From the NCBI RefSeq assembly GCF_056746865.1, contig NZ_CM163382.1: a stretch of 64,000 nucleotides of DNA; one strand, given 5' to 3'. Below are positions 1 to 64,000 of this stretch, one piece after another. The notes beneath the pieces are model-generated. The model worked only from the letters and a program-made list of their open reading frames with translations, was not told where the DNA came from and ran no database searches. Numbering within the stretch: position 1 is the stretch's first letter; each line of letters begins with the position of its first letter. The translations under genes and the position numbers were made by a program.

Positions 1-233
1 TCCCGTTCAATGTCAGCTTCTGAAATGACTGCGTTGAGGTTATAGCGGTTGATAGCAATGGCAGTTCGCTCGTCCAACGGCGTGTTATCTGGTTTCCCTT
101 TCAGATTGCCGGTGATCAATAAATTCAGCGGCAATTCGATATCAGCAGCCACCCCATCAACTTTTGGTGTATACCGAACGCTGATTCTTTCTTTCGGCGC
201 GACACTGCCGCCATTGTTGTTCATTTTGCTCAT
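1..233 (-). CDS. tssB: T6SS sheath small subunit TssB, N-terminal part; gene runs off the window start
   Basis: Manual minus-strand translation from ATG at 233..231 gives MSKMNNNGGSVAPKERISVRYTPKVDGVAADIELPLNLLITGNLKGKPDNTPLDERTAIAINRYNLNAVISEADIER with no stop, the TssB/VipA-type N-terminus (GSVAPKERI...ELPL). Absent from the ORF track because it is cut by the window edge. Confidence 0.75.
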   Translation of the reverse strand, partial: MSKMNNNGGSVAPKERISVRYTPKVDGVAADIELPLNLLITGNLKGKPDNTPLDERTAIAINRYNLNAVISEADIER

Positions 234-359
234 AAAAATGTTCCCGTTCAGGCCATGAGCACAGCATTTTCGTACTGCATAAAAATACCGAAGATACCGT
301 TTCAGTGGCAGTTAGATAATGTAACCTTCCTTCTGTTGTGATCGGTATTCTACTCATGA

Positions 360-935
360 AATAAAATATTAAAAGAACTATTTATATTTTAGAAAGAGAT
401 GTATTCTTCCTTGCTAATATATTATAGTGAAATAAATTTTGGTATTTATAGACTTGATGAATATGATTTTACGGTCAATAAAATGCCATAATATATTGAT
501 TTATATGTATTTATTAAATTTATTAATAAGTTTTATGTATGGTTTTATCAATTGATTAATTGCTGGCAATACATCATAAGGAATTCCTTTAAGGAATGTC
601 TTAATTGCGTGCTGGAACGATGGCTGAGTAAGTGTCGTAATAATTTGTTTTTGACGCGGCTGTGGATTTTTATGGGGGGAAGGATACGTTATGGATAATT
701 CTGCTGTTGAAGTTGATATATTTTTAGCTTATGTGACCGTGTTCTGAAATTGACTAAAAATATATTTAAACACCATAAAAGAGTTTTTCAGTAGGTGCTA
801 ATTACGTGTGCCTGTAACTCGAATAAAGAAAAGGGTGTGGTTCCTGATGTGAGCCGCATCACACTCTAACCCGTCGGGGATTAACGACGGGTTGTTCGTA
901 AAACAGCAGTTGATAATTTCACAAGGAGTTCATAA
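360..935. promoter_or_regulatory. AT-rich divergent intergenic region between tssB and hcp; likely carries both promoters
   Basis: About 575 bp with no credible ORF and strongly AT-rich sequence between divergently oriented T6SS genes. Confidence 0.3.
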
Positions 936-1454
936 ATGCCAACCCCATGTTACATTTCAATTACAGGTCAGACCCAGGGGAACATCACTGCCGGTGCTTT
1001 CACCGCAGATTCTGTCGGCAATATCTACGTGCAGGGACACGAAGATGAAATGCTGGTGCAGGAGTTTCTGCATAACGTTACTGTTCCAACCGATCCACAG
1101 TCTGGTCAACCTTCCGGGCAGCGCGCGCACAAACCGTTCATTTTCACCGTGGCGCTGAACAAAGCCGTTCCGCTGCTGTACAACGCGCTGGCCTCCGGTG
1201 AAATGCTGCCGAAAGTGGAGCTGCACTGGTGGCGTACTTCAGTTGAAGGCAAGCAGGAGCACTACTTCACCACACGTCTTACTGACGCGACGATTGTGGA
1301 CATGAACCTGCACATGCCGCACTGCCAGGACCCTGCACAGCGTGAGTTTACGCAATTGCTCGCAGTATCACTGGCATACCGTAAGGTTGAGTGGGAGCAC
1401 ATCAAATCCGGTACTTCTGGTGCCGATGACTGGCGTGCACCGCTGGAAGCATAA
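936..1454 (+). CDS. hcp: T6SS tube protein Hcp (TssD)
   Basis: 172-aa ORF MPTPCYISITGQTQGNITAGAF...HWWRTSVEGKQEHYFTTRLTDATIVDM, a typical Hcp1-family sequence. Confidence 0.9.
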   Translation: MPTPCYISITGQTQGNITAGAFTADSVGNIYVQGHEDEMLVQEFLHNVTVPTDPQSGQPSGQRAHKPFIFTVALNKAVPLLYNALASGEMLPKVELHWWRTSVEGKQEHYFTTRLTDATIVDMNLHMPHCQDPAQREFTQLLAVSLAYRKVEWEHIKSGTSGADDWRAPLEA

Positions 1455-1462
1455 ATCTGAGT

Positions 1463-1500
1463 CAACAACATCCTGCCTTCGTGCAGGATGTTGTTTTTGT
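1463..1500 (+). terminator. Rho-independent terminator after hcp
   Basis: Inverted repeat caacaacatcctgc / gcaggatgttgtt followed by a T-run. Confidence 0.6.
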
Positions 1501-1674
1501 ACGTGTAAAAAATGAGTGTCAGTAAGGAGTTACGCTTTCATGAGGGAGATGGCGGATGCCGGAAACCCGGGCGGTAGCGTACCTGAAAATGTAAAGATGA
1601 GTGTAACGCTGCACTGGCACCCTTTGCTGCATGGTAAGAATCATTTGGTCCGTGAATAAATCAGGGAGGTCATT

Positions 1675-3633
1675 ATGTCCTTAAAAGGTCTGCGCTTTAC
1701 GCTGGAGATTGACGGCCAGGAGCCGGACACCTTTGCAGTGGTGCATTTCAGGTTAATCCAGAACCAGTCTTATCCGTTTGTGATGAGTGTGGATGTTGCC
1801 AGCGACTCTTTTATGCAGACGGCGGAGATGCTGCTGGAGAAGAAGGCGACGCTGACCATCTGGCAGGGCGTCATCCCGCTGCGTTATGTCACCGGCGTGG
1901 TGGCGGGTTTTGGCATGCAGGAGAACAATGGCTGGCAGATGCGTTATCACCTGCGTATTGAGCCGCCGTTATGGCGGTGCGGGCTGCGGCAGAACTTCCG
2001 TATCTTCCAGCAGCAGGATATCCGGACGATATCGGCCACGTTACTGAACGAGAACGGCGTCACGGAGTGGACACCGCTGTTTTATGAGGACCATCCGGCG
2101 CGGGAGTTCTGTGTCCAGTACGGGGAAAGCGACCTGGCGTTTCTGGCGCGGTTGTGGGCGGAGGAGGGAATTTTCTTCTTTGAGCGGTTTGCGGCGGACA
2201 GTCCGGAGCAGAAGCTGACGCTGTGCGACGATGTGGCGGGGCTGTCACAGGCGGGAGAGCTTCCGTTTAACCCGGACACATCGGCAGGAGCGGAGACAGA
2301 GTGTGTCAGTATGTTCCGTTATGAGGCGTATGTCCGCCCGTCGTCGGTGCAGAGCCAGGATTACACGTTTAAGGTGCCGGACTGGCCGGGGATGTATGAG
2401 CAGCAGGGTGAGAACCTGAACGGACAGCTGGAGCAGTATGAGATATTTGATTATCCGGGAAGGTTCAAGGATGAACAGCACGGCAAGGATTTCACGCTGT
2501 ACCAGATGGAGAGCCTGCGCAGTGATGCGGAAAAGGCCACAGGGCAGAGTAATTCACCGAAGCTGTGGCCGGGAACGCGGTTTACGCTGACGGGGCATCC
2601 GCAGAAGATGCTGAACCGTGAATGGCAGGTGGTACAGAGTATTCTGTCAGGGGACCAGCCGCAGGCGCTGCACGGCAGCCAGGGGAGAGGAACCACGCTG
2701 GGAAATCAGTTAGAGGTGATACCGGCGGACCGGACGTGGCGTCCACGGCTGCAAAGCAAACCGAAGGTGGACGGGCCACAGAGCGCCATTGTCACCGGTC
2801 CTGCGGGAGAGGAAATCTTCTGCGACGAACACGGACGTGTGCGAGTGCAGTTTCACTGGGACAGGTATAACCCGGCAACGGAGGCGAGTTCATGCTGGGT
2901 GAGGGTGTCGCAGGCGTGGGCGGGGCCGGGATTTGGTAACCTGGCGATACCGCGCATCGGCCAGGAAGTGATTGTAGACTTCCTGAACGGCGACCCGGAC
3001 CAGCCGATAATCATGGGGCGGACGTACCATGAGGACAACCGTTCGCCGGGGAGTCTGCCGGGGACGAAGACGCAGATGACGATACGGTCGAAGACCTATA
3101 AAGGAAGCGGCTTTAATGAACTGCGGTTCGAGGACGCGACGGACAAGGAAGAAATTTACCTGCACGCACAGAAAAATATGCAAGTCGTTGTGCTGAACAG
3201 CAAGGATAAGCGGGTCAACTATGACCGGACGGTCAGCATCGGGCATGATGAATCCCTGGTGGTGGCAAATGACCGGAAAGTGACGGTTGAAGGTAAACAG
3301 GACCATAAAACCACCAAAGACCATGTCAGCCTGACAGAGGGCAATCAGGGGCTGGAGGTGAAAGGCGATCTGGCACAGAAAATAAGCGGCGCGCTGGGTA
3401 TCAGCGTACAGGGCGATATTGTTTTACAGAGCGACAGCAAAATCAGTCTGCGGGTGGGCGGTTCATTTGTGGTGATCCATTCCGGCGGCGTGGATATTAA
3501 GGGCGCGAAAATCAATCTTAACGGCGGAGGCAGTCCGGGAGACGTGATCCTGCCGATGCGCCCGGTGATCCTGAAAGCCGCAGCCGGAAGCGGGACAATG
3601 TTTGTGGCGCACTGCCCGAAGGAGGATAAGTGA
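1675..3633 (+). CDS. vgrG: T6SS spike protein VgrG (TssI)
   Basis: 652-aa ORF with the VgrG N-terminal region (LRFTLEIDGQEPDTFAVVHF...) and gp27/gp5-like content; directly downstream of hcp. Confidence 0.9.
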   Translation: MSLKGLRFTLEIDGQEPDTFAVVHFRLIQNQSYPFVMSVDVASDSFMQTAEMLLEKKATLTIWQGVIPLRYVTGVVAGFGMQENNGWQMRYHLRIEPPLWRCGLRQNFRIFQQQDIRTISATLLNENGVTEWTPLFYEDHPAREFCVQYGESDLAFLARLWAEEGIFFFERFAADSPEQKLTLCDDVAGLSQAGELPFNPDTSAGAETECVSMFRYEAYVRPSSVQSQDYTFKVPDWPGMYEQQGENLNGQLEQYEIFDYPGRFKDEQHGKDFTLYQMESLRSDAEKATGQSNSPKLWPGTRFTLTGHPQKMLNREWQVVQSILSGDQPQALHGSQGRGTTLGNQLEVIPADRTWRPRLQSKPKVDGPQSAIVTGPAGEEIFCDEHGRVRVQFHWDRYNPATEASSCWVRVSQAWAGPGFGNLAIPRIGQEVIVDFLNGDPDQPIIMGRTYHEDNRSPGSLPGTKTQMTIRSKTYKGSGFNELRFEDATDKEEIYLHAQKNMQVVVLNSKDKRVNYDRTVSIGHDESLVVANDRKVTVEGKQDHKTTKDHVSLTEGNQGLEVKGDLAQKISGALGISVQGDIVLQSDSKISLRVGGSFVVIHSGGVDIKGAKINLNGGGSPGDVILPMRPVILKAAAGSGTMFVAHCPKEDK

Positions 3634-4472
3634 TGGAAACGGCACCCGTGCAGTACGCCATTGTGGATGGCGCTGTGGAGGAAGGATTGCTGGATTTTCT
3701 GAACGAGGTGAATCCCCCGCACTGTTGTCTGTATGCAGAACCCATACAACTGGATCTGGTCGCGCTAGCCCCCTATCTCGTGGAAGTCGTTCCGGAGGTT
3801 GAAGCATGGCTGAGTGTTAAGGCGTCGCCATGGGGAATATATCTGACTTCTGAGTCATCCATGCGTGAGCTACAGCAACACTTCAGACGTTATCTGTGGG
3901 TTAGGATCCCCGAACAGGAGAAACCTGTTCTCATGCGATTTTATGATCCCCGGAATATATGGGTATTAGTGGAAGTTCTGACCCCCCGCCAGCGTCTTTC
4001 TTTTATCAGTCCCGTCAGACAGCTAAGTACCCGTTATGGTGAAGAATGTCGTGAGGATAATTTTTCTTCCGTCCGTCCCGCAGAAACTATGAATATAAGG
4101 GCAGAACGGCCATCACAACTGACGCTGAGTTACAGACAATATAGCCAACTGGAACGAAAGGCACGGGATAATTATCTTGATATATTATCTGCATTTATCG
4201 AAGAAAATGTAGATAAAAACGGATGGGATGATTCATCAAAAGCTGAATCATCCCGAATTCTGGCAGAAGATTATTTCTCTTTTTGCCAGTCATTAAATAT
4301 AGCAGATGATCGTTCCGTCAGAACAATGACGCTTATATTACTGAAAAAAAATATAATCGATCTCAGATATATTCCGGATGACTGGTATGAACAACTCAGC
4401 AATCAGTCATACCCGGGACATATTCGGGTACATGAACTTGCACAACAGGAACTGGGATTTATCCCACAATAA
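3630..4472 (+). CDS. DUF4123-family T6SS effector adaptor (Tap/Tec-like)
   Basis: 280-aa ORF overlapping the vgrG stop (ATGA); N-terminal YAIVDGA motif typical of DUF4123 adaptors. Confidence 0.7.
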   Translation: MMETAPVQYAIVDGAVEEGLLDFLNEVNPPHCCLYAEPIQLDLVALAPYLVEVVPEVEAWLSVKASPWGIYLTSESSMRELQQHFRRYLWVRIPEQEKPVLMRFYDPRNIWVLVEVLTPRQRLSFISPVRQLSTRYGEECREDNFSSVRPAETMNIRAERPSQLTLSYRQYSQLERKARDNYLDILSAFIEENVDKNGWDDSSKAESSRILAEDYFSFCQSLNIADDRSVRTMTLILLKKNIIDLRYIPDDWYEQLSNQSYPGHIRVHELAQQELGFIPQ

Positions 4473-4493
4473 AAAGACAAACGGATAGATTAT

Positions 4494-6065
4494 ATGACAT
4501 CTCCATCTTCGACAGCCGGAAAGCCCTGTGTGGAATGCGGCATTCCTGATCCATGTATTTTTGATGTTATTAGTGATTTTCCAGAGGCCGGCGAGAAACA
4601 TTTCTGGTCAAAAGAAGGAGTGGCGCGTTTTAAGCTACTGGATGATGGTTCCGGATGTGATGGTATAATTACCATTACCTACCAGTGCGATAAAAGTGGA
4701 ACACATGAGGCATGGTTAGAGGAAGAATCAGAAAATAATCATAAGATACTGCAACCTTTCGGAATACCTAATAAGGTCACTTTGGATGATAACTTGTCTG
4801 AAGGTGAAATAATTGCTATGGGTACATTTCGAGTACCATGGGATTATTTGGGGGCAATATCCTCTCCACTTAAGAATCATTATGAACCTGCCCATTATTC
4901 AGTCAGAATTGACAGTTGTTACGAATGTGGCAATTATGTTGAAATTGATGTTTATCCTACAGTGGAAATTAGGTTTACTACAGGGTTCAGCTATGAGATT
5001 TCGTCATCAAAACAGACGAGAACAGTAAAAGAGCGGCGTGACGAAAGAATAAAAGCCAGGGACGCAATGGAGAACACCAAGCCCAGGGATAAAAATAAAC
5101 TCCGTAGCGGCTGGACAAATACCACTGCTGAGTTTGAGTGGATAAACAAGACTTCCCTGACTGTCGATTTTGGCGTAAAAATAGCTAATGTTGAACACAC
5201 AAGTGAATATGAAAAAGAGATAAAAAAACTTCGACAAACAAAGCAACTGGAACAGATAGGAAGAATTGACTCTCTGGTCAAGAATGTCAATAAATATTTT
5301 GCGCCAGATCCTGACAATAATAATGGTACGCGCAAATATGCATTGTTCAGTGCAAAAATAGAACCCGTTAAACTGGGTATATCGTATGCCTATCAATATA
5401 CCGATATCCAGGATGGCCCCTGTCATTTTTATGGTTTGTTTGGTGCCCCATTTTTTGAAGCGTCGTTCAGATTCGATATTATTTCATTTATATGTGCATA
5501 TTGTAAAGTCGAGTCATTGGTCAACAGATGTCGTGAATATCTCCGTAAAAACGGAGCCAGTGTTGAATGCTATATCGAGATTTCAGCGGAGATTAATCTT
5601 GATCTTGGCGCAGTATACGCTGAAAAGGATAAAAAATGGGAGTTTAATGTAAAGGAAAGTAACATCAAGCTCGGTTTAAAAGGTGTGGTGAGTGCGACGT
5701 TTGAGGCGAATGTTTTTGTTGTACAACTGACCGCCGAAGCGACTGCCTCTATAGAAGCGAAAGCTGGATTTGGATTTGATTCACATGATGACGGACTGGA
5801 CCTAGCATTATTTCATGACGGCATTAAAGGGAAGTTTGAATTTAAGATTGATGTGTCTCATGGTGAAGTTGATGAAAAAGGAAAGGGGAAGGAAAAGAGC
5901 GAAAAACCTGAGAAGAAAGATACCGTTGAGTGGCAGTTATGTGATCCTATGGAGGTAAAGGATTCACCATTACGGGTTAATTTATACGGTAAAGAACGCA
6001 CTGTGGAGAAAAAAGTAACACCGCCGAAGCCAGTGACAACGTGGACGATAGGTATGGATTATTAA
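4494..6065 (+). CDS. Candidate T6SS cargo effector, activity unknown
   Basis: 523-aa AT-rich ORF immediately after the DUF4123 adaptor. I recognise no catalytic motif; Lys/Glu-rich C-terminus. Confidence 0.45.
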   Translation: MTSPSSTAGKPCVECGIPDPCIFDVISDFPEAGEKHFWSKEGVARFKLLDDGSGCDGIITITYQCDKSGTHEAWLEEESENNHKILQPFGIPNKVTLDDNLSEGEIIAMGTFRVPWDYLGAISSPLKNHYEPAHYSVRIDSCYECGNYVEIDVYPTVEIRFTTGFSYEISSSKQTRTVKERRDERIKARDAMENTKPRDKNKLRSGWTNTTAEFEWINKTSLTVDFGVKIANVEHTSEYEKEIKKLRQTKQLEQIGRIDSLVKNVNKYFAPDPDNNNGTRKYALFSAKIEPVKLGISYAYQYTDIQDGPCHFYGLFGAPFFEASFRFDIISFICAYCKVESLVNRCREYLRKNGASVECYIEISAEINLDLGAVYAEKDKKWEFNVKESNIKLGLKGVVSATFEANVFVVQLTAEATASIEAKAGFGFDSHDDGLDLALFHDGIKGKFEFKIDVSHGEVDEKGKGKEKSEKPEKKDTVEWQLCDPMEVKDSPLRVNLYGKERTVEKKVTPPKPVTTWTIGMDY

Positions 6066-6131
6066 GTGATATTACAGAAATTAAAAGTGAACAGTATAAT
6101 GAGTATTTTCCCCTTTTGAGAGAGAATAATT

Positions 6132-7142
6132 ATGAAGGCAAAACATTTAATATCGGTTATTTTACTGTCAGGAGTTGTTATGGGAACTGGATTTTGCTCT
6201 AACGATAACCAGCAAAAAATTCGCAGTAAGTTTAATATTGAAGAGTCATATTGTGCCATTAAGACTAATGGCGTCCTCGGGTTCAGTAACCGAAGAAGTG
6301 CCTGGCGGGCAAATGGTGATTCAACCGGGGCCATATCCAGCACCAATGCCATGATGCTGATGGCGAATGGAGAAAATGAAATCAGTCTGGAGATTGGGGC
6401 ATTAGGATGGTTTTCTGACAAGCCTGCCAGTATGGAAGAACGGGGGCGTTTTTTTCCAAAAGCAGGATGCAGCCTGGATTTGGTTCGTTTTATTAAACAG
6501 GAGGAAACGCTGCTTTCTTCAATAAAAGTGACCATCAACCAGCAGGGCATACCTGAAGCCCGGCCAGACAGCGTGCATCCCGTTATCCGGAAAGAGATTT
6601 TGGCTGAGCAGGCGGAGCCAGGATTTATTGATCCAGATTATTTTGATGAAACCTATTTCCCGAAAGGGATGAAGGTGTATCAGTTCACTCAAAAAGTTAC
6701 CGTGACAGGGCTTCCTGAATGGGCCTGGACGCGGGCAACCCCCTATACCGGAAGCGACGAGCAGTTACGGAAGTTAAAAGCCGCCTATACCGAAATGGCA
6801 AGCATCATCAGTAGCCGGGACAGGGCACGTCTGAAAGCTTATAACAAAGAGGCGCTGAAGGCATGGTCAGCCACAACCGGTGACTCTGAGGATGACATAT
6901 TACTCTCACTCTTCTCAAAAGATAATGTGGAGGGAGGGAAAGCCAGAATGCAGCCCATCAGGTGGGACGATTATGCCGTCCGGGTTATGAATGGTGGACG
7001 TATGGTGCAGCTATATAATAAATCGAAACCAATATATTCCCCACTGACTTACCGTTTTACAGATGAAAGTGGTGAAGAGCGTATGGGGTATTACGCTCCG
7101 GTATTTTCGCTGATTGATGGTCAGTTTATCCCTGTTACTTGA
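6132..7142 (+). CDS. Candidate cognate immunity protein, secreted or lipoprotein
   Basis: 336-aa ORF with N-terminal signal peptide MKAKHLISVILLSGVVMGTGFC (lipobox-like Cys); position directly after the candidate effector. Confidence 0.4.
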   Translation: MKAKHLISVILLSGVVMGTGFCSNDNQQKIRSKFNIEESYCAIKTNGVLGFSNRRSAWRANGDSTGAISSTNAMMLMANGENEISLEIGALGWFSDKPASMEERGRFFPKAGCSLDLVRFIKQEETLLSSIKVTINQQGIPEARPDSVHPVIRKEILAEQAEPGFIDPDYFDETYFPKGMKVYQFTQKVTVTGLPEWAWTRATPYTGSDEQLRKLKAAYTEMASIISSRDRARLKAYNKEALKAWSATTGDSEDDILLSLFSKDNVEGGKARMQPIRWDDYAVRVMNGGRMVQLYNKSKPIYSPLTYRFTDESGEERMGYYAPVFSLIDGQFIPVT

Positions 7143-7172
7143 TTAACCTGTTGGGCTACAAATCAGGATGTC

Positions 7173-7216
7173 CGGTAAGGTGATTATTACTGAGTTAAGC
7201 ACCTTACCGTTTTTTA
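7173..7216 (+). terminator. Rho-independent terminator closing the hcp–vgrG–effector unit
   Basis: Stem cggtaaggtg / caccttaccg followed by TTTTTT. Confidence 0.5.
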
Positions 7217-8379
7217 AATTTTTTGTCGCTGATATTCCAGACAGGAAAACAATATGCCTTTAGCTGCCAGATTAAACGACAAAGGTACCGGCACAGGGAA
7301 AGATCACGTAACGCTGCTTTTTTGTACTAAATAATTCGCATTTTATGTTTAAAATTTGAGATATTCCTCATTACCTGAGGCTGTTTTTTATTACTTATAC
7401 ATGATCAAATACTCCTTACATAATTAAGGGGAACAAAATGGAACTTAAAAATTGATGGAACATATTTCTGTTATTCCCGATTACAGACAAGCCTGGAAAG
7501 TGGAACATAAATTGTCGGATATTCTACTGTTGACTATTTGTGCCGTTATTTCGGGTGCAGAAGGTTGGGAAGATATAGAGGATTTTGGGGAAACACATCT
7601 CGATTTTTTAAAACAATACGGTGATTTTGAAAATGGTATTCCTGTTCACGATACCATCGCCAGAGTTGTATCCTGTATCAGTCCTGCAAAATTTCACGAG
7701 TGCTTTATTAACTGGATGCGAGATTGCCATACTTCAGATGATAAAGACGTCATCGCAATTGATGGAAAAACGCTCCGGCACTCTTATGACAAGAGTCGCC
7801 GCAGGGGAGCGATTCATGTCATTAGTGCGTTCTCAACAATGCACAGCCTGGTCATCGGACAGATCAAGACGGATGAGAAAACCAATGAGATTACAGCTAT
7901 CCCAGAACTTCTTAACATGCTGGATATTAAAGGAAAAATCATCACAACTGATGCGATGGGTTGCCAGAAAGATATTGCAGAGAAGATACAAAAACAGGGC
8001 GGTGATTATTTATTCGCTGTAAAAGGAAATCAGGGGCGGCTTAATAAAGCCTTTGAGGAAAAATTCCCACTGAAAGAATTAAATAATCCAGAGCATGACA
8101 GTTACGCAATGAGTGAAAAGAGTCACGGCAGAGAAGAAATCCGTCTTCATATTGTTTGCGATGTCCCTGATGAACTTATTGATTTCACGTTTGAATGGAA
8201 AGGACTGAAGAAATTATGCGTGGCAGTCTCCTTTCGGTCCATAATAGCAGAACAAAAGAAAGAGCCAGAAATGACGGTCAGATATTATATCAGTTCTGCT
8301 GATTTAACCGCAGAGAAGTTCGCCACAGCAATCCGAAACCACTGGCACGTGGAGAATAAGCTGCACTGGCGTCTGGACG

Positions 8380-10270
8380 GTGTGCCGCAGGAACACAAGA
8401 TAGCTGCATAAGGATACGCAGTTAGCTTTTGTATAAGCTCATAAAGAGATGGTGGAAGGCCCACCGGGATCGGCTGTCGGAAGCAGATTCCAAACCACTT
8501 CATGCTGCTGTGGTAAAGAGCCATGGTAGTGAGCGATGAAGTAAAGCGTGAGTGAAAACTCAGCAGGTAAGATACTCATGAGACGAGTGAACCCGAACCC
8601 ATGTTGACGCGTCGTAAACCAGAGACTGACATCAAAACCGAAGGGGCGTCCAGCCTTCGGGATAAGTCTGCGAGTGAATTCCGAATGCTGCGCAGACGGT
8701 GTCCGGCGTAAAGTGGGCGTGACGGAGTATCAGGCTCTTCCTGGGAACTGCGGGAACCTGTCGTTGTGATGATAAGGGAGAAATGCAAGTCACTGAATTG
8801 GCGAGCATGAAAGTACCGATGCACAGCACAGGGACGGAGCCGTTCGTAGTAGTGATGAAGCTTCTGTAATGGAGGTGGAGCGAAGGGGCGGCATCAGACA
8901 GTCTTTGGACAGTGTTCAACTGAACATGTTCAGGAGGAGACAATGACAAAGACAAAAGCGTTTAACATTGATAAGTCACTGGTGGTCAGCGCGTACAGGC
9001 GAGTGAAGACCAGTGCAGGCGCGGCGGGAATTGATAAGCAATCGCTGGCGGACTTTGATAAACGGTTAGTTGATAATCTGTACAAAATCTGGAACCGACT
9101 TTCTTCAGGAAGTTATTTCCCACCGGCAGTGAAAGCGGTGGCAATTCCGAAGAAATTGGGTGGAGAGAGAATTCTGGGTATCCCGACAGTCAGCGATCGT
9201 ATCGCGCAGACGGTGGTAAAACTGGCCTTTGAGCCACAGGTTGAGCCACATTTTCTGGCAGACTCTTACGGCTACAGACCGAATAAATCGGCACTGGATG
9301 CTATAGGGGTAACGCGTAAGCGTTGCTGGTATTACGACTGGGTACTGGAATTTGACATCAAAGGGCTGTTCGATAACATCCCGCACGAACTGATAATGAA
9401 AGCCGTGGACAAACACAATCCGGCCCGGTGGGTAAAATTGTATATACAGCGGTGGCTGACAGCGCCGATGGTGATGTCAGACGGAGAAGTCAGAGCACGA
9501 ACAATGGGAACGCCGCAGGGAGGTGTCATAAGTCCGTTGCTGGCAAACCTGTTCATGCATTATGTGTTTGATAAATGGCTGGCAAAATATTATCCGAAAG
9601 TGCCGTGGTATCGATATGCTGATGATGGCATTTTGCATTGTCACAGCGAAGCAGAAGCGACTGAAATGCGAGAAGTATTACGCAAAAGATTTAGCGAATG
9701 CGGACTGGAAATGCATCCGGAGAAAACGCGAGTTATCTACTGCAAAGATGGAAGCCGGAAGGGTGATTATGAACATACCATGTTCGACTTTCTGGGGTAC
9801 ACATTCAGGCGACGCGTAGTAAAGAACGTTAAGCGAAACAGTCTGTTTGTAAGTTTTACCCCCGCAGCGAGCAAATCAGCGCTAAAGGCAATGCGTCGGG
9901 AAATCAAAGCGACAGGGATAAGGAAAAGAGTGGATTTAAGCATTGAGCAGATAGCGAAATGGATAAATCCAAAACTGAATGGCTGGATAAATTATTACGG
10001 GCGATATACCTGTTCGGAATTATACAGCGTGTTCAGATATATCAATAAAGCACTGGTGAGGTGGGGGCGTAAGAAATATAAAATGCTCAGCCGATACAAG
10101 ACAAGAGCCTCAAAATTTCTGGAAGAAATGGCGAAGCGAAGTCCACAGTTGTTTGCCCACTGGCGTCTGAAGATGAGAGGCGGACTTGTTTGATGGGAGC
10201 GGTATGAGCCGAGAGGTTCACGTACCGTTCTGCGAGAGGCTGCGGGGGAGGTTCCTGCGGCCTACTCACC
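8380..10270 (+). mobile_element. Group II intron (bacterial, with RT/maturase ORF)
   Basis: Boundaries from aligning interrupted copy 1 to uninterrupted copy 2: shared …cgtctggacg | intron starts GTGTGCCG … ends …cctactcacc | tggtaatgaatg resumes. Domain V-like GAGCCG…CGTACCGTTC lies just after the RT stop. Confidence 0.7.
8943..10193 (+). CDS. Group II intron-encoded reverse transcriptase/maturase
   Basis: 416-aa ORF with RT motifs (…RYADDG… YADD box) and a maturase X-domain motif (NGWINYYG). Confidence 0.85.
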
Positions 10271-10493
10271 TGGTAATGAATGAAGACGACTGCAAAATAA
10301 GAAGAGGAAATGCAGCAGAATTATTTTCAGGGATACGGCACATCGCTATTAATATTTTGACGAATGATAAGGTATTCAAGGCAGGGTTAAGACGTAAGAT
10401 GCGAAAAGCAGCCATGGACAGAAACTATCTGGCGTCAGTCCTTGCGGGGTGCGGGCTTTCGTAATCTTTCCCTGGATGTGAAAAGCAGCTGCG

Positions 10494-11779
10494 GACAGGG
10501 AAAGATCATCAGAAGTACACTTTTTGTACTAAACAATTCGCATTTTATGTTTAAAAATTGAGATATTCCTCATTACCTGAAGCTGTTTTTTATTGCTTAT
10601 ACATGATCAAATACTCCTTACATAATTAAGGAGAACAAAATGGAACTTAAAAAATTGATGGAGCATATTTCTATTATCCCCGATTACAGACAAGCCTGGA
10701 AAGTGGAACATAAATTATCGGATATTCTACTGTTGACTATTTGTGCCGTTATTTCTGGTGCAGAAGGTTGGGAAGATATAGAGGATTTTGGGGAAACACA
10801 TCTCGATTTTTTGAAGCAATATGGTGATTTTGATAATGGTATTCCTGTTCACGATACCATTGCCAGAGTTGTATCCTGTATCAGTCCTGCAAAATTTCAC
10901 GAGTGCTTTATTAACTGGATGCGTGACTGCCATTCTTCAGATGATAAAGACGTCATTGCAATTGATGGAAAAACGCTCCGACACTCTTATGACAAGAGTC
11001 GCCGCAGGGGAGCGATTCATGTCATTAGTGCGTTCTCAACAATGCACAGCCTGGTCATCGGACAGATCAGGACGGATGAGAAATCTAATGAGATTACAGC
11101 TATCCCTGAACTTATTAACATGCTGGATATTAAAGGAAAAATCATCACAACTGATGCGATGGGTTGCCAGAAAGATATTGCAGAGAAGATACAAAAACAG
11201 GGAGGTGATTATTTATTCGCTGTAAAAGGAAACCAGGGGCGGCTAAATAAAGCCTTCGAGGAAAAATTTCTGCTGAAAGAATTAAATAATCCAGAGCATG
11301 ACAGTTACGCAATTAGTGAAAAGAGTCACGGCAGAGAAGAAATCCGTCTTCACATTGTTTGCGATGTCCCTGATGAACTTATTGATTTCACGTTTGAATG
11401 GAAAGGTCTGAAGAAATTATGCGTGGCAGTCTCCTTTCGGTCAATAATAGCAGAACAAAAGAAAGAGCCCGAAATGACGGTCAGATATTATATCAGTTCT
11501 GCTGATTTAACCGCAGAGAAGTTCGCCACAGCAATCCGAAACCACTGGCACGTGGAGAATAAGCTGCACTGGCGTCTGGACGTGGTAATGAATGAAGACG
11601 ACTGCAAAATAAGAAGAGGAAACGCAGCAGAATTATTTTCAGGGATACGGCACATTGCTATTAATATTTTGACGAATGATAAGGTATTCAAGGCAGGGTT
11701 AAGACGTAAGATGCGAAAAGCAGCCATGGACAGAAACTACCTGGCGTCAGTCCTTGCGGGGAGCGGGCTTTCGTAATCT
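10494..11779 (+). mobile_element. H-repeat (ISAs1-family) element copy 2, intact
   Basis: Left IR acagggaaagatca and right IR tcttgccctg; direct orientation, about 20 bp after copy 1. Confidence 0.75.
10640..11776 (+). CDS. H-repeat-associated ISAs1-family transposase
   Basis: 378-aa [35 protein letters not shown]… uninterrupted. Confidence 0.85.
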
Positions 11780-11895
11780 TGCCCTGGTACAGTAAACAAA
11801 CGAAAGTTGTTATTTCAATGGTCAGGGCAAGAGCATGAAGTGTTTACTACACACTATGCTCTTGTCCTGGAGTCAGGTCTTGTTTGGAGGGATAA

Positions 11896-12399
11896 ATGGT
11901 AGATATTGTCGAGGCCGATAAAACGGATATTTATTTCATTCAGGAGAGTGTTTATGGCAAAATCGGGTTGCCAGCTTTTGGTAATACAATAGGACCATCC
12001 GCACAGCAAGTTGTTAAAAAGGTATTCGCTGTCGTTAAAGAACGAGATAAGACACATGCAAAACAGAGATTATTGTTGGAATATAATGGTAACAAACTCT
12101 GGATGAATGCTATTGATGGCAGTGAAGCTATCCTACCAACAGAATTTTCTAAGCGATACGAACTTTCATTATTTAATACTACTAATTTTGGAGAAGATCC
12201 TTTTCCTGATGTTAATTTATATAATAATATGAAATCAAGTTTTTTTGTAAGGTTTGGTGGAACATCCCATCCCGAGGCTTGGGCTATTTATAATGCAAGT
12301 ACGAAAGAGGTTAAATATATAGAAACTGCAAGAGAAATTGATAAAATATTCAGTGATTTTAACTTGAGTGGTACATTGCCAATTCACATTGGTCGATGA
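11896..12399 (+). CDS. Hypothetical protein, AT-rich cargo
   Basis: 167-aa ORF in a low-GC segment between H-repeat elements; no recognisable motif. Confidence 0.35.
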   Translation: MVDIVEADKTDIYFIQESVYGKIGLPAFGNTIGPSAQQVVKKVFAVVKERDKTHAKQRLLLEYNGNKLWMNAIDGSEAILPTEFSKRYELSLFNTTNFGEDPFPDVNLYNNMKSSFFVRFGGTSHPEAWAIYNASTKEVKYIETAREIDKIFSDFNLSGTLPIHIGR

Positions 12400-12465
12400 T
12401 TTTTTAAATTGTGTGATTAAATAATTGAACATTAATGATGATTTATAGCATTATTATTCTATAAC

Positions 12466-12978
12466 ATGAATAAACGGATTGAATGTGTTATGTTAAAAAT
12501 AAGTTTATACGTAATAATATTGTTATTTTCCTTTCAGATTAGTGCAGCCATTACTAGCAAGGAAAGTGAGGTTGTTTCACCATTATTAATGGATGTTAAT
12601 TCTTCACTAACAATGGAAAATATTTCTGAATTATCCACATCATCGGAACCATCGCAACAGGGGGTATTTCCTGTAATATGTACTCGACTTCATCCTGGCT
12701 CCGTAATGAAACGCCAGTTATTAACCGGCTGGGGGCCTGTTTTTATAATTGGTGATGATCCTTTTTCTCTGCGCTGGATGAGTGAACATCTGGAGATCCT
12801 TAAATCGCTAAATGCCCTTGGTTTGGTTGTTAATGTTGAATCAGTAGAACGAATGGAGGTATTACAGCAGCGGGCTGATGGGTTATTGTTATTGCCAGTT
12901 ATCTGCGATAATTTCGTGCAAACTCTGCAATTAAATGCTTATCCGGTATTAATCACAGAGATGGAAATATCACAATGA
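12466..12978 (+). CDS. Hypothetical secreted/membrane protein
   Basis: 170-aa ORF with a hydrophobic N-terminal segment (ISLYVIILLFSFQISAAITS); low GC. Confidence 0.35.
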   Translation: MNKRIECVMLKISLYVIILLFSFQISAAITSKESEVVSPLLMDVNSSLTMENISELSTSSEPSQQGVFPVICTRLHPGSVMKRQLLTGWGPVFIIGDDPFSLRWMSEHLEILKSLNALGLVVNVESVERMEVLQQRADGLLLLPVICDNFVQTLQLNAYPVLITEMEISQ

Positions 12979-12994
12979 TTAATAACATAATTAC

Positions 12995-13215
12995 TGCAAA
13001 TAATATCGTAATTTTGAAAATGGTAATTCTGTTCACGGCACCATAATTAGAGTTATGTCTTGTATCCGTTCAGTATAATTTCACGAATGCTTTATTAACT
13101 GGATGCGAGATTGCCATTCATCAAATGATAAAGACGTCATCGCAATTGATGGAAAAGCGCTTCCACACTCCTATGATAAAAGTGGTCGCAGGGGAGCGGG
13201 CTTTCGTAGTCTTAG
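12995..13215 (+). pseudogene. Internally deleted H-repeat transposase remnant (position equivalent to K-12 yafF)
   Basis: Matches the ENGIPVH…[10 protein letters not shown]…SRRRGA segment, then jumps to the element 3' end (…ggagcgggctttcgtagtct…); junction at a short ggggagcg microhomology. Confidence 0.6.
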
Positions 13216-13249
13216 CCCGACTCTCCCCGGCCCTAAACACAACACCCAC

Positions 13250-14020
13250 TCACCACAACCTAAACTCATCCGCATCCCGCCATGCCGGAAACTTTTCTCT
13301 ATATTCCCGCAATGCCGCCATCGACAGCTCCGCATCAATGCGCGTTGCCTGATGCGCGTCGGCGGTGGCGATAATCTCGCCCTGTGGATTAATCACCCGG
13401 CTGTCACCGCGATAATGGCAGCCGTTGCCATCGCTGCCGACGCGATTGCATCCCGCCACATACGCTTGATTCTCAATCGCGCGGGCCGTCAGCAATGCCT
13501 GCCAGTGCAGAGAGCGCGGAGCCGGCCAGTTGGCGACGTACAGGGCGAGGTCGTAATCGTTGAGATTGCGCGACCACACAGGAAAACGTAAGTCGTAGCA
13601 CACCAGCGGCAAAATACGCCAGCCGCGCCATTCCACAATCACTCGCGCATTGCCCGCTTTATAATGCAGATGCTCATCTGCCATGCGGAACAGATGACGC
13701 TTATCATAAAAATGTACCGTGCCGCCTGGCTCAACCAGCAAAAAGCGGTTAACCGAACCAGACTCCGTTTGTAATGCAACACTGCCTGCAATCAGCGCAT
13801 TGCACTGCTGCGCTTTGGCTGTCATCCAGTTCACTACGTCATCTTGTGCTAGCGACGAAGCTGCCGCTTCCATGGCAAAGCCGCTGGTAAACATCTCCGG
13901 TAGAACGATCACATCGCGTCCGGTAATATCTTCCAGTTGACGATCAAAATGACGCAGGTTGGCAGGACCATCCATCCACACCAGTGGTTGCTGCAAAAGC
14001 GTAATCTTCAAACCAGGCAC
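13250..14020 (-). CDS. yafV: Carbon–nitrogen hydrolase family protein (omega-amidase) YafV
   Basis: ORF 13250..14029; probable GTG start giving [22 protein letters not shown]…, 256 aa, as in K-12 YafV. Confidence 0.85.
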
Positions 14021-14173
14021 GGTGTACAACTCCTTTATGCGAAGGGTTTTATAACTTTAACACCTTATCAGGCAGTTGCCTTAGCGCAGAATAAATTGAT
14101 AACAAATGCTGATATTGGAAATATCTGATTTGCAAATTATCGTGTTATCGCCAGGCTTTAGGAGGTTAATAAC

Positions 14174-14647
14174 ATGGGCAGGATAAGCTCGGGAGGAATG
14201 ATGTTTAAGGCAATAACGACAGTCGCCGCTCTGGTCATCGCCACCAGTGCAATGGCGCAGGATGATTTAACCATTAGCAGCCTTGCAAAGGGCGAAACCA
14301 CCAAAGCTGCGTTTAATCAGATGGTGCAAGGGCATAAGCTGCCTGCATGGGTGATGAAAGGCGGTACTTATACTCCCGCACAAACCGTAACGTTGGGAGA
14401 TGAGACGTATCAGGTGATGAGCGCGTGCAAACCGCATGACTGTGGCTCGCAACGTATCGCTGTGATGTGGTCCGAGAAATCTAATCAGATGACGGGGCTG
14501 TTCTCGACTATTGATGAGAAAACGTCGCAAGAGAAACTCACCTGGTTGAATGTGAACGATGCGCTTTCGATTGATGGTAAAACGGTGCTGTTCGCGGCGT
14601 TGACCGGCAGCCTGGAAAACCATCCGGATGGTTTTAATTTTAAATAA
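14174..14647 (+). CDS. ivy: Inhibitor of vertebrate lysozyme Ivy
   Basis: 157-aa ORF with signal peptide and the CKPHDCG motif. Confidence 0.9.
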   Translation: MGRISSGGMMFKAITTVAALVIATSAMAQDDLTISSLAKGETTKAAFNQMVQGHKLPAWVMKGGTYTPAQTVTLGDETYQVMSACKPHDCGSQRIAVMWSEKSNQMTGLFSTIDEKTSQEKLTWLNVNDALSIDGKTVLFAALTGSLENHPDGFNFK

Positions 14648-14660
14648 TTAGCGGATAAAG

Positions 14661-14686
14661 AAACGGAGCCTTTCGGCTCCGTTATT
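14661..14686. terminator. Bidirectional terminator between ivy and fadE
   Basis: Hairpin aacggagcc tttc ggctccgtt between convergent genes. Confidence 0.5.
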
Positions 14687-14689
14687 CAA

Positions 14690-17134
14690 TTACGCGGCTT
14701 CAACTTTTCGCACTTTCTCCGGCAACTTTACCGGCTTCGTCGCAAGCTCTTCCGGATCAAAGTCATCGACATTAATACTGCGCAGACGGCTTTCTTCAGC
14801 TTTCACAAGAATAGCGGCTTCATCTTTATCAATCAGCCCCTTCGCCAGCGCGTTATGCGCCAGTTCATCCAGACGGGTAAACGGCAGGTTTTTACCCAGC
14901 TCTTTACAGATCCGCTGATGAATTGGGTCGGCGGCAATCACATCCACCAGCGCCTCTTCCAGTAAACCAACCGGGTTATGCTCGCTCGGGGTCAGGTACT
15001 GACCGCGACCAATACGTGAACGGGTGGCGTTCGGCACTTGTAAAATCTTCGCCACCTTATGATCCAGCTTGTCAGACGGTGCCAGATAATGACGTCCGGT
15101 CGGGAAGATCACCACATTCAGCAGCCCGGCAACCACGCGGTTCGGGAAGTTTTGCAGTAAATCGTCCATCGCCTGCTCTGCCTGATACAGCGCATCCTGT
15201 ACGCCCCAGTGCACCAGCGGCAGGTCGGCTTCATTACGGCCTTCGTCGTCATAACGCTTCAGAACGGCAGAGGCGAGGTAAAGCTGGCTTAAAATATCCC
15301 CCAGACGTGCCGAGATACGCTCGCGACGTTTCAAGCTGCCGCCCAGCACAGCCATCGAGACATCAGAAAGCAGGGCGAGGTTGGCGCTCAGGCGGTTCAG
15401 GTGCTGATAGTAGCGTTTAGTGGCATCGCCGGTTGGCGTGCTGCTGGTTAAACCGCGCGTCAGGCCCAGCCAGAAGCTGCGAACTTTGTTGCTACCGACG
15501 TGACCGATATGTTTGAACAGCAGTTTATCGAACGCGTTTACGTCATTGTTCTTCGCCGCTTCCATCTCTTCCAGCACGTACGGATGGCAACGAATCGCCC
15601 CCTGACCGAAGATCATCATGCTACGGGTCAGAATGTTGGCCCCTTCAACGGTGATGGCAATCGGTGCGCCCTGGTAAGCACGGGCCAGGAAGTTGCTCTG
15701 CCCGAGCATAATGCCTTTGCCACCAGTGATATCCATCGCATCAATAATCGACTGCTGCCCACGGTGGGTACAGTGATACTTAACGATAGCCGACAGCACG
15801 GCAGGTTTTTCACCGAGCATAATGCCGTAGGTAATCAGCGATGCCGCAGCATCCATTACATAAGCGTTTCCGGCAATACGCGCCAGCGGCTCTTCAATCC
15901 CTTCCATCTTACCAATAGAGATTTTGAACTGACGGCGGATGTGCGCATACGCACCCGTTGCCAGCGCTACCGATTTCACGCCGCCGGTTGAGTTGGAAGG
16001 CAGGGTGATACCGCGGCCTACCGAGAGGCACTCCACCAGCATCCGCCAGCCTTGTCCGGCCATTTTCGGCCCGCCGATAATGTAATCGATCGGTACGAAG
16101 ACATCTTTACCGCGCGTCGGTCCGTTCTGGAACGGCACGTTCAGCGGGAAGTGGCGACGACCAATTTCCACGCCCGGCGTGGTGGTCGGGATCAGCGCAC
16201 AGGTAATACCTAAATCTTCTGCGCCACCCAGCAGTTTTTCCGGGTCGGATAGTTTAAACGCCAGACCAAGCACGGTCGCAATCGGTGCGAGCGTAATGTA
16301 ACGTTTGTTCCAGGTCAGACGCATCCCCAGCACCTGCTGGCCCTGCCATTCCCCCATGCAGACAATTCCGGTATCCGGAATCGCGCCCGCATCGGAACCC
16401 GCTTCCGGGCTGGTCAGTGCAAAGCAAGGGATTTCCTGACCACGCGCCAGACGCGGCAGATAGTGATCTTTCTGCTCGTCAGTGCCGTAATGTTGCAGTA
16501 GCTCACCCGGGCCTAATGAGTTTGGCACACCGACGGTAATCGCCAGGATCCCGCTCACGCCGGAGAGTTTTTGCAGCACGCGAGACTGGGCATAAGCCGA
16601 GAACTCCAGCCCGCCGTACTCTTTTTTGATGATCATCGCGAAGAAACGATGCTCTTTAAGGTACGCCCACAACTCCGGCGGCAGATCCGCCAGCTCATGA
16701 GTAATCTGGAAATCATTCGCCATCCGGCAGGCTTCTTCTACCGGGCCGTCGAGAAACGCTTGCTCTTCTGCGGTCAGGCGCGGCTGCGGATAGTTATGCA
16801 GCTTTTTCCAGTCCGGCTTGCCCTGGAACAAGTCGCCCTCCCACCAGGTGGTGCCCGCATCAATCGCTTCTTTCTCAGTGCGCGACATCGGCGGCATTAC
16901 CTTACGGAAACCGCGAAATACCGGCGCGGAAATCATCGACTTACGCATAGGCGCAAAGTTAAATGGCACGAGGATAATGGCCAGAGGCACCAGTACCCAC
17001 GCCGACCACAGACCAGCAACGCCGAGGGCGGCTGTCCAGGCGAGCAAAATCAGACTGCTGATAAATAAGCTCACGCGGTGATAGAACAACGCGCCGAGCA
17101 GGACAACCGTAGCGAGAATACTCAAAATCATCAT
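14690..17134 (-). CDS. fadE: Acyl-CoA dehydrogenase FadE
   Basis: ORF 14690..17212; internal start [17 protein letters not shown]… gives the 814-aa FadE. Confidence 0.9.
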
Positions 17135-17373
17135 AACGAAAAGCCCCTTACTTGTAGGAGGTCTGACCACTTGTGATGATATGGTTGTAGTGGATGTAAA
17201 AACATTTAGCAATGTGTTTACAATATAATTACAACAAAGCTCACATTGTTGCTGTTTTTATCCGCACTTCAGGTCAAAAAGTCCTGGTCATAGCACCTGC
17301 CCGTACTTCTCGCTTTTGGCGGTATCCGGTACACTGCATTTTGTCTATTACATTTATGCTGAAGGATATCCTC

Positions 17374-17952
17374 ATGTACCAGGATCTTATTCGTAACGAA
17401 CTGAACGAAGCGGCGGAAACGCTGGCTAACTTTTTAAAAGATGACGCCAATATTCACGCCATTCAGCGCGCGGCGGTCCTGTTAGCAGACAGCTTTAAAG
17501 CTGGTGGCAAAGTGCTTTCCTGCGGCAACGGCGGCTCCCATTGCGACGCTATGCACTTTGCCGAAGAGTTGACCGGTCGCTACCGTGAAAACCGTCCGGG
17601 CTACCCGGCGATTGCCATTTCCGACGTTAGTCATATTTCCTGCGTCGGTAACGATTTTGGTTTCAATGATATTTTCTCCCGTTACGTTGAAGCGGTAGGT
17701 CGCGAAGGCGATGTACTGCTGGGGATCTCCACCTCAGGTAACTCTGCAAACGTGATCAAAGCGATCGCGGCGGCGCGTGAGAAGGGGATGAAAGTGATCA
17801 CCCTGACCGGTAAAGACGGCGGTAAAATGGCTGGCACAGCGGATATCGAAATTCGCGTACCGCACTTTGGTTATGCCGACCGCATTCAGGAGATCCACAT
17901 TAAAGTGATCCATATCCTGATCCAGTTAATTGAAAAAGAGATGGTTAAGTAA
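17374..17952 (+). CDS. gmhA: Phosphoheptose isomerase GmhA (LpcA)
   Basis: Start at [17 protein letters not shown]… within ORF 17212..17952, preceded by AAGGA; 192 aa. Confidence 0.9.
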
Positions 17953-17957
17953 GTCTG

Positions 17958-18094
<137 letters not shown>

Positions 18095-18157
18095 CTGAAA
18101 ATACTTAAATCAATCTTCGCCGGGGGCCATGCGCTCCCGCTGTTGTGGAGGTTACCC

Positions 18158-18925
18158 ATGTGCGAATTGCTCGGGATGAGCGCCAACGTCCCTACCGATA
18201 TCTGCTTTAGTTTCACCGGGCTTGTACAGCGTGGTGGTGGAACCGGGCCACATAAAGATGGCTGGGGCATCACCTTTTACGAAGGTAAAGGCTGTCGCAC
18301 ATTTAAAGATCCACAACCCAGCTTTAATTCCCCCATCGCCAAACTTGTCCAGGACTACCCGATAAAATCCTGTTCGGTTGTGGCTCATATTCGGCAGGCC
18401 AATCGGGGCGAGGTGGCGCTGGAAAATACTCACCCGTTTACCCGCGAGTTATGGGGACGCAACTGGACTTATGCCCATAACGGGCAACTGACGGGCTACA
18501 AATCACTGGAAACCGGCAACTTCCGCCCGGTCGGTGAAACCGATAGCGAAAAAGCCTTTTGCTGGCTCCTGCATAAATTAACGCAGCGTTACCCGCGCAC
18601 ACCGGGCAACATGGCGGCAGTGTTTAAATATATCGCCTCACTGGCGGATGAACTGCGGCAGAAGGGCGTTTTCAACATGCTGCTTTCAGACGGGCGCTAT
18701 GTAATGGCGTATTGCTCGACTAATTTACACTGGATCACCCGCCGCGCGCCGTTTGGCGTGGCAACGTTGCTGGATCAGGATGTGGAAATCGACTTCAGCT
18801 CGCAGACCACACCTAATGATGTGGTCACGGTGATTGCGACACAGCCGCTGACGGGCAATGAAACCTGGCAAAAGATTATGCCAGGCGAATGGCGCTTATT
18901 TTGCCTCGGGGAGCGTGTAGTTTGA
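18158..18925 (+). CDS. yafJ: Class II glutamine amidotransferase-like protein YafJ
   Basis: Start [19 protein letters not shown]… (N-terminal Cys nucleophile); 255 aa. Confidence 0.85.
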
Positions 18926-19636
18926 TGCCAGCTGTGGTTGCACAACTTCGTGGCTTAACGGCTTGCTGACCACGTAACGGCCATTGACCACAGAAACGGT
19001 CGGTGGCTTACGGGTTTGCTCAAAGTAGTCGTAGCCCGGTTTCAGTTGCTCCCAGAAGTCCTTAAAGTTGGAATACTTATGGCGCTTCATATTAGCGTCG
19101 GTCATACGGAACGGGTAAATACTCACTTGCACGCTCGGCTGACCAAACACCAGCGCACCAGTAACGAACTGGAAGATCTCATCAATACCCTGATTGGTCA
19201 TCGCGTAGCAGCCGATGGAAACACAATCGCCGTGGATCATCAGGTATTTCCCTTCATAACCATGCGCACGGTCATAGGCATTGGGGAATCCAATATTAAT
19301 CGCTTTGTAGTAACGGCTGTCTGGTTTTAACTGATTACGCTGGACGCTATAAAACCCTTCCGGGCTTTTGAAATCGCCCTGACGCTGTTTTGGTCCTAAG
19401 CCGCCGGAATATTTACAGATTTTATAGCTGTCGAGCAGTTGATATTGCTCGCCCATTTTGACGTAGAGATCGAGCGTACGTTCTTCCTTGAAGATCTGGA
19501 TGTAGACAGGGGATCCCATCAACTGCTGCTTATACTCTTTGCTCACTGGCGTGGTCGAGCTACTGCTGCCCAGCAAACCGGCAAACGAAACGCACGGGAT
19601 CAACAACATCGCAAGAATTAATGCGATTTTACGCAT
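18896..19636 (-). CDS. yafK: L,D-transpeptidase-fold periplasmic protein YafK
   Basis: 246-aa ORF with signal peptide [19 protein letters not shown] and YkuD-like content. Confidence 0.85.
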
Positions 19637-19927
19637 ACTGCTTATTCCTTGATAAAACGGTTACACACGCCAGGACGGCAAAATGGATCCCAAATCGGAA
19701 TAGTCTGGATTTGGAAGGCTCACATTATCACCAAAAGAGTTTTACGCAAGCCTGTCGGCGCAGGGTTTACAAATTTAGCACAGGGGCAGTTTTCATTAGT
19801 CCGAAAAGCGCATGTATCATTTATTTCCTAAGATTATGAAACCTCAATAGTAATATGCAAATAAGCAATTAATAATCCCGTTTACTCCTCCGGTCTTTTA
19901 AAATTCTCCCCTTCATTCAGCCGGTTT

Positions 19928-20686
19928 ATGTCCTTCATGTCTTCGTTCTTTCACGGCAGATTTCTGCATCCAGGCGTGTTTTCGTTATGCGTTTTGCTCC
20001 CTTTACTCGCCAGCGCCACCACATCACATATCTCTTTCAGCTACGCCGCCCGCCAGCGGATGCAAAACCGTGCGCGTTTATTAAAACAGTACCAAACCCA
20101 TCTGAAAAAACAGGCCAGCTATATTGTGGAAGGCAATGCCGAAAGCAGAAAGGCGCTGCGCCAGCACAACCGCGAACAGATAAAACAGCATCCAGAATGG
20201 TTTCCTGCGCCGCTCAAGGCGAGTGACAGACGCTGGCAGGCGCTGGCGGAGAACAACCATTTCTTAAGCAGCGACCATCTGCACAACATCACCGAAGTGG
20301 CGATTCACCGCCTGGAGCAGCAGCTTGGTAAGCCTTACGTCTGGGGCGGCACGCGGCCCGATCAAGGCTTCGACTGTAGCGGGTTGGTTTTTTATGCCTA
20401 CAACAAGATCCTCGAGGCGAAGCTCCCGCGCACGGCCAATGAGATGTATCACTACCATCGGGCAACGATTGTGGCGAATAACGACCTGCGCCGGGGAGAT
20501 TTGCTGTTTTTCCATATTCACAGCCGTGAGATTGCCGATCATATGGGCGTGTATCTGGGAGACGGTCAGTTTATCGAGTCGCCGCGCACCGGGGAAACCA
20601 TTCGGGTAAGTCGGTTAGCTGAACCTTTCTGGCAGGATCATTTTTTAGGCGCGCGCAGGATTTTGACGGAAGAGACGATTTTGTAG
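19928..20686 (+). CDS. yafL: NlpC/P60-family peptidoglycan endopeptidase YafL
   Basis: 252-aa ORF with signal peptide and NlpC/P60 signature (…GFDCSGLVFYAY…H…). Confidence 0.8.
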   Translation: MSFMSSFFHGRFLHPGVFSLCVLLPLLASATTSHISFSYAARQRMQNRARLLKQYQTHLKKQASYIVEGNAESRKALRQHNREQIKQHPEWFPAPLKASDRRWQALAENNHFLSSDHLHNITEVAIHRLEQQLGKPYVWGGTRPDQGFDCSGLVFYAYNKILEAKLPRTANEMYHYHRATIVANNDLRRGDLLFFHIHSREIADHMGVYLGDGQFIESPRTGETIRVSRLAEPFWQDHFLGARRILTEETIL

Positions 20687-20768
20687 GACGGATAAGGCGT
20701 TCACGCCGCATCCGGCAATAGTGCACCGATGCCTGATGCGACGCTGCCGCGTCTTATCATGCCTACGA
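20683..20768. repeat. REP element, overlaps the yafL stop codon
   Basis: gtaggacggataaggcgttcacgccgcatccggca… unit. Confidence 0.65.
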
Positions 20769-20862
20769 GTCTGCGAATTTTTTGCGAGCTGCTTTCCCGA
20801 TATAACACAACTTCATTGTCGACTTTTCCTTTTCTTCTTATCGTTGAGAAAAAGGAGTCGCC

Positions 20863-21360
20863 ATGTCTGAATATCGTCGTTATTACATCAAGGGGGGAAC
20901 ATGGTTTTTCACGGTAAATTTACGGAATCGTCGAAGCCAACTTTTGACCACCCAGTACCAGACACTCCGTAACGCCATTATTAAAGTTAAGCAGGCCAGA
21001 CCTTTTGAAATTAACGCCTGGGTAGTTTTGCCAGAGCATATGCACTGTATCTGGACATTACCCGAAAGTGATGATGATTTTTCCTCTCGCTGGCGGGAGA
21101 TTAAAAAGCAGTTCACCCATGCTTGCGGATTGAAAAATATCTGGCAACCGCGTTTTTGGGAGCATGCCATTCGCAATACAAAAGATTATCGCCATCATGT
21201 TGATTATATTTATATAAATCCAGTGAAACATGGCTGGGTAAAGCAGGTGAGTGATTGGCCATTCTCAACGTTCCATCGCGATGTAGCGCGAGGGTTATAT
21301 CCCATTGATTGGGCGGGAGACATAACGGATTTTAGTGCCGGGGAGCGTATTATTTTATAA
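20863..21360 (+). CDS. rayT: REP-associated tyrosine transposase RayT (YafM)
   Basis: 165-aa ORF MSEYRRYYIKGGTWFFTVNLRNRR…; IS200/IS605-like HuH fold; flanked by REP elements. Confidence 0.85.
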   Translation: MSEYRRYYIKGGTWFFTVNLRNRRSQLLTTQYQTLRNAIIKVKQARPFEINAWVVLPEHMHCIWTLPESDDDFSSRWREIKKQFTHACGLKNIWQPRFWEHAIRNTKDYRHHVDYIYINPVKHGWVKQVSDWPFSTFHRDVARGLYPIDWAGDITDFSAGERIIL

Positions 21361-21363
21361 TTG

Positions 21364-21510
21364 TGCGCGGATGCCTGATGCGACGCAGGCGCGTCTTATC
21401 ATGCCTACAAACTTGTGCCGGATCGGTGGGCCGGATAAGGCGTTCACACCGCATCCGGCAATTGTGCACCGGTGCCTGATGCGACGCTGGCGCGTCTTAT
21501 CATGCCTACA
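21364..21510. repeat. REP/BIME array, left part (interrupted by IS)
   Basis: REP units ending …cgtcttatcatgcctaca immediately before the IS left inverted repeat. Confidence 0.7.
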
Positions 21511-23050
<1,540 letters not shown>

Positions 23051-23059
23051 CAAAGGCCA

Positions 23060-25153
23060 TCAACTCAACGCCCCCATAATCTTCAACTCCAGCTCATCCG
23101 GCACTTCGTTATACGACAGCACATGCAGACCCGGCGCAAACAACCTTGCATAACGCGCCAGCAAAGGACGCAGCTGCGGCGGCACCAGCAGCACAGGGGC
23201 TTTCCCCGCTGCTTTCATCTGCTCCTTCACCTGCGGCATCGTACTCTGGAACTGGTTGAGCATATTCGGGTCAACCGGCACGCTGTCGAGCATCACTTTG
23301 CCGGCCTGTTGCGCCTGATTCACCACATTGGTCAGCAGATTTTCCAGCTCATTATTCAGCGTATACACCGTCAGCTCCTGTTTGCGAACGAACGGATGGG
23401 TAATGCTGCGCCGCAGCGCCAGGCGCACATCGGCCGCCAGCAGAATATGATCTTTGGTCAATGTGCTACTGGCGACCAGCACAGTGGCGATGGTGACGAT
23501 ATCGCGCAGGGAAACGCCTTCGGTCAGTAATGCACGGTACACTTTCAGCAACTGGCTGTAATTGAGCGCTGCGCTCAAATCTTCCGCCAGTCGCGGTGCC
23601 ATCGACGACAAACGATTATGCAACTGCGTAATATCGTCATAGTTAAATAAATCAGGAATATAGCTGCGCACAATCTTATTCACATGGGTGGCAATCACGC
23701 TGGCGCTGTCGATCACCTGATACCCCATATTCAGCGCCTTCGCTTTCTGCGCGGGCTGGATCCAGGTCACCGGCATCCCGTACGCCGGGTCGTTCCCCAG
23801 CACGCCGTCAATCTCGCCGTAGGTTTCGCTGGAGGGCAGGGCCATCAGTTTATCCGCCGGAATATCCGCTTCATCAGCCTTAATGCCATTGATGAAAATG
23901 GCGTACTGGCTGGGCTTGAGGCGGAAGTTTTCCCGAATACGGATCTCCGGCAGCAGCACGCCGTTGCCGTCGGAAATCACCTGCCGCACGCCGCGAATCC
24001 GCTGGGTGAGCGGGTTACCTTGGGCTTTATCGACTAGCGCCACCAGCTTGTAGCCGAGGCTTAAGCTGATGGGCTCGATCAGCGGAATGGTTTCCCAACT
24101 GACCTGTTGCTCGCTGGTTTCGGTGATGGTTCGGGTCAGCGTTTCGAGGCTTTTCTCCTCCGCCTCCGCCGCCTGCGGGCGTTTGCTCATCCGCCAGCCG
24201 GTAAAGCCAAGCAGGGCGCTGAACAGCAAAAATGGCAGATGCGGCATCCCCGGCACCACCGCCAGCACAAACATGATCCCGGTGGCGGTGTAGAGCACCG
24301 ACGGGCTTGCCAGCAGCTGGTGGCGCACGTCATGGGCGATATCGCCGTTGTCGCTGACGCGGGTGACGATAATTGCCGCTGCGGTGGAGAGCAGCAGGGA
24401 CGGGATCTGCGCCACCAGCCCGTCGCCGATGGTCATCAGCACATACTGCTGGAAGGCGGCGTCGGCGCTCAGGTTGTATTTGAAGATGCCGATACAGACG
24501 CCGCCGATCAGGTTGATCGCCAGAATCATCATCCCGGCGATGGCGTCCCCGCGCACAAACTTCGATGCCCCGTCCATCGCGCCGTAGAAATCGGCCTCGC
24601 TGGCAACATCTTTACGCCGGGTTTGCGCCTGCGCCTGGTTGATCAACCCAGCGTTAAGATCGGCGTCAATCGCCATCTGTTTACCGGGCATCGCGTCTAA
24701 GGTAAAGCGGGCAGAAACCTCGGAAATACGCTCGGCCCCTTTGGTGACGACGATAAAGTTGATGATCATCAGGATGATAAACACCACAAAGCCGACGACA
24801 AAGTTGCCGCCAATCACCACCTGACCAAATGACTCAATTACCTTACCCGCCGCGCCCGCGCCGAGATGCCCGTGCAGCAACACCACGCGCGTAGAAGCAA
24901 CGTTGAGCGTCAGGCGCATTAAGGTGGTGATCAGCAAAATGGTCGGGAACAGGCTGAATTCCAGCGGCCTTTTCGCTGACACCGCCACCAGCAGTACCAT
25001 CACCGCCAGCACAATGTTGAAGGTGAACAGAATATCCAGCAGCGCAGGCGGCAGCGGCAAAATAACCATCGCCAGAATACACAGGATCACCAGCGGCACG
25101 CCGAGATTGCCGCCGCGCAGTAGCGCGAGGAACGATTTAGTTGTTTTCGCCAT
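23060..25153 (-). CDS. lfhA: Flag-2 flagellar export apparatus protein FlhA homolog
   Basis: 697-aa ORF with FlhA N-terminal TM region and C-terminal cytoplasmic domain. Confidence 0.9.
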   Translation of the reverse strand: MAKTTKSFLALLRGGNLGVPLVILCILAMVILPLPPALLDILFTFNIVLAVMVLLVAVSAKRPLEFSLFPTILLITTLMRLTLNVASTRVVLLHGHLGAGAAGKVIESFGQVVIGGNFVVGFVVFIILMIINFIVVTKGAERISEVSARFTLDAMPGKQMAIDADLNAGLINQAQAQTRRKDVASEADFYGAMDGASKFVRGDAIAGMMILAINLIGGVCIGIFKYNLSADAAFQQYVLMTIGDGLVAQIPSLLLSTAAAIIVTRVSDNGDIAHDVRHQLLASPSVLYTATGIMFVLAVVPGMPHLPFLLFSALLGFTGWRMSKRPQAAEAEEKSLETLTRTITETSEQQVSWETIPLIEPISLSLGYKLVALVDKAQGNPLTQRIRGVRQVISDGNGVLLPEIRIRENFRLKPSQYAIFINGIKADEADIPADKLMALPSSETYGEIDGVLGNDPAYGMPVTWIQPAQKAKALNMGYQVIDSASVIATHVNKIVRSYIPDLFNYDDITQLHNRLSSMAPRLAEDLSAALNYSQLLKVYRALLTEGVSLRDIVTIATVLVASSTLTKDHILLAADVRLALRRSITHPFVRKQELTVYTLNNELENLLTNVVNQAQQAGKVMLDSVPVDPNMLNQFQSTMPQVKEQMKAAGKAPVLLVPPQLRPLLARYARLFAPGLHVLSYNEVPDELELKIMGALS

Positions 25154-26276
25154 CCAGTTTAAGCACCTCTTTGGGAATGGAAATATGTCTGTTCAGGGCC
25201 GGGCGCGGCTGTGCACCATCGCGCCAGTGTTTCATTTGCAGGACGTAGGTCAGAACGTGGGCGATAGCCCGGTAAAGCTGAAAAGGAATTTGCTGATTCA
25301 CCTGAGTGGTGTAGTAAACCGAGCGCGCCAGCCGCGGGAACTCGACCACTTCCACCTGACTTTCAGCAGCGACCTGGCGAATATAGAGGGCGATTTCATC
25401 GGTGCCTTTCGCCACCACAAACGGCGCGGCGGCACGCGACTGGTCATACTGCAACGCCACGGCGTAGTGGGTCGGGTTGGTGATCACCACGTTGGCCTTT
25501 GGCACCACTTTGCGAATTTGCCCCATCGCCAGTTGCCGTTGCAGCCGCCGCACGCGCGCCTTCACTTCCGGCTTGCCTTCCTGATTTTTGTACTCTTCTT
25601 TCAGTTCTTGTTTGGTCATCTTCAGCCCTTTGGTGAACAGGGCTTTCGCCAGCGGCACGTCGAGAAGCGCAAAGAAAATAAACAGGATGACAAAGTTGCG
25701 CATCACGCTGGCGTAGAGCGACAAACCGTCATTCATCGCCAGTTTGAACGGCAGCGCCTGCAGGCCGAGAAAGGCGGCAAAGTTATTGCGCAGGCTTACC
25801 CACAGCATCACCAGCACCACGGCAGACTTCACCGTCATCTTTCCCGTTTCCGCCAGATGTTCACTGGAAAACAGCCGCCTAATCCCTTTTAACGGACTGA
25901 TTTTGCTGAAATCCGGGAGGATTTTTTTCGGCAGAAACAGCCAGCCGCCGGGCACCAGTGAGGAGAGCAGCGCGGCGGCGGGCATTGGCAGCAAGGTAAG
26001 AATAAACTTGCCGAGAATTAACAGGTGATGGCGCAGAAACTGGCCGATAGCGTCCGGGTTATTAATCTCCTGCGCGTACTGATGCACGCTGATAAAACTC
26101 TCGCGCACAAAATCGGCATACCACGGGAAGCTGCTGGAGATCACCACAAACGCCGCAAACAGGCTCGCCGCCAGCCCCATATCCTTCGAGCGCGGCAGTT
26201 GCCCCTCTTCACGCGCTTTACGCAGCTTTTGCGCCGAGGGTTTCTCTGTTTTTTCTTCGCTGCTGCTATCCGCCAT
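25137..26276 (-). CDS. lfhB: Flag-2 export apparatus protein FlhB homolog
   Basis: 379-aa ORF with FlhB features, including the NPTH autocleavage site. Confidence 0.9.
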   Translation of the reverse strand: MADSSSEEKTEKPSAQKLRKAREEGQLPRSKDMGLAASLFAAFVVISSSFPWYADFVRESFISVHQYAQEINNPDAIGQFLRHHLLILGKFILTLLPMPAAALLSSLVPGGWLFLPKKILPDFSKISPLKGIRRLFSSEHLAETGKMTVKSAVVLVMLWVSLRNNFAAFLGLQALPFKLAMNDGLSLYASVMRNFVILFIFFALLDVPLAKALFTKGLKMTKQELKEEYKNQEGKPEVKARVRRLQRQLAMGQIRKVVPKANVVITNPTHYAVALQYDQSRAAAPFVVAKGTDEIALYIRQVAAESQVEVVEFPRLARSVYYTTQVNQQIPFQLYRAIAHVLTYVLQMKHWRDGAQPRPALNRHISIPKEVLKLDGENN

Positions 26277-27048
26277 AGTGACCTTTCAGCGCGTCGAGTT
26301 GTTGCAGGACAAAATTCGCCAGATGCAGATAGTGATCCGGCAGGTTGTAAAGCAGGGTGGCAAAGCAGACCAGCCCCACCAGCATGTTGATGGGAAAGCC
26401 GAGCGAAAAGAGGTTCAGCGGCGGCGCAATGCGGTTAAGCAGGCCAAAGCAGCCCTGCACAATCAGCATGATAAAAGTGGTCGGCAGCGCCAGCAGCGAT
26501 GCGGACGCCAGCACCCAGCTAAAGGCCAGCGCGATGGTGCGCAGGGTTTGCGGATGCAGCGCGTTGCCGATCGGCCAGTAGGTGAAGCCCTTATACAAAA
26601 CGCTCACCAGCAGCAGATGCCCGTCCATGGCAAAAAATAGCAGGATCGCATAGACGTTAATTAACTCCGCCAGCACGGTGGTCGATGCGCCGCTGCTCGG
26701 GTCGTTCATCACCGCCATGCTCATCCCCATATTGAACGAGAGAATTTGCCCGGCGAGTTGTAGCGCGAGAAACAGAAACTGAAACATCAGCCCGAACAAC
26801 ATGCCCCATAAAATTTGCTCCACCGTCAGGATCAGGCTGTTGAGCGATAGCAAATCATGGGGAATGGGATGGGGGATCAACGGCGTGATGATGATCGCCA
26901 GCGCCAGCGACAAAATAATCCTCACACGAACGGTCAGGGCGCTGTTATCCAGCACCGGCACATAGCGCAGAAACGCCATAATGCGCACGAAGGGGAACCA
27001 CAGCCCCAGCGCCAGATCCATCAGTTGCGTAACGTCGCTTGTGCGCAT
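26266..27048 (-). CDS. lfiR: Flag-2 export apparatus protein FliR homolog
   Basis: Polytopic membrane ORF; start taken at MRTSDVTQLMDLALGLWFPF just after the fliQ stop. Confidence 0.8.
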   Translation of the reverse strand: MRTSDVTQLMDLALGLWFPFVRIMAFLRYVPVLDNSALTVRVRIILSLALAIIITPLIPHPIPHDLLSLNSLILTVEQILWGMLFGLMFQFLFLALQLAGQILSFNMGMSMAVMNDPSSGASTTVLAELINVYAILLFFAMDGHLLLVSVLYKGFTYWPIGNALHPQTLRTIALAFSWVLASASLLALPTTFIMLIVQGCFGLLNRIAPPLNLFSLGFPINMLVGLVCFATLLYNLPDHYLHLANFVLQQLDALKGHYGG

Positions 27049-27049
27049 C

Positions 27050-27322
27050 TTAATGCACCAGCAGGGCGGCCTGGGTAAACAGGTGAATGCAGAGATCATG
27101 CAACTGGATAATCATCCATTTGCCGCACACGCCCAGCACCACCAGCGTGACAATCAGCCTTGGCAAAAAGCTCAGGGTCTGTTCATTAATCTGCGTCACC
27201 GCCTGGAACACGCTCACCAGCAGGCCGACCAGCAGGCTTGGCACCACCAGTACCGAAACCAGCAAAATCACTACTTTAATGCCGCTGGCGACAATGTCGG
27301 CGGCTACGTCTACGGTCAACAT
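27050..27322 (-). CDS. lfiQ: Flag-2 export apparatus protein FliQ homolog
   Basis: 90-aa two-TM ORF MLTVDVAADIVASGIKVV…. Confidence 0.85.
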   Translation of the reverse strand: MLTVDVAADIVASGIKVVILLVSVLVVPSLLVGLLVSVFQAVTQINEQTLSFLPRLIVTLVVLGVCGKWMIIQLHDLCIHLFTQAALLVH

Positions 27323-27324
27323 AA

Positions 27325-28077
27325 TCAGCCCAGCCCCAGCCCGCGAATGCTGGTGGTGAGCGTACCGATGGTCAGCGACCAGCCGTCGATCAGCACAAAC
27401 AGCATCAGCTTAAAGGGCAGCGAAACGATCAGCGGCGACAGCATCATCATCCCCATCGCCATCAATACGCTGGCGACAATCAGGTCGATAACCAGAAACG
27501 GGATGTAAATCATAAAGCCAATCTGGAAAGCGGTTTTCAGCTCGCTCAACACATAGGCGGGCACCACAATCGAGAGATCCTGATCGGCAGCATTGCCCTT
27601 TGCGCCGCCGATGGTCATGATTTGCGCCATCGCTTTTTTGTCGGTCTGCGCCAGCATAAAGCGTTTCAGCGGCGTCGCGGCGGTGCTTAACGCATCGGTC
27701 AGGGTTATCTGATCGTTTTCAAACGGCACCACCGCGTGGTCGTAAATATTGAGCCAGACAGGGCGCATCACCAGCATGGTGAGGGAGAGCGCAATACCAA
27801 TCAGAATGCGGTTTGGCGGCGTTTGTTGCAGCCCCAGCGCCTGGCGCAGCAGCGACAGCACGATAATAAAGCGCGTAAAGCAGGTCATCATCAGCACCAT
27901 CGTCGGCAGCAAACCGACGAGGGTCATCAGAATCAGCACCTGGATTTTGACGCTGTACTCCTGAGTGTTGCCGTGGGTGACCACGTTAAGCAGCGCAATA
28001 TCGCCCCCCTGGGCCAACGCCACCGGCGCAAGCGCCAGCAGCCCAAGGCCCAGCGTCAGTTGAGTGCGGCGTTTCAT
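27325..28077 (-). CDS. lfiP: Flag-2 export apparatus protein FliP homolog
   Basis: 250-aa ORF with signal peptide and FliP-like TM core. Confidence 0.9.
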   Translation of the reverse strand: MKRRTQLTLGLGLLALAPVALAQGGDIALLNVVTHGNTQEYSVKIQVLILMTLVGLLPTMVLMMTCFTRFIIVLSLLRQALGLQQTPPNRILIGIALSLTMLVMRPVWLNIYDHAVVPFENDQITLTDALSTAATPLKRFMLAQTDKKAMAQIMTIGGAKGNAADQDLSIVVPAYVLSELKTAFQIGFMIYIPFLVIDLIVASVLMAMGMMMLSPLIVSLPFKLMLFVLIDGWSLTIGTLTTSIRGLGLG

Positions 28078-28445
28078 GGTGCCAGGTCGTTGATATCGCG
28101 GGTGTTAAACTCCAGCACGCGCAGGCCGTACTTCTCGTTGACCACCACCACTTCTGCTTTGCCCAGCAGGATATTGTTCACTTTAATATCCAGCGGCTCC
28201 CCGGCGAGTTTATCCAGCTCAATCACCGTGTCGTCGTCGATGTTTAGCAGGTCGGCTAACATAATTTCCACCGACGACACTTCCAGCGTTAAGGTCACCG
28301 GAATGCGTTTCAACAGCGTCATCGAGTCGGAAAAGCGGTCTTCCAGGCGGGTGACCAGCGTTTCAGCGTCGGCGGATTTCGCGACAGGCGCAACTTCATC
28401 GGTGAGGCCAAAATCCCCGGCTAAAATATCTTCTTGCTTACTCAT
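28074..28445 (-). CDS. lfiN: Flag-2 C-ring protein FliN homolog
   Basis: Start MSKQEDILAGDF… overlapping the fliM stop; C-terminal SpoA-type domain. Confidence 0.8.
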   Translation of the reverse strand: MSKQEDILAGDFGLTDEVAPVAKSADAETLVTRLEDRFSDSMTLLKRIPVTLTLEVSSVEIMLADLLNIDDDTVIELDKLAGEPLDIKVNNILLGKAEVVVVNEKYGLRVLEFNTRDINDLAP

Positions 28446-29289
28446 GGCTATTCTCATTTTTGCCCGCCAGCTCCGACAAAAACAGTTTGTCTTTGTCTTC
28501 CACAATCAGGGCGCTAAATAATTCAGATTGCCCAATCGCCACCGGGAACGTTTCTCCCAGCGAGATGGGTAAAATATCCCCGGCTTTTATCTGCGTGAGA
28601 TCCGCGACATTCAGCGACAGCTCGGCGATTTTGACGTTCAGGGTCAGCGGCAGGGAGCGGATGATTTCTTTAATCAGGGCCGGTTTATTAACGGATTTCG
28701 CCACCTGCTGCGGTTTACTGTGCTCGCTGTGGCGGATCAGATTCAAAATAAAATCGGTGTGGGCGTCGTCGAGCAAAATACGAAAACTGCTCTCTTCATC
28801 GTCCGCAAGGGTAAAGGTTAATTGATACGCCCAGTGGGTAATCACCGTGCTGCTGTCCAGTTTTAATTTCAGCGCAATACCGGAGGTTTGCAGATTAAAT
28901 ATCAGCGTGCAGATATCCAGCGCCAGACGGTTTTTTAAACGCGTTTCGGTTTTGGTCGGCAACCCGTTATGGGCTTTCGCCTCTTCAAGAGACGACTCCA
29001 GACCATAAAAATTGCCCAGCAGCATTAACAATAAGGAGCGATCAATATCAAACGCCAGATGCCCGACCTGGGAAACCATCAGTTCGGCGTTTTTATTAAT
29101 AATATCCATTTCGCAGCCAATCTTTTTTAAGGTGATATTGCTGCGATGCTTTTTGAGAAAGTAGCTGCCAAGATGCGAATCAATCACGTCAAAATTCCCC
29201 GTAAACAGGGTCGGCAGGCGATGGTAGGGGCGTCCGAGCCGATTACCTTCTAATTTAAAGATGCCTGGCGTTTTACTGTACTTCAGCAT
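28438..29289 (-). CDS. lfiM: Flag-2 C-ring protein FliM homolog
   Basis: 283-aa ORF; position and FliM-like content. Confidence 0.8.
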   Translation of the reverse strand: MLKYSKTPGIFKLEGNRLGRPYHRLPTLFTGNFDVIDSHLGSYFLKKHRSNITLKKIGCEMDIINKNAELMVSQVGHLAFDIDRSLLLMLLGNFYGLESSLEEAKAHNGLPTKTETRLKNRLALDICTLIFNLQTSGIALKLKLDSSTVITHWAYQLTFTLADDEESSFRILLDDAHTDFILNLIRHSEHSKPQQVAKSVNKPALIKEIIRSLPLTLNVKIAELSLNVADLTQIKAGDILPISLGETFPVAIGQSELFSALIVEDKDKLFLSELAGKNENSHE

Positions 29290-29440
29290 GGCTTACTTTC
29301 TCTGCTGTAATGGTATGGGTGTTTCTGTGCACGCAAATCCGGCTGTGACACAAGGTGAGGTATTAAATAGAGGGGGAGTGAAAGGGGCAAATTATTAATA
29401 GGGTGAAGATATAATTAAATTATTAATGGGTGATATATCA

Positions 29441-29552
<112 letters not shown>

Positions 29553-29676
29553 GCATGTAACTGGTTGTTTAATAACAATTAATATTTTTATTATCGTTTA
29601 ATTCGAACTTGTTAATCCCGCCGGTGATACGCTTCAGAACATCCTGATTAATGTCGCTACTTATATCGTTCACCCT

Positions 29677-30657
29677 ATGTCTGAACTTATTGCAACTGCC
29701 GCTTCCAGCATTAACGCTTTTACTCTGGCAAAGCGTGTCGCCGCATTTAACGTGCCGGTGCTCATTCAGGGCGAAACCGGTGCGGGCAAAGAGTGCGTGG
29801 CGAAATATATTCACTCCGTAGCCTTTGGTGAAAACGCGCCCTATATCGGCGTGAACTGCGCGGCGATCCCGGAAAATATGCTGGAAGCGACCTTATTTGG
29901 CTACGACAAAGGCGCATTTACCGGCGCAATTGCCAGCGTACCAGGCAAAATGGAACTGGCGAATAACGGCACCTTATTGCTCGATGAAATTGGCGATATG
30001 CCGCTGGCGCTACAGGCCAAAATATTACGCGTATTGCAGGAACAGCAGGTTGAGCGATTAGGCAGTAACCGACAAATTAAACTCAATTTTCGCCTGATTG
30101 CCTGCACCAATAAAAACCTTGAGCAGGAAGTCGCCGCCGGGCGTTTTCGTGAAGATCTCTATTATCGTCTGGCGGTTATTCCTATTACCATGCCGCCGCT
30201 GCGTGAACGCCTGAACGATATTATCCCGCTGGCAGAGTCATTTATTAAAAAATACTCCACAGTGCTGGTGAAAAATATCACCCTTTCAGAATCTACTCGC
30301 CGGGCGCTGCTCAATTACCGCTGGCCCGGCAACGTGCGCCAGCTGGAGAACGCCATTCAGCGTGGAATGATTTTAAATCGCGACGGCGTGATTTTCCCGG
30401 ATGCCTTAGGCCTGCCGGAAATAGACGTTGCCGATCACAGTGAACTGCAATGGCCTGTTCAGCCCTCCGTATCTGTTGCGGAAACCAGCGATTTAGGCCA
30501 GGCCGGACGTAGCGCCCAGTATCAATATATCGCCGACCTGATGCGTAAATATCAGGGCAACCGCAGCAAAATTGCCGACCTGTTAGGCATTACCCCGCGC
30601 GCACTGCGCTATCGACTGGCCTCCATGCGCAAGCAAGGTATCGAAGTTTTCTCCTGA
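29677..30657 (+). CDS. lafK: Sigma-54-dependent transcriptional activator LafK (AAA+ plus HTH, no receiver domain)
   Basis: 326-aa ORF beginning in the sigma-54 interaction domain (Walker A GETGAGKE, GAFTGA) with a C-terminal Fis-type HTH. Confidence 0.85.
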   Translation: MSELIATAASSINAFTLAKRVAAFNVPVLIQGETGAGKECVAKYIHSVAFGENAPYIGVNCAAIPENMLEATLFGYDKGAFTGAIASVPGKMELANNGTLLLDEIGDMPLALQAKILRVLQEQQVERLGSNRQIKLNFRLIACTNKNLEQEVAAGRFREDLYYRLAVIPITMPPLRERLNDIIPLAESFIKKYSTVLVKNITLSESTRRALLNYRWPGNVRQLENAIQRGMILNRDGVIFPDALGLPEIDVADHSELQWPVQPSVSVAETSDLGQAGRSAQYQYIADLMRKYQGNRSKIADLLGITPRALRYRLASMRKQGIEVFS

Positions 30658-30671
30658 CCCGGAAGTTAAAA

Positions 30672-31013
30672 ATGAGCATTACCACAATCAACAGCACCAT
30701 GCAGGCGCAAATCATGCAGGACGTGCAGCGGATGCAGGCCAACGCCCAGGCACCGGTGCTGCCCGCCATGACCTTCAGTTCCACCGACCCGGACGTTTCG
30801 TTTAACCGCATTATGTCCGGCGCGCTCGGTCACGTTGACCAGTTCCAGCAGGTGGCGGAGCAGCAGCAAACAGCTATCGACACGGGCAAAAGTGATGATT
30901 TAGCAGGTGCGATGATCGCCAGCCAGCAGGCGTCGCTCTCTTTCTCCGCGCTGGTGCAGGTGCGCAACAAAATCGCCACCGGATTTAACGATCTGATGAG
31001 TATGTCGATCTAA
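30672..31013 (+). CDS. lfiE: Flagellar hook–basal body protein FliE homolog
   Basis: 113-aa ORF; FliE-like size and position before fliF. Confidence 0.8.
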   Translation: MSITTINSTMQAQIMQDVQRMQANAQAPVLPAMTFSSTDPDVSFNRIMSGALGHVDQFQQVAEQQQTAIDTGKSDDLAGAMIASQQASLSFSALVQVRNKIATGFNDLMSMSI

Positions 31014-31017
31014 CCCT

Positions 31018-32664
31018 ATGAATGCACAAATAAAGAAGTTAACCCAGGCGTTTCCGGCGTTTCGACTGCGTCTTGCAGATAACAAACGCTGGGCATTGAT
31101 GGCGGGAGTGGGGCTTGCCGTTGCGGCGACGGCGATTATCGTTAGTGTGCTGTGGACCGGTAATCGCGGCTACGTCTCGCTCTACGGACGCCAGGAAAAT
31201 CTGCCCGTGTCGCAGATTGTCACCGTGCTGGACGGTGAAAAGCTCAGCTACCGCATTGACCCGCAGAGCGGGCAAATTCTGGTGCCGGAAGACGCGTTGT
31301 CGAAAACGCGCATGACCCTTGCCGCCAAAGGTGTGCAGGCGATATTGCCCAGCGGCTACGAGCTGATGGACAAAGACGAAGTGCTCGGCAGCAGCCAGTT
31401 CGTGCAGAACGTGCGCTACAAACGCAGCCTCGAAGGGGAGCTGGCGCAGAGCATTATGTCGCTGGACGCGGTGGAGAGCGCACGGGTGCATCTGGCGCTC
31501 AACGAAGAAAGCTCGTTTGTGGTCAGCGATGAGCCACAAAACAGCGCCTCGGTAGTGGTGCGCCTGCACTATGGCGCGAAGCTGAATATGGACCAGGTCA
31601 ACGCCATTATGCATCTGGTGTCCGGCAGTATTCCGGGGCTACAGGCCAGCAAAGTCAGCGTCGTCGATCAGGCGGGAAATCTGCTGACCGACGGCATTGG
31701 CGCAGGCGAGGCGGTTTCTGCCGCAACCCGTAAACGCGATCAGATCCTCAAAGATATTCAGGACAAAACCCGCGCCAGCGTGGCGAACGTGCTGGATTCG
31801 CTGGTTGGTACGGGGAATTACCGCGTCAGCGTGATGCCGGATCTCGACCTCAGTACCATCGACGAAACCCAGGAACACTACGGCGACGCGCCGAAAATCA
31901 ACCGCGAAGAGAGCGTGCTGGACAGCGACACCAATCAGGTGGCGATGGGCGTGCCCGGTTCACTCAGCAACCGTCCGCCAGTTGCGGCGAATCAGATGAC
32001 CAACGGTACGGAAGAAAACCGCTCACCGGAAGCGTTATCCAAACACAGCGAAAGCAAGCGCGATTACTCTTACGACCGCAGCGTCCAGCATATTCAGCAT
32101 CCTGGTTTTGCGGTGAAACGCCTCAACGTGGCGGTGGTGCTCAATCAAAACGCCCCGGCGCTGAAAAACTGGAAGCCGGAGCAGACTGCGCAACTGACCG
32201 CGTTGCTGAACAATGCCGCCGGGATCGACGTCCAGCGCGGTGACAATCTCACCTTATCGCTGCTTAACTTTGTCCCGCAGGCGGTGCCGGTCGAACCAAT
32301 TATTCCGCTGTGGAAAGATGACAGCGTGCTGGCCTGGGTACGCCTGATTGGCTGCGGCCTGCTGGCGCTGTTGTTGCTGTTCTTTGTGGTGCGCCCGGTA
32401 ATGAAACGCCTGACGGCGGTGCGTGCGCCGGTTATCACACCAGAACCGGAAGCTGTCAGCGAACCGTGGATTGCCATGCCGGAAGAGGAGCGCAAAAACG
32501 TCGACCTGCCGTCGCTGCCCGGCGATGACAGCCTGCCGTCCCAGAGTTCCGGCCTCGAAGTAAAACTCGAGTTCCTGCAAAAACTGGCCATGAGCGACAC
32601 CGATCGCGTAGCCGAAGTTCTCAGACAATGGATCACCAGCAATGAGCGAATTGACAACAAATAA
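31018..32664 (+). CDS. lfiF: Flagellar MS-ring protein FliF homolog
   Basis: 548-aa ORF with N-terminal TM and FliF-like content. Confidence 0.9.
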   Translation: MNAQIKKLTQAFPAFRLRLADNKRWALMAGVGLAVAATAIIVSVLWTGNRGYVSLYGRQENLPVSQIVTVLDGEKLSYRIDPQSGQILVPEDALSKTRMTLAAKGVQAILPSGYELMDKDEVLGSSQFVQNVRYKRSLEGELAQSIMSLDAVESARVHLALNEESSFVVSDEPQNSASVVVRLHYGAKLNMDQVNAIMHLVSGSIPGLQASKVSVVDQAGNLLTDGIGAGEAVSAATRKRDQILKDIQDKTRASVANVLDSLVGTGNYRVSVMPDLDLSTIDETQEHYGDAPKINREESVLDSDTNQVAMGVPGSLSNRPPVAANQMTNGTEENRSPEALSKHSESKRDYSYDRSVQHIQHPGFAVKRLNVAVVLNQNAPALKNWKPEQTAQLTALLNNAAGIDVQRGDNLTLSLLNFVPQAVPVEPIIPLWKDDSVLAWVRLIGCGLLALLLLFFVVRPVMKRLTAVRAPVITPEPEAVSEPWIAMPEEERKNVDLPSLPGDDSLPSQSSGLEVKLEFLQKLAMSDTDRVAEVLRQWITSNERIDNK

Positions 32665-33652
32665 GAGCAACAGCTACCTGGAACAGGCGGCGATCCTGCT
32701 ACTGTGCCTTGGCGAAGAAGCGGCGGCGACGGTGATGCAAAAACTCAGCCGCGAAGAAGTGGTGCGCCTGAGCGAAAACATGGCGCGGCTTTCCGGTGTC
32801 AAAACCAGCATGGCGCGTAAAGTAATCAACAACTTCTTTGATGAATTCCGCGAACAGAGCGGCATCAACGGCGCATCGCGATCCATGTTGCAGGGGATCC
32901 TCAACAAAGCCCTCGGCACCGAGATCGCCAGCAGCGTGATCAACGGCATCTACGGCGATGAGATCCGCTCGCGGATGGCGCGACTGCAATGGGTGGAACC
33001 ACGCCAGCTGGCGATGCTGATCTCCGAAGAGCATCTGCAATTGCAGGCGGTATTCCTCGCGTTTCTGACGCCGGAAATCTCGGCGGCGGTGCTATCGTAT
33101 CTCAACGAATCGGTGCAAAACGAAATTCTCTACCGGGTGGCGAAACTCAACGACGTTAACCGCGACGTGGTGGATGAGCTGGATCGCCTGATCGAACGCG
33201 GCCTGTCGGTGCTCTCTGAACATGGCTCGAAGGTGAAAGGCATCAAACAGGCGGCGGATATCGTCAACCGCTTCCAGGGTAACCAGCAGGTGATCCTCGA
33301 CCAGATGCGCGAGCGCGACGAGGACGTGCTGGAGCAGCTCCAGGATGAGATGTACGACTTCTTTATCCTCAGCCGCCAGAACGAAGAGGTGCGTCGACGT
33401 CTGCTCGACGAAGTGCCGATGGAAGACTGGGCGGTGGCGCTGAAAGGCACCGAAGCCCTGTTGCGCCGCTCGATTTACGCGGTAATGCCAAAACGGCAGG
33501 CGCAGCAACTGGAAGCCATCACCGCGCGCCTGGGGCCGGTGCCGGTCAGCCGTATCGAACAGATCCGCCGCGAAATCATGGGCATTGCCCGTGAACTGGA
33601 AGAGGCGGGCGAAATTCAGCTACAGCTCTTTGCGGAACAGACGGCGGAGTAA
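32642..33652 (+). CDS. lfiG: Flagellar motor switch protein FliG homolog
   Basis: 336-aa ORF with FliG-like content. Confidence 0.9.
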   Translation: MSELTTNKSNSYLEQAAILLLCLGEEAAATVMQKLSREEVVRLSENMARLSGVKTSMARKVINNFFDEFREQSGINGASRSMLQGILNKALGTEIASSVINGIYGDEIRSRMARLQWVEPRQLAMLISEEHLQLQAVFLAFLTPEISAAVLSYLNESVQNEILYRVAKLNDVNRDVVDELDRLIERGLSVLSEHGSKVKGIKQAADIVNRFQGNQQVILDQMRERDEDVLEQLQDEMYDFFILSRQNEEVRRRLLDEVPMEDWAVALKGTEALLRRSIYAVMPKRQAQQLEAITARLGPVPVSRIEQIRREIMGIARELEEAGEIQLQLFAEQTAE

Positions 33653-33654
33653 CC

Positions 33655-34365
33655 ATGACCATTGAAACACTGCGCGGGCGCTATCGCCTGCATCGTTTCC
33701 CGCCGCGCCAGCGTGCGGTGACCGGAGAACCGCTCACCGCCAGCATCAGCGCCGCCGATTACCAGCGCCAGTTGATGGACGGTTTTCAGGAAGGGCTGCA
33801 AAAAGGCTTTGCTCAGGGAATGACCGAAGGCCAAGAGCAGGGCTTTAGCGAAGGTCATCAGCAAGGTTTTGCCGAGGGGCGACGCCAGGGTTACACCGAA
33901 GGCAGCCTCGCCGGGCAGCAGGAAGGGCGCAAACAGTTTGTTGAGGCGGCGCAGCCGCTGGAAGCTATAAGCGGAAAAGTGAACGACTTTCTCGCCCATA
34001 TCGAACGTAAACAGCGGGAAGATTTGCTGCAACTGGTGGAAAAAGTCACCCGCCAGGTGATCCGCTGCGAACTGGCGCTGCAACCGACGCAGTTGCTGGC
34101 GCTGGTGGAAGAGGCACTGGCGGCCTTCCCGGCGATGCCGGAGACCCTGCAAGTGATGCTGAGTACGGAAGAGTTTAACCGCCTGCGCGACGCGGTGCCG
34201 GAAAAGGTCAGCGAATGGGGGCTGACGCCTTCGCCGGATCTGCCGCCGGGCGAATGCCGGGTCATTACCGATAAATCTGAACTGGATATCGGCTGCGAGC
34301 ACCGCCTTGAACAGTGCATGACCGCGCTGAAAGAAACACTCACGCCGGAGTCGCAGGGTGAGTGA
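33655..34365 (+). CDS. lfiH: Flagellar export ATPase regulator FliH homolog
   Basis: 236-aa ORF with FliH-like repeats (…QGF.EGH.QGF.EG…). Confidence 0.8.
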   Translation: MTIETLRGRYRLHRFPPRQRAVTGEPLTASISAADYQRQLMDGFQEGLQKGFAQGMTEGQEQGFSEGHQQGFAEGRRQGYTEGSLAGQQEGRKQFVEAAQPLEAISGKVNDFLAHIERKQREDLLQLVEKVTRQVIRCELALQPTQLLALVEEALAAFPAMPETLQVMLSTEEFNRLRDAVPEKVSEWGLTPSPDLPPGECRVITDKSELDIGCEHRLEQCMTALKETLTPESQGE

Positions 34366-35695
34366 TTTTTCCGCTTTCGATAACGCCCTGCGCTCGCTGG
34401 AGTCGATCCCGCTGGCCCGCGTCGCCGGGCGGCTGGTGCGTCTGAACGGCATTCTGCTGGAGAGCGTCGGCTGCCCGCTAATGACCGGGCAACTGTGCCG
34501 CATCGAAAGCGCCAATCACACGCTGATCGACGCGCAGGCAGTGGGCTTTAATCGCGACATCACCTACTTAATGCCGTTTAAACAGCCGGTCGGCCTGATG
34601 GCAGGCGCACGCGTCTTCCCGGAAGAAAAAGCCCACGACATCCTGATTGGCGAAAGCTGGTTAGGCCGCGTGGTTAACGGTCTCGGCGAACCGCTGGATG
34701 GCAAAGGCCGCCTGAACGGTAACGACCTTCTGCCGCCGCTGCCACCCTCAGTCAATCCCTTAACCCGCCGTTCAGTGGACGAACCGCTAGACGTGGGCGT
34801 GAAAGCGATTAACGGCCTGCTGACCATCGGCAAAGGCCAGCGTGTCGGGCTGATGGCGGGCAGCGGCGTCGGGAAAAGCGTGCTGCTGGGGATGATCACC
34901 CGCCAGACCAAAGCCGACATTGTGGTGGTCGGGTTGATTGGCGAACGCGGGCGCGAAGTAAAAGAGTTTATCGACCACTCGCTGGGCGCGGACGGGCTGG
35001 CAAAGTCTATCGTCGTCGTCGCACCCGCCGATGAATCGCCGCTAATGCGACTGAAAGCCACCGAACTGTGCCACTCCATCGCCGCCTGGTTTCGCGACCG
35101 CGGGCATCACGTCTTACTGCTGGTGGATTCCCTGACCCGCTACGCGATGGCTCAGCGGGAAATTGCTCTCTCGCTCGGCGAACCACCCGCCACCAAAGGC
35201 TATCCGCCATCGGCATTCGGCATGATCCCCAAACTGGTCGAGAGCGCAGGCAACAGCGAAAGCGCGGGATCGATGACCGCTATCTACACCGTGCTGGCGG
35301 AAGGCGACGACCAGCAAGATCCGATTGTCGACTGCGCCCGTGCGGTGCTGGACGGGCATATCGTATTAACCCGCAAGCTGGCGGAAGCGGGGCATTATCC
35401 GGCCATTGATATCGGCCAGTCGATCAGCCGCTGCATGAACCAGGTGACCAGCCTGGATCATCAGCAATCTGCCCGCGCGTTAAAGCAAAACTACGCCGCC
35501 TATATGGAGATCAAACCGCTGATCCCACTCGGCGGCTACGTGGCAGGTGCCGACGCCAGCGTCGACAAAGCGGTGAAAATGTTCCCGGCTATCGAGCGAT
35601 TTTTGCGCCAGGATATGCGCGAACCCGCCGCCCTGGAACTGGTGCAAAGCCGCCTGCAAATCCTCTTTCCTGGTGTCAAAAAGGCAGAACAGTAA
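34358..35695 (+). CDS. lfiI: Flagellum-specific ATPase FliI homolog
   Basis: 445-aa ORF with Walker A GSGVGKS. Confidence 0.9.
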   Translation: MSDFSAFDNALRSLESIPLARVAGRLVRLNGILLESVGCPLMTGQLCRIESANHTLIDAQAVGFNRDITYLMPFKQPVGLMAGARVFPEEKAHDILIGESWLGRVVNGLGEPLDGKGRLNGNDLLPPLPPSVNPLTRRSVDEPLDVGVKAINGLLTIGKGQRVGLMAGSGVGKSVLLGMITRQTKADIVVVGLIGERGREVKEFIDHSLGADGLAKSIVVVAPADESPLMRLKATELCHSIAAWFRDRGHHVLLLVDSLTRYAMAQREIALSLGEPPATKGYPPSAFGMIPKLVESAGNSESAGSMTAIYTVLAEGDDQQDPIVDCARAVLDGHIVLTRKLAEAGHYPAIDIGQSISRCMNQVTSLDHQQSARALKQNYAAYMEIKPLIPLGGYVAGADASVDKAVKMFPAIERFLRQDMREPAALELVQSRLQILFPGVKKAEQ

Positions 35696-35697
35696 CT

Positions 35698-36132
35698 ATG
35701 CGACAAATCATCGACACCCTGGCGCAGTTGCAGCGCCTGCGGGATAAATCGGTCAAAGACAAAACCGTCGAGCTGGCAAAGCAAAAACAGATTTGTGCGG
35801 GCTATGACAACAATATCAAAGCATTAGGCTACCTGGTGGAGAAAACGTCTGCAGGCGCGGCGGCCTCGGTGGAATCGCTGAAAAACGTTAGCGGCTACAA
35901 AGGCACCCTGCGCAAGGTGATCGCCTGGCAGGAGCAGGAAAAAACGCTGGCCGACATCAAAGCCACGCGAATGCAGAAAAACCTGACGGCGGCGGCGTGC
36001 GAAGAGAAAGTGGTGGCCCTGACGCTGGACGACAAACGCCGCGAGCAGCAGGAAAGCGCCACCGCGAAAGCGCAGAAAGCGGTGGATGACATCGCCGTTC
36101 AGTGCTGGCTGCGGCATAAGTTAGCGGAGTAA
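35698..36132 (+). CDS. lfiJ: Flagellar export protein FliJ homolog
   Basis: 144-aa coiled-coil ORF directly after fliI. Confidence 0.75.
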   Translation: MRQIIDTLAQLQRLRDKSVKDKTVELAKQKQICAGYDNNIKALGYLVEKTSAGAAASVESLKNVSGYKGTLRKVIAWQEQEKTLADIKATRMQKNLTAAACEEKVVALTLDDKRREQQESATAKAQKAVDDIAVQCWLRHKLAE

Positions 36133-36134
36133 CC

Positions 36135-36539
36135 ATGAAAACGGTCATCACCTTCGGCACCTTTGATGTGTTTCACGTCGGTCATCTGCGCCTTTTACAA
36201 CGCGCCCGCAAGCTGGGCGAGCGGCTGCTGGTCGGCGTATCGTCCGACGCCCTGAACATCGCCAAAAAGGGCAGGGCACCGGTTTACCATCAGGATGACC
36301 GCATGGCGATTATCGCCGGTCTGGCGTGCGTGGATGGCGTTTTTCTGGAGGAATCGCTGGAGCAGAAAGCGGAGTATTTGCGGGGGTACGGTGCGGATAT
36401 TTTGGTGATGGGCGATGACTGGGCGGGGAAGTTTGACGATTTCTCGTGTGTCTGTGAGGTGGTCTATTTTCCCCGTACGCCATCGGTATCGACGACGGGG
36501 ATCATTGAGGTGATTAGGGGTAAATCAGCCACCTACTGA
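36135..36539 (+). CDS. Glycerol-3-phosphate cytidylyltransferase-like protein (TagD family)
   Basis: 134-aa ORF MKTVITFGTFDVFHVGHLRLLQRARKLG…VMGDDWAGKFD…EVVYFPRTPSVSTTGI; TagD hallmarks (HxGH, MGDDW.GKFD, RT.G.STT). Starts 3 bp after fliJ. Confidence 0.8.
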   Translation: MKTVITFGTFDVFHVGHLRLLQRARKLGERLLVGVSSDALNIAKKGRAPVYHQDDRMAIIAGLACVDGVFLEESLEQKAEYLRGYGADILVMGDDWAGKFDDFSCVCEVVYFPRTPSVSTTGIIEVIRGKSATY

Positions 36540-36594
36540 TTTAATTCCCGCGGTGAGAGAAGATGATGCCGTCTGCCGTTTGGCTATGTTAAAT

Positions 36595-36698
36595 ATGTTT
36601 AAAAAATCGCGTTTTTTCGACATATCCCCAAAACATGTCGATGGCATAAACGTATTCCAACGACATGTTTAAAAATCGCATTTTATCGACATATCCCT
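36595..36698. repeat. Two copies of a ~35-bp direct repeat between convergent genes
   Basis: atgtttaaaaaatcgcgttttttcgacatatcccc (36595..36629) and atgtttaaaaatcgcattttatcgacatatccc (36665..36698). Confidence 0.6.
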
Positions 36699-39154
36699 GA
36701 CGATTCCTTGCCCGCCAGCGCCTCCACAATCACCATCGCCGCCCGTTCTCCCGCCTTGCCATCCATAAACGCATCGCAATAGTGATGACGAATCTCCTTA
36801 AGCCGCGCCAGCAACGCACCCCAGTCAAACGCCTCTGACAACAAATAACGCAGTTCCGCAACATCATGAGCCACCGGCAATATTTCGCGGATTTGCTGGT
36901 CGGCGCTTTCGGGCGTGGAGTAACTTTTCTCACCGTCGAGCAACGCTGCCATTTCCGGAAAGTCGAGCAGGATTACCCGCTTATCAACGTGGATAGCATC
37001 GAAAATAAAGCCGCTGTTATCGGTCAGCACGTAATCGGCCTTTGCCAGTAGCGCCAGCGTGTGGTGGACGGAGTCGGTGCGCTGTTTTAAGTGCCTGCGC
37101 GCCAGGGCCAGCGATGCAGCTTCTTCCGGGCGCGAGCAGGTGCCGTGGTGCAGTTTGCAAATCAGATTCACATTGCCACTTAAGCGCCCCAATTTTTCTG
37201 CCCAGTGGGGCAGGGAGCTTAATGCGCCAAACGTGGGGGCGTAGAGCACCGTAGGTTTACGGGAATCGGGTTGAATATTTTCTGGCAGAATGCGGTCAAA
37301 CGTGCCGTTATGCCAGGCGTCGAAGCGCGGGTTGCCGACTGCTTTTGCATTGCCGAAATGCGCCAGCGCCCGCTGGCTGTAGTGGCTGTAACACAAAATG
37401 CGTTGATAAAAACGGTTCCAGTCGGCGTGGTTCCACGTCTCTTTGGCTAAGCCATACATGGCGCGAACGTTCACCGCTGCCAGGCCATTGAGCGCGGGCG
37501 TGTGGTAGGGGCTGACCAGGCATTTCACCCGCTGACCGTGTGCCTGCATTTCAGATAAGCGCATTCCTTTGAGCTGCGGATCGTCGATGCTTTTTAGCGT
37601 CTCCAGCATTTCATCCAGAAACGGTTTAAACACGCGGTCGTTGATCACCAGCGTGCAGCCTTGCCCCTGCGCCTGTAGGGCGGTGATGATTGGGCGGTAG
37701 AGCGCGTAATGGAAAGAAGTTTCCATAAAAAAGCCGATGGTGTCGGCGATGGGTAACGCGGATGGCTTTGTGATAGCAGGTAACTTATTGAAATAGTGAG
37801 CAATATTATCAGTCATTTTTTTCTCGATATCGCTAAAGCCTGGTCGCTGATAACTAAGGCTCGGGTAACAGGCCAGCCATTTGTCGGCGCGTAGCAGCGG
37901 CTGCCAGCCGTCTTCCAGCGAATGCTCATCGTTGCTCATCTGCTGCGCCAGTTGCGGGTAGTAGCGGCGGTTCACCAGATAAGCGCATACCTTGCGGCAG
38001 TCCCGCGCGTGCACCAGCCCCGGCAAACTTTTTAGCATCGTTCCCTGCGAAATTTCGCCGCCGAGGATCATCACCTGCCAGGGAATTTTCGCCAGGCTCG
38101 CCAGCAGCGTGTTCAGCACCTGAATATGTTTCTCCTGCTTGAGAATAACCGCGTCATCTTCCAGCAGCAGATAGTTTTGCCAGCCGTGCTGTTGCGCCAG
38201 GCGCAGCGCCTGCAAGTGCGACTGACGTCGTCCCCGTTGGCCGTTTTGATCTTCACTGGCGGCAAGGCGGGTGATCTTCTCAGGTGGAATATGCAGCAAT
38301 GCCAGTTCTTCACGGATCTGTTGTAAGCGATCCGGGCGTTTATCCAGATTCACAACAACTACCTGATCGATCGTCTGATGGTTGATCCCTTGGTGATGAG
38401 TGGCGTTATGTAGACTCAGATAAGCATTGCGCAGCAGCGGATCGCTGACGATATCTGTAAGCGCCGCGTTTACAGGCGTGCTGGCCCCGAGAATAAAGTC
38501 TTTATCAAAGGTGTTGTGGCTGTGCGAGATACACAGAATCGTGCGCTCGCCGGGCAGTTGTAGCGGGTTAACGCTGAAATTGTCGGTGAAACTTTTCTCT
38601 TCGCCTAAATTGCAATCATCGTCGTAACGGTGCTTTTTCAGGTAGTTACGGTGATAGCAAAAGGTGCCGTTGAGGATGTTATGTGGGCCAAAGCTGCGGC
38701 TTTGAAAGATGCGATTGATGTGGCTGTACCAGATGGGGATCTGGTCGGAGCCGGAGATGAGCGCCCGGTGTTTTTGCATCTTGGCGATGGTCCAGGAGAT
38801 TTTATCTGCCGGGTAGTAGTCGTCATCGTCCATGCAGAGGATGTATTCGCCGCGCGCCAGTTCGTTGAGCATATTGCGTTTTTTGCCCAGCGGCAGTTTT
38901 TCCGGGTGATGAATATAGCGGATGTTAAAGGCTTCCGGCGTGCCATTGGTCAGGCGGTCGATGATGTGTTGATGGCTTTGCGGGGAATCGTCGAGGATGA
39001 TGAGTTCGCGGCGGTCTGCCGGGTAGTCCTGATAGCGGTACATATAAAGCAGGTACGGCAGGAATGCGCTGCGGTTCCAGGTTGGCGTGACGACGCTGAT
39101 GAACGGTTTTTCGCGCTGGGTGGCGAGTGTTTTGATAATGGTTGGTGTTGGCAT
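36683..39154 (-). CDS. Multidomain transferase: GT2 + GT25-like + TagF-like CDP-glycerol glycerophosphotransferase
   Basis: ORF 36683..39226; start taken at MPTPTIIKTL (39154) because the upstream extension translates a GC-rich repeat. N-term GT2 (VVTPTWNR…ILDDSP…MDDDDYY), middle GT25-like (VVVNLDKRPDRL), C-term TagF-like (VLYAPTFG…KLHHG…LTDNSGFIFDA). Confidence 0.75.
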   Translation of the reverse strand: MPTPTIIKTLATQREKPFISVVTPTWNRSAFLPYLLYMYRYQDYPADRRELIILDDSPQSHQHIIDRLTNGTPEAFNIRYIHHPEKLPLGKKRNMLNELARGEYILCMDDDDYYPADKISWTIAKMQKHRALISGSDQIPIWYSHINRIFQSRSFGPHNILNGTFCYHRNYLKKHRYDDDCNLGEEKSFTDNFSVNPLQLPGERTILCISHSHNTFDKDFILGASTPVNAALTDIVSDPLLRNAYLSLHNATHHQGINHQTIDQVVVVNLDKRPDRLQQIREELALLHIPPEKITRLAASEDQNGQRGRRQSHLQALRLAQQHGWQNYLLLEDDAVILKQEKHIQVLNTLLASLAKIPWQVMILGGEISQGTMLKSLPGLVHARDCRKVCAYLVNRRYYPQLAQQMSNDEHSLEDGWQPLLRADKWLACYPSLSYQRPGFSDIEKKMTDNIAHYFNKLPAITKPSALPIADTIGFFMETSFHYALYRPIITALQAQGQGCTLVINDRVFKPFLDEMLETLKSIDDPQLKGMRLSEMQAHGQRVKCLVSPYHTPALNGLAAVNVRAMYGLAKETWNHADWNRFYQRILCYSHYSQRALAHFGNAKAVGNPRFDAWHNGTFDRILPENIQPDSRKPTVLYAPTFGALSSLPHWAEKLGRLSGNVNLICKLHHGTCSRPEEAASLALARRHLKQRTDSVHHTLALLAKADYVLTDNSGFIFDAIHVDKRVILLDFPEMAALLDGEKSYSTPESADQQIREILPVAHDVAELRYLLSEAFDWGALLARLKEIRHHYCDAFMDGKAGERAAMVIVEALAGKESSGICR

Positions 39155-39197
39155 GGTGTTTGGGTGAGTTAATGGGTGAATGTGATGAATGTGCGTG

Positions 39198-39315
39198 CTG
39201 ATGCCCTCACCCCGACCCTCTCCCACAGGGAGAGGGAGAAAACCAGCGCTGATTTTAACACCGTGCTCGATCGGTTCCCTCGCCCCTTTGGGGAGAGGGG
39301 TAGGGGGAGGGGAAA
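39198..39315. repeat. GC-rich palindromic intergenic repeat (boxC-like; name uncertain)
   Basis: ctgatgccctcaccccgaccctctcccacagggagaggg … cccctttggggagaggggtagggggagggg; related copy at 46549..46668. Confidence 0.6.
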
Positions 39316-39332
39316 AGCGCGCACAGAGCGAC

Positions 39333-40262
39333 TCACGTCAGCAGCGAAAACGCTGAAAGCAGCGGCTCTGCCGCACATAACGACTGAATTTGCTGGCGAA
39401 TCGACGCAGCATTTTCACTCTCTCGCCAGCGTTCAAACACCGCAAAAAGGGCGAAAATATCCTCCTGTCGCAGCGGTGAACCATCCAGCGTCCATAAACT
39501 GATTAACGTGCGGATAAGATAAAAATCGCACACCAGCGGGCAATAATCTGCTCCGTCTGCCTGCCCAATCACCTCATGGTAAACGCGGTAAATCAGCCAG
39601 TTACGCATCATCCAGGGCGCGGTAGCAAAATGCTGTTGCCAGGTGGTTTGCCACTGTGCCTGAAGCTGATGTTGTAACAGGGCTTCGCTGTTGGCGTCAT
39701 GTAGCGCCAGCAAAGGCATCTGCAACGGCAGCGAAGTTTTGCGCGGGCTTTCCGGCAAAATCGACCAGTCAAACGCACAACTGCCGAGCAGCGTCATCAA
39801 CTGGCGCGCCAGTTGTGGCACGGGCGGCAACTGGGCGAACTGTGCCTGTAGCGTGCCTTTTTTCGCATGATCGGCCAGCGCCTGCGGCAGCGTCGTCAAA
39901 CGGGCAAGAATATCTCCGTCTCTGCCCGGCATTTTACTGGCGCGGGAGAGTAAAATCCCGATGGCATACAGGGAAAGCTCTGGGGTTAAATCGGGGAGCG
40001 TGAGGGTACTCAAAATCACCTGGTTTACTATCGCATCGCGCGCGGAAAGCTCTGCGGCATTTTCTTCCACAGGACGGTAGGTGAGCTGTAAATCAAAGGC
40101 CCTGGCATCGTTGAGTACCGCTTCGCAGCTGGCTGGCTCTGTCAGCATCAGGCTCTGGCGAATCTCGTTTTTCCACACCTTGCGGATGTACAAAGGCGAA
40201 TCGGGATATTGCGTCATAAAATTGCGCACGTATTCCGGTTCGTAACATTCAATAAAACTCAT
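39333..40262 (-). CDS. Hypothetical protein in the lfgA–lfgM–lfgN transcription unit
   Basis: ORF 39333..40301; probable start MSFIECYEPEYV at 40262 preceded by GGAAG. No recognisable motif. Confidence 0.45.
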   Translation of the reverse strand: MSFIECYEPEYVRNFMTQYPDSPLYIRKVWKNEIRQSLMLTEPASCEAVLNDARAFDLQLTYRPVEENAAELSARDAIVNQVILSTLTLPDLTPELSLYAIGILLSRASKMPGRDGDILARLTTLPQALADHAKKGTLQAQFAQLPPVPQLARQLMTLLGSCAFDWSILPESPRKTSLPLQMPLLALHDANSEALLQHQLQAQWQTTWQQHFATAPWMMRNWLIYRVYHEVIGQADGADYCPLVCDFYLIRTLISLWTLDGSPLRQEDIFALFAVFERWRESENAASIRQQIQSLCAAEPLLSAFSLLT

Positions 40263-40388
40263 AGGTGGCTTCCAGTCTTTATTACTTTGCGGAATATGCA
40301 ATAAGCGTGCCGGGAATTTTTATAATCAAAAACAAAGGATTGTGAATCAGGCGGAAAATCCGTTTCCGCTATGGGGAAGGTGTTCGCG

Positions 40389-40817
40389 TTATTCCTGATA
40401 CAGAAAATCTGCTTCGTTGCCTAAAAACGACTGGATAAATTCATACTGGCGAATCAACAGATCACCGTTTTTGTCGTTGTAGGTTTTGCAGCGTTCCGCT
40501 TTTTGCTCAAGGCGTTGCCACAACTGTTGTGCTGCCGCTTTTTGTACCGCCGGAAGCCAGGCAAACACCTGCGCCAGACCGTCACGATTTACGCTAACAC
40601 CGAGCATTTTCAGCAGGCTATGCCGCTGATGGCTATGTCCATGCAACTGCTCATAGTGATGGGTTATCTCATCGTTTACCGCCAGCAACTCTTCGCTGGC
40701 GCGGCGAATCATGCAGATCCGCTGACGTTGGAGAAGTTCGCGCAGGGAATCATACAGCGCGTCGTCGTCACGAATTCCCTGCAACAACGCCTTCACCTGT
40801 TGTAACCGGATACTCAC
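40389..40817 (-). CDS. lfgN: Flagellar chaperone FlgN homolog
   Basis: 142-aa helical ORF directly after flgM; FlgN-like. Confidence 0.65.
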   Translation of the reverse strand: MSIRLQQVKALLQGIRDDDALYDSLRELLQRQRICMIRRASEELLAVNDEITHHYEQLHGHSHQRHSLLKMLGVSVNRDGLAQVFAWLPAVQKAAAQQLWQRLEQKAERCKTYNDKNGDLLIRQYEFIQSFLGNEADFLYQE

Positions 40818-40829
40818 TTCATCGGCCTC

Positions 40830-41108
40830 TTAGTTCTGGAAAAAACTCAGCATATCGCTGGCTAACTGTTCGGTGTCCACTTGCAGGCTGCCGGAGGCCA
40901 GCATCGCCTGCATTTGCGCCACTTTATCGCTGTCGATATCGCTCTCTTGCTGGTCGTTCAGTGTTTGCTGGGCAGACTGCAATCCCGCCTGGGTAATGTC
41001 GTCGGCGCTTAGCGTCGTGGCGGTGGTCGCCGTGCTTTTGCGCGACTGGCTGGAGCCTGCCGTTGTGGCTGTCGGGCGATTGCCTGGCATAGTCGGGGTG
41101 ATTTTCAT
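40830..41108 (-). CDS. lfgM: Anti-sigma-28 factor FlgM homolog
   Basis: 92-aa ORF, Ser/Thr-rich N-term and FlgM-like C-terminal helix region. Confidence 0.75.
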   Translation of the reverse strand: MKITPTMPGNRPTATTAGSSQSRKSTATTATTLSADDITQAGLQSAQQTLNDQQESDIDSDKVAQMQAMLASGSLQVDTEQLASDMLSFFQN

Positions 41109-41188
41109 CGCAACCTCGTCTCGGTATTTAGGTGGGTTACTCCAGTAAAGCGGTTAACAGGCGGCAAAACTTTAATCGCCTGCGCAAA

Positions 41189-41926
41189 TTACTCCGCGCT
41201 TACCGTCGTCACCACGCCGCTTTCCGCCACCATCGCGCTGATGACCCGCTGGCTGCTGGCGTTACGCACTTTCACCATCTCGCCTTTGCGACCATTTTTC
41301 AGCGCCACGCCGGGCATCGAGGCGGTGATCCCCGCGCTCTGGTAAACAATCATCACCGGCTGATCGCGTTCGACCAGCACTGGCGAAACCAGCTCTTCTT
41401 TGGTGATGGGCCTGCCCGGTTGCAGCGCGTGTTTACTGCTGAAACCAATCGCGTCATCGGGATCCATCAACACATTGCGGCGCTGGGCGCTGACGTTGTA
41501 GGGCTTCAACTCCACATCATTTGCCGTGAGCGGCGTGTCGCGGGCAACCAGTGACTTCGCCATTACCACCGGCACCAGAACATCCGGGCGCACCGCCACG
41601 TTCATCTGCCAGCTTTGCGGGCAACTGACGGTGAAGTTCATCCGGTTGAGGGTGATTTCCGCAGGCGAAGTGAGCGTGACGCCGGGTGTAGTCGCACAGG
41701 GGGCGGCGGTCGCAATCTGCGAGGGAATATAGACCTTAAAGGTGTAGCGATAGTCATGCCAGCGCCGCTGTTGCGCCAGCGATTCAATTTCCTGGCTCGC
41801 GGCATTTAGCACCTGGGCGTTGACTTGTTCCCGCGCGCTGTGTTGCACGGGGTGGACGGCGGCGTAGCCCGGTAAGGCCAGCACCAGGAGGAAGAACAAC
41901 TTCCGCCTGCAAAATTGAAAACTCAT
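41189..41926 (-). CDS. lfgA: Flagellar P-ring assembly chaperone FlgA homolog
   Basis: 245-aa ORF with signal peptide and FlgA-like C-terminal region. Confidence 0.8.
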   Translation of the reverse strand: MSFQFCRRKLFFLLVLALPGYAAVHPVQHSAREQVNAQVLNAASQEIESLAQQRRWHDYRYTFKVYIPSQIATAAPCATTPGVTLTSPAEITLNRMNFTVSCPQSWQMNVAVRPDVLVPVVMAKSLVARDTPLTANDVELKPYNVSAQRRNVLMDPDDAIGFSSKHALQPGRPITKEELVSPVLVERDQPVMIVYQSAGITASMPGVALKNGRKGEMVKVRNASSQRVISAMVAESGVVTTVSAE

Positions 41927-41955
41927 AAACCCTTTCTCATCAGTGACTTAAAAAA

Positions 41956-41971
41956 TGGCACGGCGATTGCT
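41956..41971 (+). promoter_or_regulatory. Sigma-54 (-24/-12) promoter upstream of lfgB
   Basis: TGGCAC GGCGA TTGCT, exact TGGCAC-N5-TTGC match, about 37 bp upstream of the lfgB ATG. Confidence 0.7.
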
Positions 41972-42007
41972 TAGCGTATGCGGATTGAAGCAGGAGTGAC
42001 GCAGGAA

Positions 42008-42343
42008 ATGGGGATCAGTTTTCAACAGGCATTGGGAGTGCATCCGCAGGCAGTGAAGTTACGTCTTGAGAGGACCGAGCTACTGACTGCGAATCTGGCG
42101 AACGTCGATACGCCAAATTTCAAGGCTAAAGATATTGATTTTGCCAGGGAGATGCAACGGGCAAATAACGCGGCGGTGGATGTCCAGTACCGCGTACCGA
42201 TGCAGCCGTCAGAAGATGGCAACACCGTGGAACTGAACAGCGAACAGGCACGGTTTTCACAAAATAGTATGGATTATCAAAGCAGTCTGACCTTTCTGAA
42301 TCTGCAAATCAGCGGCATCAGAGAGGGCATTGAAGGGAAATAA
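42008..42343 (+). CDS. lfgB: Flagellar rod protein FlgB homolog
   Basis: ORF 41978..42343; start placed at MGISFQQ… (42008) because the sigma-54 promoter predicts transcription starting near 41983. Confidence 0.75.
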   Translation: MGISFQQALGVHPQAVKLRLERTELLTANLANVDTPNFKAKDIDFAREMQRANNAAVDVQYRVPMQPSEDGNTVELNSEQARFSQNSMDYQSSLTFLNLQISGIREGIEGK

Positions 42344-42345
42344 GC

Positions 42346-42777
42346 ATGTCATTTACTGATATCTATCAGATTTCCGGCTCGGCGATGACGGCGCAAACCA
42401 TTCGTCTGAATACCGTTGCCAGTAACCTGGCGAATGCCAATGCACCTGCCGGCAGCGAGGCGCAGGCGTATAAAGCGCGCAGCCCGGTGTTTGCGGCGGT
42501 GTATCACCACAGCTTGCTGGCGGGAACGCATCGTCATGCCATTGATGGTGCCAGCGTGCAGGTGCAGGACGTGCTGCAAACCGGCGGGGCGGTGAAACGC
42601 TATGAACCGCATTCGCCGCTGGCGGATGCTAACGGGGATGTCTGGTATCCCGACGTCAACGTGGTGGAACAGATGGCGGACATGATGTCGGCCTCGCGCG
42701 ATTTTGAAACCAACGTCGATGTGCTCAACAACGTGAAAAGTATGCAGCAAAGCCTGCTGAAACTGGGAGAAGCCTGA
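42346..42777 (+). CDS. lfgC: Flagellar rod protein FlgC homolog
   Basis: 143-aa ORF with conserved rod N-terminal motif (…TIRLNTVASNLANANA…). Confidence 0.9.
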   Translation: MSFTDIYQISGSAMTAQTIRLNTVASNLANANAPAGSEAQAYKARSPVFAAVYHHSLLAGTHRHAIDGASVQVQDVLQTGGAVKRYEPHSPLADANGDVWYPDVNVVEQMADMMSASRDFETNVDVLNNVKSMQQSLLKLGEA

Positions 42778-43490
42778 TGAATACCCTGGCGCTGAATGCG
42801 CAATCGCCGCAGCCGACCGCCACGGCGGAAAGCAACAACGTGGCAGCCAGCGACACGACAAGCAGCAGCGATAGCTCGCCCGTCGATACCTTCCTGACGC
42901 TGTTTGTCGCTGAGATCCAAAACCAGGACCCGACCGACCCGACTGACGCCACCGAATATATCGACCAGCTTTCTTCGATGGCGCAGGTGGCGATGATGGA
43001 AGAGATGAGCGTGCAGGCCAACACCAACGCGGTGCTGATGAGCAACATTCAGGTGATGGCGCTCGGCAACCTGGTGGGTGACGACATTATGGTGCAGACC
43101 ACCGCCTTGCAGGTGAGCGACCAGACCATTAATGGTCGCGCCACGCTTGACGACGCCTGTACCACCGCCGATCTCCACTTTACCGATGCCGCAGGCGATG
43201 ACTACACCGTCTCGCTGATCCCGCAGGGCAGTTCGTCCGTCGGGCCAGGCCAGGTCGATTTCTCGATTAATCCGGCGGATTACGGTATCCCGCCCGGTGA
43301 TTACGACGTCTCGGTGGTGACCAACACCGGGGAAGAAGAGGTGCCGATTGAAGTTTCCGGCGAAGTGGAAGATGTACGCATCCCGCTCGACGGCGGCTCT
43401 CCGGTGCTCAATGTTGCAGGCGTGGGCGAAGTGCCGTTCACCATGATTAGCCAGTTTGGCGTACCCGATGCCGACAGTGATGTGGCGTGA
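42777..43490 (+). CDS. lfgD: Flagellar hook cap protein FlgD homolog
   Basis: 237-aa ORF; FlgD-like N-terminal region and position. Confidence 0.8.
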   Translation: MNTLALNAQSPQPTATAESNNVAASDTTSSSDSSPVDTFLTLFVAEIQNQDPTDPTDATEYIDQLSSMAQVAMMEEMSVQANTNAVLMSNIQVMALGNLVGDDIMVQTTALQVSDQTINGRATLDDACTTADLHFTDAAGDDYTVSLIPQGSSSVGPGQVDFSINPADYGIPPGDYDVSVVTNTGEEEVPIEVSGEVEDVRIPLDGGSPVLNVAGVGEVPFTMISQFGVPDADSDVA

Positions 43491-43499
43491 TGTCCGGTG

Positions 43500-43597
43500 C
43501 CAAATTGCCTGATGCGCTTCGCTTATCAGGCCTACATGAAACTGCATGGTTTTGTAGGCCGGATAAGGCGTTCACGCCGCATCCGGCAAAACAACGG
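43500..43597. repeat. REP elements between lfgD and lfgE
   Basis: gcctgatgcg…cttatcaggcctaca … gtaggccggataaggcgttcacgccgcatccggca. Confidence 0.65.
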
Positions 43598-43633
43598 GCA
43601 CGCTGTCAAAATTTGAATTAACAGGACGAAACA

Positions 43634-44836
43634 ATGAGTTATGAAATTGCCGCAACGGGGCTGAATGCCGTTAACGAACAGCTCGACGGGATCAGTAACA
43701 ACATCGCCAACGCCGGAACGGTAGGCTATAAGTCGATGACCACCCAGTTTTCAGCCATGTATGCCGGAAGTCAGGCGATGGGCGTCAGCGTGGCAGGCAC
43801 CGCGCAAAGCATTTCGCGCGGCGGTTCGCTGGTCTCCACCGGTAACGCGCTGGATCTGGCGATTAACAACGATGGCTTTTTTGTGACCTGCGACAGCGCG
43901 GGCAACATTTCTTATACCCGCGCCGGATCGTTTGAAACCGACAAAAACGGCTATATTGTCAACGCCTCAGGCGCTTATTTGCAGGGTTATCCGGTCGATG
44001 ACACTGGCACCCTGCAAACCGGTACGGTCACCGATATCCAGATCAAAACCGGCAATATCCCGGCGCAGGCCAGCAGCAGCCTGACCTTTACCGCTAACTT
44101 CGATGCCAGCGACGACGCTATCGACCGCACCACCGTACCATTCGACCCGACCAACAGCAGCTCGTACACCGACAGCTACACCACCACGGTGTATGACTCA
44201 TTGGGTAACGAACATTCGGTATGCCAGTACTTCACCAAAACCAGCGACAACACCTGGGAAGTGCAGTACACCTTCGACGGCCAGCAGCAGACCGGCGTTC
44301 CGGCGACGACATTAACCTTCGACCCGAATACCGGGAAGCTGACCTCGCTAACTACGCCGCAAACCATTGAGTTTCAGACCGACGCCGCCGCGCCCATCGA
44401 CTTAACCGTCGATTACTCCACCTGTACGCAATACGGCTCTGACTTCTCGGTCACCACCAACTCTGCCAACGGCTACGCTTCCGCGACTCAGAACGGTGTG
44501 CAGGTTGATGACGATGGCAAAGTTTACGCCACCTACAGCAACGGCGAGCGCATGTTGCAGGGCCAGGTGGTGCTGGCGACTTTCCCGAATGAAAACGGCC
44601 TGGAGGCAGTGAGCGGCACCGCGTGGGTACAAACCGGGGAATCCGGCACCCCGCTGATTGGCGTTCCAGGCTCCGGTACCTGCGGTACGCTCACGTCCGG
44701 CGTGCTCGAAAGCTCTAACGTCGATATAACCAGCGAGTTAGTCAACCTGATGACCGCCCAGCGTAACTATCAGGCCAACACCAAAGTTATCGCCACCAGC
44801 ACGCAGCTCGATGACGCGCTGTTCCAGGCGATGTAA
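43634..44836 (+). CDS. lfgE: Flagellar hook protein FlgE homolog
   Basis: 400-aa ORF with flagellar axial-protein N-terminus (…NNIANAGTVGYK…) and C-terminus (…ANTKVIATS…). Confidence 0.9.
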   Translation: MSYEIAATGLNAVNEQLDGISNNIANAGTVGYKSMTTQFSAMYAGSQAMGVSVAGTAQSISRGGSLVSTGNALDLAINNDGFFVTCDSAGNISYTRAGSFETDKNGYIVNASGAYLQGYPVDDTGTLQTGTVTDIQIKTGNIPAQASSSLTFTANFDASDDAIDRTTVPFDPTNSSSYTDSYTTTVYDSLGNEHSVCQYFTKTSDNTWEVQYTFDGQQQTGVPATTLTFDPNTGKLTSLTTPQTIEFQTDAAAPIDLTVDYSTCTQYGSDFSVTTNSANGYASATQNGVQVDDDGKVYATYSNGERMLQGQVVLATFPNENGLEAVSGTAWVQTGESGTPLIGVPGSGTCGTLTSGVLESSNVDITSELVNLMTAQRNYQANTKVIATSTQLDDALFQAM

Positions 44837-45573
44837 TGGACCGTTTGATTTATACCGCCCTGAGCGGTGCTTCTCAGACCCTGTACGAGCAGCAGATCAG
44901 CGCCAACAACCTGGCGAACGTCAACACCAACGGTTTTCGCGCCGATATGGCAATGGCAACCAACGACAAGGTGAAAGGCGGCGGCTTCGACACGCGCTAT
45001 ATGGCGCAGGAAGGGGCCAGCGGCGTGAACGACAGCACAGGTGTTGCGGAGAAAACCGAACGCCCGCTGGACGTGGCGATTCAGGGCGCGGGTTACATTG
45101 CGGTGCAGGATAAAAACGGCAACGAAGTCTATACCCGCAACGGCAACATTCAGCAGGATGACCAGGGGCAACTGACCATCGACGGCAATCTGGTGCTGGG
45201 GGATAACGGCCCGATCATTCTGCCGCCGAACGCCATTGCTTCGTTTGGCAGCGACGGCACGCTGTCGGTGACGCCCGATGACGGCGACGTGACTGCAACC
45301 ATGGATATCGACCGCCTGAAGCTGGTGGATATTCCTGTCGCTAACCTGGCGAAAAATCCTGAAGGGATGCTGATAACTGCCGACGGCGTTCCGGCCCAGC
45401 GCGATGAAAATATCAAAGTCAGTGGCGGTTTTCTCGAAGGCAGCAACGTCTCGGCGGTGAGCGAGATGATGTCGTCCATCGCCATGAACCGCCAGTTTGA
45501 AGCGCAGATCAAGATGATGAAAACCGCCGAAGATATCAGCGACGCGGGCAACCGCTTATTGCGCGGCTCGTAA
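44836..45573 (+). CDS. lfgF: Flagellar proximal rod protein FlgF homolog
   Basis: 245-aa ORF with rod N-terminal motif (…ANNLANVNTNGFRA…). Confidence 0.85.
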   Translation: MDRLIYTALSGASQTLYEQQISANNLANVNTNGFRADMAMATNDKVKGGGFDTRYMAQEGASGVNDSTGVAEKTERPLDVAIQGAGYIAVQDKNGNEVYTRNGNIQQDDQGQLTIDGNLVLGDNGPIILPPNAIASFGSDGTLSVTPDDGDVTATMDIDRLKLVDIPVANLAKNPEGMLITADGVPAQRDENIKVSGGFLEGSNVSAVSEMMSSIAMNRQFEAQIKMMKTAEDISDAGNRLLRGS

Positions 45574-45579
45574 CCGCAC

Positions 45580-45718
<139 letters not shown>

Positions 45719-45751
45719 CCGCGGCCGAAAAACAACACGGAATTTACCACC

Positions 45752-46537
45752 ATGAACGCAGCACTATGGATCAGCAAAACCGGCCTCTCGGCGCAGGATG
45801 CTGAAATGAGCGCGATTGCCAACAACATCGCCAACGTTAACACCACCGGCTTCAAGCGTGACCGGGTGATGTTTCAGGATCTGTTCTACCAGACCCAGGA
45901 AGCGCCGGGCGCGATGCTCGATCAGAACAACATCATGCCGACCGGGCTGCAATTCGGTAGCGGCGTGCGCATTGTCGGCACCCAGAAAACCTTCACCGAA
46001 GGCAACGTCGAAACCACCGACAACGCCATGAATGTCGCCATTATGGGGCAGGGGTTTTTGCAGGTGCAAAAGGCCAACGGCGATATCGCCTATACCCGCG
46101 ACGGCAACTTGCAGGTGAACGCCGACGGCGTACTGACCAACTCGCAGGGCTTGCCGTTGCAGCCGGAAATCGACGTTCCGGCGGGGGCGACCAACGTCGC
46201 GTTTGGCGAGGACGGCACGGTGACGGCGATCTTACCCGGCGACAGCGATGTGACCGAGTTAGGGCAACTGACACTGGTGAACTTCGCCAACCCAGCGGGG
46301 CTTTCTGCCGAGGGCGACAACCTGTATCTGGAAACCGCCGCCAGCGGTCAGCCGACCGAAGGTGTGCCGGGCGAAGATGGGCTTGGCACCTTGCAGGACA
46401 ACGCGCTCGAAGGCTCGAACGTGGATATCGTCAACGAAATGGTGGCGATGATTACGGTGCAACGCGCGTACGAGATGAACGCCAAAATGGTGTCGGCAGC
46501 GGACGATATGTTGCAGTACATCAGCCAGACGCTGTAA
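45752..46537 (+). CDS. lfgG: Flagellar distal rod protein FlgG homolog
   Basis: Start MNAALWISKTGLSAQD… within ORF 45626..46537 (the upstream extension translates REP sequence); 261 aa. Confidence 0.9.
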   Translation: MNAALWISKTGLSAQDAEMSAIANNIANVNTTGFKRDRVMFQDLFYQTQEAPGAMLDQNNIMPTGLQFGSGVRIVGTQKTFTEGNVETTDNAMNVAIMGQGFLQVQKANGDIAYTRDGNLQVNADGVLTNSQGLPLQPEIDVPAGATNVAFGEDGTVTAILPGDSDVTELGQLTLVNFANPAGLSAEGDNLYLETAASGQPTEGVPGEDGLGTLQDNALEGSNVDIVNEMVAMITVQRAYEMNAKMVSAADDMLQYISQTL

Positions 46538-46548
46538 GGGAGTGGGGG

Positions 46549-46668
46549 CAACGTGCGGTCTGATGCCCTCACCCCGGCCCTCTCCCACAGGGAGAGGGGG
46601 AAAAGCGGTGCACGATGTAACAACGCGCACAGGTCAGTCCCCTCTCCCTTGAGGGAGAGGGTTAGGGT
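46549..46668. repeat. GC-rich palindromic intergenic repeat (same family as 39198..39315)
   Basis: ctgatgccctcaccccggccctctcccacagggagaggg … cccctctcccttgagggagagggttagggtgaggggg. Confidence 0.6.
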
Positions 46669-46743
46669 GAGGGGGAACAAACAGCTCCGCACCCACTAAA
46701 CAACCGGCCACCCCCGTGGCCTGCAACACTAAACAGGCAGAAC

Positions 46744-47409
46744 GTGAAAAATTATCTCTGGCTGGTGGCGCTGCTTCCACTCCTTAGCGGGTGTGAATCA
46801 CAGGCCATTCTGGTCAAAAAAGACGACGCATACTTTGCGCCACCCAAAACCGAAGCGCCGCCTCCGGCAGACGGGCGTGCCGGGGGCGTGTTTGAAACTG
46901 GCTACAACTGGTCGCTAACCGCCGACCGGCGGGCTTACCGCGTGGGCGATATCCTGACGGTGATCCTCGAAGAATCTACCCAGTCGAGCAAACAGGCGAA
47001 AACCAACTTCGGCAAAAACAACACCGTCGATATCGGCGCGCCGACCATTTTTGGTCACACCAAAGATAAGCTTTCCGGCTCTATCGACGCCAACCGCGAC
47101 TTTGACGGCAGCGCCACTTCCCAGCAGCAGAACAGCCTGCGCGGGGAGATCACCGTTTCCGTCCATGCGGTGCAGCCCAACGGCATTCTGGAAATTCGCG
47201 GCGAAAAATGGCTCACCCTCAACCAGGGTGATGAGTACATCCGCTTAAGCGGCCTGGTGCGCGCCGACGATATCCAGAACGACAACTCGGTTTCCTCCCA
47301 GCGGATCGCCGACGCCCGCATTTCCTATGCCGGACGCGGCGCGTTAAGCGACGCCAACGCCGCAGGCTGGCTGACGCGGTTGTTTAACCATCCTCTGTTC
47401 CCGATTTAA
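46744..47409 (+). CDS. lfgH: Flagellar L-ring lipoprotein FlgH homolog
   Basis: 221-aa ORF with lipoprotein signal (LLPLLSGC) and FlgH-like content. Confidence 0.9.
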
Positions 47410-48524
47410 TGCCGGAGAGTGCAATGCAAAACTGGATAAAGGCCGCAGCGATCGCTGTAAGCCTGGCGCTGCCCGGCGTGGCGCTGGCGCAATCGCTGGA
47501 GTCGCTGGTCAACGTACAGGGCGTGCGTGAAAACCAACTGGTCGGCTACAGCCTGGTGGTCGGCCTCGACGGCACGGGTGATAAAAACCAGGTCAAATTC
47601 ACCAACCAGACCATCACCAATATGCTGCGCCAGTTTGGCGTGCAGCTGCCGAATAAAATCGACCCGAAGGTGAAAAACGTCGCGGCGGTGGCGGTGAGCG
47701 CCACGCTGCCGCCGATGTACTCGCGCGGGCAGACCATTGACGTCACCGTTTCGTCGATTGGCGATGCCAAAAGTATTCGCGGCGGCACTTTATTGCTTAC
47801 GCAGCTGCACGGCGCAGATGGCGAAGTGTATGCCCTGGCGCAGGGAAGTGTGGTGGTGGGCGGGATGAATGCCACCGGGGCCAGCGGTTCCAGCGTGACG
47901 GTTAACACACCGACCGCCGGGTTAATTCCCAACGGCGCGACGGTGGAGCGTGAGATCCCCAGCGATTTTCAGATGGGCGACACCATCACCCTCAACCTGA
48001 AACGCCCGTCGTTTAAAGATGCCAACAATATTGCGGCGGCGATCAACGCTTCGTTTGGCGGCATCGCCACCGCGCAGAGTTCCACCAACGTTACCGTGCG
48101 CGCGCCCACCAGCCCCGGCGCGCGGGTGGCGTTTATGTCGCAACTGGATGATGTACAGGTGCAGGCAGAGAAAATCCGCGCCCGCGTGGTGTTTAACTCG
48201 CGCACTGGCACGGTGGTAATGGGCGATGGCGTTGCGCTGCACGCGGCGGCGGTGTCGCACGGCAGTTTGACCGTCTCGATTAACGAAACCAGCAACGTCA
48301 GCCAGCCGAATGCCTTTGCGGGCGGGCGCACGGCGGTAACGCCGCAGAGCAATATCGCGGTGAATCACGCCCGTCCGGGGGTGGTGAGTTTGCCGGAGTC
48401 GAGCAGCCTGAAAACGTTGGTTAATGCGTTGAACAGTTTAGGCGCGACGCCGGATGACATTATGTCGATTTTGCAGGCGCTGCATGAAGCGGGCGCGCTG
48501 GATGCCGACCTGGAGGTGATCTGA
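47409..48524 (+). CDS. lfgI: Flagellar P-ring protein FlgI homolog
   Basis: 371-aa ORF with signal peptide and FlgI-like content. Confidence 0.9.
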
Positions 48525-48823
48525 TGAAAGTTAACGGCAGCGGCGGGATTGATGGCAGCGACGCATTAATGGGGCCGAAGGTTCAGGCCAATGATATCAA
48601 GCAGGCTGCGGAACAGTTTGAGGCGATTTTTTTACGCAACATGTTGAAAGAGATGCGTAAAACCAACGAGTTGTTCGATTCGAAAGATAACCCGTTTAAC
48701 AGCGATTCGGTGCGCATGATGCAGGGGTTTTATGACGATGAGTTGTGTAACACCCTGGCGCAGCAGCACGGGATTGGGATTGCGGCGATGATTGTGAAGC
48801 AGTTGTCGCCGAAGCATAAATGA
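48524..48823 (+). CDS. lfgJ: FlgJ-like rod-binding protein (no peptidoglycan hydrolase domain)
   Basis: 99-aa ORF at the FlgJ position with a rod-binding-type sequence (…AAEQFEAIFLRNMLKEMRKT…) and no muramidase region. Confidence 0.75.
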   Translation: MKVNGSGGIDGSDALMGPKVQANDIKQAAEQFEAIFLRNMLKEMRKTNELFDSKDNPFNSDSVRMMQGFYDDELCNTLAQQHGIGIAAMIVKQLSPKHK

Positions 48824-48835
48824 GGCTCCGACGTT

Positions 48836-48933
48836 CGGTGCCTGATGCGACGCTGGCGCGTCTTATCAGGCCTACGAGTCGCCCGTATGTAGGCCGGATA
48901 AGGCGTTCACGCCGCATCCGGCACCCGGTTTAC
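48836..48933. repeat. REP elements between lfgJ and lfgK
   Basis: cctgatgcgacgctggcgcgtcttatcaggcctac … gtaggccggataaggcgttcacgccgcatccggca. Confidence 0.7.
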
Positions 48934-48998
48934 GGAACTTAAGAATCCCCAACCTAACGCCGCTTTTAACCGGCACGATTTACCGGTAAGGATCCAAC

Positions 48999-50375
48999 AT
49001 GGACATGATTAACATCGGCTACAGCGGCGCATCAACCGCGCAGGTGGAGCTGAACGTCACGGCGCAAAACACCGCCAACACCATGACCACGGGCTACACC
49101 CGTCAGGTGGCGGAGATCAGCACCATCGGTGCCAGCGGCGGTTCGCCGAACAGCGCCGGTAACGGCGTGCAGGTCGATAGCATTCGCCGCGTCTCCAACC
49201 AGTATCAGGTGAATCAGGTGTGGTATGCCGCCAGCGATTACGGCTATTACAGCACCCAGCAAGGGTATCTCACGCAACTGGAAGCGGTACTGAGCGACGA
49301 TAACAGCAGCCTGAGCGGCGGCTTCGATAACTTTTTCGCCGCCCTTAACGAAGCGACCACCAGCCCCGATGATTCCGCCCTGCGCGAGCAGGTGATCAGC
49401 GAAGCCGGGGCGCTGTCGCTGCGTATCGACAACACGCTGGATTACATCGACTCGCAAAGCACGGAAATCATCAGCCAGCAGCAGGCGATGGTGTCGCAAA
49501 TTAATACGCTCACCAGCGGTATCGCCAGCTATAACCAGCAAATCGCTCAGGCCGAAGCCAACGGCGATAACGCCTCCGCGCTGTACGACGCCCGCGACCA
49601 GATGGTGGAAGAACTCAGCGGGATGATGGATGTGCAGGTCAATATCGACGACCAGGGCAACTACAACGTTACCCTGAAAAACGGTCAACCGCTGGTGAGC
49701 GGGCAGCAAAGCTCGACCATCGCGCTGGAAACCAACGCCGACGGCACGCCGACCATGTCGCTGACCTTCGCCGGAACCACCTCGACGATGACCACCGACA
49801 CTGGAGGTTCATTAGGCGCACTGTTTGATTATCAAAACGACGTGCTGACGCCGCTGACCGACACCATCAACAGCATGGCGTCGCAGTTTGCCGATGCGGT
49901 CAACAATCAACTGGCGCAGGGCTACGATCTCAACGGCAACCCCGGCGAGCCGCTGTTTATTTATGACGCCAGCAACGCCGATGGCCCGCTGACCGTCAAC
50001 CCGGATATCACCGCCGATGAGCTGGCGTTTTCCAGTTCACCGGACGAAAGCGGTAACAGCGACAACTTACAGGCGCTGATCAATATCTCCACCGAACCGC
50101 TGGAGATAGCCAACCTCGGCAGCGTGACGGTCGGGCAGGCGTGCTCGTCAATCATCAGCAATATCGGCATTTACAGCCAGCAAAACCAGACGGAAGTCGA
50201 TGCCGCGTCCAATGTCTATTCCGCAGCGCAAAACCAGCAGAGCAGCGTCAGCGGCGTCAGCATGGACGAAGAGGCGGTTAACCTGATCACCTATCAACAA
50301 ATTTATGAAGCCAATCTGAAAGTCATTTCCGCCGGGGCCGAGATTTTCGATTCGGTGCTGGAAATGTGCAGCTAA
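48999..50375 (+). CDS. lfgK: Hook-associated protein 1 FlgK homolog
   Basis: 458-aa ORF with axial-protein termini and position after flgJ. Confidence 0.85.
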   Translation: MDMINIGYSGASTAQVELNVTAQNTANTMTTGYTRQVAEISTIGASGGSPNSAGNGVQVDSIRRVSNQYQVNQVWYAASDYGYYSTQQGYLTQLEAVLSDDNSSLSGGFDNFFAALNEATTSPDDSALREQVISEAGALSLRIDNTLDYIDSQSTEIISQQQAMVSQINTLTSGIASYNQQIAQAEANGDNASALYDARDQMVEELSGMMDVQVNIDDQGNYNVTLKNGQPLVSGQQSSTIALETNADGTPTMSLTFAGTTSTMTTDTGGSLGALFDYQNDVLTPLTDTINSMASQFADAVNNQLAQGYDLNGNPGEPLFIYDASNADGPLTVNPDITADELAFSSSPDESGNSDNLQALINISTEPLEIANLGSVTVGQACSSIISNIGIYSQQNQTEVDAASNVYSAAQNQQSSVSGVSMDEEAVNLITYQQIYEANLKVISAGAEIFDSVLEMCS

Positions 50376-50389
50376 GCGGGAGCGCGAAA

Positions 50390-51319
50390 ATGCGAGTAAC
50401 CACCCAACAAACCTACGTCTCGATGACGCAAAGTTTTAATAATCTCTCCGGCGATCTGGCGCATGTGGTCGAGCAGATGGCAACCGGCAAGGAAATTTTG
50501 CAGCCGTCGGATGACCCGATCGCCGCCACGCGCATCACCCAGTTGAACCGCCAACAGTCGGCGATTGAGCAGTATCAGAGCAATATCGACTCCGCGTCGG
50601 CGGGGTTAAGTCAGCAGGAATCAATCCTTGATGGCGTCAACAACAGCCTGCTGGCGGTGCGCGACGACCTGCTGGAAGCGGCGAATGGCACCAATACCGC
50701 CGATTCGCTCGCAAGTCTCGGGCAGGATATTGAGTCGCTCACCGAATCAATGGTCGTGGCGCTGAACTATCAGGACGAAGACGGGCATTACGTGTTTGGC
50801 GGTACCATCAACGATCAGCCGCCGATTGTGGCGGTGGACGATGACGGCGATGGCGTGACCGACAGCTACAGCTATCAGGGCAACAGCGACCACCGCCAGA
50901 CCACGGTGTCGAACGGCGTGGAAGTGGATACCAACGTGGCGGCGAGCGATTTCTTCGGCAGCAATTTAGATGTGCTCAACACACTGAATACCCTGTCGCA
51001 GGAGTTGCAAGACCCAAACGTTGACCCGGCCGATCCGCAGGTGCAGAGCGATATTCAGAACGCCGTTGATGTGGTGGACACCGCCTCGGATAACCTCAAC
51101 GCCTCGATTGCGTCGCTCGGCGAGACGCAGAACACCATGTCGATGTTGAGCGATGCGCAGACCGATATCTCTACCTCTAATGATGAGCTGATTGGTTCAT
51201 TACAGGATCTCGATTACGGCCCGGCGTCGATCACCTTTACCGGACTGGAAGTAGCAATGGAAGCTACCCTCAAGACTTACTCGAAAGTGAGTGAGTTGAA
51301 TTTGTTCAGCGTTCTCTAA
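50390..51319 (+). CDS. lfgL: Hook-associated protein 3 FlgL homolog
   Basis: Start MRVTTQQTYVSM… within ORF 50366..51319; flagellin-like N-terminus. Confidence 0.8.
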   Translation: MRVTTQQTYVSMTQSFNNLSGDLAHVVEQMATGKEILQPSDDPIAATRITQLNRQQSAIEQYQSNIDSASAGLSQQESILDGVNNSLLAVRDDLLEAANGTNTADSLASLGQDIESLTESMVVALNYQDEDGHYVFGGTINDQPPIVAVDDDGDGVTDSYSYQGNSDHRQTTVSNGVEVDTNVAASDFFGSNLDVLNTLNTLSQELQDPNVDPADPQVQSDIQNAVDVVDTASDNLNASIASLGETQNTMSMLSDAQTDISTSNDELIGSLQDLDYGPASITFTGLEVAMEATLKTYSKVSELNLFSVL

Positions 51320-51335
51320 CTCTTTCAGGAACAGT

Positions 51336-52313
51336 ATGCAGGTCGGACTTACATCTTCGTCACTCGCCACCGGCGGCGCGCATAGCGCTGCGGTATCGTC
51401 GTCAACCGTTGCGCCCACTCAGGCGGTGCGGCAAAAACTCCCGGCGACGGCGAGTGAATATCCGGCCTCGCCGCTGATTACCACTCGCCCGCAGCGTTAC
51501 AGCGTGCAGCTTAACGACCAGCTCACCACGTTGCAGCAGGCGGATCACTATCTCGGGCAACTGGAGCAGCAGTTGCTCGATTATCGTCACAGCCAGCGCA
51601 AAGGCGGGCAGGCGCAGAGTTCGGCGCTGATGCAGATGCTGGACAAACGCACCGCGCTTTCCGGCGGTGCGGTGGACCGCCAGTTGCAGCCAGTGTTGCA
51701 GGGGGAAGCGCGGGTGACTTTTCACTCGCCGGATCTGGCGAATCTGGTACACAATCCCACGCCGGGAACGCGCATGTTCAGCGTCTCTGACGGGCGGCAG
51801 ACTCAGCTTTCGGCGGTGATGCTGTCTGAGGATGACAGCGCTGGGCAGTACCAGACGCGGCTGACCAACGCCCTGCGCCGCGTGGGCGTGCAGATGCATC
51901 AAAACGCCGATGGTATAAGTTTCTCCACCACTGAAAAACAGTGGCCCAACATTGAAAGCACCCTAAGCGTGCGCACCGATGGTGATAAATCAGCGTTTAT
52001 GCCACTAAAAACCTTTGCCGAACCGTCGCAGGCGGACCGCTTAGTGCAAAGCCTGCAACAGGGCGGAGCGGGGATTTCTCAGACGTTAGAAAGCATTAAT
52101 CAGCAGCGTGTGCAGATGGCGGTACAGCAGGAAAAGGCGCGGCAGTTGATCGACGGCATGTCGCGCTTCCCGCAAACGGAAAGCGCCGTGCAGGCGTCGG
52201 AAAATCTCGGCGGCGTGCTGGATAGCGCCAATCATAACTATCAGGTTTTATTGCAGGCGGTGAACGGTCAGGCGCGAATTTCCAGCCAGACGGTGAGGAG
52301 TTTATTGGGTTAG
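51336..52313 (+). CDS. lafW: Lateral-flagellar protein LafW-like (function uncertain)
   Basis: 325-aa ORF after flgL; assignment by position in the Flag-2 gene order. Confidence 0.5.
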   Translation: MQVGLTSSSLATGGAHSAAVSSSTVAPTQAVRQKLPATASEYPASPLITTRPQRYSVQLNDQLTTLQQADHYLGQLEQQLLDYRHSQRKGGQAQSSALMQMLDKRTALSGGAVDRQLQPVLQGEARVTFHSPDLANLVHNPTPGTRMFSVSDGRQTQLSAVMLSEDDSAGQYQTRLTNALRRVGVQMHQNADGISFSTTEKQWPNIESTLSVRTDGDKSAFMPLKTFAEPSQADRLVQSLQQGGAGISQTLESINQQRVQMAVQQEKARQLIDGMSRFPQTESAVQASENLGGVLDSANHNYQVLLQAVNGQARISSQTVRSLLG

Positions 52314-52334
52314 GGTTATTGTCATTGTTGCTTT

Positions 52335-52376
52335 TATAGCTATTAAGCTATAGTTTATCTATAGCATAAAAGCTAT
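52335..52376. promoter_or_regulatory. Tandem palindromic operator-like sites upstream of the toxin gene
   Basis: TATAGCtattaaGCTATA and TATAGCataaaaGCTAT, two inverted-repeat pairs ending about 10 bp before the toxin ATG. Confidence 0.55.
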
Positions 52377-52385
52377 GAGGGACCG

Positions 52386-52730
52386 ATGATGTGGGACGTC
52401 GAGACAACGGAGACTTTCGACAACTGGTTTGATGCCCAGACTGTTGCGCTGAAAGAAGATTTACTTGCTGCAATGCTGATTCTTGCTGAGTATGGCCCAC
52501 AGTTGGGCAGACCCTTTGCGGATACGGTTAATGATTCACAGTTTTCAAATATGAAAGAATTACGCGTCCAACATCAGGGAAACCCGGTACGTGCTTTTTT
52601 TGCTTTCGATCCTGCGCGCCGTGGCATTGTATTATGTGCGGGTGATAAAACGGGGTTAAATGAGAAAAAGTTTTATCGCGATATGATCAAGCTCGCTGAT
52701 TCTGAATACCGTAAGCATCTGAAAAAGTAA
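52386..52730 (+). CDS. Type II toxin, RelE/ParE superfamily (HigB-like)
   Basis: 114-aa ORF MMWDVETTETFDNWFDAQ…GNPVRAFFAFDPARRGIVLCAGDKTG…, the toxin class usually encoded upstream of an HTH antitoxin. Confidence 0.7.
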   Translation: MMWDVETTETFDNWFDAQTVALKEDLLAAMLILAEYGPQLGRPFADTVNDSQFSNMKELRVQHQGNPVRAFFAFDPARRGIVLCAGDKTGLNEKKFYRDMIKLADSEYRKHLKK

Positions 52731-52739
52731 GGAACGATA

Positions 52740-53039
52740 ATGGCTACTCTAAAAGAACTGATGGCAAAGCAAAGCCCTGAAAGCCAGGTGCGTATTGCGG
52801 CAAAAGTTGAGGAAATGCGCCAGACCATCGCCTTGCATCAGCTGAGAGAAGAACTCAATATTTCGCAAACGGAAATGGCGGCAGCGATGGGCATTAAGCA
52901 ACCGACTCTTGCAAAAATGGAGCAGGCAGATAACGATCCTCGGTTGTCTACGCTAAAACGCTATGTTGCGGCTTTAGGTGGGGAATTGAGTATCGACGTT
53001 AAACTGCCGAATGGTAAGAGAATTGCATTTCAGATTTAA
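52740..53039 (+). CDS. HTH (XRE-family) antitoxin, HigA-like
   Basis: 99-aa ORF 10 bp after the toxin; HTH segment LNISQTEMAAAMGIKQPTLAKME. Confidence 0.7.
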   Translation: MATLKELMAKQSPESQVRIAAKVEEMRQTIALHQLREELNISQTEMAAAMGIKQPTLAKMEQADNDPRLSTLKRYVAALGGELSIDVKLPNGKRIAFQI

Positions 53040-53057
53040 TTTTGGGGTGCATTTTAT

Positions 53058-53092
53058 GAACCGGATTAGATAAAACGGTATCTAATCCGGTA
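53058..53092. terminator. Bidirectional hairpin between the antitoxin gene and the lafZ-like gene
   Basis: accggattagata aaacgg tatctaatccggt, perfect 13-bp stem. Confidence 0.5.
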
Positions 53093-53096
53093 AACA

Positions 53097-53990
53097 TCAG
53101 CATTTCTGCACAGTATTTAACAACTTCTCTAAATTCTGATACATCGCGCTATTAATATCGCTATTCTGCCAGCTATCCACATTAAAAGTTAATTGCCAGC
53201 TACCGTTGCACTGGTTGCGCAGAACAATATCACTCTCCAGTCGGTTACGAACATATTTATAATAGGTTGTCATTGTCATATTATGCGCTGACAATAAATT
53301 ATCGAGTTTGTCTTTTCCTGGTGCGAGGGTTTGTGACAGTAACGGTACGGAATTATTTTCCTTTCCAGAACTAAGATGAAATATTTTTATTCTTGGACTG
53401 TTAATTGACTCTTTTACCAGTTGCGGGGCGTCAGGTGTACTTTTCAAGTGTGAATACCCCACGGTTGAGCCAACCAATATAACAGCTGCGGCCAACGCTA
53501 ACCCCATCAGTCCTTTATGTTTTTTTCTAACAGGCACATACGGTGTTGTCGAAGATATCTCTTCTGGGGCTGTATCCTGTATCTGGTCGGTAATAATCAG
53601 CGCTTCTGCAGGCGATGACTCCGGCAAAGACACATACTCTTTATTGCATAAGTAACCTTTCTTCGGAATTGTTTTAATAATGTTCTGTTGTTTGCCATCA
53701 TCGTCGATAGCAACGCGCAACGCATGGATCGCCGTCGGCAGGCTGTTTCCGCCGACAATACGGTTCTTCCATACTTCGGCACATAAATAAGATCGCGATA
53801 AAACCACATCGGCATTTTTTGCTAATGTTTCCAGCAAAATAAAATGGTATTCGCCGAGACGACGTGTTTCACCCGTTTCGCAATGTATTAAGGCATTAAG
53901 CGACGGGTCCATCCGCCAGTTGTTGATAATAATACTCATAGTTGAGTTTACCTTAGCAAGGGATAAATGTTTCCTGATAGTGCTTTGCAT
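53097..53990 (-). CDS. lafZ: ToxR/CadC-like membrane-anchored transcriptional regulator (LafZ-like)
   Basis: 297-aa ORF: N-terminal winged-helix OmpR/PhoB-type DNA-binding region, a single TM segment (GLMGLALAAAVILVGSTVGY) and a C-terminal periplasmic part. AT-rich. Confidence 0.6.
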   Translation of the reverse strand: MQSTIRKHLSLAKVNSTMSIIINNWRMDPSLNALIHCETGETRRLGEYHFILLETLAKNADVVLSRSYLCAEVWKNRIVGGNSLPTAIHALRVAIDDDGKQQNIIKTIPKKGYLCNKEYVSLPESSPAEALIITDQIQDTAPEEISSTTPYVPVRKKHKGLMGLALAAAVILVGSTVGYSHLKSTPDAPQLVKESINSPRIKIFHLSSGKENNSVPLLSQTLAPGKDKLDNLLSAHNMTMTTYYKYVRNRLESDIVLRNQCNGSWQLTFNVDSWQNSDINSAMYQNLEKLLNTVQKC

Positions 53991-54424
53991 AAAGCACAGT
54001 CTTATACGTCCCTGAGAAGATGATTTTTCTGCGTGATAATTAATATTTTATGGTGATAAGATTATTCTTAATCACTATATAGCGTGGAAATGTAACGAAA
54101 TGACAGGACAGGTACAATAGCCAAATGTGTACTATTTGCAACGCAATGTAAATTTTGGCATCAGTACATTGAGAACAAAACGCGATAATTGATGACAATC
54201 TTAACTATATCAAGCGTTTGATAAAGACATATTTTGATACCTGGCCATGTGGCAGATATTGCTAATAATCTTTTTATCTGAATTTAAACTCTGCTTTTTT
54301 TAGCTAAAAGTGGCATCGGATAATACGTGGCGAAAAAATTTTAACGGCGATTTTAAGTTTGCTCCTGAGGTGTCGTTTTTACAGGGTATCGAAACGAAAA
54401 CGATTAATCCCAAGGAGCAGTATC

Positions 54425-55339
54425 ATGTTATCTATTAACACCAATAACGCCTCAATGGCCGCCGTTAATGCAATCAGCAAAAGCAGCTCTTCTCTGTCTA
54501 CATCTATGGAACGCCTGGCGACAGGTAACCGGATTAACTCTTCTGCCGATGACGCCGCAGGCAAACAAATTGCTAACCGTCTGACAGCACAGTCCAGCGG
54601 TATGGGTGTTGCGCTGAGCAACATCAATGATGCCACCGCGATGCTGCAAACCGCTGACAGCATGTTCGACGAAATGTCTGACGTGCTGGGTCGTATGAAA
54701 GACCTGTCAACTCAGGCAGCGAACGGCACCTACAGCGACGACGACCTGCAGGCGATGCAGGACGAATACGACGAACTGGGCCAGCAGATGTCTGACATGC
54801 TGCAAAACACCACTTACGGCGGCACCAACCTGTTCGGTGTTTCCGGTACCAGCAACACCGGTACTGACGGTCTGTTCCAGAGCGCGGTAACTTTCCAGGT
54901 GGGCGCGGAATCTTCCGACACCATGACCGTGAATATTTCAAGCCAGCTGAATACCCTGGTGACGGATCTTTCTGCAATCAGCAACTCCTTTAGTGCGGAT
55001 CAGGCTGACACCACTGGCACCGCAGGCGTTTCTGGCGGTACTGAGCTGACTGCGTCTGGCTCGGCTAACCAGATGATCACCAGCATCTCTACCGCGATGG
55101 ATGACGTGTCTCAGATCCAGTCCAAGCTGGGTGCCTCTATCAACCGTCTGAACGACACTGCCAACAACCTGACCAGTATGCAAGACAACACCGAAGTCGC
55201 TATCGGTAACATCATGGATACCGACTACGCGACGGAAGCGTCCAATATGACCAAACAGCAAGTGCTGATGCAGACTGGCATCACCATGCTGAAACAGTCC
55301 AACAGCATGTCCAGCATGGTTTCCAGCCTGCTGCAGTAA
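54425..55339 (+). CDS. lafA: Lateral flagellin
   Basis: Start MLSINTNNASMAAVNAISKS… within ORF 54359..55339; flagellin N- and C-terminal domains (…LMQTGITMLKQSNSMSSMVSSLLQ). Confidence 0.9.
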   Translation: MLSINTNNASMAAVNAISKSSSSLSTSMERLATGNRINSSADDAAGKQIANRLTAQSSGMGVALSNINDATAMLQTADSMFDEMSDVLGRMKDLSTQAANGTYSDDDLQAMQDEYDELGQQMSDMLQNTTYGGTNLFGVSGTSNTGTDGLFQSAVTFQVGAESSDTMTVNISSQLNTLVTDLSAISNSFSADQADTTGTAGVSGGTELTASGSANQMITSISTAMDDVSQIQSKLGASINRLNDTANNLTSMQDNTEVAIGNIMDTDYATEASNMTKQQVLMQTGITMLKQSNSMSSMVSSLLQ

Positions 55340-55382
55340 TGGCGGACTTGCCGATGCGGCGTAAACGCCTTATCCGGCCACG

Positions 55383-55432
55383 AACAACACCGCCTGCGGG
55401 CGGTGTTGTGCTTTCAGCGGCAGGCTTTTTTC
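55383..55432 (+). terminator. Putative terminator after lafA
   Basis: Hairpin aacaacaccgcc tgc gggcggtgttgt, then a second GC stem with a T-run. Confidence 0.45.
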
Positions 55433-55496
55433 CGCCAGAACGGAAACGTCATTTCCGCCTGTTTTTCAATCTATTGATTATTCACATAAAAAATAT

Positions 55497-55512
55497 TGGC
55501 ACGCCTTTTGCC
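55497..55512 (+). promoter_or_regulatory. Sigma-54 (-24/-12) promoter upstream of lafB (fliD)
   Basis: TGGCAC GCCTT TTGCC, exact TGGCAC-N5-TTGC match, about 32 bp upstream of the lafB ATG. Confidence 0.7.
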
Positions 55513-55543
55513 ATTAACCTGACATCGTTACCCGGAGTCATCA

Positions 55544-56860
55544 ATGATTAACCCAAGAACCATTGCGCAAGAAATTGCTTATGCGGATGTCGCCACCCAG
55601 GCGGCAAATTTGCAGGAGAAGCAGACCGAGCTGGACGCTGAAAGCAGCGGCCTGGACTCGCTCAGCTCGGCGTTAAGCGATTTCCAGAGCGCCGTTGACG
55701 CGCTGAACAGCGATACCGACGGCCCGGTGACTTTTGCCGCCACCAGCAATAATGACTCGGCGACCGTTTCCGCTAACTCGCAGGCACAGGCGGGAAGCTA
55801 CTCGTTTTTCGTTGAGCAACTGGCGCAGGGGCAGCAAACCACGTTCAGTATGGGCGACGACGCCTTTTCCGCTACCGGTACTTTTGAACTGACGATGGGC
55901 GACAGCACCATGGATATCGATCTGTCGGCGGCAGATCAGAACGGTGACGGCGACGGTTTTATCGACGCCAGCGAACTGGTGAACGCGATTAACGACTCCG
56001 ATGATAATCCAGGCGTTTCAGCGGCGTTGGTGAAAACCGACGGCACCACCACCATTATGCTCACCTCCGATAGCACCGGGGCGCAGAGCGCGTTTTCGGT
56101 GAGCGTAACGGGGCATGATGCCAGCAACGATAGCACCAGCGCGCCCGTTGCCACGGTTGTTTCCTCAGCCCAGGACGCGATTATTCATCTCGGTAGCGCC
56201 ACGGGCCCGGCGATCACCAACAGCAGCAATACGTTTGATGATGTGATCCCCGGCGTCACCATGACTTTTACCGAAGTCAGCGATTCTGACAGCGACCTCA
56301 CCACTTTTAACATCAGCGAAGATTCCAGCTCCAGCCAGGAGAAAGTACAGACTTTTGTCGATGCCTATAACACCTTGATTGATACGGTTGATTCGCTAAC
56401 CACTCACGGTGATGACAGTACCAGCGCCGGGGTATTTGCAGGCGACGCCGGACTCAGTTCACTGGCGAACCAGCTCGATGACATCGCCCATGCCAGCTAC
56501 AACGGCGTGTCGATTGTTGACTATGGCATCACCCTCGATTCTCACGGCCACTTACAGATTGACTCCGACCAGTTCAACGACGAAATGGCGAAAAATCCTG
56601 ACGGTCTGACCTCTATTTTCGTTGGCGACAACAGCATGGTAGCGCAGATGGACGACCTGATTAACACCTACACGGACTCCAGCAACGGCATCATCACCCT
56701 GCGCCAGCAGAACATTGACGATCAGATGAGCAAAATTCAGGACGAAGGCGATCAGCTTACTGATACCTATAACGCCAACTACGACCGTTATCTGGAGGAG
56801 TACACCAACACGCTGGTCGAGGTGTACACCATGAAAGCCAGCATGGCGGCATTCGCGTAA
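55544..56860 (+). CDS. lafB: Flagellar filament cap protein FliD homolog
   Basis: 438-aa ORF with FliD-like termini. Confidence 0.85.
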   Translation: MINPRTIAQEIAYADVATQAANLQEKQTELDAESSGLDSLSSALSDFQSAVDALNSDTDGPVTFAATSNNDSATVSANSQAQAGSYSFFVEQLAQGQQTTFSMGDDAFSATGTFELTMGDSTMDIDLSAADQNGDGDGFIDASELVNAINDSDDNPGVSAALVKTDGTTTIMLTSDSTGAQSAFSVSVTGHDASNDSTSAPVATVVSSAQDAIIHLGSATGPAITNSSNTFDDVIPGVTMTFTEVSDSDSDLTTFNISEDSSSSQEKVQTFVDAYNTLIDTVDSLTTHGDDSTSAGVFAGDAGLSSLANQLDDIAHASYNGVSIVDYGITLDSHGHLQIDSDQFNDEMAKNPDGLTSIFVGDNSMVAQMDDLINTYTDSSNGIITLRQQNIDDQMSKIQDEGDQLTDTYNANYDRYLEEYTNTLVEVYTMKASMAAFA

Positions 56861-56882
56861 CTCAGAAGGAATATCCCTAAAG

Positions 56883-57275
56883 ATGTACCAAGTACAGGAC
56901 GGCTATTCGCAATATAAAGAGGTCGATCTCGCGGCGCGTACTGCGGCGGCCTCTCCGCTTGAACTGGTGCTGGTGCTGTTCGCCGGGCTTCTCGACGAGC
57001 TGGAACGCGCCAAAAGCCATATTGAAGGGCGGCGTTTCGAGAAGAAAGCCCAGAGCATCAATAAATGCATCGACATTCTCAATGCGCTCACCAGTTCGCT
57101 GGAGTTTGAAACCGGCGGCGAGCTGGTGGTCAACCTTTCGCGACTCTATGACCACTGTGTGTATCGCTTGTATGAGGCCAGCGGCGAACTGTCGGCAGAG
57201 AAAATCGATGAAGTGATGCTGATCTTAAGCAACCTGCGCGAAGGCTGGGAAGGGCTTTCGGGCAAGCTGGGTTAA
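56883..57275 (+). CDS. lafC: Flagellin chaperone FliS homolog
   Basis: 130-aa ORF MYQVQDGYSQYKEVDLAARTAAASPLELVLVLF…, FliS-like. Confidence 0.85.
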   Translation: MYQVQDGYSQYKEVDLAARTAAASPLELVLVLFAGLLDELERAKSHIEGRRFEKKAQSINKCIDILNALTSSLEFETGGELVVNLSRLYDHCVYRLYEASGELSAEKIDEVMLILSNLREGWEGLSGKLG

Positions 57276-57279
57276 GACG

Positions 57280-57591
57280 ATGGAAAAACAACGCAGGCAA
57301 CTTTTCGCACTGGTTGAGGCGATGAACGAAGCCCTCGACAAGCAACGCTGGCGACGGCTTCCGGCACTGCATCAGCAGTTGATGCGCCAGTTTCACGATT
57401 ACGTGGCGGCGGAAACCGACGCGGCGCAGTTGTGTGCGGTGAAGGCGCAGCTGTACGGCGCGTTTAATGCCCTGATTAAACGGCGCGAGCAGCGTGCAGA
57501 AGTGTTGAAGGCGCGTATGGAACAGCATCAGCGGCATCAGGAAGGCGTACTGGCCTACTCAATTGTTAATTTACTTTCGGAGAAGTCATGA
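57280..57591 (+). CDS. lafD: FliT-like small helical protein
   Basis: 103-aa helical ORF after fliS. Confidence 0.5.
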   Translation: MEKQRRQLFALVEAMNEALDKQRWRRLPALHQQLMRQFHDYVAAETDAAQLCAVKAQLYGAFNALIKRREQRAEVLKARMEQHQRHQEGVLAYSIVNLLSEKS

Positions 57592-58646
57592 ATCCGGCAT
57601 TGCTTGCCACGCTCGGAACGCTTGCGGAAACGGCGTCGCTGAAAACGGACATCTTACCGCCGGTGAGCGGTGAAAACGCGCCCGCGTTTACCCTGCCGAA
57701 AATGGCGGGCGCGGCGGTGGCAGAGCGCGTTCATAGCGCTAAAACCAGTCAGCAACAGGCGACGCGCCCGCAGGAGAACGATCCGGTGGCGATGCAGGCG
57801 CTAATGGCGCTGTTACTTCCGCAACCTGCCGCGCCGCATCAGGAGACGCCGCAGCCGCGAAACGCCGCAACATCGCCAGTTATTCAGCAATTGACGAAAG
57901 CGGTGGTGCAAAACGCGCCGCAACGCTCGACACAACAGCAGGAACTCACGCCGTTGCCGCCACAGTTGCAGGAACTGATCGGTCAGTTGCCGCAGGCGAA
58001 ACCCGAACAGCAGGCCAGACTGGCGACTTACGCCAGTGAAGATTTACATGCCATTGCGCCGACGCAGCCGCGCGTCTCAACACAGCCAGCTCGCCCGAAA
58101 ACTGAACTAACCCGTGTGACCGCGCGCCCGCAGGTCGAGCGTAAAACGGAAAAAGTGACGGACAGCGAACCGGTTATTGCGCGTGCGGTGTTGCAGGTTA
58201 AGACGCCGGAACTGGTCAGCGATCATCAGGAGATTGTCGCCAAACCAGCCACGCTTTCGATGGACGAACTGGGTGAAAAACTGACGACGCTTTTGAAAGA
58301 TCAGATCCACTTTCAGCTCAACAAACAACAGCAGATCTCCACCATCCGTCTCGATCCACCGTCGCTTGGCAAGCTTGAGATCGCCGTACAACTCGACAAC
58401 GGCAAACTGATGGTGCACATCGGCGCGAATCAAAGCGAAGTTTGCCGCGCGTTACAGCAGTTTAGCGACGATCTCCGCCAGCATCTGACGGCGCAAAATT
58501 TTATGGAGGTGAACGTACAGGTTTCCTCCGAAGGGCAGTCGCAGCAACAACAGTCGGGCCATCAGCAGGAAGAGGTGAGTGCCGCCTTACAGCTTGATGA
58601 TGCGCCTCAATTTCAACAGAACGAATCCGTTTTGATCAAAGTGTAA
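57588..58646 (+). CDS. lafE: Hook-length control protein FliK homolog
   Basis: 352-aa ORF with Pro/Gln-rich middle and FliK-type C-terminal domain (…ISTIRLDPPSLGKLEIAVQLDNGKLMVHIGANQ…). Confidence 0.8.
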   Translation: MNPALLATLGTLAETASLKTDILPPVSGENAPAFTLPKMAGAAVAERVHSAKTSQQQATRPQENDPVAMQALMALLLPQPAAPHQETPQPRNAATSPVIQQLTKAVVQNAPQRSTQQQELTPLPPQLQELIGQLPQAKPEQQARLATYASEDLHAIAPTQPRVSTQPARPKTELTRVTARPQVERKTEKVTDSEPVIARAVLQVKTPELVSDHQEIVAKPATLSMDELGEKLTTLLKDQIHFQLNKQQQISTIRLDPPSLGKLEIAVQLDNGKLMVHIGANQSEVCRALQQFSDDLRQHLTAQNFMEVNVQVSSEGQSQQQQSGHQQEEVSAALQLDDAPQFQQNESVLIKV

Positions 58647-58653
58647 AGGCAAT

Positions 58654-59121
58654 ATGAAGAAAATCGTGGTGGCGGGCGTGGTCAGCGCCGTTCTGGCGTT
58701 GGTGGTGGGGGCCGGAGCTGGATGGGGTGTCTGGCATCATTATGCCGGAAAAGGAAAACCGACGGCCGTTGCACGGGCGGAAACGGTGGAAACCCTGGAT
58801 GAAAGCAAAAGCGTGTTTGTGACGTTGCCGGAAACCATTGTCACGCTGCATGACAACAACGGTGCGGACCATTATTTGTCGGCGGAATTAGTGATGGTGG
58901 TCGCCAGTGATAAAGAAGCGGAAAAAATAAAACATCAGGAGCCGCTGTATCAAAGTATTGCAGTTGAATGCCTGACGGAAATGAAATTTGAAGATTTGCG
59001 CGGCATGAAAATATCCGCCATCCGCAAACTGATTTCTGATGCGTTAAAGAAAGATCTTCAGCGTCGCAAAATGAGCGCACCGTATAAGGATTTGCTGGTG
59101 AAAAAAGTGGTCTTCCAGTAA
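58654..59121 (+). CDS. lafF: Flagellar basal-body protein FliL homolog
   Basis: 155-aa ORF with N-terminal TM and FliL-like body. Confidence 0.8.
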   Translation: MKKIVVAGVVSAVLALVVGAGAGWGVWHHYAGKGKPTAVARAETVETLDESKSVFVTLPETIVTLHDNNGADHYLSAELVMVVASDKEAEKIKHQEPLYQSIAVECLTEMKFEDLRGMKISAIRKLISDALKKDLQRRKMSAPYKDLLVKKVVFQ

Positions 59122-59140
59122 TCACCAGGCGGATATAAAC

Positions 59141-59857
59141 ATGCTACAGGACGTATTCGAGTCAGAAGAATTTGCTGCCGCGCCGGTATTAACCCCGCAG
59201 CAGGAGAGCCACTACTTGCAGGCCTATCTACCGTTGGTGCGTAAAGTGGTGCGGCAACTTGCTCCGCAGTGTAATTGCATTATTGACCGTCAGGATATGG
59301 AACAAACGGCGTTAATGGGGCTGCTTAATGCCATTCGTCGCTATGGGCTGCCGGACGAAGGTTTTGCGGGCTATGCCGTGCACCGGATTCGCGGCGCGAT
59401 CCTGGATGAGCTGCGCGCTCTCGACTGGCGACCGCGCCAGCTGCGACAGAAATATCATCAGATGAAAGATCTGATTCGTGAGACGCGCAAAAAACTGGGG
59501 CACGAACCGGAGTGGTCAGAACTGGCCGTGGAAGGGATTTCGCATGAAGATTATCTCGAATATCAGCAACTGGAAGGGGCGGAAACGCTCGCCAGCCTTG
59601 ACGAACTGCTGAACGGTGAAGGGCCAGGCATTCCACTTGCTGGCAGGGAACTGGAAGATCAGTTTGTTACCCAGCAAATGCTGCAATACGCGCTTTCACA
59701 ATTAAGCGAAAAAGAGCAACTGATCCTCTCCATGTATTACCAGCATGAGATGAATCTCAAAGAGATTGCGCTGGTATTAGGGCTAACCGAAGCCCGAATT
59801 TGTCAACTGAATAAACAGATCGCGCAGAAAATTCGTGATTTTGTCTATCCGAATTAA
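59141..59857 (+). CDS. lafS: Flagellar sigma-28 factor (FliA homolog)
   Basis: 238-aa ORF with sigma-70 family regions 2 and 4 (…RIRGAILDELRALDWRPR… ; …LKEIALVLGLTEARICQLNKQ…). Confidence 0.85.
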   Translation: MLQDVFESEEFAAAPVLTPQQESHYLQAYLPLVRKVVRQLAPQCNCIIDRQDMEQTALMGLLNAIRRYGLPDEGFAGYAVHRIRGAILDELRALDWRPRQLRQKYHQMKDLIRETRKKLGHEPEWSELAVEGISHEDYLEYQQLEGAETLASLDELLNGEGPGIPLAGRELEDQFVTQQMLQYALSQLSEKEQLILSMYYQHEMNLKEIALVLGLTEARICQLNKQIAQKIRDFVYPN

Positions 59858-59869
59858 AGTGAAGAAATC

Positions 59870-60733
59870 ATGCAAAAAATATTAGGTTTACTGGTGGTGC
59901 TCGGCTGCGTATTTGGCGGTTATTTTGAAGCGGGCGGGCAATTAGTGGCTATCTGGCAACCGGCGGAAATGATCATTATTTTGGGGGCGGGTTTCGGGGC
60001 AATGATTATTGGTAATCCGAAACATGTGCTGAAAGAGATTGCTCATCAAATTAAAGGCGTGATCAGTAAAAAACAGCTCGGGCCGGAGTTTCAGCGCCAG
60101 CTATTAATGTGTCTGTATGAGTTGCTCGAAATGGTGCAAAACGGTGGTCTGCGCATGTTGGATCAGCATATTGAGCAGCCGGAAGAGAGCACCATTTTCC
60201 AGAAATACCCGCTGGTGTTAACCCAGAAGCGGCTGGTGACCTTTATTGCCGATAACTTTCGCCTGATGGCGATGGGCAAAATCGACGCCCACGAACTGGA
60301 AGGGATTCTCGATCAGGAGCTGGACACCGCCGAAGAGTCGCTGCTAACGCCGTCACGCTCGCTGCAACGTACCGCCGAGGCGATGCCAGGGTTTGGCATT
60401 TGCGCGGCGGTGCTGGGCATCATCATCACCATGCAGTCGATTGATGGGTCTATCGCCCTGATTGGCCTGAAAGTGGCGGCAGCGCTGGTGGGGACGTTTT
60501 TAGGCGTCTTTATCTGCTACTGCCTGATGGACCCGCTCGCCAACGCCATGGAACAACAGGCGCGGGCGGAACATTCTTTGCTGGAATGCGTGCGCACCGT
60601 GCTGGTGGCGCAGGCAGGCGGCAAACCGACGCTGCTGGCAGTGGACGCCGGGCGTAAGCTGCTGCATCTGGCGTCCAAACCGACCTTCGCCAACCTCGAC
60701 GCGTGGGTGAATGCGATGCTGGAGCAAGAATAA
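59870..60733 (+). CDS. lafT: Flagellar motor stator protein MotA homolog
   Basis: 287-aa four-TM ORF with MotA-like content. Confidence 0.85.
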   Translation: MQKILGLLVVLGCVFGGYFEAGGQLVAIWQPAEMIIILGAGFGAMIIGNPKHVLKEIAHQIKGVISKKQLGPEFQRQLLMCLYELLEMVQNGGLRMLDQHIEQPEESTIFQKYPLVLTQKRLVTFIADNFRLMAMGKIDAHELEGILDQELDTAEESLLTPSRSLQRTAEAMPGFGICAAVLGIIITMQSIDGSIALIGLKVAAALVGTFLGVFICYCLMDPLANAMEQQARAEHSLLECVRTVLVAQAGGKPTLLAVDAGRKLLHLASKPTFANLDAWVNAMLEQE

Positions 60734-60735
60734 GC

Positions 60736-61659
60736 ATGAGAAAGACGGGCAACCGCCGCGAGCGTGGGGCAAAAACCACCATCGTCCGGCGGCAGATCAA
60801 AAAAAATCATGCCGGGCATCACGGCGGGGCGTGGAAGGTGGCGTTCGCCGACTTTACTTTGGCAATGATGGCGCTATTTATGACGCTGTGGATTGTCAAC
60901 AGCGTCAGTAAATCCGAGCGTGAAAGCATTATCGCCGCGCTGCACGGGCAGTCGATTTTTAACGGTGGCGGGCTGTCGCCGTTAAATAAAATCAGACCGT
61001 CTCATCCGCCAAAACCTGCCACCGTGGCGGTGCCGGAAGAGACGGAGAAAAAAGCGCATGACGTCAACGAGAAAACGGCGCTGCTGAAGAAGAAATCCGC
61101 TACTGAGCTTGGCGAGCTGGCAACCAGTATCAACACCATTGCCCGTGATGCGCATATGGAAGCGAATCTGGAGATGGAGATTGTTCCCCAGGGACTGCGC
61201 GTGCTGATTAAAGATGACCAGAACCGCAATATGTTTGAACGCGGCAGCGCGCAGATTATGCCGTTCTTTAAAACTTTGCTGGTGGAGTTAGCACCGGTTT
61301 TTGATTCGCTCGACAATAAGATCATCATCACCGGGCATACCGATGCGATGGCCTACAAAAACAATATCTACAACAACTGGAACCTTTCGGGCGATCGCGC
61401 GCTTTCAGCTCGTCGGGTGCTGGAAGAGGCCGGAATGCCGGAAGATAAAGTGATGCAGGTAAGTGCAATGGCGGACCAGATGCTGCTGGATGCCAAAAAT
61501 CCGCAAAGCGCGGGCAACCGGCGCATTGAGATTATGGTGCTGACCAAAAGTGCGTCCGATACGCTGTATCAATACTTTGGTCAGCATGGGGATAAAGTGG
61601 TGCAACCGCTGGTGCAAAAGCTGGATAAGCAGCAGGTGCTTTCGCAGCGAACGCGTTAA
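60736..61659 (+). CDS. lafU: Flagellar motor stator protein MotB homolog (OmpA-like C-terminus)
   Basis: Start MRKTGNRRER… within ORF 60703..61659; TM/plug region (…FADFTLAMMALFMTLWIV…) and peptidoglycan-binding motif (…ITGHTDA…NW.LS..RA…). Confidence 0.85.
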   Translation: MRKTGNRRERGAKTTIVRRQIKKNHAGHHGGAWKVAFADFTLAMMALFMTLWIVNSVSKSERESIIAALHGQSIFNGGGLSPLNKIRPSHPPKPATVAVPEETEKKAHDVNEKTALLKKKSATELGELATSINTIARDAHMEANLEMEIVPQGLRVLIKDDQNRNMFERGSAQIMPFFKTLLVELAPVFDSLDNKIIITGHTDAMAYKNNIYNNWNLSGDRALSARRVLEEAGMPEDKVMQVSAMADQMLLDAKNPQSAGNRRIEIMVLTKSASDTLYQYFGQHGDKVVQPLVQKLDKQQVLSQRTR

Positions 61660-61697
61660 ATGCTGAATCTTTATGCATTTCTCAAACTCTGAAATCA

Positions 61698-61713
61698 CTG
61701 TATACTTTACCAG
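61698..61713 (+). promoter_or_regulatory. LexA (SOS) box upstream of dinB
   Basis: CTGtatactttacCAG, CTG-N10-CAG with AT-rich centre, about 17 bp upstream of the dinB ATG. Confidence 0.7.
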
Positions 61714-61729
61714 TGTTGAGAGGTGAGCA

Positions 61730-62785
61730 ATGCGTAAAATCATTCATGTGGATATGGACTGCTTTTTCGCAGCGGTGGAGATGCGCGACAATCCTGCCCT
61801 GCGCGATATCCCTATTGCTATTGGCGGCAGCCGCGAACGTCGGGGGGTGATCAGCACCGCCAATTATCCCGCGCGTAAATTTGGCGTACGTAGCGCTATG
61901 CCGACAGGGATGGCGCTCAAATTTTGCCCACATCTCACGCTGCTTCCAGGGCGCTTTGACGCCTACAAAGAAGCCTCAAATCATATCCGCGAAATTTTCT
62001 CGCGCTATACCTCGCGCATTGAACCGTTATCACTGGATGAAGCCTATCTCGACGTCACCGATAGTGTGCATTGCCACGGTTCTGCGACCCTCATCGCCCA
62101 GGAAATCCGCCAGACAATCTTCAACGAGCTGCAACTGACGGCGTCTGCGGGCGTTGCGCCGGTAAAGTTTCTCGCTAAAATCGCTTCCGACATGAATAAA
62201 CCCAACGGTCAGTTTGTGATTACTCCGGCAGAAGTTCCGGCATTTCTGCAAACCTTACCGCTGGCAAAAATTCCTGGCGTCGGCAAAGTCTCGGCGGCAA
62301 AACTGGAAGCGATGGGGCTGCGGACCTGCGGTGATGTGCAAAAGTGTGATCTGGTGACTCTGCTCAAACGTTTTGGCAAATTTGGCCGCATTTTGTGGGA
62401 GCGTAGTCAGGGGATTGACGAGCGCGACGTTAACAGCGAACGGTTGCGAAAATCCGTCGGCGTGGAACGCACGATGGCGGAAGATATTCATCACTGGTCT
62501 GAATGTGAAGCGATTATCGAGCGGCTGTACCCGGAACTTGAACGCCGTCTGGCAAAGGTAAAACCTGATTTACTGATTGCCCGTCAGGGAGTGAAATTAA
62601 AGTTCGACGATTTCCAGCAAACCACTCAGGAGCACGTCTGGCCACGGCTGAATAAAGCTGATCTAATCGCCACCGCGCGTAAAACCTGGGATGAACGCCG
62701 CGGCGGGCGCGGTGTGCGACTGGTGGGGCTGCATGTGACGTTGCTTGACCCTCAAATGGAAAGACAACTGGTGCTGGGATTATGA
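61730..62785 (+). CDS. dinB: DNA polymerase IV
   Basis: 351-aa [36 protein letters not shown]…, Y-family polymerase. Confidence 0.95.
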
Positions 62786-62836
62786 TGTATACTATTATGT
62801 CTATTCTGGTGTGCATTATTATGAGGGGATCACTGT

Positions 62837-63130
62837 ATGCATCGAATTCTTGCGGAAAAATCGGTCAATATCACTGAGTTACGTAAAAACCCAGCTAAAT
62901 ACTTTATTGATCAACCAGTTGCGGTTCTTTCTAATAATCGCCCCGCAGGATATCTCTTAAGTGCCAGCGCATTCGAAGCGTTAATGGACATGCTTGCTGA
63001 ACAAGAGGAGAAAAAGCCTATAAAGGCGCGCTTCCGTCCAAGTGCTGCAAGATTAGAGGAAATTACACGCCGAGCTGAAAAATATCTTAATGATATGACG
63101 GATGATGATTTCAATGACTTTAAGGAATAA
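62837..63130 (+). CDS. yafN: YafN antitoxin (Phd/YefM-like)
   Basis: 97-aa ORF downstream of dinB; size and position as K-12 YafN. Confidence 0.85.
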   Translation: MHRILAEKSVNITELRKNPAKYFIDQPVAVLSNNRPAGYLLSASAFEALMDMLAEQEEKKPIKARFRPSAARLEEITRRAEKYLNDMTDDDFNDFKE

Positions 63131-63132
63131 GG

Positions 63133-63531
63133 ATGCGGGTATTCAAAACAAAACTCATTCGCCTGCAACTTACAGCAGAGGAACTTGAAGCGTTAACGGC
63201 GGATTTTATTTCCTATAAGCGTGACGGTGTTTTGCCAGATATATTTGGTCGCGATGCACTCTACGACGACTCGTTTACCTGGCCATTAATCAAATTTGAG
63301 CGAGTTGCTCATATTCATCTGGCAAATTAGAATAATCCATTTCCGCCACAGTTGCGCCAATTCAGCAGAACGAATGACGAAGCGCATTTGGTATATTGTC
63401 AGGGTGCGTTTGATGAGCAAGCATGGTTGCTCATTGCCATTCTGAAACCTGAACCTCATAAACTGGCTCGAGATAACAACCAAATGCATAAAATTGGGAA
63501 AATGGCAGAAGCGTTTCGCATGCGTTTTTGA
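63133..63531 (+). pseudogene. yafO: yafO toxin gene interrupted by an in-frame amber codon
   Basis: 65 codons, then TAG at 63328..63330, then 66 further sense codons in the same frame to TGA at 63529..63531; total 132 codons, the size of K-12 YafO. Confidence 0.75.
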
Positions 63532-63540
63532 ATTTATATT

Positions 63541-63993
63541 ATGAATAACATACATATAAGAAACTATCAGCCTGGCGATTTTCAGCAACTATGCGCTATT
63601 TTCCTTCGAGCGGTTACGATGACTGCCAGTCAGCACTATTCTCCACAGCAAATTGCCGCCTGGGCGCAGATTGACGAATCTCGCTGGAAAGATAAACTCG
63701 CGAAATCACAAGTGCGGGTTGCAGTCATTAATGCACAACCGGTTGGTTTTATTTCCCGCATTGAACATTATATCGATATGTTATTTGTTGACCCTGAATA
63801 CACCCGCCGTGGGGTTGCCAGCGCTTTGTTAAAACCTTTGATTAAGTCTGAATCCGAACTTACGGTGGACGCCAGCATAACCGCAAAGCCCTTTTTTGAA
63901 CGTTATGGTTTTCAGACAGTTAAGCAGCAGTGCGTTGAATGCCGGGGAGCGTGGTTTACTAATTTTTATATGCGATATAAACCGCAACATTAA
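63541..63993 (+). CDS. yafP: GNAT-family N-acetyltransferase YafP
   Basis: 150-aa ORF with GNAT-like core (…RRGVASALL…). Confidence 0.85.
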   Translation: MNNIHIRNYQPGDFQQLCAIFLRAVTMTASQHYSPQQIAAWAQIDESRWKDKLAKSQVRVAVINAQPVGFISRIEHYIDMLFVDPEYTRRGVASALLKPLIKSESELTVDASITAKPFFERYGFQTVKQQCVECRGAWFTNFYMRYKPQH

Positions 63994-64000
63994 ATCCAGC

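Follow-up and report, generated by a model that had tools for sequence, protein, structure and literature searches.

A Gp49-type HigBA toxin–antitoxin cassette with a putative tandem-palindrome operator between lafW and lafZ of the Escherichia coli Flag-2 locus

HigBA2 of the A. baumannii plasmid pAB120 combines RNase activity of the toxin, complex formation between the two proteins and autorepression by HigA with HigB as co-repressor; the module stabilised an unstable plasmid, although deleting higBA left pAB120 itself not destabilised (Armalyte 2018, PMC5906591). The HigB of the IncC-type system is a ribosome-dependent endoribonuclease for which G64 is essential, and the pair is an effective addiction module (Qi, Kamruzzaman & Iredell 2021, PMC8265657). 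The toxins of M. tuberculosis HigBA2 and HigBA3 are Gp49-domain proteins as well (Armalyte 2018, PMC5906591). At the Flag-2 flagellar locus, a pair between lafW and lafZ was already recorded by Archer et al. 2011 (PMC3032704), and Table S3 of De Maayer et al. 2020 (PMC6993521) labels it "ParE/HipB1" and lists it for Escherichia only (46 strains) among 592 Flag-2 loci. E. coli 042, the Flag-2 reference strain of both papers, has the same pair.

Here, we describe the pair in a 64-kb window, the whole stretch of DNA that was analysed. Between lafW and lafZ, it appears as an intact toxin–antitoxin (TA) pair with its own putative self-repressing promoter. We read it, with a probability of roughly 0.85, as an intact and self-contained type II TA cassette of the Gp49-domain HigB/XRE-HigA group (Tad-Ata, 'higBA-type') that would work by the mechanism proposed below. 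The pair is real but already known from its PGAP annotation and the two Flag-2 papers. What is added is a sharper family assignment, Gp49-HigB/Tad-Ata in place of 'ParE/HipB', and a three-state view of the variable region between lafW and lafZ in E. coli; beyond annotation hygiene, this matters little.

A Gp49-domain toxin and an XRE-type antitoxin

The cassette contains two genes in tandem.

52389..52730, + strand: toxin gene, 113 aa, encoding a Gp49-domain RelE-fold protein (Pfam, PHROG, AlphaFold2, homology)
52740..53039, + strand: antitoxin gene, 99 aa, encoding an XRE-type HTH protein with an N-terminal helical segment and a C-terminal beta-hairpin (Pfam, fold, homology)

Both ORFs were found at the positions claimed in an earlier sequence-only reading. 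The longest toxin ORF, 52386..52730 (114 aa), opens with ATGATG; since MW opens every homologue and the PGAP annotation uses the second ATG, the gene is likely 52389..52730 (113 aa). Its stop codon is separated from the antitoxin ORF by 9 nt. The toxin-first order of a RelE-superfamily toxin and an XRE-HTH antitoxin, as first proposed from the letters, is confirmed by Pfam (PF05973, HTH_3) and by fold searches.

The toxin matches Gp49 (PF05973) over residues 13-108 (E=1.4e-20) and PHROG 3445 'toxin' (E=1.3e-22), and is named type II TA system RelE/ParE family toxin by PGAP (WP_000263532.1). Related proteins are encoded by many plasmids and by a few phages. NCBIfam returned no match, and PDB sequence searches with the toxin alone and with a 21-sequence profile matched no solved structure, so a fold search was needed. 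The AlphaFold2 model (pLDDT 89.8) finds its best folds in RelE (4fxe) and V. cholerae HigB2 (5ja8/8a0x). In the 21-sequence alignment that includes the toxin, 37 positions are invariant, and it holds every one of them; G64 is invariant in this family alignment and aligns without gaps to IncC-type HigB. For the antitoxin, Pfam reports HTH_3 over residues 32-83 (E=2e-12), while the HTH matches in NCBIfam all fall below threshold. Its structure model is moderately confident (pLDDT 72), and its best solved relatives by sequence and fold are M. tuberculosis HigA3 (6lty) and HigA2 (7ewc) and S. pneumoniae HigA (6af3).

Identity to the pAB120-type and IncC-type HigBA/Tad-Ata pairs is 57-60% for the toxin and 40-52% for the antitoxin. 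In the IncC (IncA/C2) system the toxin gene likewise comes first; it encodes a Gp49-type RelE-fold protein of 112-113 aa, and the XRE-HTH antitoxin measures about 97-99 aa. Over their full lengths, its HigB and our toxin share 60% identity in an alignment with a single gap, and our toxin retains the essential G64; the antitoxins differ more, at about 40% identity. Upstream of three IncC-type loci (L057, L060 and L061) lie TATAGG-N6-CCTATA-type palindromes, much as here, although the sixth arm base differs and the IncC operators are 16 bp apart against 25 bp. The IncC system belongs to a conjugative plasmid backbone and its addiction activity has been tested, whereas the present cassette is chromosomal, lies within a flagellar locus and is known from sequence. 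pAB120 HigBA2 has the same Gp49-HigB/XRE-HigA architecture. Identities to it were computed on a matching 11-kb OXA-24 plasmid, whose two genes, 357 and 303 bp long, have the published lengths (PMC5906591); toxin and antitoxin are 57% and 52% identical, respectively. This plasmid-borne locus shows a single upstream palindrome, TATAGA-N6-TCTATA, in place of two, and its genes overlap where ours are separated by the 9 nt gap.

Other named systems are more distant. M. tuberculosis HigA2 (7ewc), from HigBA2 (Rv2022c-Rv2021c), and HigA3 (6lty, DNA-bound), from HigBA3 (Rv3182-Rv3183), are the best solved matches of the antitoxin, with a sequence E of about 2e-08 and a distant 32-35% identity in the fold comparison; the sequence search matched no solved toxin structure from these two modules. 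V. cholerae HigB2-HigA2 (5ja8, 5jaa, 8a0x) is also toxin-first, with a RelE-fold toxin of the same size and an HTH antitoxin acting on a palindromic operator. HigB2 superposes on the toxin model with a TM of about 0.6 over 112-117 columns, but aligned identity is 13-17% and the family profile did not detect homology among PDB sequences at E up to 10. We therefore reject membership of the V. cholerae family and regard the likeness as mechanistic resemblance, a similarity of fold without detectable sequence homology.

The sequence-only reading had called the pair HigB/HigA-like. This stands for a HigBA-like pair, but the toxin is not a canonical HigB of the Rts1 or E. coli K-12 type: Pfam gave no HigB_toxin (PF05015) match at E up to 10, and structural matches to E. 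coli (5ifg) and Shigella HigB are weak (E=0.04-0.2). The Gp49-domain HigB/Tad-Ata group fits instead. HigBA of Proteus vulgaris Rts1 and of E. coli K-12, and ParE, share the RelE/ParE superfamily fold with the toxin. Membership of the ParE gyrase-poison family is rejected, as Pfam shows no ParE_toxin (PF05016) match, the partner is an XRE-HTH protein and not ParD, and the nearest tested relatives are RNases. HipB resembles the antitoxin in being an XRE-HTH protein; this identity is also rejected, given a score of 25.9 bits against a cut-off of 79 for the HipB model NF007271 and the lack of a hipA gene adjacent to the cassette. With neither PF05015 nor PF05016, a HipB score below cut-off and no hipA, the published labels 'ParE' and 'HipB1' hold at superfamily level only.

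A putative operator shared across the family

The region upstream of the toxin gene carries the following elements.

52328..52333, + strand: predicted -35-like hexamer, TTGCTT, aligned with a near-invariant TTG (TTGATT/TTGACA/TTGAAA) in 33 homologous upstream regions
52335..52352, no strand: putative operator palindrome O1, TATAGCTATTAAGCTATA, a perfect 7+7 inverted repeat, TATAGCT-ATTA-AGCTATA
52349..52354, + strand: predicted -10-like hexamer, TATAGT, aligned with the conserved GCTATAAT of homologues and matching TATAAT at 5/6 positions
52360..52377, no strand: putative operator palindrome O2, TATAGCATAAAAGCTATG, TATAGC-ATAAAA-GCTATG, with one mismatch to the pattern
52377..52382, + strand: Shine-Dalgarno sequence of the toxin gene, GAGGGA, read from the sequence and also present in the closest homologues

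O1 and O2 each span 18 bp, follow the pattern TATAGC-N6-GCTATA and lie 25 bp apart from start to start. At up to one mismatch they are the sole matches to this pattern in the window, where 0.04 would be expected by chance and none of 100 shuffles contained two or more sites. The -10-like hexamer overlaps the right arm of O1, and the 15-nt spacer between TTGCTT and TATAGT, which is below the optimal length, is the same in homologues. A generic scan of 52300..52388 called no sigma-70 promoter, and no terminator was called between lafW and the toxin gene, so some transcription of the cassette may come from the flagellar operon. Rfam identified no RNA family over 52200..53200, which leaves a reading of the palindromes as RNA elements without support.

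We then compared this region with 80 related loci from other species. Within 80 nt upstream, the generalised site occurs at least once in 64 of the 80 homologous loci and at least twice in 33, compared with 0.005 per locus in shuffled sequence. In an alignment of 34 upstream regions, arm positions are complementary in 89.7% of cases, against 14-49% with the partner slid, and the covariation score of the arms is 0.214 against 0.150 for shuffled alignments, a value reached in none of 500 shuffles. The position and symmetry of O1 are conserved in homologues, the -10 element falls within its right arm family-wide, and the spacing of sites forms two classes, one of which (24-27 bp) covers O1 and O2. 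The tandem palindromes, initially proposed as an autoregulatory operator, thus behave like a conserved one, with fixed offsets in other genera and complementary changes in the arms. This gives a putative operator motif for the family as a whole, TATAGN-N6-NCTATA, which usually comes in tandem copies and overlaps the -10 element; it could seed the annotation of such modules.

Three states of the lafW–lafZ region

The allele that carries the cassette is delimited by the two neighbouring stop codons and ends in a hairpin.

52314..53096, + strand: VR2 of Flag-2 in its cassette allele, from the lafW stop to the lafZ stop (alignment with 'empty' genomes)
53060..53091, no strand: hairpin with a perfect 13-bp stem and a 6-nt loop, flanked by the stop codons of the antitoxin gene and of the convergent lafZ (RNA fold -19.2 kcal/mol, z = -4.1)

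VR2 measures 783 bp here, compared with about 58 bp including a REP hairpin in most E. coli, and alignment with 'empty' genomes shows that the alleles differ over the entire intergenic segment. A search of the cassette borders for target-site duplications or direct repeats found none. The description of the cassette as an AT-rich insert is true relative to lafW (43.8% against 59.5% GC); lafZ next to it has an equally low GC content (41.9%). The flanking genes are flagellar; the regulator lafZ adjoins the cassette and lafA lies downstream. The hairpin at 53060..53091 has no T-run and so does not qualify as a classical intrinsic terminator. At its ends (CCGGAT...ATCCGG) it is similar to the empty-site REP; it is not shared by cassette homologues in other genera, where it is not part of the mobile module. 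A weak 'terminator' was called at 53024..53051 by the generic scan. The window also contains a neighbouring toxin gene, yafO, which is interrupted.

The lafW/lafZ junction is present in 1272 of 5426 complete E. coli genomes. An intact cassette occupies 71 of these junctions, in copies at least 99.7% identical, and is absent from about 94% of the complete genomes that keep the junction. A further 47 contain a decayed, diverged relative, and the remaining ones, about 1150, carry the REP hairpin. The E. coli region therefore exists in three states: intact cassette, decayed diverged cassette with REP, or REP only. In one strain with the decayed form, CUVET21-1780, the approximately 90 nt before the antitoxin were searched for a toxin 3′-end relic, with no significant match. 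All 71 carriers retain both flanks, and essentially a single flank haplotype is represented among them (70 genomes at 99% or above), that of strain 042 included. The cassette copy on an E. albertii contig matches that of E. coli at 98-100%, against a difference of 9-16% in the flanks.

Among the 80 loci from other species, both a toxin and an antitoxin homologue are always present, and the antitoxin homologue lies directly 3′ of the toxin gene in 78; in the two exceptions (L068 and L076) the best antitoxin match is upstream on the opposite strand. None of the 80 pairs has lafW or lafZ within 4 kb. Comparison across Flag-2-positive genomes, which the sequence-only reading had proposed, places the pair at this junction in a minority, and its view that the pair lies outside the conserved Flag-2 gene set is borne out by the 71 of 1272 junctions and the 0 of 80 loci. 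A later acquisition, also suggested at the outset, is supported by the same junction count, by surroundings in other species that are free of lafW and lafZ, and by the E. albertii contig, where the flanks have diverged far more than the cassette. As a mobile passenger, the cassette occupies VR2 in essentially one E. coli haplotype and one E. albertii contig; it does not form part of the flagellum, and a role in Flag-2 is unnecessary to explain it.

Proposed mechanism and competing explanations

In the favoured reading, all mechanistic steps are transferred by homology at 40-60% identity. A sigma-70 promoter, TTGCTT-15 nt-TATAGT, would drive a bicistronic mRNA encoding the toxin and then the antitoxin. 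A dimer of the antitoxin would bind both TATAGC-N6-GCTATA palindromes through its HTH, and because O1 overlaps the -10 element and O2 the start region, binding is proposed to repress the operon. Co-repression by the toxin is probable, as in the pAB120 model that we adopt. The antitoxin is expected to neutralise the toxin in a tight complex, and free toxin would cleave mRNA as an endoribonuclease, bringing translation and growth to a stop.

It was further suggested that the cassette could stabilise Flag-2. As a guard of this deletion-prone locus, it would be retained because deletants lose the labile antitoxin and die. TA modules of superintegrons and of integrative elements have been shown to protect in this way. 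The cassette sits inside Flag-2, its tested relatives are addiction modules on plasmids, strain 042 retains the locus despite a frameshifted lfgC, and every carrier keeps the lafW and lafZ flanks; however, as the carriers are essentially one flank haplotype, this co-retention counts as one lineage and not as repeated evidence. Moreover, an intact cassette is missing from 1201 of the 1272 complete genomes with the junction, which shows that Flag-2 is commonly kept in its absence, and 47 genomes have let a related cassette decay in place while keeping the flanking genes. Even pAB120 was not destabilised by deletion of its own higBA (PMC5906591). We consider a guarding function improbable, and a Flag-2-stabilising role is unfavoured.

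Slightly less probable again is a role in anti-phage abortive infection, in which shut-off of transcription by a phage would deplete the antitoxin and free the RNase. Some type II TA systems act against phage in this way. The PHROG 3445 match and the homologues in a few phages and many plasmids would fit, as would the weak similarity (E=1.6e-07) between the toxin and the C-terminal portion of NsnC, a candidate defence protein in PADLOC. This match is partial only, and no full-length match to a PADLOC model was obtained with either protein; we therefore reject the cassette as a member of a defence system. The adjacent genes are flagellar and not defence genes, and the closest tested relatives are plasmid-addiction or stress-inducible modules (PMC5906591, PMC8265657).

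With a likelihood just below that of the anti-phage role, the cassette might be wired into Flag-2. Read-through from the late flagellar operon past the repressed promoter would let expression or loss of the locus shift the toxin:antitoxin balance, making the cassette a checkpoint or anti-deletion device for a second flagellar system that is costly and often lost; repeated occupation of the site by different alleles, intact in E. coli and E. albertii and decayed in 47 genomes, would then reflect selection for this role. Were stabilisation or read-through true, the locus would illustrate, on a modest scale, how a TA module can guard a chromosomal island that is dispensable.

That the cassette is an inactive relic, with a toxin that has lost its activity and an HTH protein kept as an orphan repressor, is very unlikely. 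Chromosomal TA copies often decay, a related cassette has done so at this site in 47 genomes, and yafO nearby is interrupted. Against this, both ORFs are full length, every family-invariant toxin residue is kept, G64 included, and the putative operator, the Shine-Dalgarno sequence and the gene spacing are all intact. The 98-100% conservation of the cassette on the E. albertii contig, despite flanks that differ from those of E. coli by 9-16%, also speaks against a relic.

Finally, the position of the pair beside the regulator lafZ and upstream of lafA might suggest that the HTH protein regulates flagellar promoters, with the upstream ORF as an accessory factor and no toxin, but we give this almost no credence: the pair is missing from most Flag-2 loci, the 4 kb around each of the 80 pairs in other species contain neither lafW nor lafZ, and the window holds no further operator-like site at up to one mismatch and, at up to three, 21 sites against 16.4 expected, which is the chance level.

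Gene content and family of the lafW–lafZ cassette

The gap between lafW and lafZ in the Flag-2 locus, already known to be variable, contains a mobile toxin–antitoxin (TA) module that is real, intact and ordinary. A toxin-like ORF begins 75 bases past the end of lafW; as the sequence-only reading had stated, it is followed by a helix-turn-helix (HTH) ORF.

Features of the lafW–lafZ region
51336..52313, + strand: lafW, ending with TAG
52328..52333 and 52349..52354: inferred promoter, TTGCTT and TATAGT separated by 15 nt
52335..52352: palindrome O1, TATAGCTATTAAGCTATA, perfect 7+7 arms
52360..52377: palindrome O2, TATAGCATAAAAGCTATG
52377..52382: Shine-Dalgarno sequence GAGGGA, ahead of the toxin gene
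52389..52730: most likely extent of the toxin gene, 113 aa
52740..53039: HTH (antitoxin) ORF, following the toxin ORF
53990..53097, opposite strand: lafZ, convergent on the cassette

The longest reading of the toxin ORF starts at 52386 (ATGATG) and yields 114 aa. Because all homologues begin with MW and the PGAP start lies one codon later, the start at 52389 is the most likely one. The 783-bp stop-to-stop segment has a GC content of 43.8%, compared with 59.5% for lafW and 41.9% for lafZ, so lafZ is as AT-rich as the cassette segment.

Profile searches of both ORFs assign the toxin to Gp49 (PF05973, E=1.4e-20) and to PHROG 3445 'toxin', with no match among NCBIfam models, and the antitoxin to the XRE-type HTH proteins (residues 32–83). 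An AlphaFold2 model of the toxin (pLDDT 89.8, confident) adopts a RelE fold; its top PDB fold matches are E. coli RelE and V. cholerae HigB2, the latter aligning along the entire model. Since PDB sequence searches with the toxin returned no match even when the family profile was used, the modelled likeness to V. cholerae HigB2 is structural rather than one of family membership. The nearest solved relatives of the antitoxin by sequence and fold (model pLDDT only 72) are M. tuberculosis HigA3 and HigA2 and S. pneumoniae HigA, and the partners of those mycobacterial antitoxins are described as Gp49-domain toxins (PMC5906591). The original description of a HigB/HigA-like pair behind a probable tandem palindromic operator holds, and can be refined to the Gp49-HigB / Tad-Ata group.

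The pair was recorded by Archer et al. 2011 (PMC3032704). De Maayer et al. 2020 (PMC6993521) defined the gap as variable region VR2 and listed 'ParE, 113 aa' and 'HipB1, 99 aa' in their Table S3, each in 46 Escherichia strains only. The cassette is already annotated and noted in the literature, and hence is not new. In the PGAP annotation the toxin appears as a type II toxin of the RelE/ParE family. Neither published label was retained: the toxin has no PF05016 match to justify 'ParE', and for 'HipB' the antitoxin scores far under the model cut-off and there is no hipA.

A putative palindromic operator shared across the family

The two palindromes lie 25 bp apart, start to start. With at most one mismatch allowed, the 64-kb window has no other match to TATAGC-N6-GCTATA, where 0.04 matches would be expected by chance. 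A generic promoter scan made no call at the inferred TTGCTT–TATAGT promoter. We compared 80 loci fetched from other species, with relatives at 55–85% identity. All 80 contain a homologous antitoxin gene, directly after the toxin gene in 78; in the remaining two (L068 and L076) the best antitoxin match is upstream on the opposite strand. Their upstream regions show a TTG-containing −35 followed by an 18-bp palindrome with a TATAAT-like −10 in its right arm, and a second palindrome ahead of the Shine-Dalgarno sequence is usual. At least one TATAGx-N6-x'CTATA site (≤1 mismatch, ≤80 nt from the start) occurs in 64/80 loci and at least two in 33/80, compared with 0.005 sites per locus in dinucleotide shuffles. 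Site spacing falls into two classes, 24–27 bp and 16 bp, and the sixth arm base covaries among subgroups (C..G, G..C, A..T, T..A). When 34 upstream regions were aligned with MAFFT, arm positions were 89.7% complementary versus 14–49% with the partner slid, and the arm covariation score exceeds all 500 shuffles. On this comparative evidence, the putative palindromic operator is a family trait.

Distribution and proposed later acquisition

Over the window, E. coli 118UI has essentially the same sequence. The lafW/lafZ junction is present in 1272/5426 complete E. coli genomes, only 71 of which carry the cassette (single copy, chromosomal, ≥99.7% identical), showing that the pair is not general at this junction in E. 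coli. Copies at ~70% identity are found on six plasmids. In about 1150 of the junction-bearing genomes a REP-type hairpin alone (GCCGGATAAGACGCG...CGTCGCATCCGGC) lies between the stop codons. A third allele, found in 47 complete genomes (for example E. coli CUVET21-1780, L003 1612..1920), consists of codons 1–43 of an antitoxin gene that has diverged to 56% identity, followed by a REP; its left junction, ...TAGnGTTATTG, is also that of the window allele. Because this antitoxin is diverged, at least two distinct members of the TA family have occupied the site.

In 70 genomes, essentially the carrier set, the flanks match the window at 99% identity or more, so the cassette is the mark of a single Flag-2 haplotype. 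The Flag-2 reference strain, E. coli 042, has this haplotype and an identical toxin (WP_000263532.1). A contig labelled E. albertii (GCA_049995945.1, L087 4001..4651) also has this cassette between lafW and lafZ. Cassette identity to the window, with the non-coding operator region counted in, is 98–100% there, whereas lafW, lafZ, lafA and lfgKL are 84–91% identical, and identity falls off near window positions 52300 and 53280. This contrast suggests that the cassette was exchanged recently between species and not inherited from a common ancestor; with the distribution, it supports the proposed later acquisition.

In none of the 80 loci fetched from other genera does lafW or lafZ lie within 4 kb of the pair, and the nearest relatives, in Citrobacter (85%), have a metabolic neighbourhood. 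The closest non-Escherichia copies (Citrobacter and Kluyvera, L005–L009 and L013–L015, 77–85%) share a conserved sequence, ...AAAACGTTAA...TGTTACACTGCG..., ~50–110 nt past the antitoxin stop, and the Citrobacter copies are flanked by genes for a DUF1198 protein and an MFS transporter. The pair thus seems to occupy a fixed chromosomal site particular to these genera.

Tested relatives, possible roles and neighbouring elements

Plasmids very commonly carry members of the toxin family, with 1972 records in PLSDB, 1290 of them conjugative. The toxin of the IncC 'tad-ata / higBA-type' module is 60% identical to the window toxin with one gap, and its antitoxin about 40% identical. That toxin is a strongly growth-inhibiting, ribosome-dependent endoribonuclease in which G64 is essential, and the module is an effective addiction module (Qi et al. 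2021, PMC8265657). G64 aligns with G64 of the window toxin and is invariant in a 21-sequence alignment. The A. baumannii pAB120-type HigBA2 pair is 57% (toxin) and 52% (antitoxin) identical, as compared through a pair on an 11-kb OXA-24 plasmid matching the pAB120 gene lengths (357 and 303 bp) rather than pAB120 itself. For the pAB120 pair, HigB2 has RNase activity that HigA2 blocks, the two form a tight complex, the promoter is repressed by HigA2 and more so with HigB2, and the module maintains an unstable plasmid (Armalyte et al. 2018, PMC5906591). We infer every step of the window pair's putative mechanism from the IncC and pAB120 results, on which it is modelled. A search of the accessible literature found no published test of the window pair.

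That the cassette could stabilise the Flag-2 locus, as the sequence-only reading proposed, is speculation: it is absent from about 94% of genomes that keep the lafW/lafZ junction, a related cassette has decayed in place in 47 genomes, and its co-occurrence with the locus represents one lineage only. We consider it very improbable that the cassette is functionally coupled to Flag-2, whether through read-through or through anti-deletion killing. Operator-like sites elsewhere in the 64-kb window occur at chance level only, so there is no sign of the HTH protein targeting flagellar promoters, and a role for it in flagellar regulation has little or no support; the same is true of phage defence and of the cassette as a dead relic.

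Just past the right end of Flag-2, in the dinB-yafN-yafO-yafP operon, the yafO toxin gene (63133..63531) is split by an internal stop into ORFs 63133..63330 and 63352..63531, so this second TA module flanking Flag-2 is toxin-defective in the window; yafN (62837..63130) is intact, and PGAP annotates the same yafO pseudogene in 118UI. After the antitoxin gene, a perfect 13-bp hairpin (53060..53091) has the ends CCGGAT...ATCCGG, as does the REP in the gap of cassette-free genomes (L002/L004, ~1620..1670), and could represent a diverged REP instead of belonging to the cassette. REP-like intergenic repeats of 36–39 nt also occur in and around Flag-2 (~17960, 20680, 22788..23047, 29437..29545, 43551, 45583..45716 and 48885), and rayT, a REP-associated tyrosine transposase gene (20863..21360), lies just to its left. 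Between rayT and the flhA homologue lfhA, at the left border of Flag-2, is ISEc31 (IS3-family, 21519..22732). Apart from lacking this element, the Flag-2 of E. coli 042 is 97.4–98.9% identical. According to the 118UI annotation, whose coordinates correspond 1:1 to those of the window, the left end of the window (1..3576 and 7455..10464) contains the type VI secretion genes tssB, hcp and a truncated vgrG, along with an ISAs1 transposase pseudogene whose two fragments are separated by ltrA (group II intron reverse transcriptase/maturase, 8943..10193).

Follow-up and report, generated by a model that had tools for sequence, protein, structure and literature searches.

The lafZ gene and its surroundings

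The window, by which we mean the whole 64-kb stretch of DNA that was analyzed, carries genes in the order lfgK-lfgL-lafW, a toxin-antitoxin (TA) pair, lafZ (on the minus strand), lafA, lafB and so on. The features around lafZ are listed below.

51336..52313, plus strand: lafW, a putative hook-associated, Flag-2-specific gene, convergent with lafZ (assigned from position and literature)
52386..53039, plus strand: TA pair consisting of a Gp49/RelE-type toxin (52386/52389-52730) and an HTH antitoxin (52740-53039)
53097..53939, minus strand: lafZ coding sequence, 280 aa plus stop codon (843 bp in the RefSeq annotation of an identical chromosome)
53940..54424, no strand: lafZ-lafA divergent spacer, 485 bp, 35% GC
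54425..55339, plus strand: lafA, lateral flagellin gene, divergent from lafZ (NCBIfam lat_flg_LafA_1, 667 bits against a cutoff of 440)

The segment between positions 51300 and 55400 is 100% identical to many complete E. coli chromosomes and was matched in 1281 of 5426 complete E. coli genomes; Flag-2 is thus present in about a quarter of them. In one such chromosome, that of strain 118UI, the gene is annotated as a “transcriptional regulator” of 843 bp (protein WP_000022366.1), is flanked by genes for a hypothetical protein (lafW) and a RelE/ParE-type toxin/HTH antitoxin pair on one side and by lafA on the other, and sits inside a complete second flagellar locus. Since this accession occurs in a chromosome identical to the window over 51300-55400 and again in the slot of lafZ in E. 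coli 042, we identify the open reading frame as the lafZ gene of the Flag-2 (lateral flagella) locus of E. coli. A comparison with LafZ of other Flag-2 loci, proposed in the original prediction, therefore turned out to be a comparison of LafZ with itself: 042 carries the same protein, without a sequence difference, in the same slot between lafW (with the TA pair) and lafA. The Flag-2 locus was first delimited in strain 042 (for LafZ, see Ren et al. 2005 and De Maayer et al. 2020); the name “putative transmembrane regulator” was given to the protein in 2005, and it has been described as unique to Flag-2 (PMC6993521, PMC7526173). lafZ is, then, an already named gene and a member of a well-known class of regulators, and what is added here to published LafZ is the fold of its periplasmic domain, an invariant cysteine pair, a corrected start and an observation on a partner gene. 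Searches of the available literature returned no experiment on LafZ.

On the minus strand, a scan for open reading frames in the window found 297 codons between 53097 and 53990. Translation from the in-frame ATG at 53990 would lengthen LafZ by 17 residues, and no Shine-Dalgarno sequence is present there; the second ATG, at 53939 (MSIIINNW...), is preceded by AAGG at a distance of 11 nt. It is at this second ATG, with MSII(I/V)NNW, that RefSeq and nearly all homologues begin. The true start is most likely Met18 of the 297-aa frame, which yields a protein of 280 aa and leaves the ATG at 53990 unused. A start at 53939 also means that the spacer to lafA measures 485 bp rather than 434 bp. The frame originally predicted is thus real, but its length of 297 aa has to be shortened; likewise, the divergent arrangement with lafA across an AT-rich region (35% GC) stands, while the 434 bp given for that region should probably be replaced by 485 bp. 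An exhaustive HMMER search retrieved hundreds of LafZ homologues (3662 representative clusters at E ≤ 1e-3, and ~45 full-length family clusters), from which we conclude that lafZ is a real gene.

The TA pair (Pfam Gp49, 1.2e-20, and HTH_3, 9.9e-13), previously noted between lafW and lafZ in strain 042 (PMC3032704), was found in 71 of 1272 (~6%) E. coli genomes that carry the lafZ region, and in E. marmotae a REP-like element occupies its place. The GC content is 0.42 for lafZ, 0.35 for the lafZ-lafA spacer, 0.45-0.47 for the TA genes and 0.54-0.60 for the neighboring flagellar genes. The AT-rich segment that the regulator had been said to share with the TA pair is incidental: the pair is a strain-variable insertion and is not part of the regulator.

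Domain architecture of LafZ

The 280 residues of LafZ can be divided into four parts.

53640..53939, minus strand: predicted cytoplasmic winged-helix DNA-binding domain, residues 1-100 of 280 (Trans_reg_C)
53517..53639, minus strand: variable, disordered juxtamembrane linker, residues 101-141 (low pLDDT)
53445..53516, minus strand: single transmembrane (TM) helix, residues 142-165 (hydropathy, AlphaFold helix)
53100..53444, minus strand: periplasmic domain, residues 166-280, beta2-alpha-beta3-alpha, with invariant Cys244 and Cys280

Residues 42-114 (in the 297-aa numbering) matched the Pfam family Trans_reg_C, an OmpR/PhoB-type winged helix, with an E value of 1.5e-13 and 51 bits against a cutoff of 26. 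This is the sole Pfam domain in LafZ; there is no receiver domain and nothing upstream of the winged helix. The best sequence matches in the PDB were the DNA-binding domains of ToxR (8b4b, 3.8e-8) and CadC (5ju7, 2.4e-6), and AlphaFold modeled the winged helix with pLDDT above 90. In the linker, pLDDT drops below 50 at residues 116-131 and 136-138, and both the length and the sequence of this part differ among the aligned family members.

Hydropathy analysis identified exactly one TM segment, since only one stretch is strongly hydrophobic (residues 160-178 of the 297-aa frame, where the Kyte-Doolittle average over 19 residues peaks at 2.02), and AlphaFold modeled it as a helix. The sequence RKKHK lies N-terminal of it, and about 115 residues come after it. 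Judging from the positive-inside rule and from the family, the N-terminus should face inward and the C-terminus outward.

The full-length AlphaFold model, built from 51 family members, has a mean pLDDT of 87.6 and a compact C-terminal domain. The C-terminal 113 residues modeled alone reached a pLDDT of 92.9, with elements in the order strand-strand-helix-strand-strand-strand-helix. When the periplasmic domain alone was compared by sequence with Pfam and the PDB, no match was obtained, and only a fold comparison of the predicted structure succeeded; it assigned to the domain the VtrA/ToxR beta2-alpha-beta3-alpha fold. Every one of the 51 family members in the alignment has both Cys244 and the C-terminal Cys280. 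The pair resembles the cysteines of ToxR, which form a periplasmic disulfide (PMC7265457), and may form a Cys244-Cys280 disulfide in LafZ as well. LafZ is a ToxR-like bitopic factor with a winged helix, no receiver domain and a single TM segment, and the combination of winged helix, one TM segment and periplasmic domain originally read from the sequence was confirmed by the Trans_reg_C match, the single hydrophobic segment and the AlphaFold model.

The likeness to individual known regulators has clear limits. The periplasmic domain of VtrA of Vibrio parahaemolyticus, a part of the VtrA/VtrC bile-salt receptor (PDB 5kev), shares only 10% identity with that of LafZ; the genomic context of VtrA is T3SS2, whereas that of LafZ is flagellar, and a gene for a VtrC-like partner is absent from E. 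coli. ToxR of Vibrio, which acts with ToxS, has no detectable sequence similarity to LafZ beyond the winged helix, and E. coli lacks a toxS-like gene to accompany LafZ. VtrA/VtrC, ToxR/ToxS and TcpP/TcpH have been defined as co-component systems by Kinch et al. 2022 (PMC9214523), who mention neither flagella nor LafZ. The YqeI/YqeJ, GrvA/FidL and MarT/FidL cassettes of E. coli and Salmonella have their architecture and operon logic in common with LafZ, but they are not specifically related to it, and models of the YqeI/GrvA/MarT type are without the C-terminal helix that LafZ has (PMC9214523). YqeI/YqeJ was considered as the closest E. coli relative and rejected: BLASTP aligned the winged helix only (E 0.018), and profile comparisons of the LafZ periplasmic domain and of the putative partner described below with YqeI/YqeJ gave probabilities below 1%. 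The yqeI and yqeJ genes overlap by 8 nt in K-12.

Distribution of lafZ and of an overlapping putative partner gene

A synteny scan with one genome per species yielded 80 lafZ loci across Enterobacterales. In 59 of them lafZ is followed closely by a homologue of lafW, and lafA is upstream and divergent in 45. In seven further species the lafZ cassette is flanked by lafS, the Flag-2 sigma-28 gene, and/or by lafK, the gene for the Flag-2 sigma-54 activator (both in five species, lafS only in one and lafK only in one), with no structural Flag-2 gene nearby. Thirteen species, mostly of Erwinia, have a cassette of lafZ and a partner gene with no Flag-2 gene within 3.5 kb.

Of 86 related loci, 71 have an overlapping open reading frame of ~150-170 aa behind lafZ, the putative partner gene. 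It opens in a different frame, 19-28 nt ahead of the stop codon of lafZ, and its ATG lies within the codons of the conserved C-terminal LafZ motif L-N-E-M. The encoded protein begins with MK(W/C/Y), is hydrophobic toward its N-terminus and contains a G(F/Y/L)YDL...E(I/V)Y motif. Database names for the family are “hypothetical protein” only, and family profiles made from 5 and from 34 sequences had no Pfam domain and no meaningful match in the PDB. In the comparative Flag-2 literature this slot is “variable region 2” (VR2), which holds on average one hypothetical protein. From its position, size and N-terminal anchor, the partner would be ToxS/VtrC-like, and the arrangement of lafZ and the overlapping frame follows the operon logic of ToxR/ToxS, TcpP/TcpH and VtrA/VtrC.

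A tblastn search did not find the partner frame in the window, and the frame was absent from every Escherichia and Pseudocitrobacter locus examined; neither single-sequence nor profile searches of 5.8 billion proteins returned a partner homologue in E. coli. LafZ ends in LNTVQKC* in the window and in LNEMxxC in partner-bearing lineages, in which the ATG of the partner falls in the N-E-M codons. In Escherichia and Pseudocitrobacter, the gap between lafZ and lafW is ~58 bp, or is filled by the TA pair. A replacement of the partner gene by the TA pair was considered and rejected: TA-free Escherichia genomes, e.g., that of E. marmotae, lack the partner too, and the TA pair therefore did not displace it. 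LafZ in E. coli would be an orphan co-component regulator, an aspect that is new, though modest.

Selection on lafZ in the partner-less clade was assessed by pairwise dN/dS comparisons with E. whittamii, E. marmotae, other Escherichia and Pseudocitrobacter. The ratio was 0.03-0.09 for the winged helix and 0.03-0.14 (about 0.1) for the periplasmic domain; for the linker it was 0.2-0.6, and the linker and TM segment together spanned 0.2-1.0. Synonymous divergence reached saturation in these comparisons, and the lafZ frame was intact in all Escherichia and Pseudocitrobacter species sampled. To judge from the coding sequences, lafZ is under purifying selection in the partner-less clade and is not decaying.

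The lafZ-lafA spacer and the proposed role of LafZ

Spacers equivalent to this one of 485 bp were compared in 51 species, and most of them measure 425-800 bp and have 29-40% GC. Four elements were located in it.

54089..54096, plus strand: conserved box 1, core AATGTAAC within GGAAATGTAACGAAA, candidate operator/promoter element
54135..54152, plus strand: conserved box 2, TTTGCAACGCAATGTAAA, candidate operator/promoter element
54254..54277, plus strand: conserved block AGATATTGCTAATAATCTTTTTAT, near-invariant in a three-genus alignment
54353..54379, plus strand: sigma-28 (LafS)-like lafA promoter, TTAAGTTT-N11-GTCGTTTT, conserved motif

According to the alignments, both boxes and the block at 54254 are conserved across Escherichia, Pseudocitrobacter and Citrobacter, and the distance from box 1 to box 2 is exactly 56 bp in every locus that has both. 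No second match to the 18 nt of box 2 was found in the 64-kb window with 3 mismatches allowed. Six other sites in the window match the 8-nt AATGTAA(A/C) core common to both boxes, none of them upstream of lafK, and the conserved boxes were not found at other Flag-2 promoters, that of lafK included. The boxes are candidate sites of LafZ or of another regulator, or may belong to the lafZ promoter. They are not tied specifically to LafZ and do not recur elsewhere in the Flag-2 locus. Box 2 (TTTGCAAC) was also considered as a sigma-54 promoter, a reading rejected by eye, as the GG-to-GC spacing does not fit TGGCAC-N5-TTGCA.

The lafA-proximal motif resembles the sigma-28 consensus, TAAAGTTT-N11-GCCGATAA. 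In 41 of 51 species a motif of this kind precedes the lafA ATG by 46-82 nt, with 0.05 expected in shuffled sequences. By this motif, lafA looks like a late, LafS-dependent gene, and since it has a sigma-28-type promoter of its own, direct activation by LafZ is not needed to explain the divergent arrangement.

We consider it probable (about 60%) that LafZ is a Flag-2-specific bitopic transcription factor of the ToxR/VtrA type that gates Flag-2 and whose partner was lost in Escherichia and Pseudocitrobacter. LafZ would be anchored in the inner membrane; its winged helix would face the cytoplasm and its cysteine pair would form a disulfide in the periplasm. It would bind AT-rich DNA near its own gene, where the AATGTAA boxes of the lafZ-lafA spacer are the best candidates, and would gate Flag-2 by controlling its own gene, the lafA-lafU operon (of which the sigma-28 gene lafS is a part), or both. 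As its signal we would expect a periplasmic cue, chemical or redox rather than mechanical. In most relatives the sensor would consist of two proteins, the downstream overlapping gene supplying a periplasmic partner in the role of ToxS/VtrC; in the Escherichia/Pseudocitrobacter lineage, which would have lost the partner gene, LafZ would act alone, perhaps constitutively or with altered signaling. That LafZ regulates Flag-2 at all is what we infer, and statements about the nature of its cue, its direct target and its partner-less signaling are speculative. Several points weigh against this reading: Flag-2 was silent in E. coli EC958 under the conditions tested (PMC4637896), lfgC is frameshifted in strain 042, lafA has a conserved sigma-28-type promoter, the conserved boxes do not recur in the Flag-2 locus, and 13 species keep the lafZ-partner cassette away from any Flag-2 gene.

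One could expect LafZ to regulate genes outside Flag-2 instead, as a general colonization or virulence regulator like MarT, GrvA or VtrA whose position is the legacy of a landing site. The low GC content of lafZ (42% against 54-60% for the flagellar genes) would fit, as would the sigma-28-like promoter of lafA and the fact that known members of the family control adhesins and T3SS but not flagella (PMC9214523). The 13 species in which the lafZ-partner cassette is kept with no Flag-2 structural genes within 3.5 kb likewise suggest that the LafZ regulon may exceed Flag-2. However, the lafW-lafZ-lafA position is conserved across many genera, the flanks are often the Flag-2 regulators lafS and lafK where structural genes are missing, and noncoding blocks are conserved in the lafZ-lafA spacer, so we regard a role elsewhere as unlikely. 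We find it more doubtful still that E. coli lafZ is a functionless relic, which lost its partner and no longer signals while Flag-2 is silent or decaying in tested strains. It is true that the partner gene is absent from E. coli, that EC958, the one strain tested thoroughly, gave no detectable LafA at 28 or 37 °C, whether grown in LB broth or on LB soft agar (PMC4637896), and that truncated lafZ products of 257, 243, 207 and 178 aa occur in the database; lfgC is frameshifted in strain 042, whereas it is apparently intact in the strain background of the window. Yet the frame is intact in all sampled species of the clade, dN/dS stays at 0.03-0.14 in both folded domains while synonymous divergence saturates, and the largest E. 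coli cluster of LafZ, with 2295 member sequences, has the full 280 aa.

Two other proposals concern what LafZ senses. Lateral flagella of Vibrio are induced on surfaces, and it is this analogy alone that speaks for LafZ as a mechanosensor that couples lateral flagella to surface contact or viscosity, the cue suggested in the original prediction. The periplasmic fold, as modeled, is that of the ligand-sensing domains of VtrA and ToxR, both of them chemical (bile-salt) sensors, and nothing in LafZ resembles a flagellar stator or a load-sensing element. In relatives, moreover, LafZ is paired with a small periplasmic protein, and a VtrA/ToxR-type sensor with such a partner is the arrangement for bile-salt binding (PMC4933562, PMC9214523). 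The VtrA/ToxR fold of the sensor thus favors a periplasmic chemical or redox cue, e.g., bile salts, to which attention should be directed, over surface contact, and mechanosensing appears very improbable. Least credible of all is that LafZ is an orthologue or paralogue of CadC, i.e., a sensor of the pH/lysine type, even though several database records read “CadC family transcriptional regulator”. We rejected membership in the CadC family, because LafZ scored 33.8 bits against a cutoff of 400 with the equivalog NF007540 and only the winged helix aligned. The CadC sensor is a periplasmic domain of ~320 aa with two subdomains, whereas that of LafZ, at 113 aa, is three times smaller; fold comparison placed VtrA and ToxR structurally closer to LafZ than CadC, and no cadBA was found near lafZ, the neighbors being flagellar genes. 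As a statement of family membership, the original label “ToxR/CadC-type” can thus be kept in its ToxR half only.

Returning to LafZ as a regulator that gates Flag-2, we note that LafZ and LafK are the locus-specific regulators, which makes LafZ the obvious handle on the condition that induces Flag-2. A more specific version, in which LafZ and the overlapping frame form a previously unrecognized co-component sensor of the VtrA/VtrC type, dedicated to Flag-2 across Enterobacterales, and LafZ of Escherichia and Pseudocitrobacter has adapted after loss of the partner, is put forward tentatively, at somewhat less than even odds. The partner is absent from Escherichia and present in Citrobacter and most other genera, which provides a handle on the co-component mechanism; if this version is true, partner-less Escherichia and Pseudocitrobacter would be a natural comparison for the share of the partner in signaling.

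LafZ divergence and the partner ORF family

Comparison with loci L015 and L016 showed that the Flag-2 regulator LafZ, encoded on the minus strand of the window (53097-53939), has diverged much faster than the products of flanking genes. Between E. coli and Pseudocitrobacter, LafA is 100% identical and LfgL and LafW are 93-98% identical, whereas LafZ is only 63-67% identical. Between the same organisms, no DNA-level alignment could be obtained for the part of lafZ that encodes the linker, the TM segment and the start of the periplasmic domain.

At 71 of the 86 loci, the 3′ end of lafZ is overlapped by a partner ORF of 150-170 codons. The family consists of unannotated proteins that all begin with MK(W/C/Y), are hydrophobic at the N-terminus and contain the motif GxYDL...E(I/V)Y; neither a Pfam domain nor a PDB sequence match was found for it. 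Partner ORFs are listed below by locus, and further ones come from loci L017-L089.

L006, 5932-6411, partner ORF
L002, 1947-2459, partner ORF
L003, 1815-2288, partner ORF
L005, 3118/3133-3588, partner ORF

The gene caller overlooked the partner on one metagenome contig (L005) at the least, and called an ORF on the opposite strand instead.

Cassettes away from flagellar structural genes

The lafZ-partner cassette is flanked by the genes of the Flag-2 σ28 factor (lafS) and/or the σ54 activator (lafK) at loci L043, L048, L054, L064 and L084, and also at L039 and L070, with Winslowiella, Erwinia, Silvania, Kosakonia, Limnobaculum and Cedecea as the genera represented. No flagellar structural genes are present within 3.5 kb of these lafS/lafK-flanked cassettes. 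In thirteen other species, chiefly of Erwinia and Pantoea, the cassette is retained and its vicinity is free of Flag-2 genes. Cassettes without nearby structural genes may be regulator-only remnants or may reflect a different locus layout.

Toxin–antitoxin insertion between lafW and lafZ

The interval between lafW and lafZ contains the following features:

52386-53039, Gp49/RelE-type toxin and HTH antitoxin pair, an insertion of ca. 725 bp
53060-53092, perfect 13-bp inverted repeat (ACCGGATTAGATA ... TATCTAATCCGGT) between the stop codon of the antitoxin gene and that of lafZ, the two genes being convergent

Of the 1272 E. coli genomes that carry the region, only 71 have the pair; it also occurs at this position in one genome of Pseudocitrobacter faecalis (L007). 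In relatives free of it, a REP-like palindrome is located at this site. The inverted repeat seems to be part of the insertion and could serve as a bidirectional terminator. Strain EC958 has been described as lacking "lafWZ (putative toxin/antitoxin system)" (PMC4637896), a wording that appears to mix up lafW and lafZ with the toxin–antitoxin pair, whose place in strain 042 is between these two genes.

The lafA promoter and the state of the Flag-2 locus

The window and, at the corresponding position, 41 of the 51 species loci have a conserved motif, TT(T/A)A(A/G/T)TT-N10-14-(G/C)(T/C)CG(T/C)TT, 46-82 nt upstream of lafA; it is probably the Flag-2 recognition sequence of LafS. A stretch of 27 bp shortly 3′ of lafA matches four copies elsewhere in the E. 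marmotae locus (L009), tandemly spaced there at 111-bp intervals, and may represent a repeat of the REP or terminator type.

54353-54379, lateral-flagellin promoter motif
55353-55379, 27-bp possible repeat

In E. coli 042, lfgC (annotated as flgC) is frameshifted (L092, 33971-34404). Strain 118UI matches the window across the region compared, and since its lfgC is annotated as intact (window/L001, 11047-11478), the window's Flag-2 locus may be structurally complete. The left part of the window (about 1-22750) contains:

T6SS genes tssB, hcp and a truncated vgrG
ISAs1 fragments, with an interrupting group II intron (ltrA)
ISEc1
ISEc31 (IS3 family), directly adjoining lfhA at the Flag-2 edge

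Follow-up and report, generated by a model that had tools for sequence, protein, structure and literature searches.

Flag-2 gene content and the sigma-54 element before lafB

The 64-kb stretch of DNA analysed here, referred to below as the window, contains the second flagellar locus of E. coli, the lateral-type Flag-2 system. Many complete E. coli chromosomes matched positions 54000-57000 with 100% identity and have lafA, fliD and fliS annotated at this place, and about 1300 of 5426 complete E. coli genomes matched the region. The gene map (Table 1) was assembled from the annotation of two matching E. coli strains together with lists of open reading frames, and all of the Flag-2 reading frames were open in the window. 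Downstream of the lateral flagellin gene lafA lie lafB (fliD), lafC (fliS), lafD, lafE (fliK), lafF (fliL), lafS (sigma-28), lafT (motA) and lafU (motB-like). The content and order fliD, fliS, (fliT), fliK, fliL, fliA, motA, motB were confirmed by annotation and by tblastn, and the LafS product carries sigma-70 regions 2 and 4. Intergenic gaps from lafB to lafU measured 0-22 nt, and seven terminator-like sites were found over these genes where 7.8 were expected, which is no excess. We infer that lafB to lafU would be transcribed as one operon and that lafA forms a separate, monocistronic unit.

Table 1. Positions of genes and sequence features in the window, in map order.
Feature	Coordinates	Strand	Remarks
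lfhA to lfiM	23060-29289	-	annotation and ORF list
lafK	29677-30657	+	intact sigma-54 activator gene; AAA+ with GAFTGA, then HTH_8
lfiE to lfiJ	as far as 36132		annotation and ORF list
Glycosyltransferase gene	36683-39154	-	variable region
309-aa gene	39333-40262	-	variable region
Third sigma-54 site CGGCACGCTTATTGCA	40312-40297	-	before the 309-aa gene
Palindrome before the 309-aa gene promoter	40353-40367		49 nt from -24 GG
lfgN, lfgM, lfgA	40389-41926	-	
Candidate lfgM promoter TTAAAGTTT-N13-CCGCTTTA	about 41175-41145	-	counterpart of the lafA candidate; before the anti-sigma gene lfgM
lfgB palindrome GGAAGAACAACTTCC	41890-41904		60 nt from -24 GG; inside the 5' end of the lfgA ORF
Sister sigma-54 promoter TGGCACGGCGATTGCT	41956-41971	+	36 nt before lfgB
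lfgB to lfgL	42008-51319		annotation and ORF list
lafW, then RelE/ParE and HTH gene pair			between lfgL and lafZ in the map
lafZ	53097-53939	-	
Candidate LafS-type lafA promoter TTAAGTTT-N11-GTCGTTTTTA	54353-54381	+	cross-genus footprint; TTAAGTTT 54353-54360, 11-nt spacer, GTCGTTTTTA 54372-54381
lafA	54425-55339	+	lateral flagellin gene; predicted monocistronic
REP element	55350-55379	+	single; between lafA stop codon and terminator
Probable lafA terminator hairpin ACAACACCGCC-TGCG-GGCGGTGTTGT	55384-55409	+	11-bp stem, tetraloop
Extra half-site TTCCGCC	55430-55436	+	just upstream of the palindrome; read from sequence
Second hairpin	55441-55457		followed by CCTGTTTTTC
Palindrome GGAA-ACGTCAT-TTCC, extended CGGAAACGTCATTTCCGCC	55442-55456		candidate LafK upstream activating sequence
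IHF-like site AATCAATAGATTG	55467-55479	-	fits WATCAA-N4-TTR; between palindrome and -24
-24/-12 element TGGCACGCCTTTTGCC	55497-55512	+	GG 55498-99, GC 55510-11
Predicted lafB transcription start	about 55522-55524	+	about 20 nt before ATG
Shine-Dalgarno GGAG	55534-55537	+	
lafB start codon	55544-55546	+	
lafB (fliD)	55544-56860	+	
lafC, D, E, F, S, T, U	after lafB, up to 61659	+	dinB next in the map
Predicted lafB-lafU operon	55544-61659	+	

The original prediction was that an exact sigma-54 promoter, TGGCAC-GCCTT-TTGCC, lies about 32 bp before lafB. This element (TGGCACGCCTTTTGCC) is present in the 204-bp lafA-lafB spacer, where it is non-coding and co-oriented with lafB, and the lafB ATG begins 31 nt past its last base. 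The description as exact holds for TGGCAC-N5-TTGC, to which the match is perfect. It does not extend to the final base of TGGCAC-N5-TTGCW, for which 15 of 16 positions fit: the lafB site has C behind the -12 GC, where T or A stands in the consensus and in most other genera. TGGCAC-N5-TTGC was found twice in the 64 kb against 0.22 matches expected, and at least two matches occurred in 3 of 100 shuffles.

We scanned both strands of the 64 kb for -24/-12 elements, requiring the GG and GC and allowing at most one other mismatch. Five sites were recovered, two of them within genes and three intergenic. Each of the intergenic sites lies 31-36 nt before a gene that heads a Flag-2 unit (lfgB, lafB or the 309-aa gene at 39333-40262) and points in the same direction as that gene. 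The lfgB promoter was also kept in Citrobacter, Rahnella and Enterobacter. The -24/-12 element at lafB contains an inverted repeat (TGGCA...TGCCA) that had been called terminator-like on the minus strand; this call was dismissed as a by-product of the sigma-54 consensus.

Conservation of the lafB element was examined in 80 genomic loci that encode diverse relatives of LafB, all of which keep the order lafB-lafC-(lafD)-lafE-lafF-lafS-lafT. An element was scored when it lay within 100 nt of the start codon with the GG and GC fixed and no more than two other mismatches. By this measure 37 of the 80 loci carry a -24/-12 element, 25-78 nt before the lafB homologue. They comprise all of the Enterobacterales Flag-2 loci (Escherichia, Pseudocitrobacter, Citrobacter, Phytobacter, Leminorella, Enterobacter, Pseudescherichia, Dryocola, Rahnella, Rosenbergiella and Tatumella) plus three Pseudomonas/Serpens loci, two of Vibrio and one of Photobacterium. 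The 5-nt spacer of the element varies between genera while the GG and GC are kept. Three further Vibrio loci have TGGCAT-N5-TTGAT before lafB. The 40 loci without a -24/-12-like element are betaproteobacterial or unclassified, and wherever their flank could be read the lafB homologue directly follows lfiI-lfiJ with no intervening flagellin gene. The element is thus absent where lafB directly follows lfiIJ and present where lafB begins a new unit. Within E. coli the promoter block was kept in about 1200 genomes at 89-100% identity, while the adjoining REP array turns over. On this comparative evidence, 55497-55512 is a real and strongly conserved sigma-54 promoter, predicted to start the lafB-lafU operon.

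A promoter may be intact and still lack a present-day role, if Flag-2 in E. coli is a cryptic relic that is not expressed. A search for LafA protein in the ST131 strain EC958, grown in LB broth or on soft agar at 28 or 37°C, found none (PMC4637896), so the whole Flag-2 system may be silent under laboratory conditions. Flag-2 is also absent or truncated in most E. coli, as the proportion of genomes matching the region indicates, and related strains have insertions of IS elements and group II introns flanking it. Against decay stand the open state of every Flag-2 reading frame in the window and the constancy of the promoter block in those 1200 or so genomes beside a REP array that changes. The Flag-2 system of strain PCN033 is likewise intact, the motility shown there not being assigned to Flag-2 (PMC4578781), and Flag-2 genes of Yersinia enterocolitica are expressed at low temperature, as cited in a passage of a paper on E. 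albertii (PMC11420993). We therefore regard a relic without function as unlikely. The lafB promoter would provide a natural reporter for the conditions that switch on the so far silent Flag-2 system.

LafK and the palindrome upstream of the promoter

A sigma-54 promoter calls for an activator, and the candidate encoded at this locus is LafK. Domain analysis of LafK identified Sigma54_activat (E=1.7e-64), an AAA lid and a Fis-type HTH_8 (E=7e-9), and found no N-terminal sensory domain; the Walker A and GAFTGA motifs are present in the translation. A published comparative study places LafK among the activators without a signal domain, like PspF. Lacking a sensory domain, LafK should have an activity that depends mainly on the amount of LafK made.

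The palindrome GGAA-N7-TTCC is centred 49 nt upstream of the lafB -24 GG. Five copies occur in the 64 kb against 1.0 expected, and three of these are upstream of the three intergenic sigma-54 sites. The exact palindrome was found upstream in all 37 of the loci bearing the sigma-54 element and in the three Vibrio loci of the TTGAT type, and within 300 nt in one of the 40 loci without a -24/-12-like element. Across about 1 Mb of these loci, the pairing of palindrome and sigma-54 element occurred almost only before lafB. In Citrobacter amalonaticus, Rahnella and Enterobacter the pair was present at both lfgB (61-64 nt) and lafB (49-50 nt), and in Citrobacter it was also found before a gene with a FliB_C domain (49 nt). 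The distances from palindrome to GG fall into classes of 47-52, 60-64, 69, 92-94 and 104 nt, which are roughly whole helical turns apart.

From 44 distinct sites in many genera, the consensus gc-GGAAR-N5-YTTCC-gc was derived. The arms never vary and show no compensatory changes, and the central 5 nt are free even within E. coli. An additional half-site (TTCCGCC) was read just upstream of the lafB palindrome, and other genera have further GGAA/TTCC or GCGGAA half-sites in the corresponding position. Between the palindrome and the -24 lies an IHF-like site, of which the TTGAT/CTGAT core is kept in place in most gammaproteobacterial loci; it may be a binding site for IHF. No related locus had a LafK homologue in its 6-kb flanks, and the literature searched gave no description of a LafK binding motif.

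These features suggest a mechanism of the following kind. The sigma-54 RNA polymerase would wait at the lafB promoter as a closed complex while LafK occupies GGAA-N7-TTCC, some 50 nt further upstream than the -24 element. Bending of the DNA at the IHF-like site may help LafK to reach the polymerase, and ATP hydrolysis by LafK would then open the promoter, from which the eight genes lafB-lafC-lafD-lafE-lafF-lafS-lafT-lafU would be transcribed. Since lafS belongs to the operon, this promoter would be the point at which LafK and sigma-54 (class 2) hand over control to sigma-28 (class 3: lafA and lfgM-lfgN).

The palindrome might instead have nothing to do with LafK, which would then act at a genuine sigma-54 promoter from solution or from another site. 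Some sigma-54 activators do work without enhancer binding, and the palindrome at lafB forms a hairpin with a T-run that was picked up by a terminator scan, so it could be a terminator or other RNA hairpin. A third candidate role is as a target of LafZ, which is ToxR/OmpR-like. In these regions, however, true terminators vary in stem sequence, whereas the palindrome arms were invariant at all 44 sites around a free centre. The copy at lfgB is inside the divergent lfgA reading frame, with no co-directional gene upstream, and thus cannot terminate an upstream gene there; the copy at the 40312-40297 promoter has no T-run. No LafZ homologue was detected in the palindrome-bearing Vibrio and Photobacterium loci or in two of the three Pseudomonas-group loci, and the LafZ-like match in Serpens is weak (27%), leaving LafZ a weaker candidate than LafK. 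In NtrC-family activators the HTH_8 domain binds inverted repeats as a dimer. We consider it improbable that the palindrome is something other than a LafK site at this promoter.

The broader proposal, that the palindrome is a LafK enhancer phased upstream of the lateral and Flag-2 sigma-54 promoters of Enterobacterales, Vibrionaceae and Pseudomonas, is evenly balanced in our judgement. If it is correct, the palindrome defines a LafK regulon, which in E. coli and Citrobacter would consist of the lfgB, lafB and flagellin-modification promoters. The palindrome at lafB would then be both an enhancer and a back-up terminator for lafA. The hairpin with the T-run (55441-55457) fits the upstream region of the lafB promoter better than it fits the role of lafA terminator.

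Termination and initiation of lafA transcription

A hairpin after lafA had also been predicted, and the spacer in fact holds two, together with a single REP element. An Rfam search of 53900-55700 gave only sub-threshold matches to the REP-derived naRNA4 and no known RNA element. E. coli strains have 0-3 REP copies after the lafA stop codon, and the spacer ranges from 175 to 409 bp among the aligned sequences, in which conservation extends from the first hairpin as far as the lafB ATG. The first hairpin, at 55384-55409, is conserved within Escherichia and Pseudocitrobacter. When 17 loci were folded, 15 had a hairpin with a T-run after the lafA stop codon, and the other two, of the Rosenbergiella/Tatumella type, had a weaker hairpin only. 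The stems differ between genera with pairing kept (CACCGCC/GGCGGTG, ATACCGC/GCGGTAT, GCCTCC/GGAGGC), and because sequence changes while pairing is kept, 55384-55409 is the probable intrinsic terminator of lafA. The tail of the E. coli hairpin, GCTTTC, makes a weak T tract, and initiation at the lafB promoter may accordingly be supplemented by some transcription that runs on from lafA into lafB.

The original prediction found no convincing sigma-28 consensus before lafA and left its promoter unassigned. The first point was borne out by a strict FliA scan (TAAAGTTT-N10-13-GCCGATAA, with a cut-off of at least 11/16 and at least 6/8 in the -10). No FliA-type TAAAGTTT-N11-GCCGATAA reached the cut-off upstream of lafA in the lafA orientation, and the scan gave nothing convincing at any intergenic site in the correct orientation. 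The second point can now be revised, as a candidate was obtained by footprinting across Enterobacterales genera, where one conserved pair of motifs, TTAAGTTT-N11-GTCGTTTTTA, stands upstream of lafA. Compared with the E. coli FliA consensus, TTAAGTTT matches at 7/8 positions and GTCGTTTT (up to 54379) at 4/8 with the CG core in register. The -35 and the spacing therefore fit sigma-28, while the 3' half of the -10 is TTTA and not ATAA. A motif of the same type precedes lfgM in four genera (E. coli, Citrobacter, Rahnella and Enterobacter), and a relaxed pattern had three matches in the 64 kb against 1.1 expected, two of them being the lafA and lfgM sites.

These matches suggest a LafS-specific -10 of the form GyCGyTTTA, and TWAAGTTT-N11-13-GyCGyTTTA is put forward as a candidate LafS consensus at lafA and lfgM. 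Both genes are expected sigma-28 targets, which makes the motif reasonable as a LafS-type promoter, and lafA is probably read from the sigma-28-type promoter at 54353-54381. Two other sequences upstream of lafA, TGGCAGATATTGCT (about 54249) and TGGCATCGGATAATAC (about 54322), were considered as sigma-54 sites and rejected, having the wrong GG-GC spacing or no GC; both failed the scan.

It is very improbable that the -24/-12 motif is unused and lafB-lafU arises only as sigma-28-dependent read-through from the lafA promoter. The weak GCTTTC tract means that termination may be incomplete, but the sigma-28 gene lafS would then depend on a promoter that itself looks sigma-28-type, and the circuit would have no starting point. 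In nearly all of the genera folded, lafA is followed by a terminator. The motif (chance expectation 0.22 per 64 kb) is kept in place across families and orders while adjoining bases drift, and the loci that lack it are those with lafB directly after lfiIJ. The conserved element, the terminator, the close packing of the genes and the intact LafK thus support the predicted arrangement, a sigma-54/LafK operon from lafB to lafU apart from lafA. As a whole, the reading in which 55497-55512 is the sigma-54 promoter of lafB-lafU, lafA is expressed apart from a sigma-28-type promoter and LafK acts from the palindrome has, in our estimate from sequence comparison, a probability of about 0.85.

Relation to known flagellar and sigma-54 systems

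The arrangement is of a textbook type that is established in Vibrio and has been described in E. coli, and the lafB sigma-54 promoter itself is already known. Sigma-54 sites upstream of lfgB and lafB were described in E. coli PCN033 (Liu et al. 2015, BMC Genomics, PMC4578781). The locus, the two genes and the motif TGGCAC-N5-TTGC are the same, and the two matches in the window are these sites. That report concerns a different strain and states the presence of the motif, without treating its conservation, upstream elements, the terminator or the operon. The finding of the lafB promoter thus confirms existing annotation and literature and adds little by itself; novelty, if any, is confined to the palindrome proposed as a LafK site and the promoter motif of LafS type. 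Together with the third sigma-54 promoter, which precedes flagellin-modification genes, these two candidates may be of modest use for work on lateral flagella.

According to passages in two papers, LafK and sigma-54 control the class II genes of V. parahaemolyticus, of which the sigma-28 gene is one, and lafA belongs to a different cluster from fliDSTKLA-motAB; the class 2 hierarchy is credited there to Stewart and McCarter 2003 (PMC4481668, PMC3658858). In an rpoN mutant of V. parahaemolyticus the lafBCD transcripts were reduced, and a site beginning AGGCAC was predicted before lafB; the lafB fragment gave no gel shift with purified RpoN alone (PMC9817140). The E. coli locus shares with V. 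parahaemolyticus the gene order including the sigma-28 gene, a separate lafA immediately upstream, a LafK-type activator and a -24/-12 element before lafB. The two differ in spacing, as the Vibrio -24/-12 elements are farther from the start codon (77-78 nt, compared with 31 nt here) and the Vibrio palindrome is one helical turn farther from the element (60 nt, compared with 49 nt here). Several Vibrio species also have a weaker -12 region (TTGAT), and the E. coli lafA-lafB intergenic region, unlike that of Vibrio, contains REP elements.

Classical sigma-54 promoters such as nifH and glnHp2 combine an upstream activator site with an IHF bend. The lafB region resembles such enhancer-dependent promoters in having a palindrome, an A/T-rich IHF-like site and a -24/-12 element in that order, and an activator with HTH_8. 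The candidate upstream site is unusually close, its centre lying about 75 nt from the predicted transcription start, whereas 100-150 nt is typical of the classical promoters, and LafK, like PspF and unlike the activators of those promoters, has no sensory domain.

The Flag-1 fliDST operon of Salmonella and E. coli offers a further comparison. In Flag-1, fliD is divergent from fliC and is served by an FlhDC-dependent class 2 promoter and a sigma-28-dependent class 3 promoter, and the fliDST operon includes neither fliA nor motAB. Both systems have a unit of fliD with fliS and fliT that lies beside the flagellin gene and is separate from it. The Flag-2 unit differs in being co-directional with the flagellin gene, in its predicted dependence on sigma-54 and in carrying the sigma-28 and stator genes.

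A palindrome upstream of the sigma-54 promoters

An invariant GGAA-N7-TTCC palindrome was found 47-104 nt 5' of every sigma-54 -24 element in the lateral and Flag-2 flagellar loci, and the 44 distinct sites gave the consensus gc-GGAAR-N5-YTTCC-gc. The spacings between palindrome and -24 element grouped into classes approximately one helical turn apart. We propose the palindrome as a candidate binding site for the sigma-54 activator LafK. No earlier description of it was met in the searchable literature.

A third sigma-54-like promoter, CGGCACGCTTATTGCA, has its own palindrome and precedes genes of the variable region, an ORF (39333-40262) followed by a glycosyltransferase gene (36683-39154). 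In Citrobacter, where this promoter is conserved, the counterpart of the ORF encodes a FliB_C (flagellin lysine methylase) domain. Together these findings suggest that the LafK/sigma-54 class includes genes for flagellin modification.

Exact copies of the palindrome also occur without a nearby sigma-54 element. One such copy in the window lies within lfgG (46165-46179) and one in an unrelated upstream region (4532-4546); Rahnella (L084) and Enterobacter (L085) have copies between lfgA and lfgM, and Enterobacter has another roughly 450 nt 5' of lafA. These copies may be chance matches or additional regulator sites.

Palindromes, promoters and other elements (window coordinates unless a locus is named)
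Feature	Position	Strand	Context
Palindrome with sigma-54 element	55442-55456		lafB
Palindrome with sigma-54 element	41890-41904		lfgB
Palindrome with sigma-54 element	40353-40367		ORF 39333-40262
Palindromes in related loci	L003-L055, L077, L083-L085		upstream of lafB or lfgB
Palindrome without sigma-54 element	46165-46179; 4532-4546
Palindrome without sigma-54 element	L084 1213		Rahnella
Palindrome without sigma-54 element	L085 1234; 13586		Enterobacter
Third sigma-54-like promoter	40312-40297	-	ORF 39333-40262
Sigma-28-like motif	54353-54381	+	lafA
Sigma-28-like motif	~41175-41145	-	lfgM
REP/BIME insertion hotspot	55340-55383		lafA stop to lafA terminator
RelE/ParE toxin and HTH antitoxin-like genes	52389-53039		lafW-lafZ
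LexA-box-like palindrome	61698-61713		lafU-dinB

LafK and the sigma-28-like motif

E. coli LafK (29677-30657) is a short sigma-54 activator of 326 aa with neither an N-terminal receiver nor a FleQ domain. Presumably it is the expression of LafK itself that determines how active it is. The 387-bp lfiM-lafK spacer contains REP elements, and neither a sigma-54 site nor the palindrome was found in it.

The upstream regions of lafA and lfgM share a sigma-28-like motif, TWAAGTTT-N11-13-GyCGyTTTA, which is kept across Enterobacterales genera. LafS, the Flag-2 sigma factor, probably recognises this sequence. Where the predicted LafS motif departs from that of E. coli FliA is the -10 element, within its 3' half.

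The lafB promoter across loci

Among E. coli and close relatives (L086-L089, L003 and L008), the stretch from the lafA stop to its terminator is a hotspot for REP/BIME insertion. REP copy number there ranges from 0 to 3 and the lafA-lafB spacer from 175 to 409 bp, while the promoter block 3' of the hotspot stays constant. In three Vibrio loci (L027, L029, L031), TGGCAT-N5-TTGAT lies about 100 nt 5' of the lafB homologue; GA replaces the -12 GC and the upstream palindrome is retained. The -12 element of this promoter appears relaxed in part of Vibrio. The betaproteobacterial secondary flagellar loci (L033-L082) appear to be wired differently: the lafB homologue directly follows lfiE-lfiJ with no flagellin gene in between, and both the sigma-54 element and the palindrome are missing before it.

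No terminator-like hairpin was seen 3' of lafU, and the 70-bp lafU-dinB spacer contains the LexA-box-like palindrome CTGTATACTTTACCAG. The toxin and antitoxin-like genes between lafW and lafZ are an insertion in the flagellar cluster.

Follow-up and report, generated by a model that had tools for sequence, protein, structure and literature searches.

The yafO gene in the dinB operon of the 64-kb stretch of DNA analysed here (64,000 nucleotides, hereafter the window) carries an in-frame amber codon, while the neighbouring yafN antitoxin gene is intact. This raises the question of whether the locus still encodes a toxin, whether the stop codon is genuine, and which genomes share it. Work by Singletary in 2009, and by Zhang, Yamaguchi and Inouye in 2009, reportedly dealt with K-12 YafN–YafO as a type II toxin–antitoxin (TA) module of the dinB operon. 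YafO acts as an mRNA interferase that depends on the ribosome, and YafN serves as the cognate antitoxin (PMC2814082; PMC7781912); the second of these sources summarises the K-12 YafO activity reported by Zhang 2009. Our reading, to which we give a probability of about 0.93, is that the TAG represents a real, lineage-fixed loss-of-function allele of yafO, with YafN left as an orphan antitoxin.

Reading frame of yafO

The yafO locus comprises the following features:

63133..63531, + strand: yafO pseudogene, full-length remnant of a 132-codon toxin gene (394/399 bases equal to K-12 yafO)
63133..63330, + strand: 65-aa N-terminal YafO fragment, the sole translatable product, ending at the amber codon (ORF and translation)
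63328..63330, + strand: premature amber TAG at yafO codon 66, with the causal SNP, G→T, at 63328
63331..63531, + strand: untranslated 3′ part of yafO (codons 67-132 and TGA), frame still open (translation)

The frame runs through 65 sense codons to the TAG at 63328-63330 and continues through 66 further sense codons to a TGA, which amounts to 132 codon positions plus the stop. In MG1655, yafO (b0233) encodes 132 aa and has GAG (Glu66) at codon 66. The window and the K-12-type allele differ at 5/399 bases (98.7% DNA identity), corresponding to three synonymous changes, the substitution D19E, and the stop-creating G→T at 63328. The earlier note had described the same succession of 65 codons, TAG, 66 codons and TGA at the size of K-12 YafO, had given GAG (Glu) for this codon in K-12, and had regarded the change as a single-nucleotide inactivation; retranslation agrees with the first statement, the MG1655 gene bears out the second, and in the alignment to K-12 yafO a lone G→T makes the TAG. 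Downstream of the stop just one difference from K-12 was found, and it is synonymous. Together with the complete identity, over 2,334 nt, of the window sequence and those of five carriers sampled from Australia, the USA, Russia, and Japan, this indicates that the TAG allele is young, which explains why the frame past the stop has remained open over such a length.

Loss of the toxin domain

The Pfam domain YafO_toxin (PF13957) spans residues 27-130 of 132, and the 65-aa fragment keeps residues 27-65 only, so that about 60% of the domain is lost through the stop. Aligning 20 full-length homologs gave 28 invariant columns, and 15 of these lie 3′ of codon 66 (Q76, T80, H85, L86, Y88, C89, L99, L100, P106, H109, A112, M118, A125, F128, and R129). 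The NCBIfam equivalog NF007377 matches both halves of the gene, with 113 bits for the N-terminal fragment (model positions 2-66) and 119 bits for the C-terminal fragment (68-132), both below the cut-off of 153 bits. Homology to yafO is thus present across the full gene length, and an uninterrupted ORF with a complete domain passing 153 bits is absent: the locus is a yafO pseudogene, not a YafO-encoding gene.

No solved structure of YafO was found in the PDB by sequence. An AlphaFold2 model built from the 20-sequence alignment is poor (pLDDT 51); in it, every predicted strand (78-104), like the C-terminal helices, is located 3′ of the stop. The residue at the stop itself falls within a variable patch, with E, V, A, D, G, and T among the homologs of the same alignment, which fits the Glu/Val polymorphism at this position within E. 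coli. The sole in-frame restart codon before M118 is a TTG at 63352, and no Shine-Dalgarno sequence was detected upstream of it (AATAATCCATTTCCGCCACAG). To judge from what the truncation removes, toxin activity of YafO is predicted to be lost in the TAG allele.

The dinB operon around the pseudogene

The remaining parts of the operon are listed below:

61698..61713, + strand: dinB-promoter LexA (SOS) box, CTGTATACTTTACCAG (fits CTG-N10-CAG, same sequence as in K-12)
61730..62785, + strand: dinB, DNA polymerase IV, intact, 351 aa (NF002677, 545 bits vs cut-off 256)
62786..62836, + strand: dinB–yafN intergenic region with the YafN-autoregulated yafNO promoter, presumed active here (similarity to K-12)
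62837..63130, + strand: yafN antitoxin, intact, 97 aa, now orphan (NF007300 equivalog, 196.7 bits vs 99)
63541..63993, + strand: yafP GNAT acetyltransferase, intact, 150 aa (NF007338, 323.5 bits vs 146)

Both marks of an SOS-regulated dinB operon, namely the LexA box and the gene order dinB–yafN–yafO–yafP, are present, as had been proposed from the sequence. Compared with K-12, dinB shows 41 synonymous and 3 nonsynonymous differences. SOS induction of yafNO starts from the dinB promoter, and a further yafNO promoter, autoregulated by YafN, was mapped in K-12 in the dinB–yafN intergenic region (PMC2814082); the stretch 62783-62839, which holds this region, matches K-12 at 55/57 bases. The antitoxin gene lies 5′ of the toxin gene in the same operon, and its stop (63128-63130) precedes the yafO ATG (63133) by 2 nt. 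The view that yafN is intact also held, since its 97-aa product exceeds the NCBIfam cut-off (196.7 bits vs 99). YafN differs from the K-12 protein by one amino acid, Q82K, and the protein WP_000554757.1 is common to all TAG carriers examined. A functional type II TA system has both partners intact; at this locus only the antitoxin is whole, the toxin being cut short.

Downstream, yafP starts 9 nt past the yafO stop, and no evident Shine-Dalgarno sequence precedes it. With translation terminating 210 nt upstream, translation of yafP may therefore be uncoupled from that of yafO. The untranslated 210-nt stretch has a C/G ratio of 0.91, with 1.58 for its best 78-nt segment; this composition shows no strong C-over-G bias and speaks neither for nor against Rho-dependent polarity. 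Rfam gave no matches between 61,000 and 64,000, and a scan of the locus for promoters and terminators yielded nothing past consensus-level matches.

In pairwise comparisons, yafP shows nonsynonymous to synonymous ratios of 7:9, 9:6, and 5:10, vs 3:41 for the adjoining dinB. We considered whether selection on yafP was relaxed in the TAG clade in particular, and rejected this, as the share of nonsynonymous changes is high everywhere, including between K-12 and a strain with intact yafO.

Possible suppression, readthrough and split products

The amber codon might be decoded if a suppressor tRNA were present or if near-cognate tRNAs read it at a basal level, so that some full-length YafO would be made and an attenuated but functional TA pair would persist. 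We regard this as very unlikely. In its favour, residue 66 tolerates substitution (it is variable among homologs, and Glu or Val in E. coli), so that an inserted residue would probably be accepted; the stop is directly followed by A, and TAGA is a relatively weak termination context in E. coli; and the frame 3′ of the stop, as well as yafN, is wholly intact. Against it, no tRNA gene lies within the 64-kb window, and wild-type E. coli generally reads through UAG at a basal rate far below a few per cent. Traces of YafO produced in this way would be neutralised by the intact YafN, and the intact 3′ frame is fully accounted for by the youth of the allele. An intact 3′ frame is likewise what continued use would predict, though too little time has passed in this clade for decay to become visible.

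A supE-type suppressor, for which the earlier note had proposed a search, is unlikely to judge from a close relative. The genes glnX and glnV [tRNA-Gln(CUG)] of the near-identical TAG carrier 118UI both have wild-type CTG anticodons; among the suppressor loci, which also include serU, tyrT, leuX, lysT, and trpT, these two were covered, and in 118UI. When complete genomes were searched with a 41-mer of the supE-type tRNA-Gln with CUA anticodon, 157 genomes matched. The 60 matches listed were all K-12 laboratory derivatives, such as C600, DH5α, DH1, and J53; the recovery of laboratory strains (C600, DH5α, and DH1, for example), used as positive control, validates the test, and no natural carrier was found among these 60.

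A more far-reaching form of the readthrough idea, which we consider distinctly unlikely as a whole, would be a dimmed toxin. Readthrough of UAG-A at the tolerant residue 66 would yield trace YafO buffered by YafN, and the pandemic lineage ST69 would thereby keep a highly attenuated, possibly stress-conditional, SOS-linked mRNA interferase; the early stop would also uncouple translation of yafP and so alter the response of the lineage to nitroaromatic genotoxins.

The chance is slimmer again that yafO is split and not dead, with the 65-aa fragment and a 59-aa fragment initiated at TTG 63352 both being made, and either reassembling into an active toxin or serving new, separate roles, such as partner of YafN or co-repressor. 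Both half-ORFs exist and appear as separate proteins in GenBank (Eco118UI_01530 and 01535), and an automated survey lists YafO-domain 'antitoxin partners' in ST69 only (PMC10790755), which are probably the YafO halves. However, the TTG is the one described above as lacking a Shine-Dalgarno sequence, restart there would drop residues 66-73, neither fragment attains the family cut-off, and the call of the survey is a software inference.

Distribution and lineage of the TAG allele

Alleles of codon 66 were counted among 5,426 complete E. coli genomes by megablast, using 41-mers centred on the variant base; since megablast requires an exact word of 28 bases, only the matching allele can seed a 41-mer match. 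GTG (Val) was found in 1,834 genomes, GAG in 857, and TAG in 140, and the three alleles together account for 2,831 of the 2,843 yafO-bearing genomes. The Glu66 of K-12 is thus a minority sense allele in E. coli, GTG being commoner. In all 140 genomes the TAG 41-mer is chromosomal and single copy. Although a single-base difference is the commonest type of assembly error, we leave practically no room for the true codon being GAG, and the caveat of a sequencing error raised earlier was rejected on population evidence, as the same base was read in 140 complete genomes, each sequenced on its own, with several continents, hosts, and platforms represented, the exact truncated YafO peptide occurs on at least 1,000 public contigs, and the window matches dozens of genomes at 100% over 25 kb.

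Many complete genomes, that of the enteroaggregative E. coli (EAEC) strain 042 among them, contain the 399-bp yafO sequence at 100% identity. In every carrier examined (042, M00057, M12, MS1050, Yu5, AST262, EcPF15, and 'ST69'), RefSeq labels the gene as a pseudogene with an internal stop. The TAG allele is therefore already on record as a pseudogene, and the case is one of ordinary TA decay; a full-text literature search retrieved no paper describing this nonsense allele. At the protein level, the 59-aa TTG-initiated C-terminal ORF was found on 992 contigs, next to the at least 1,000 that carry the exact 65-aa peptide. The two halves (63133-63330 and 63352-63531) are named in GenBank as separate hypothetical proteins, Eco118UI_01530 and 01535.

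Identity of at least 99% over the 2.3-kb dinB–yafP segment was found in exactly 140 records, and among the evenly sampled matches listed, the next haplotype of this segment is 97.4% identical. After reversion of the stop in silico (T→G), no genome matched at 100%, and the best matches were the TAG carriers themselves, at 99.7%. The stop is thus present in every genome of this haplotype, and no genome with its intact progenitor was found.

Carriers of the allele include ST69, ST394, and EAEC 042. Strain WP7-S17-ESBL-01 matches the window at 100% over 25 kb; this strain and WP8-S17-ESBL-12 belong to ST69 (PMC9598598), and EcPF15 belongs to ST394 (PMC7427188). The genome of the uropathogenic strain 118UI is collinear with the window, with 19 mismatches in the first 50 kb, nearly all in IS copies, and 100% identity in the last 25 kb. 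Strain 042 differs from the window at 9 sites of dinB–yafP, with nearly every one of these in the 5′ half of dinB. In a wider comparison, 68 differences (about 3%) fall within 60280-62182 (motA–lafU and the 5′ part of dinB), vs 1 within 62183-64000, the part with the TAG. The relationship to 042 is mosaic, and this distribution of differences suggests a recombination breakpoint inside dinB.

The history that best explains these data begins with a G→T transversion at 63328, which turned codon 66 from GAG (Glu) into amber TAG, so that translation ends after 65 residues. The change probably had a single origin in phylogroup-D E. coli, in a cell with a distinctive dinB–yafP haplotype, and it is fixed in all bearers of that haplotype, namely ST69 sublineages, ST394, and EAEC 042. 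YafN, as antitoxin and autorepressor, has stayed intact together with DinB, YafP, and the SOS box. The operon would still respond to SOS as a dinB–yafP unit, in the middle of which sit an orphan antitoxin and an inactive toxin gene. Loss of the toxin first follows the order expected for the decay of TA modules, because toxin loss is harmless and antitoxin-first loss is lethal. The loss of YafO was presumably neutral or beneficial.

Other features of the window

The window starts with the end of a type VI secretion cluster (1-3576; tssB and hcp); vgrG is annotated as truncated, with its C-terminus missing, in 118UI. A group II intron (7455-10464) lies in an ISAs1-family transposase gene, and includes Rfam matches to domains D1-D4 (8451-8568), an ltrA reverse transcriptase/maturase (8943-10193), and domain V/VI (10195-10270). 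A second ISEc1 copy occupies 10640-11776, and most mismatches between the window and 118UI are in these IS copies. An array of REP-derived naRNA4 Rfam matches flanks rayT (20686-22969). An ISEc31 insertion (21519-22732), holding a match to the isrC sRNA (22578-22700), is located directly upstream of the Flag-2 cluster.

The window possesses an intact Flag-2 lateral-flagellar cluster of about 36 kb, from flhA to lafU (23060-61659), with junction points at about 24763 and about 60894. Other TAG carriers, namely EcPF15 (ST394), the O15:H18 strain 'ST69', M00057, M12, MS1050, Yu5, and AST262, possess the exact K-12-type deletion junction, AAAGTTGAT joined to TGTCAACAGC, and the flanks of this junction are 99.6-99.9% identical to the window, vs about 96% to K-12. 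Since TAG carriers have the K-12-type junction, Flag-2 varies in presence within ST69 itself; such variation would come from recombination or from the same deletion having occurred more than once.

In all TAG carriers examined, rtcB and prfH, encoding an RNA ligase and release factor H, are intact 3′ of yafP (in 042 at positions 4052-5802 of its locus sequence L001, past the 3′ end of the window). Both genes are truncated pseudogenes in K-12-type genomes (L002).

Relation to known systems

The locus is similar to the K-12 YafN–YafO module (Christensen-Dalsgaard 2010, PMC2814082) in its position, gene order, spacing, LexA box, and yafN promoter region. It differs from that module in the stop at codon 66, which cuts the toxin to 65 aa, so that the antitoxin half alone is intact.

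The dispensability and repeated loss of yafNO are documented: Gutierrez et al. 2011 (PMC3105422) described its absence from 40-50% of E. coli, through ATGA–ATGA recombination and in at least 3 independent losses. Among the complete E. coli genomes, yafO is absent from 2,583/5,426 (about 48%). In strain W, dinB and yafP overlap in ATGA to form a two-gene operon (positions 2583-2586 of L003). Both ATGA motifs of the known deletion are present in the window, at 62782-62785 and 63541-63544. Similar to the two-gene dinB–yafP operon (PMC3105422), which is common and lineage-structured, the TAG allele would leave the cell without functional YafO and keeps dinB and yafP. In contrast to that operon, the module is physically kept here, the toxin is point-mutated and YafN is encoded, and yafP is no longer directly 3′ of a translated ORF.

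Orphan antitoxins abound in E. coli (PMC10790755), and pseudogenised toxins are frequent there as well (PMC7232551, PMC10790755); strain CFT073, for instance, has a parE-1 pseudogene and has kept higA (PMC7232551). As in these cases, the toxin was lost or degraded, the cognate antitoxin persists, and the loss is specific to a lineage. However, yafO stands here at the earliest stage of decay, with one SNP and no further lesions.

The survey mentioned above reported 'YafO (76P) and (77P) novel antitoxins exclusive to ST69' (PMC10790755), and these YafO-domain 'novel antitoxins' are probably the split yafO miscalled. The case calls for caution in automated TA surveys, as many GenBank records list the split yafO under two 'proteins'.

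The TAG allele would represent a second, point-mutational route to the common yafNO- or toxin-less state of E. coli. ST69, an extraintestinal pathogenic (ExPEC) lineage, ST394, and the prototype EAEC strain 042 would thus be without functional YafO while keeping YafN, which is relevant to studies of SOS-linked TA modules, of persistence, and of YafN/YafO.
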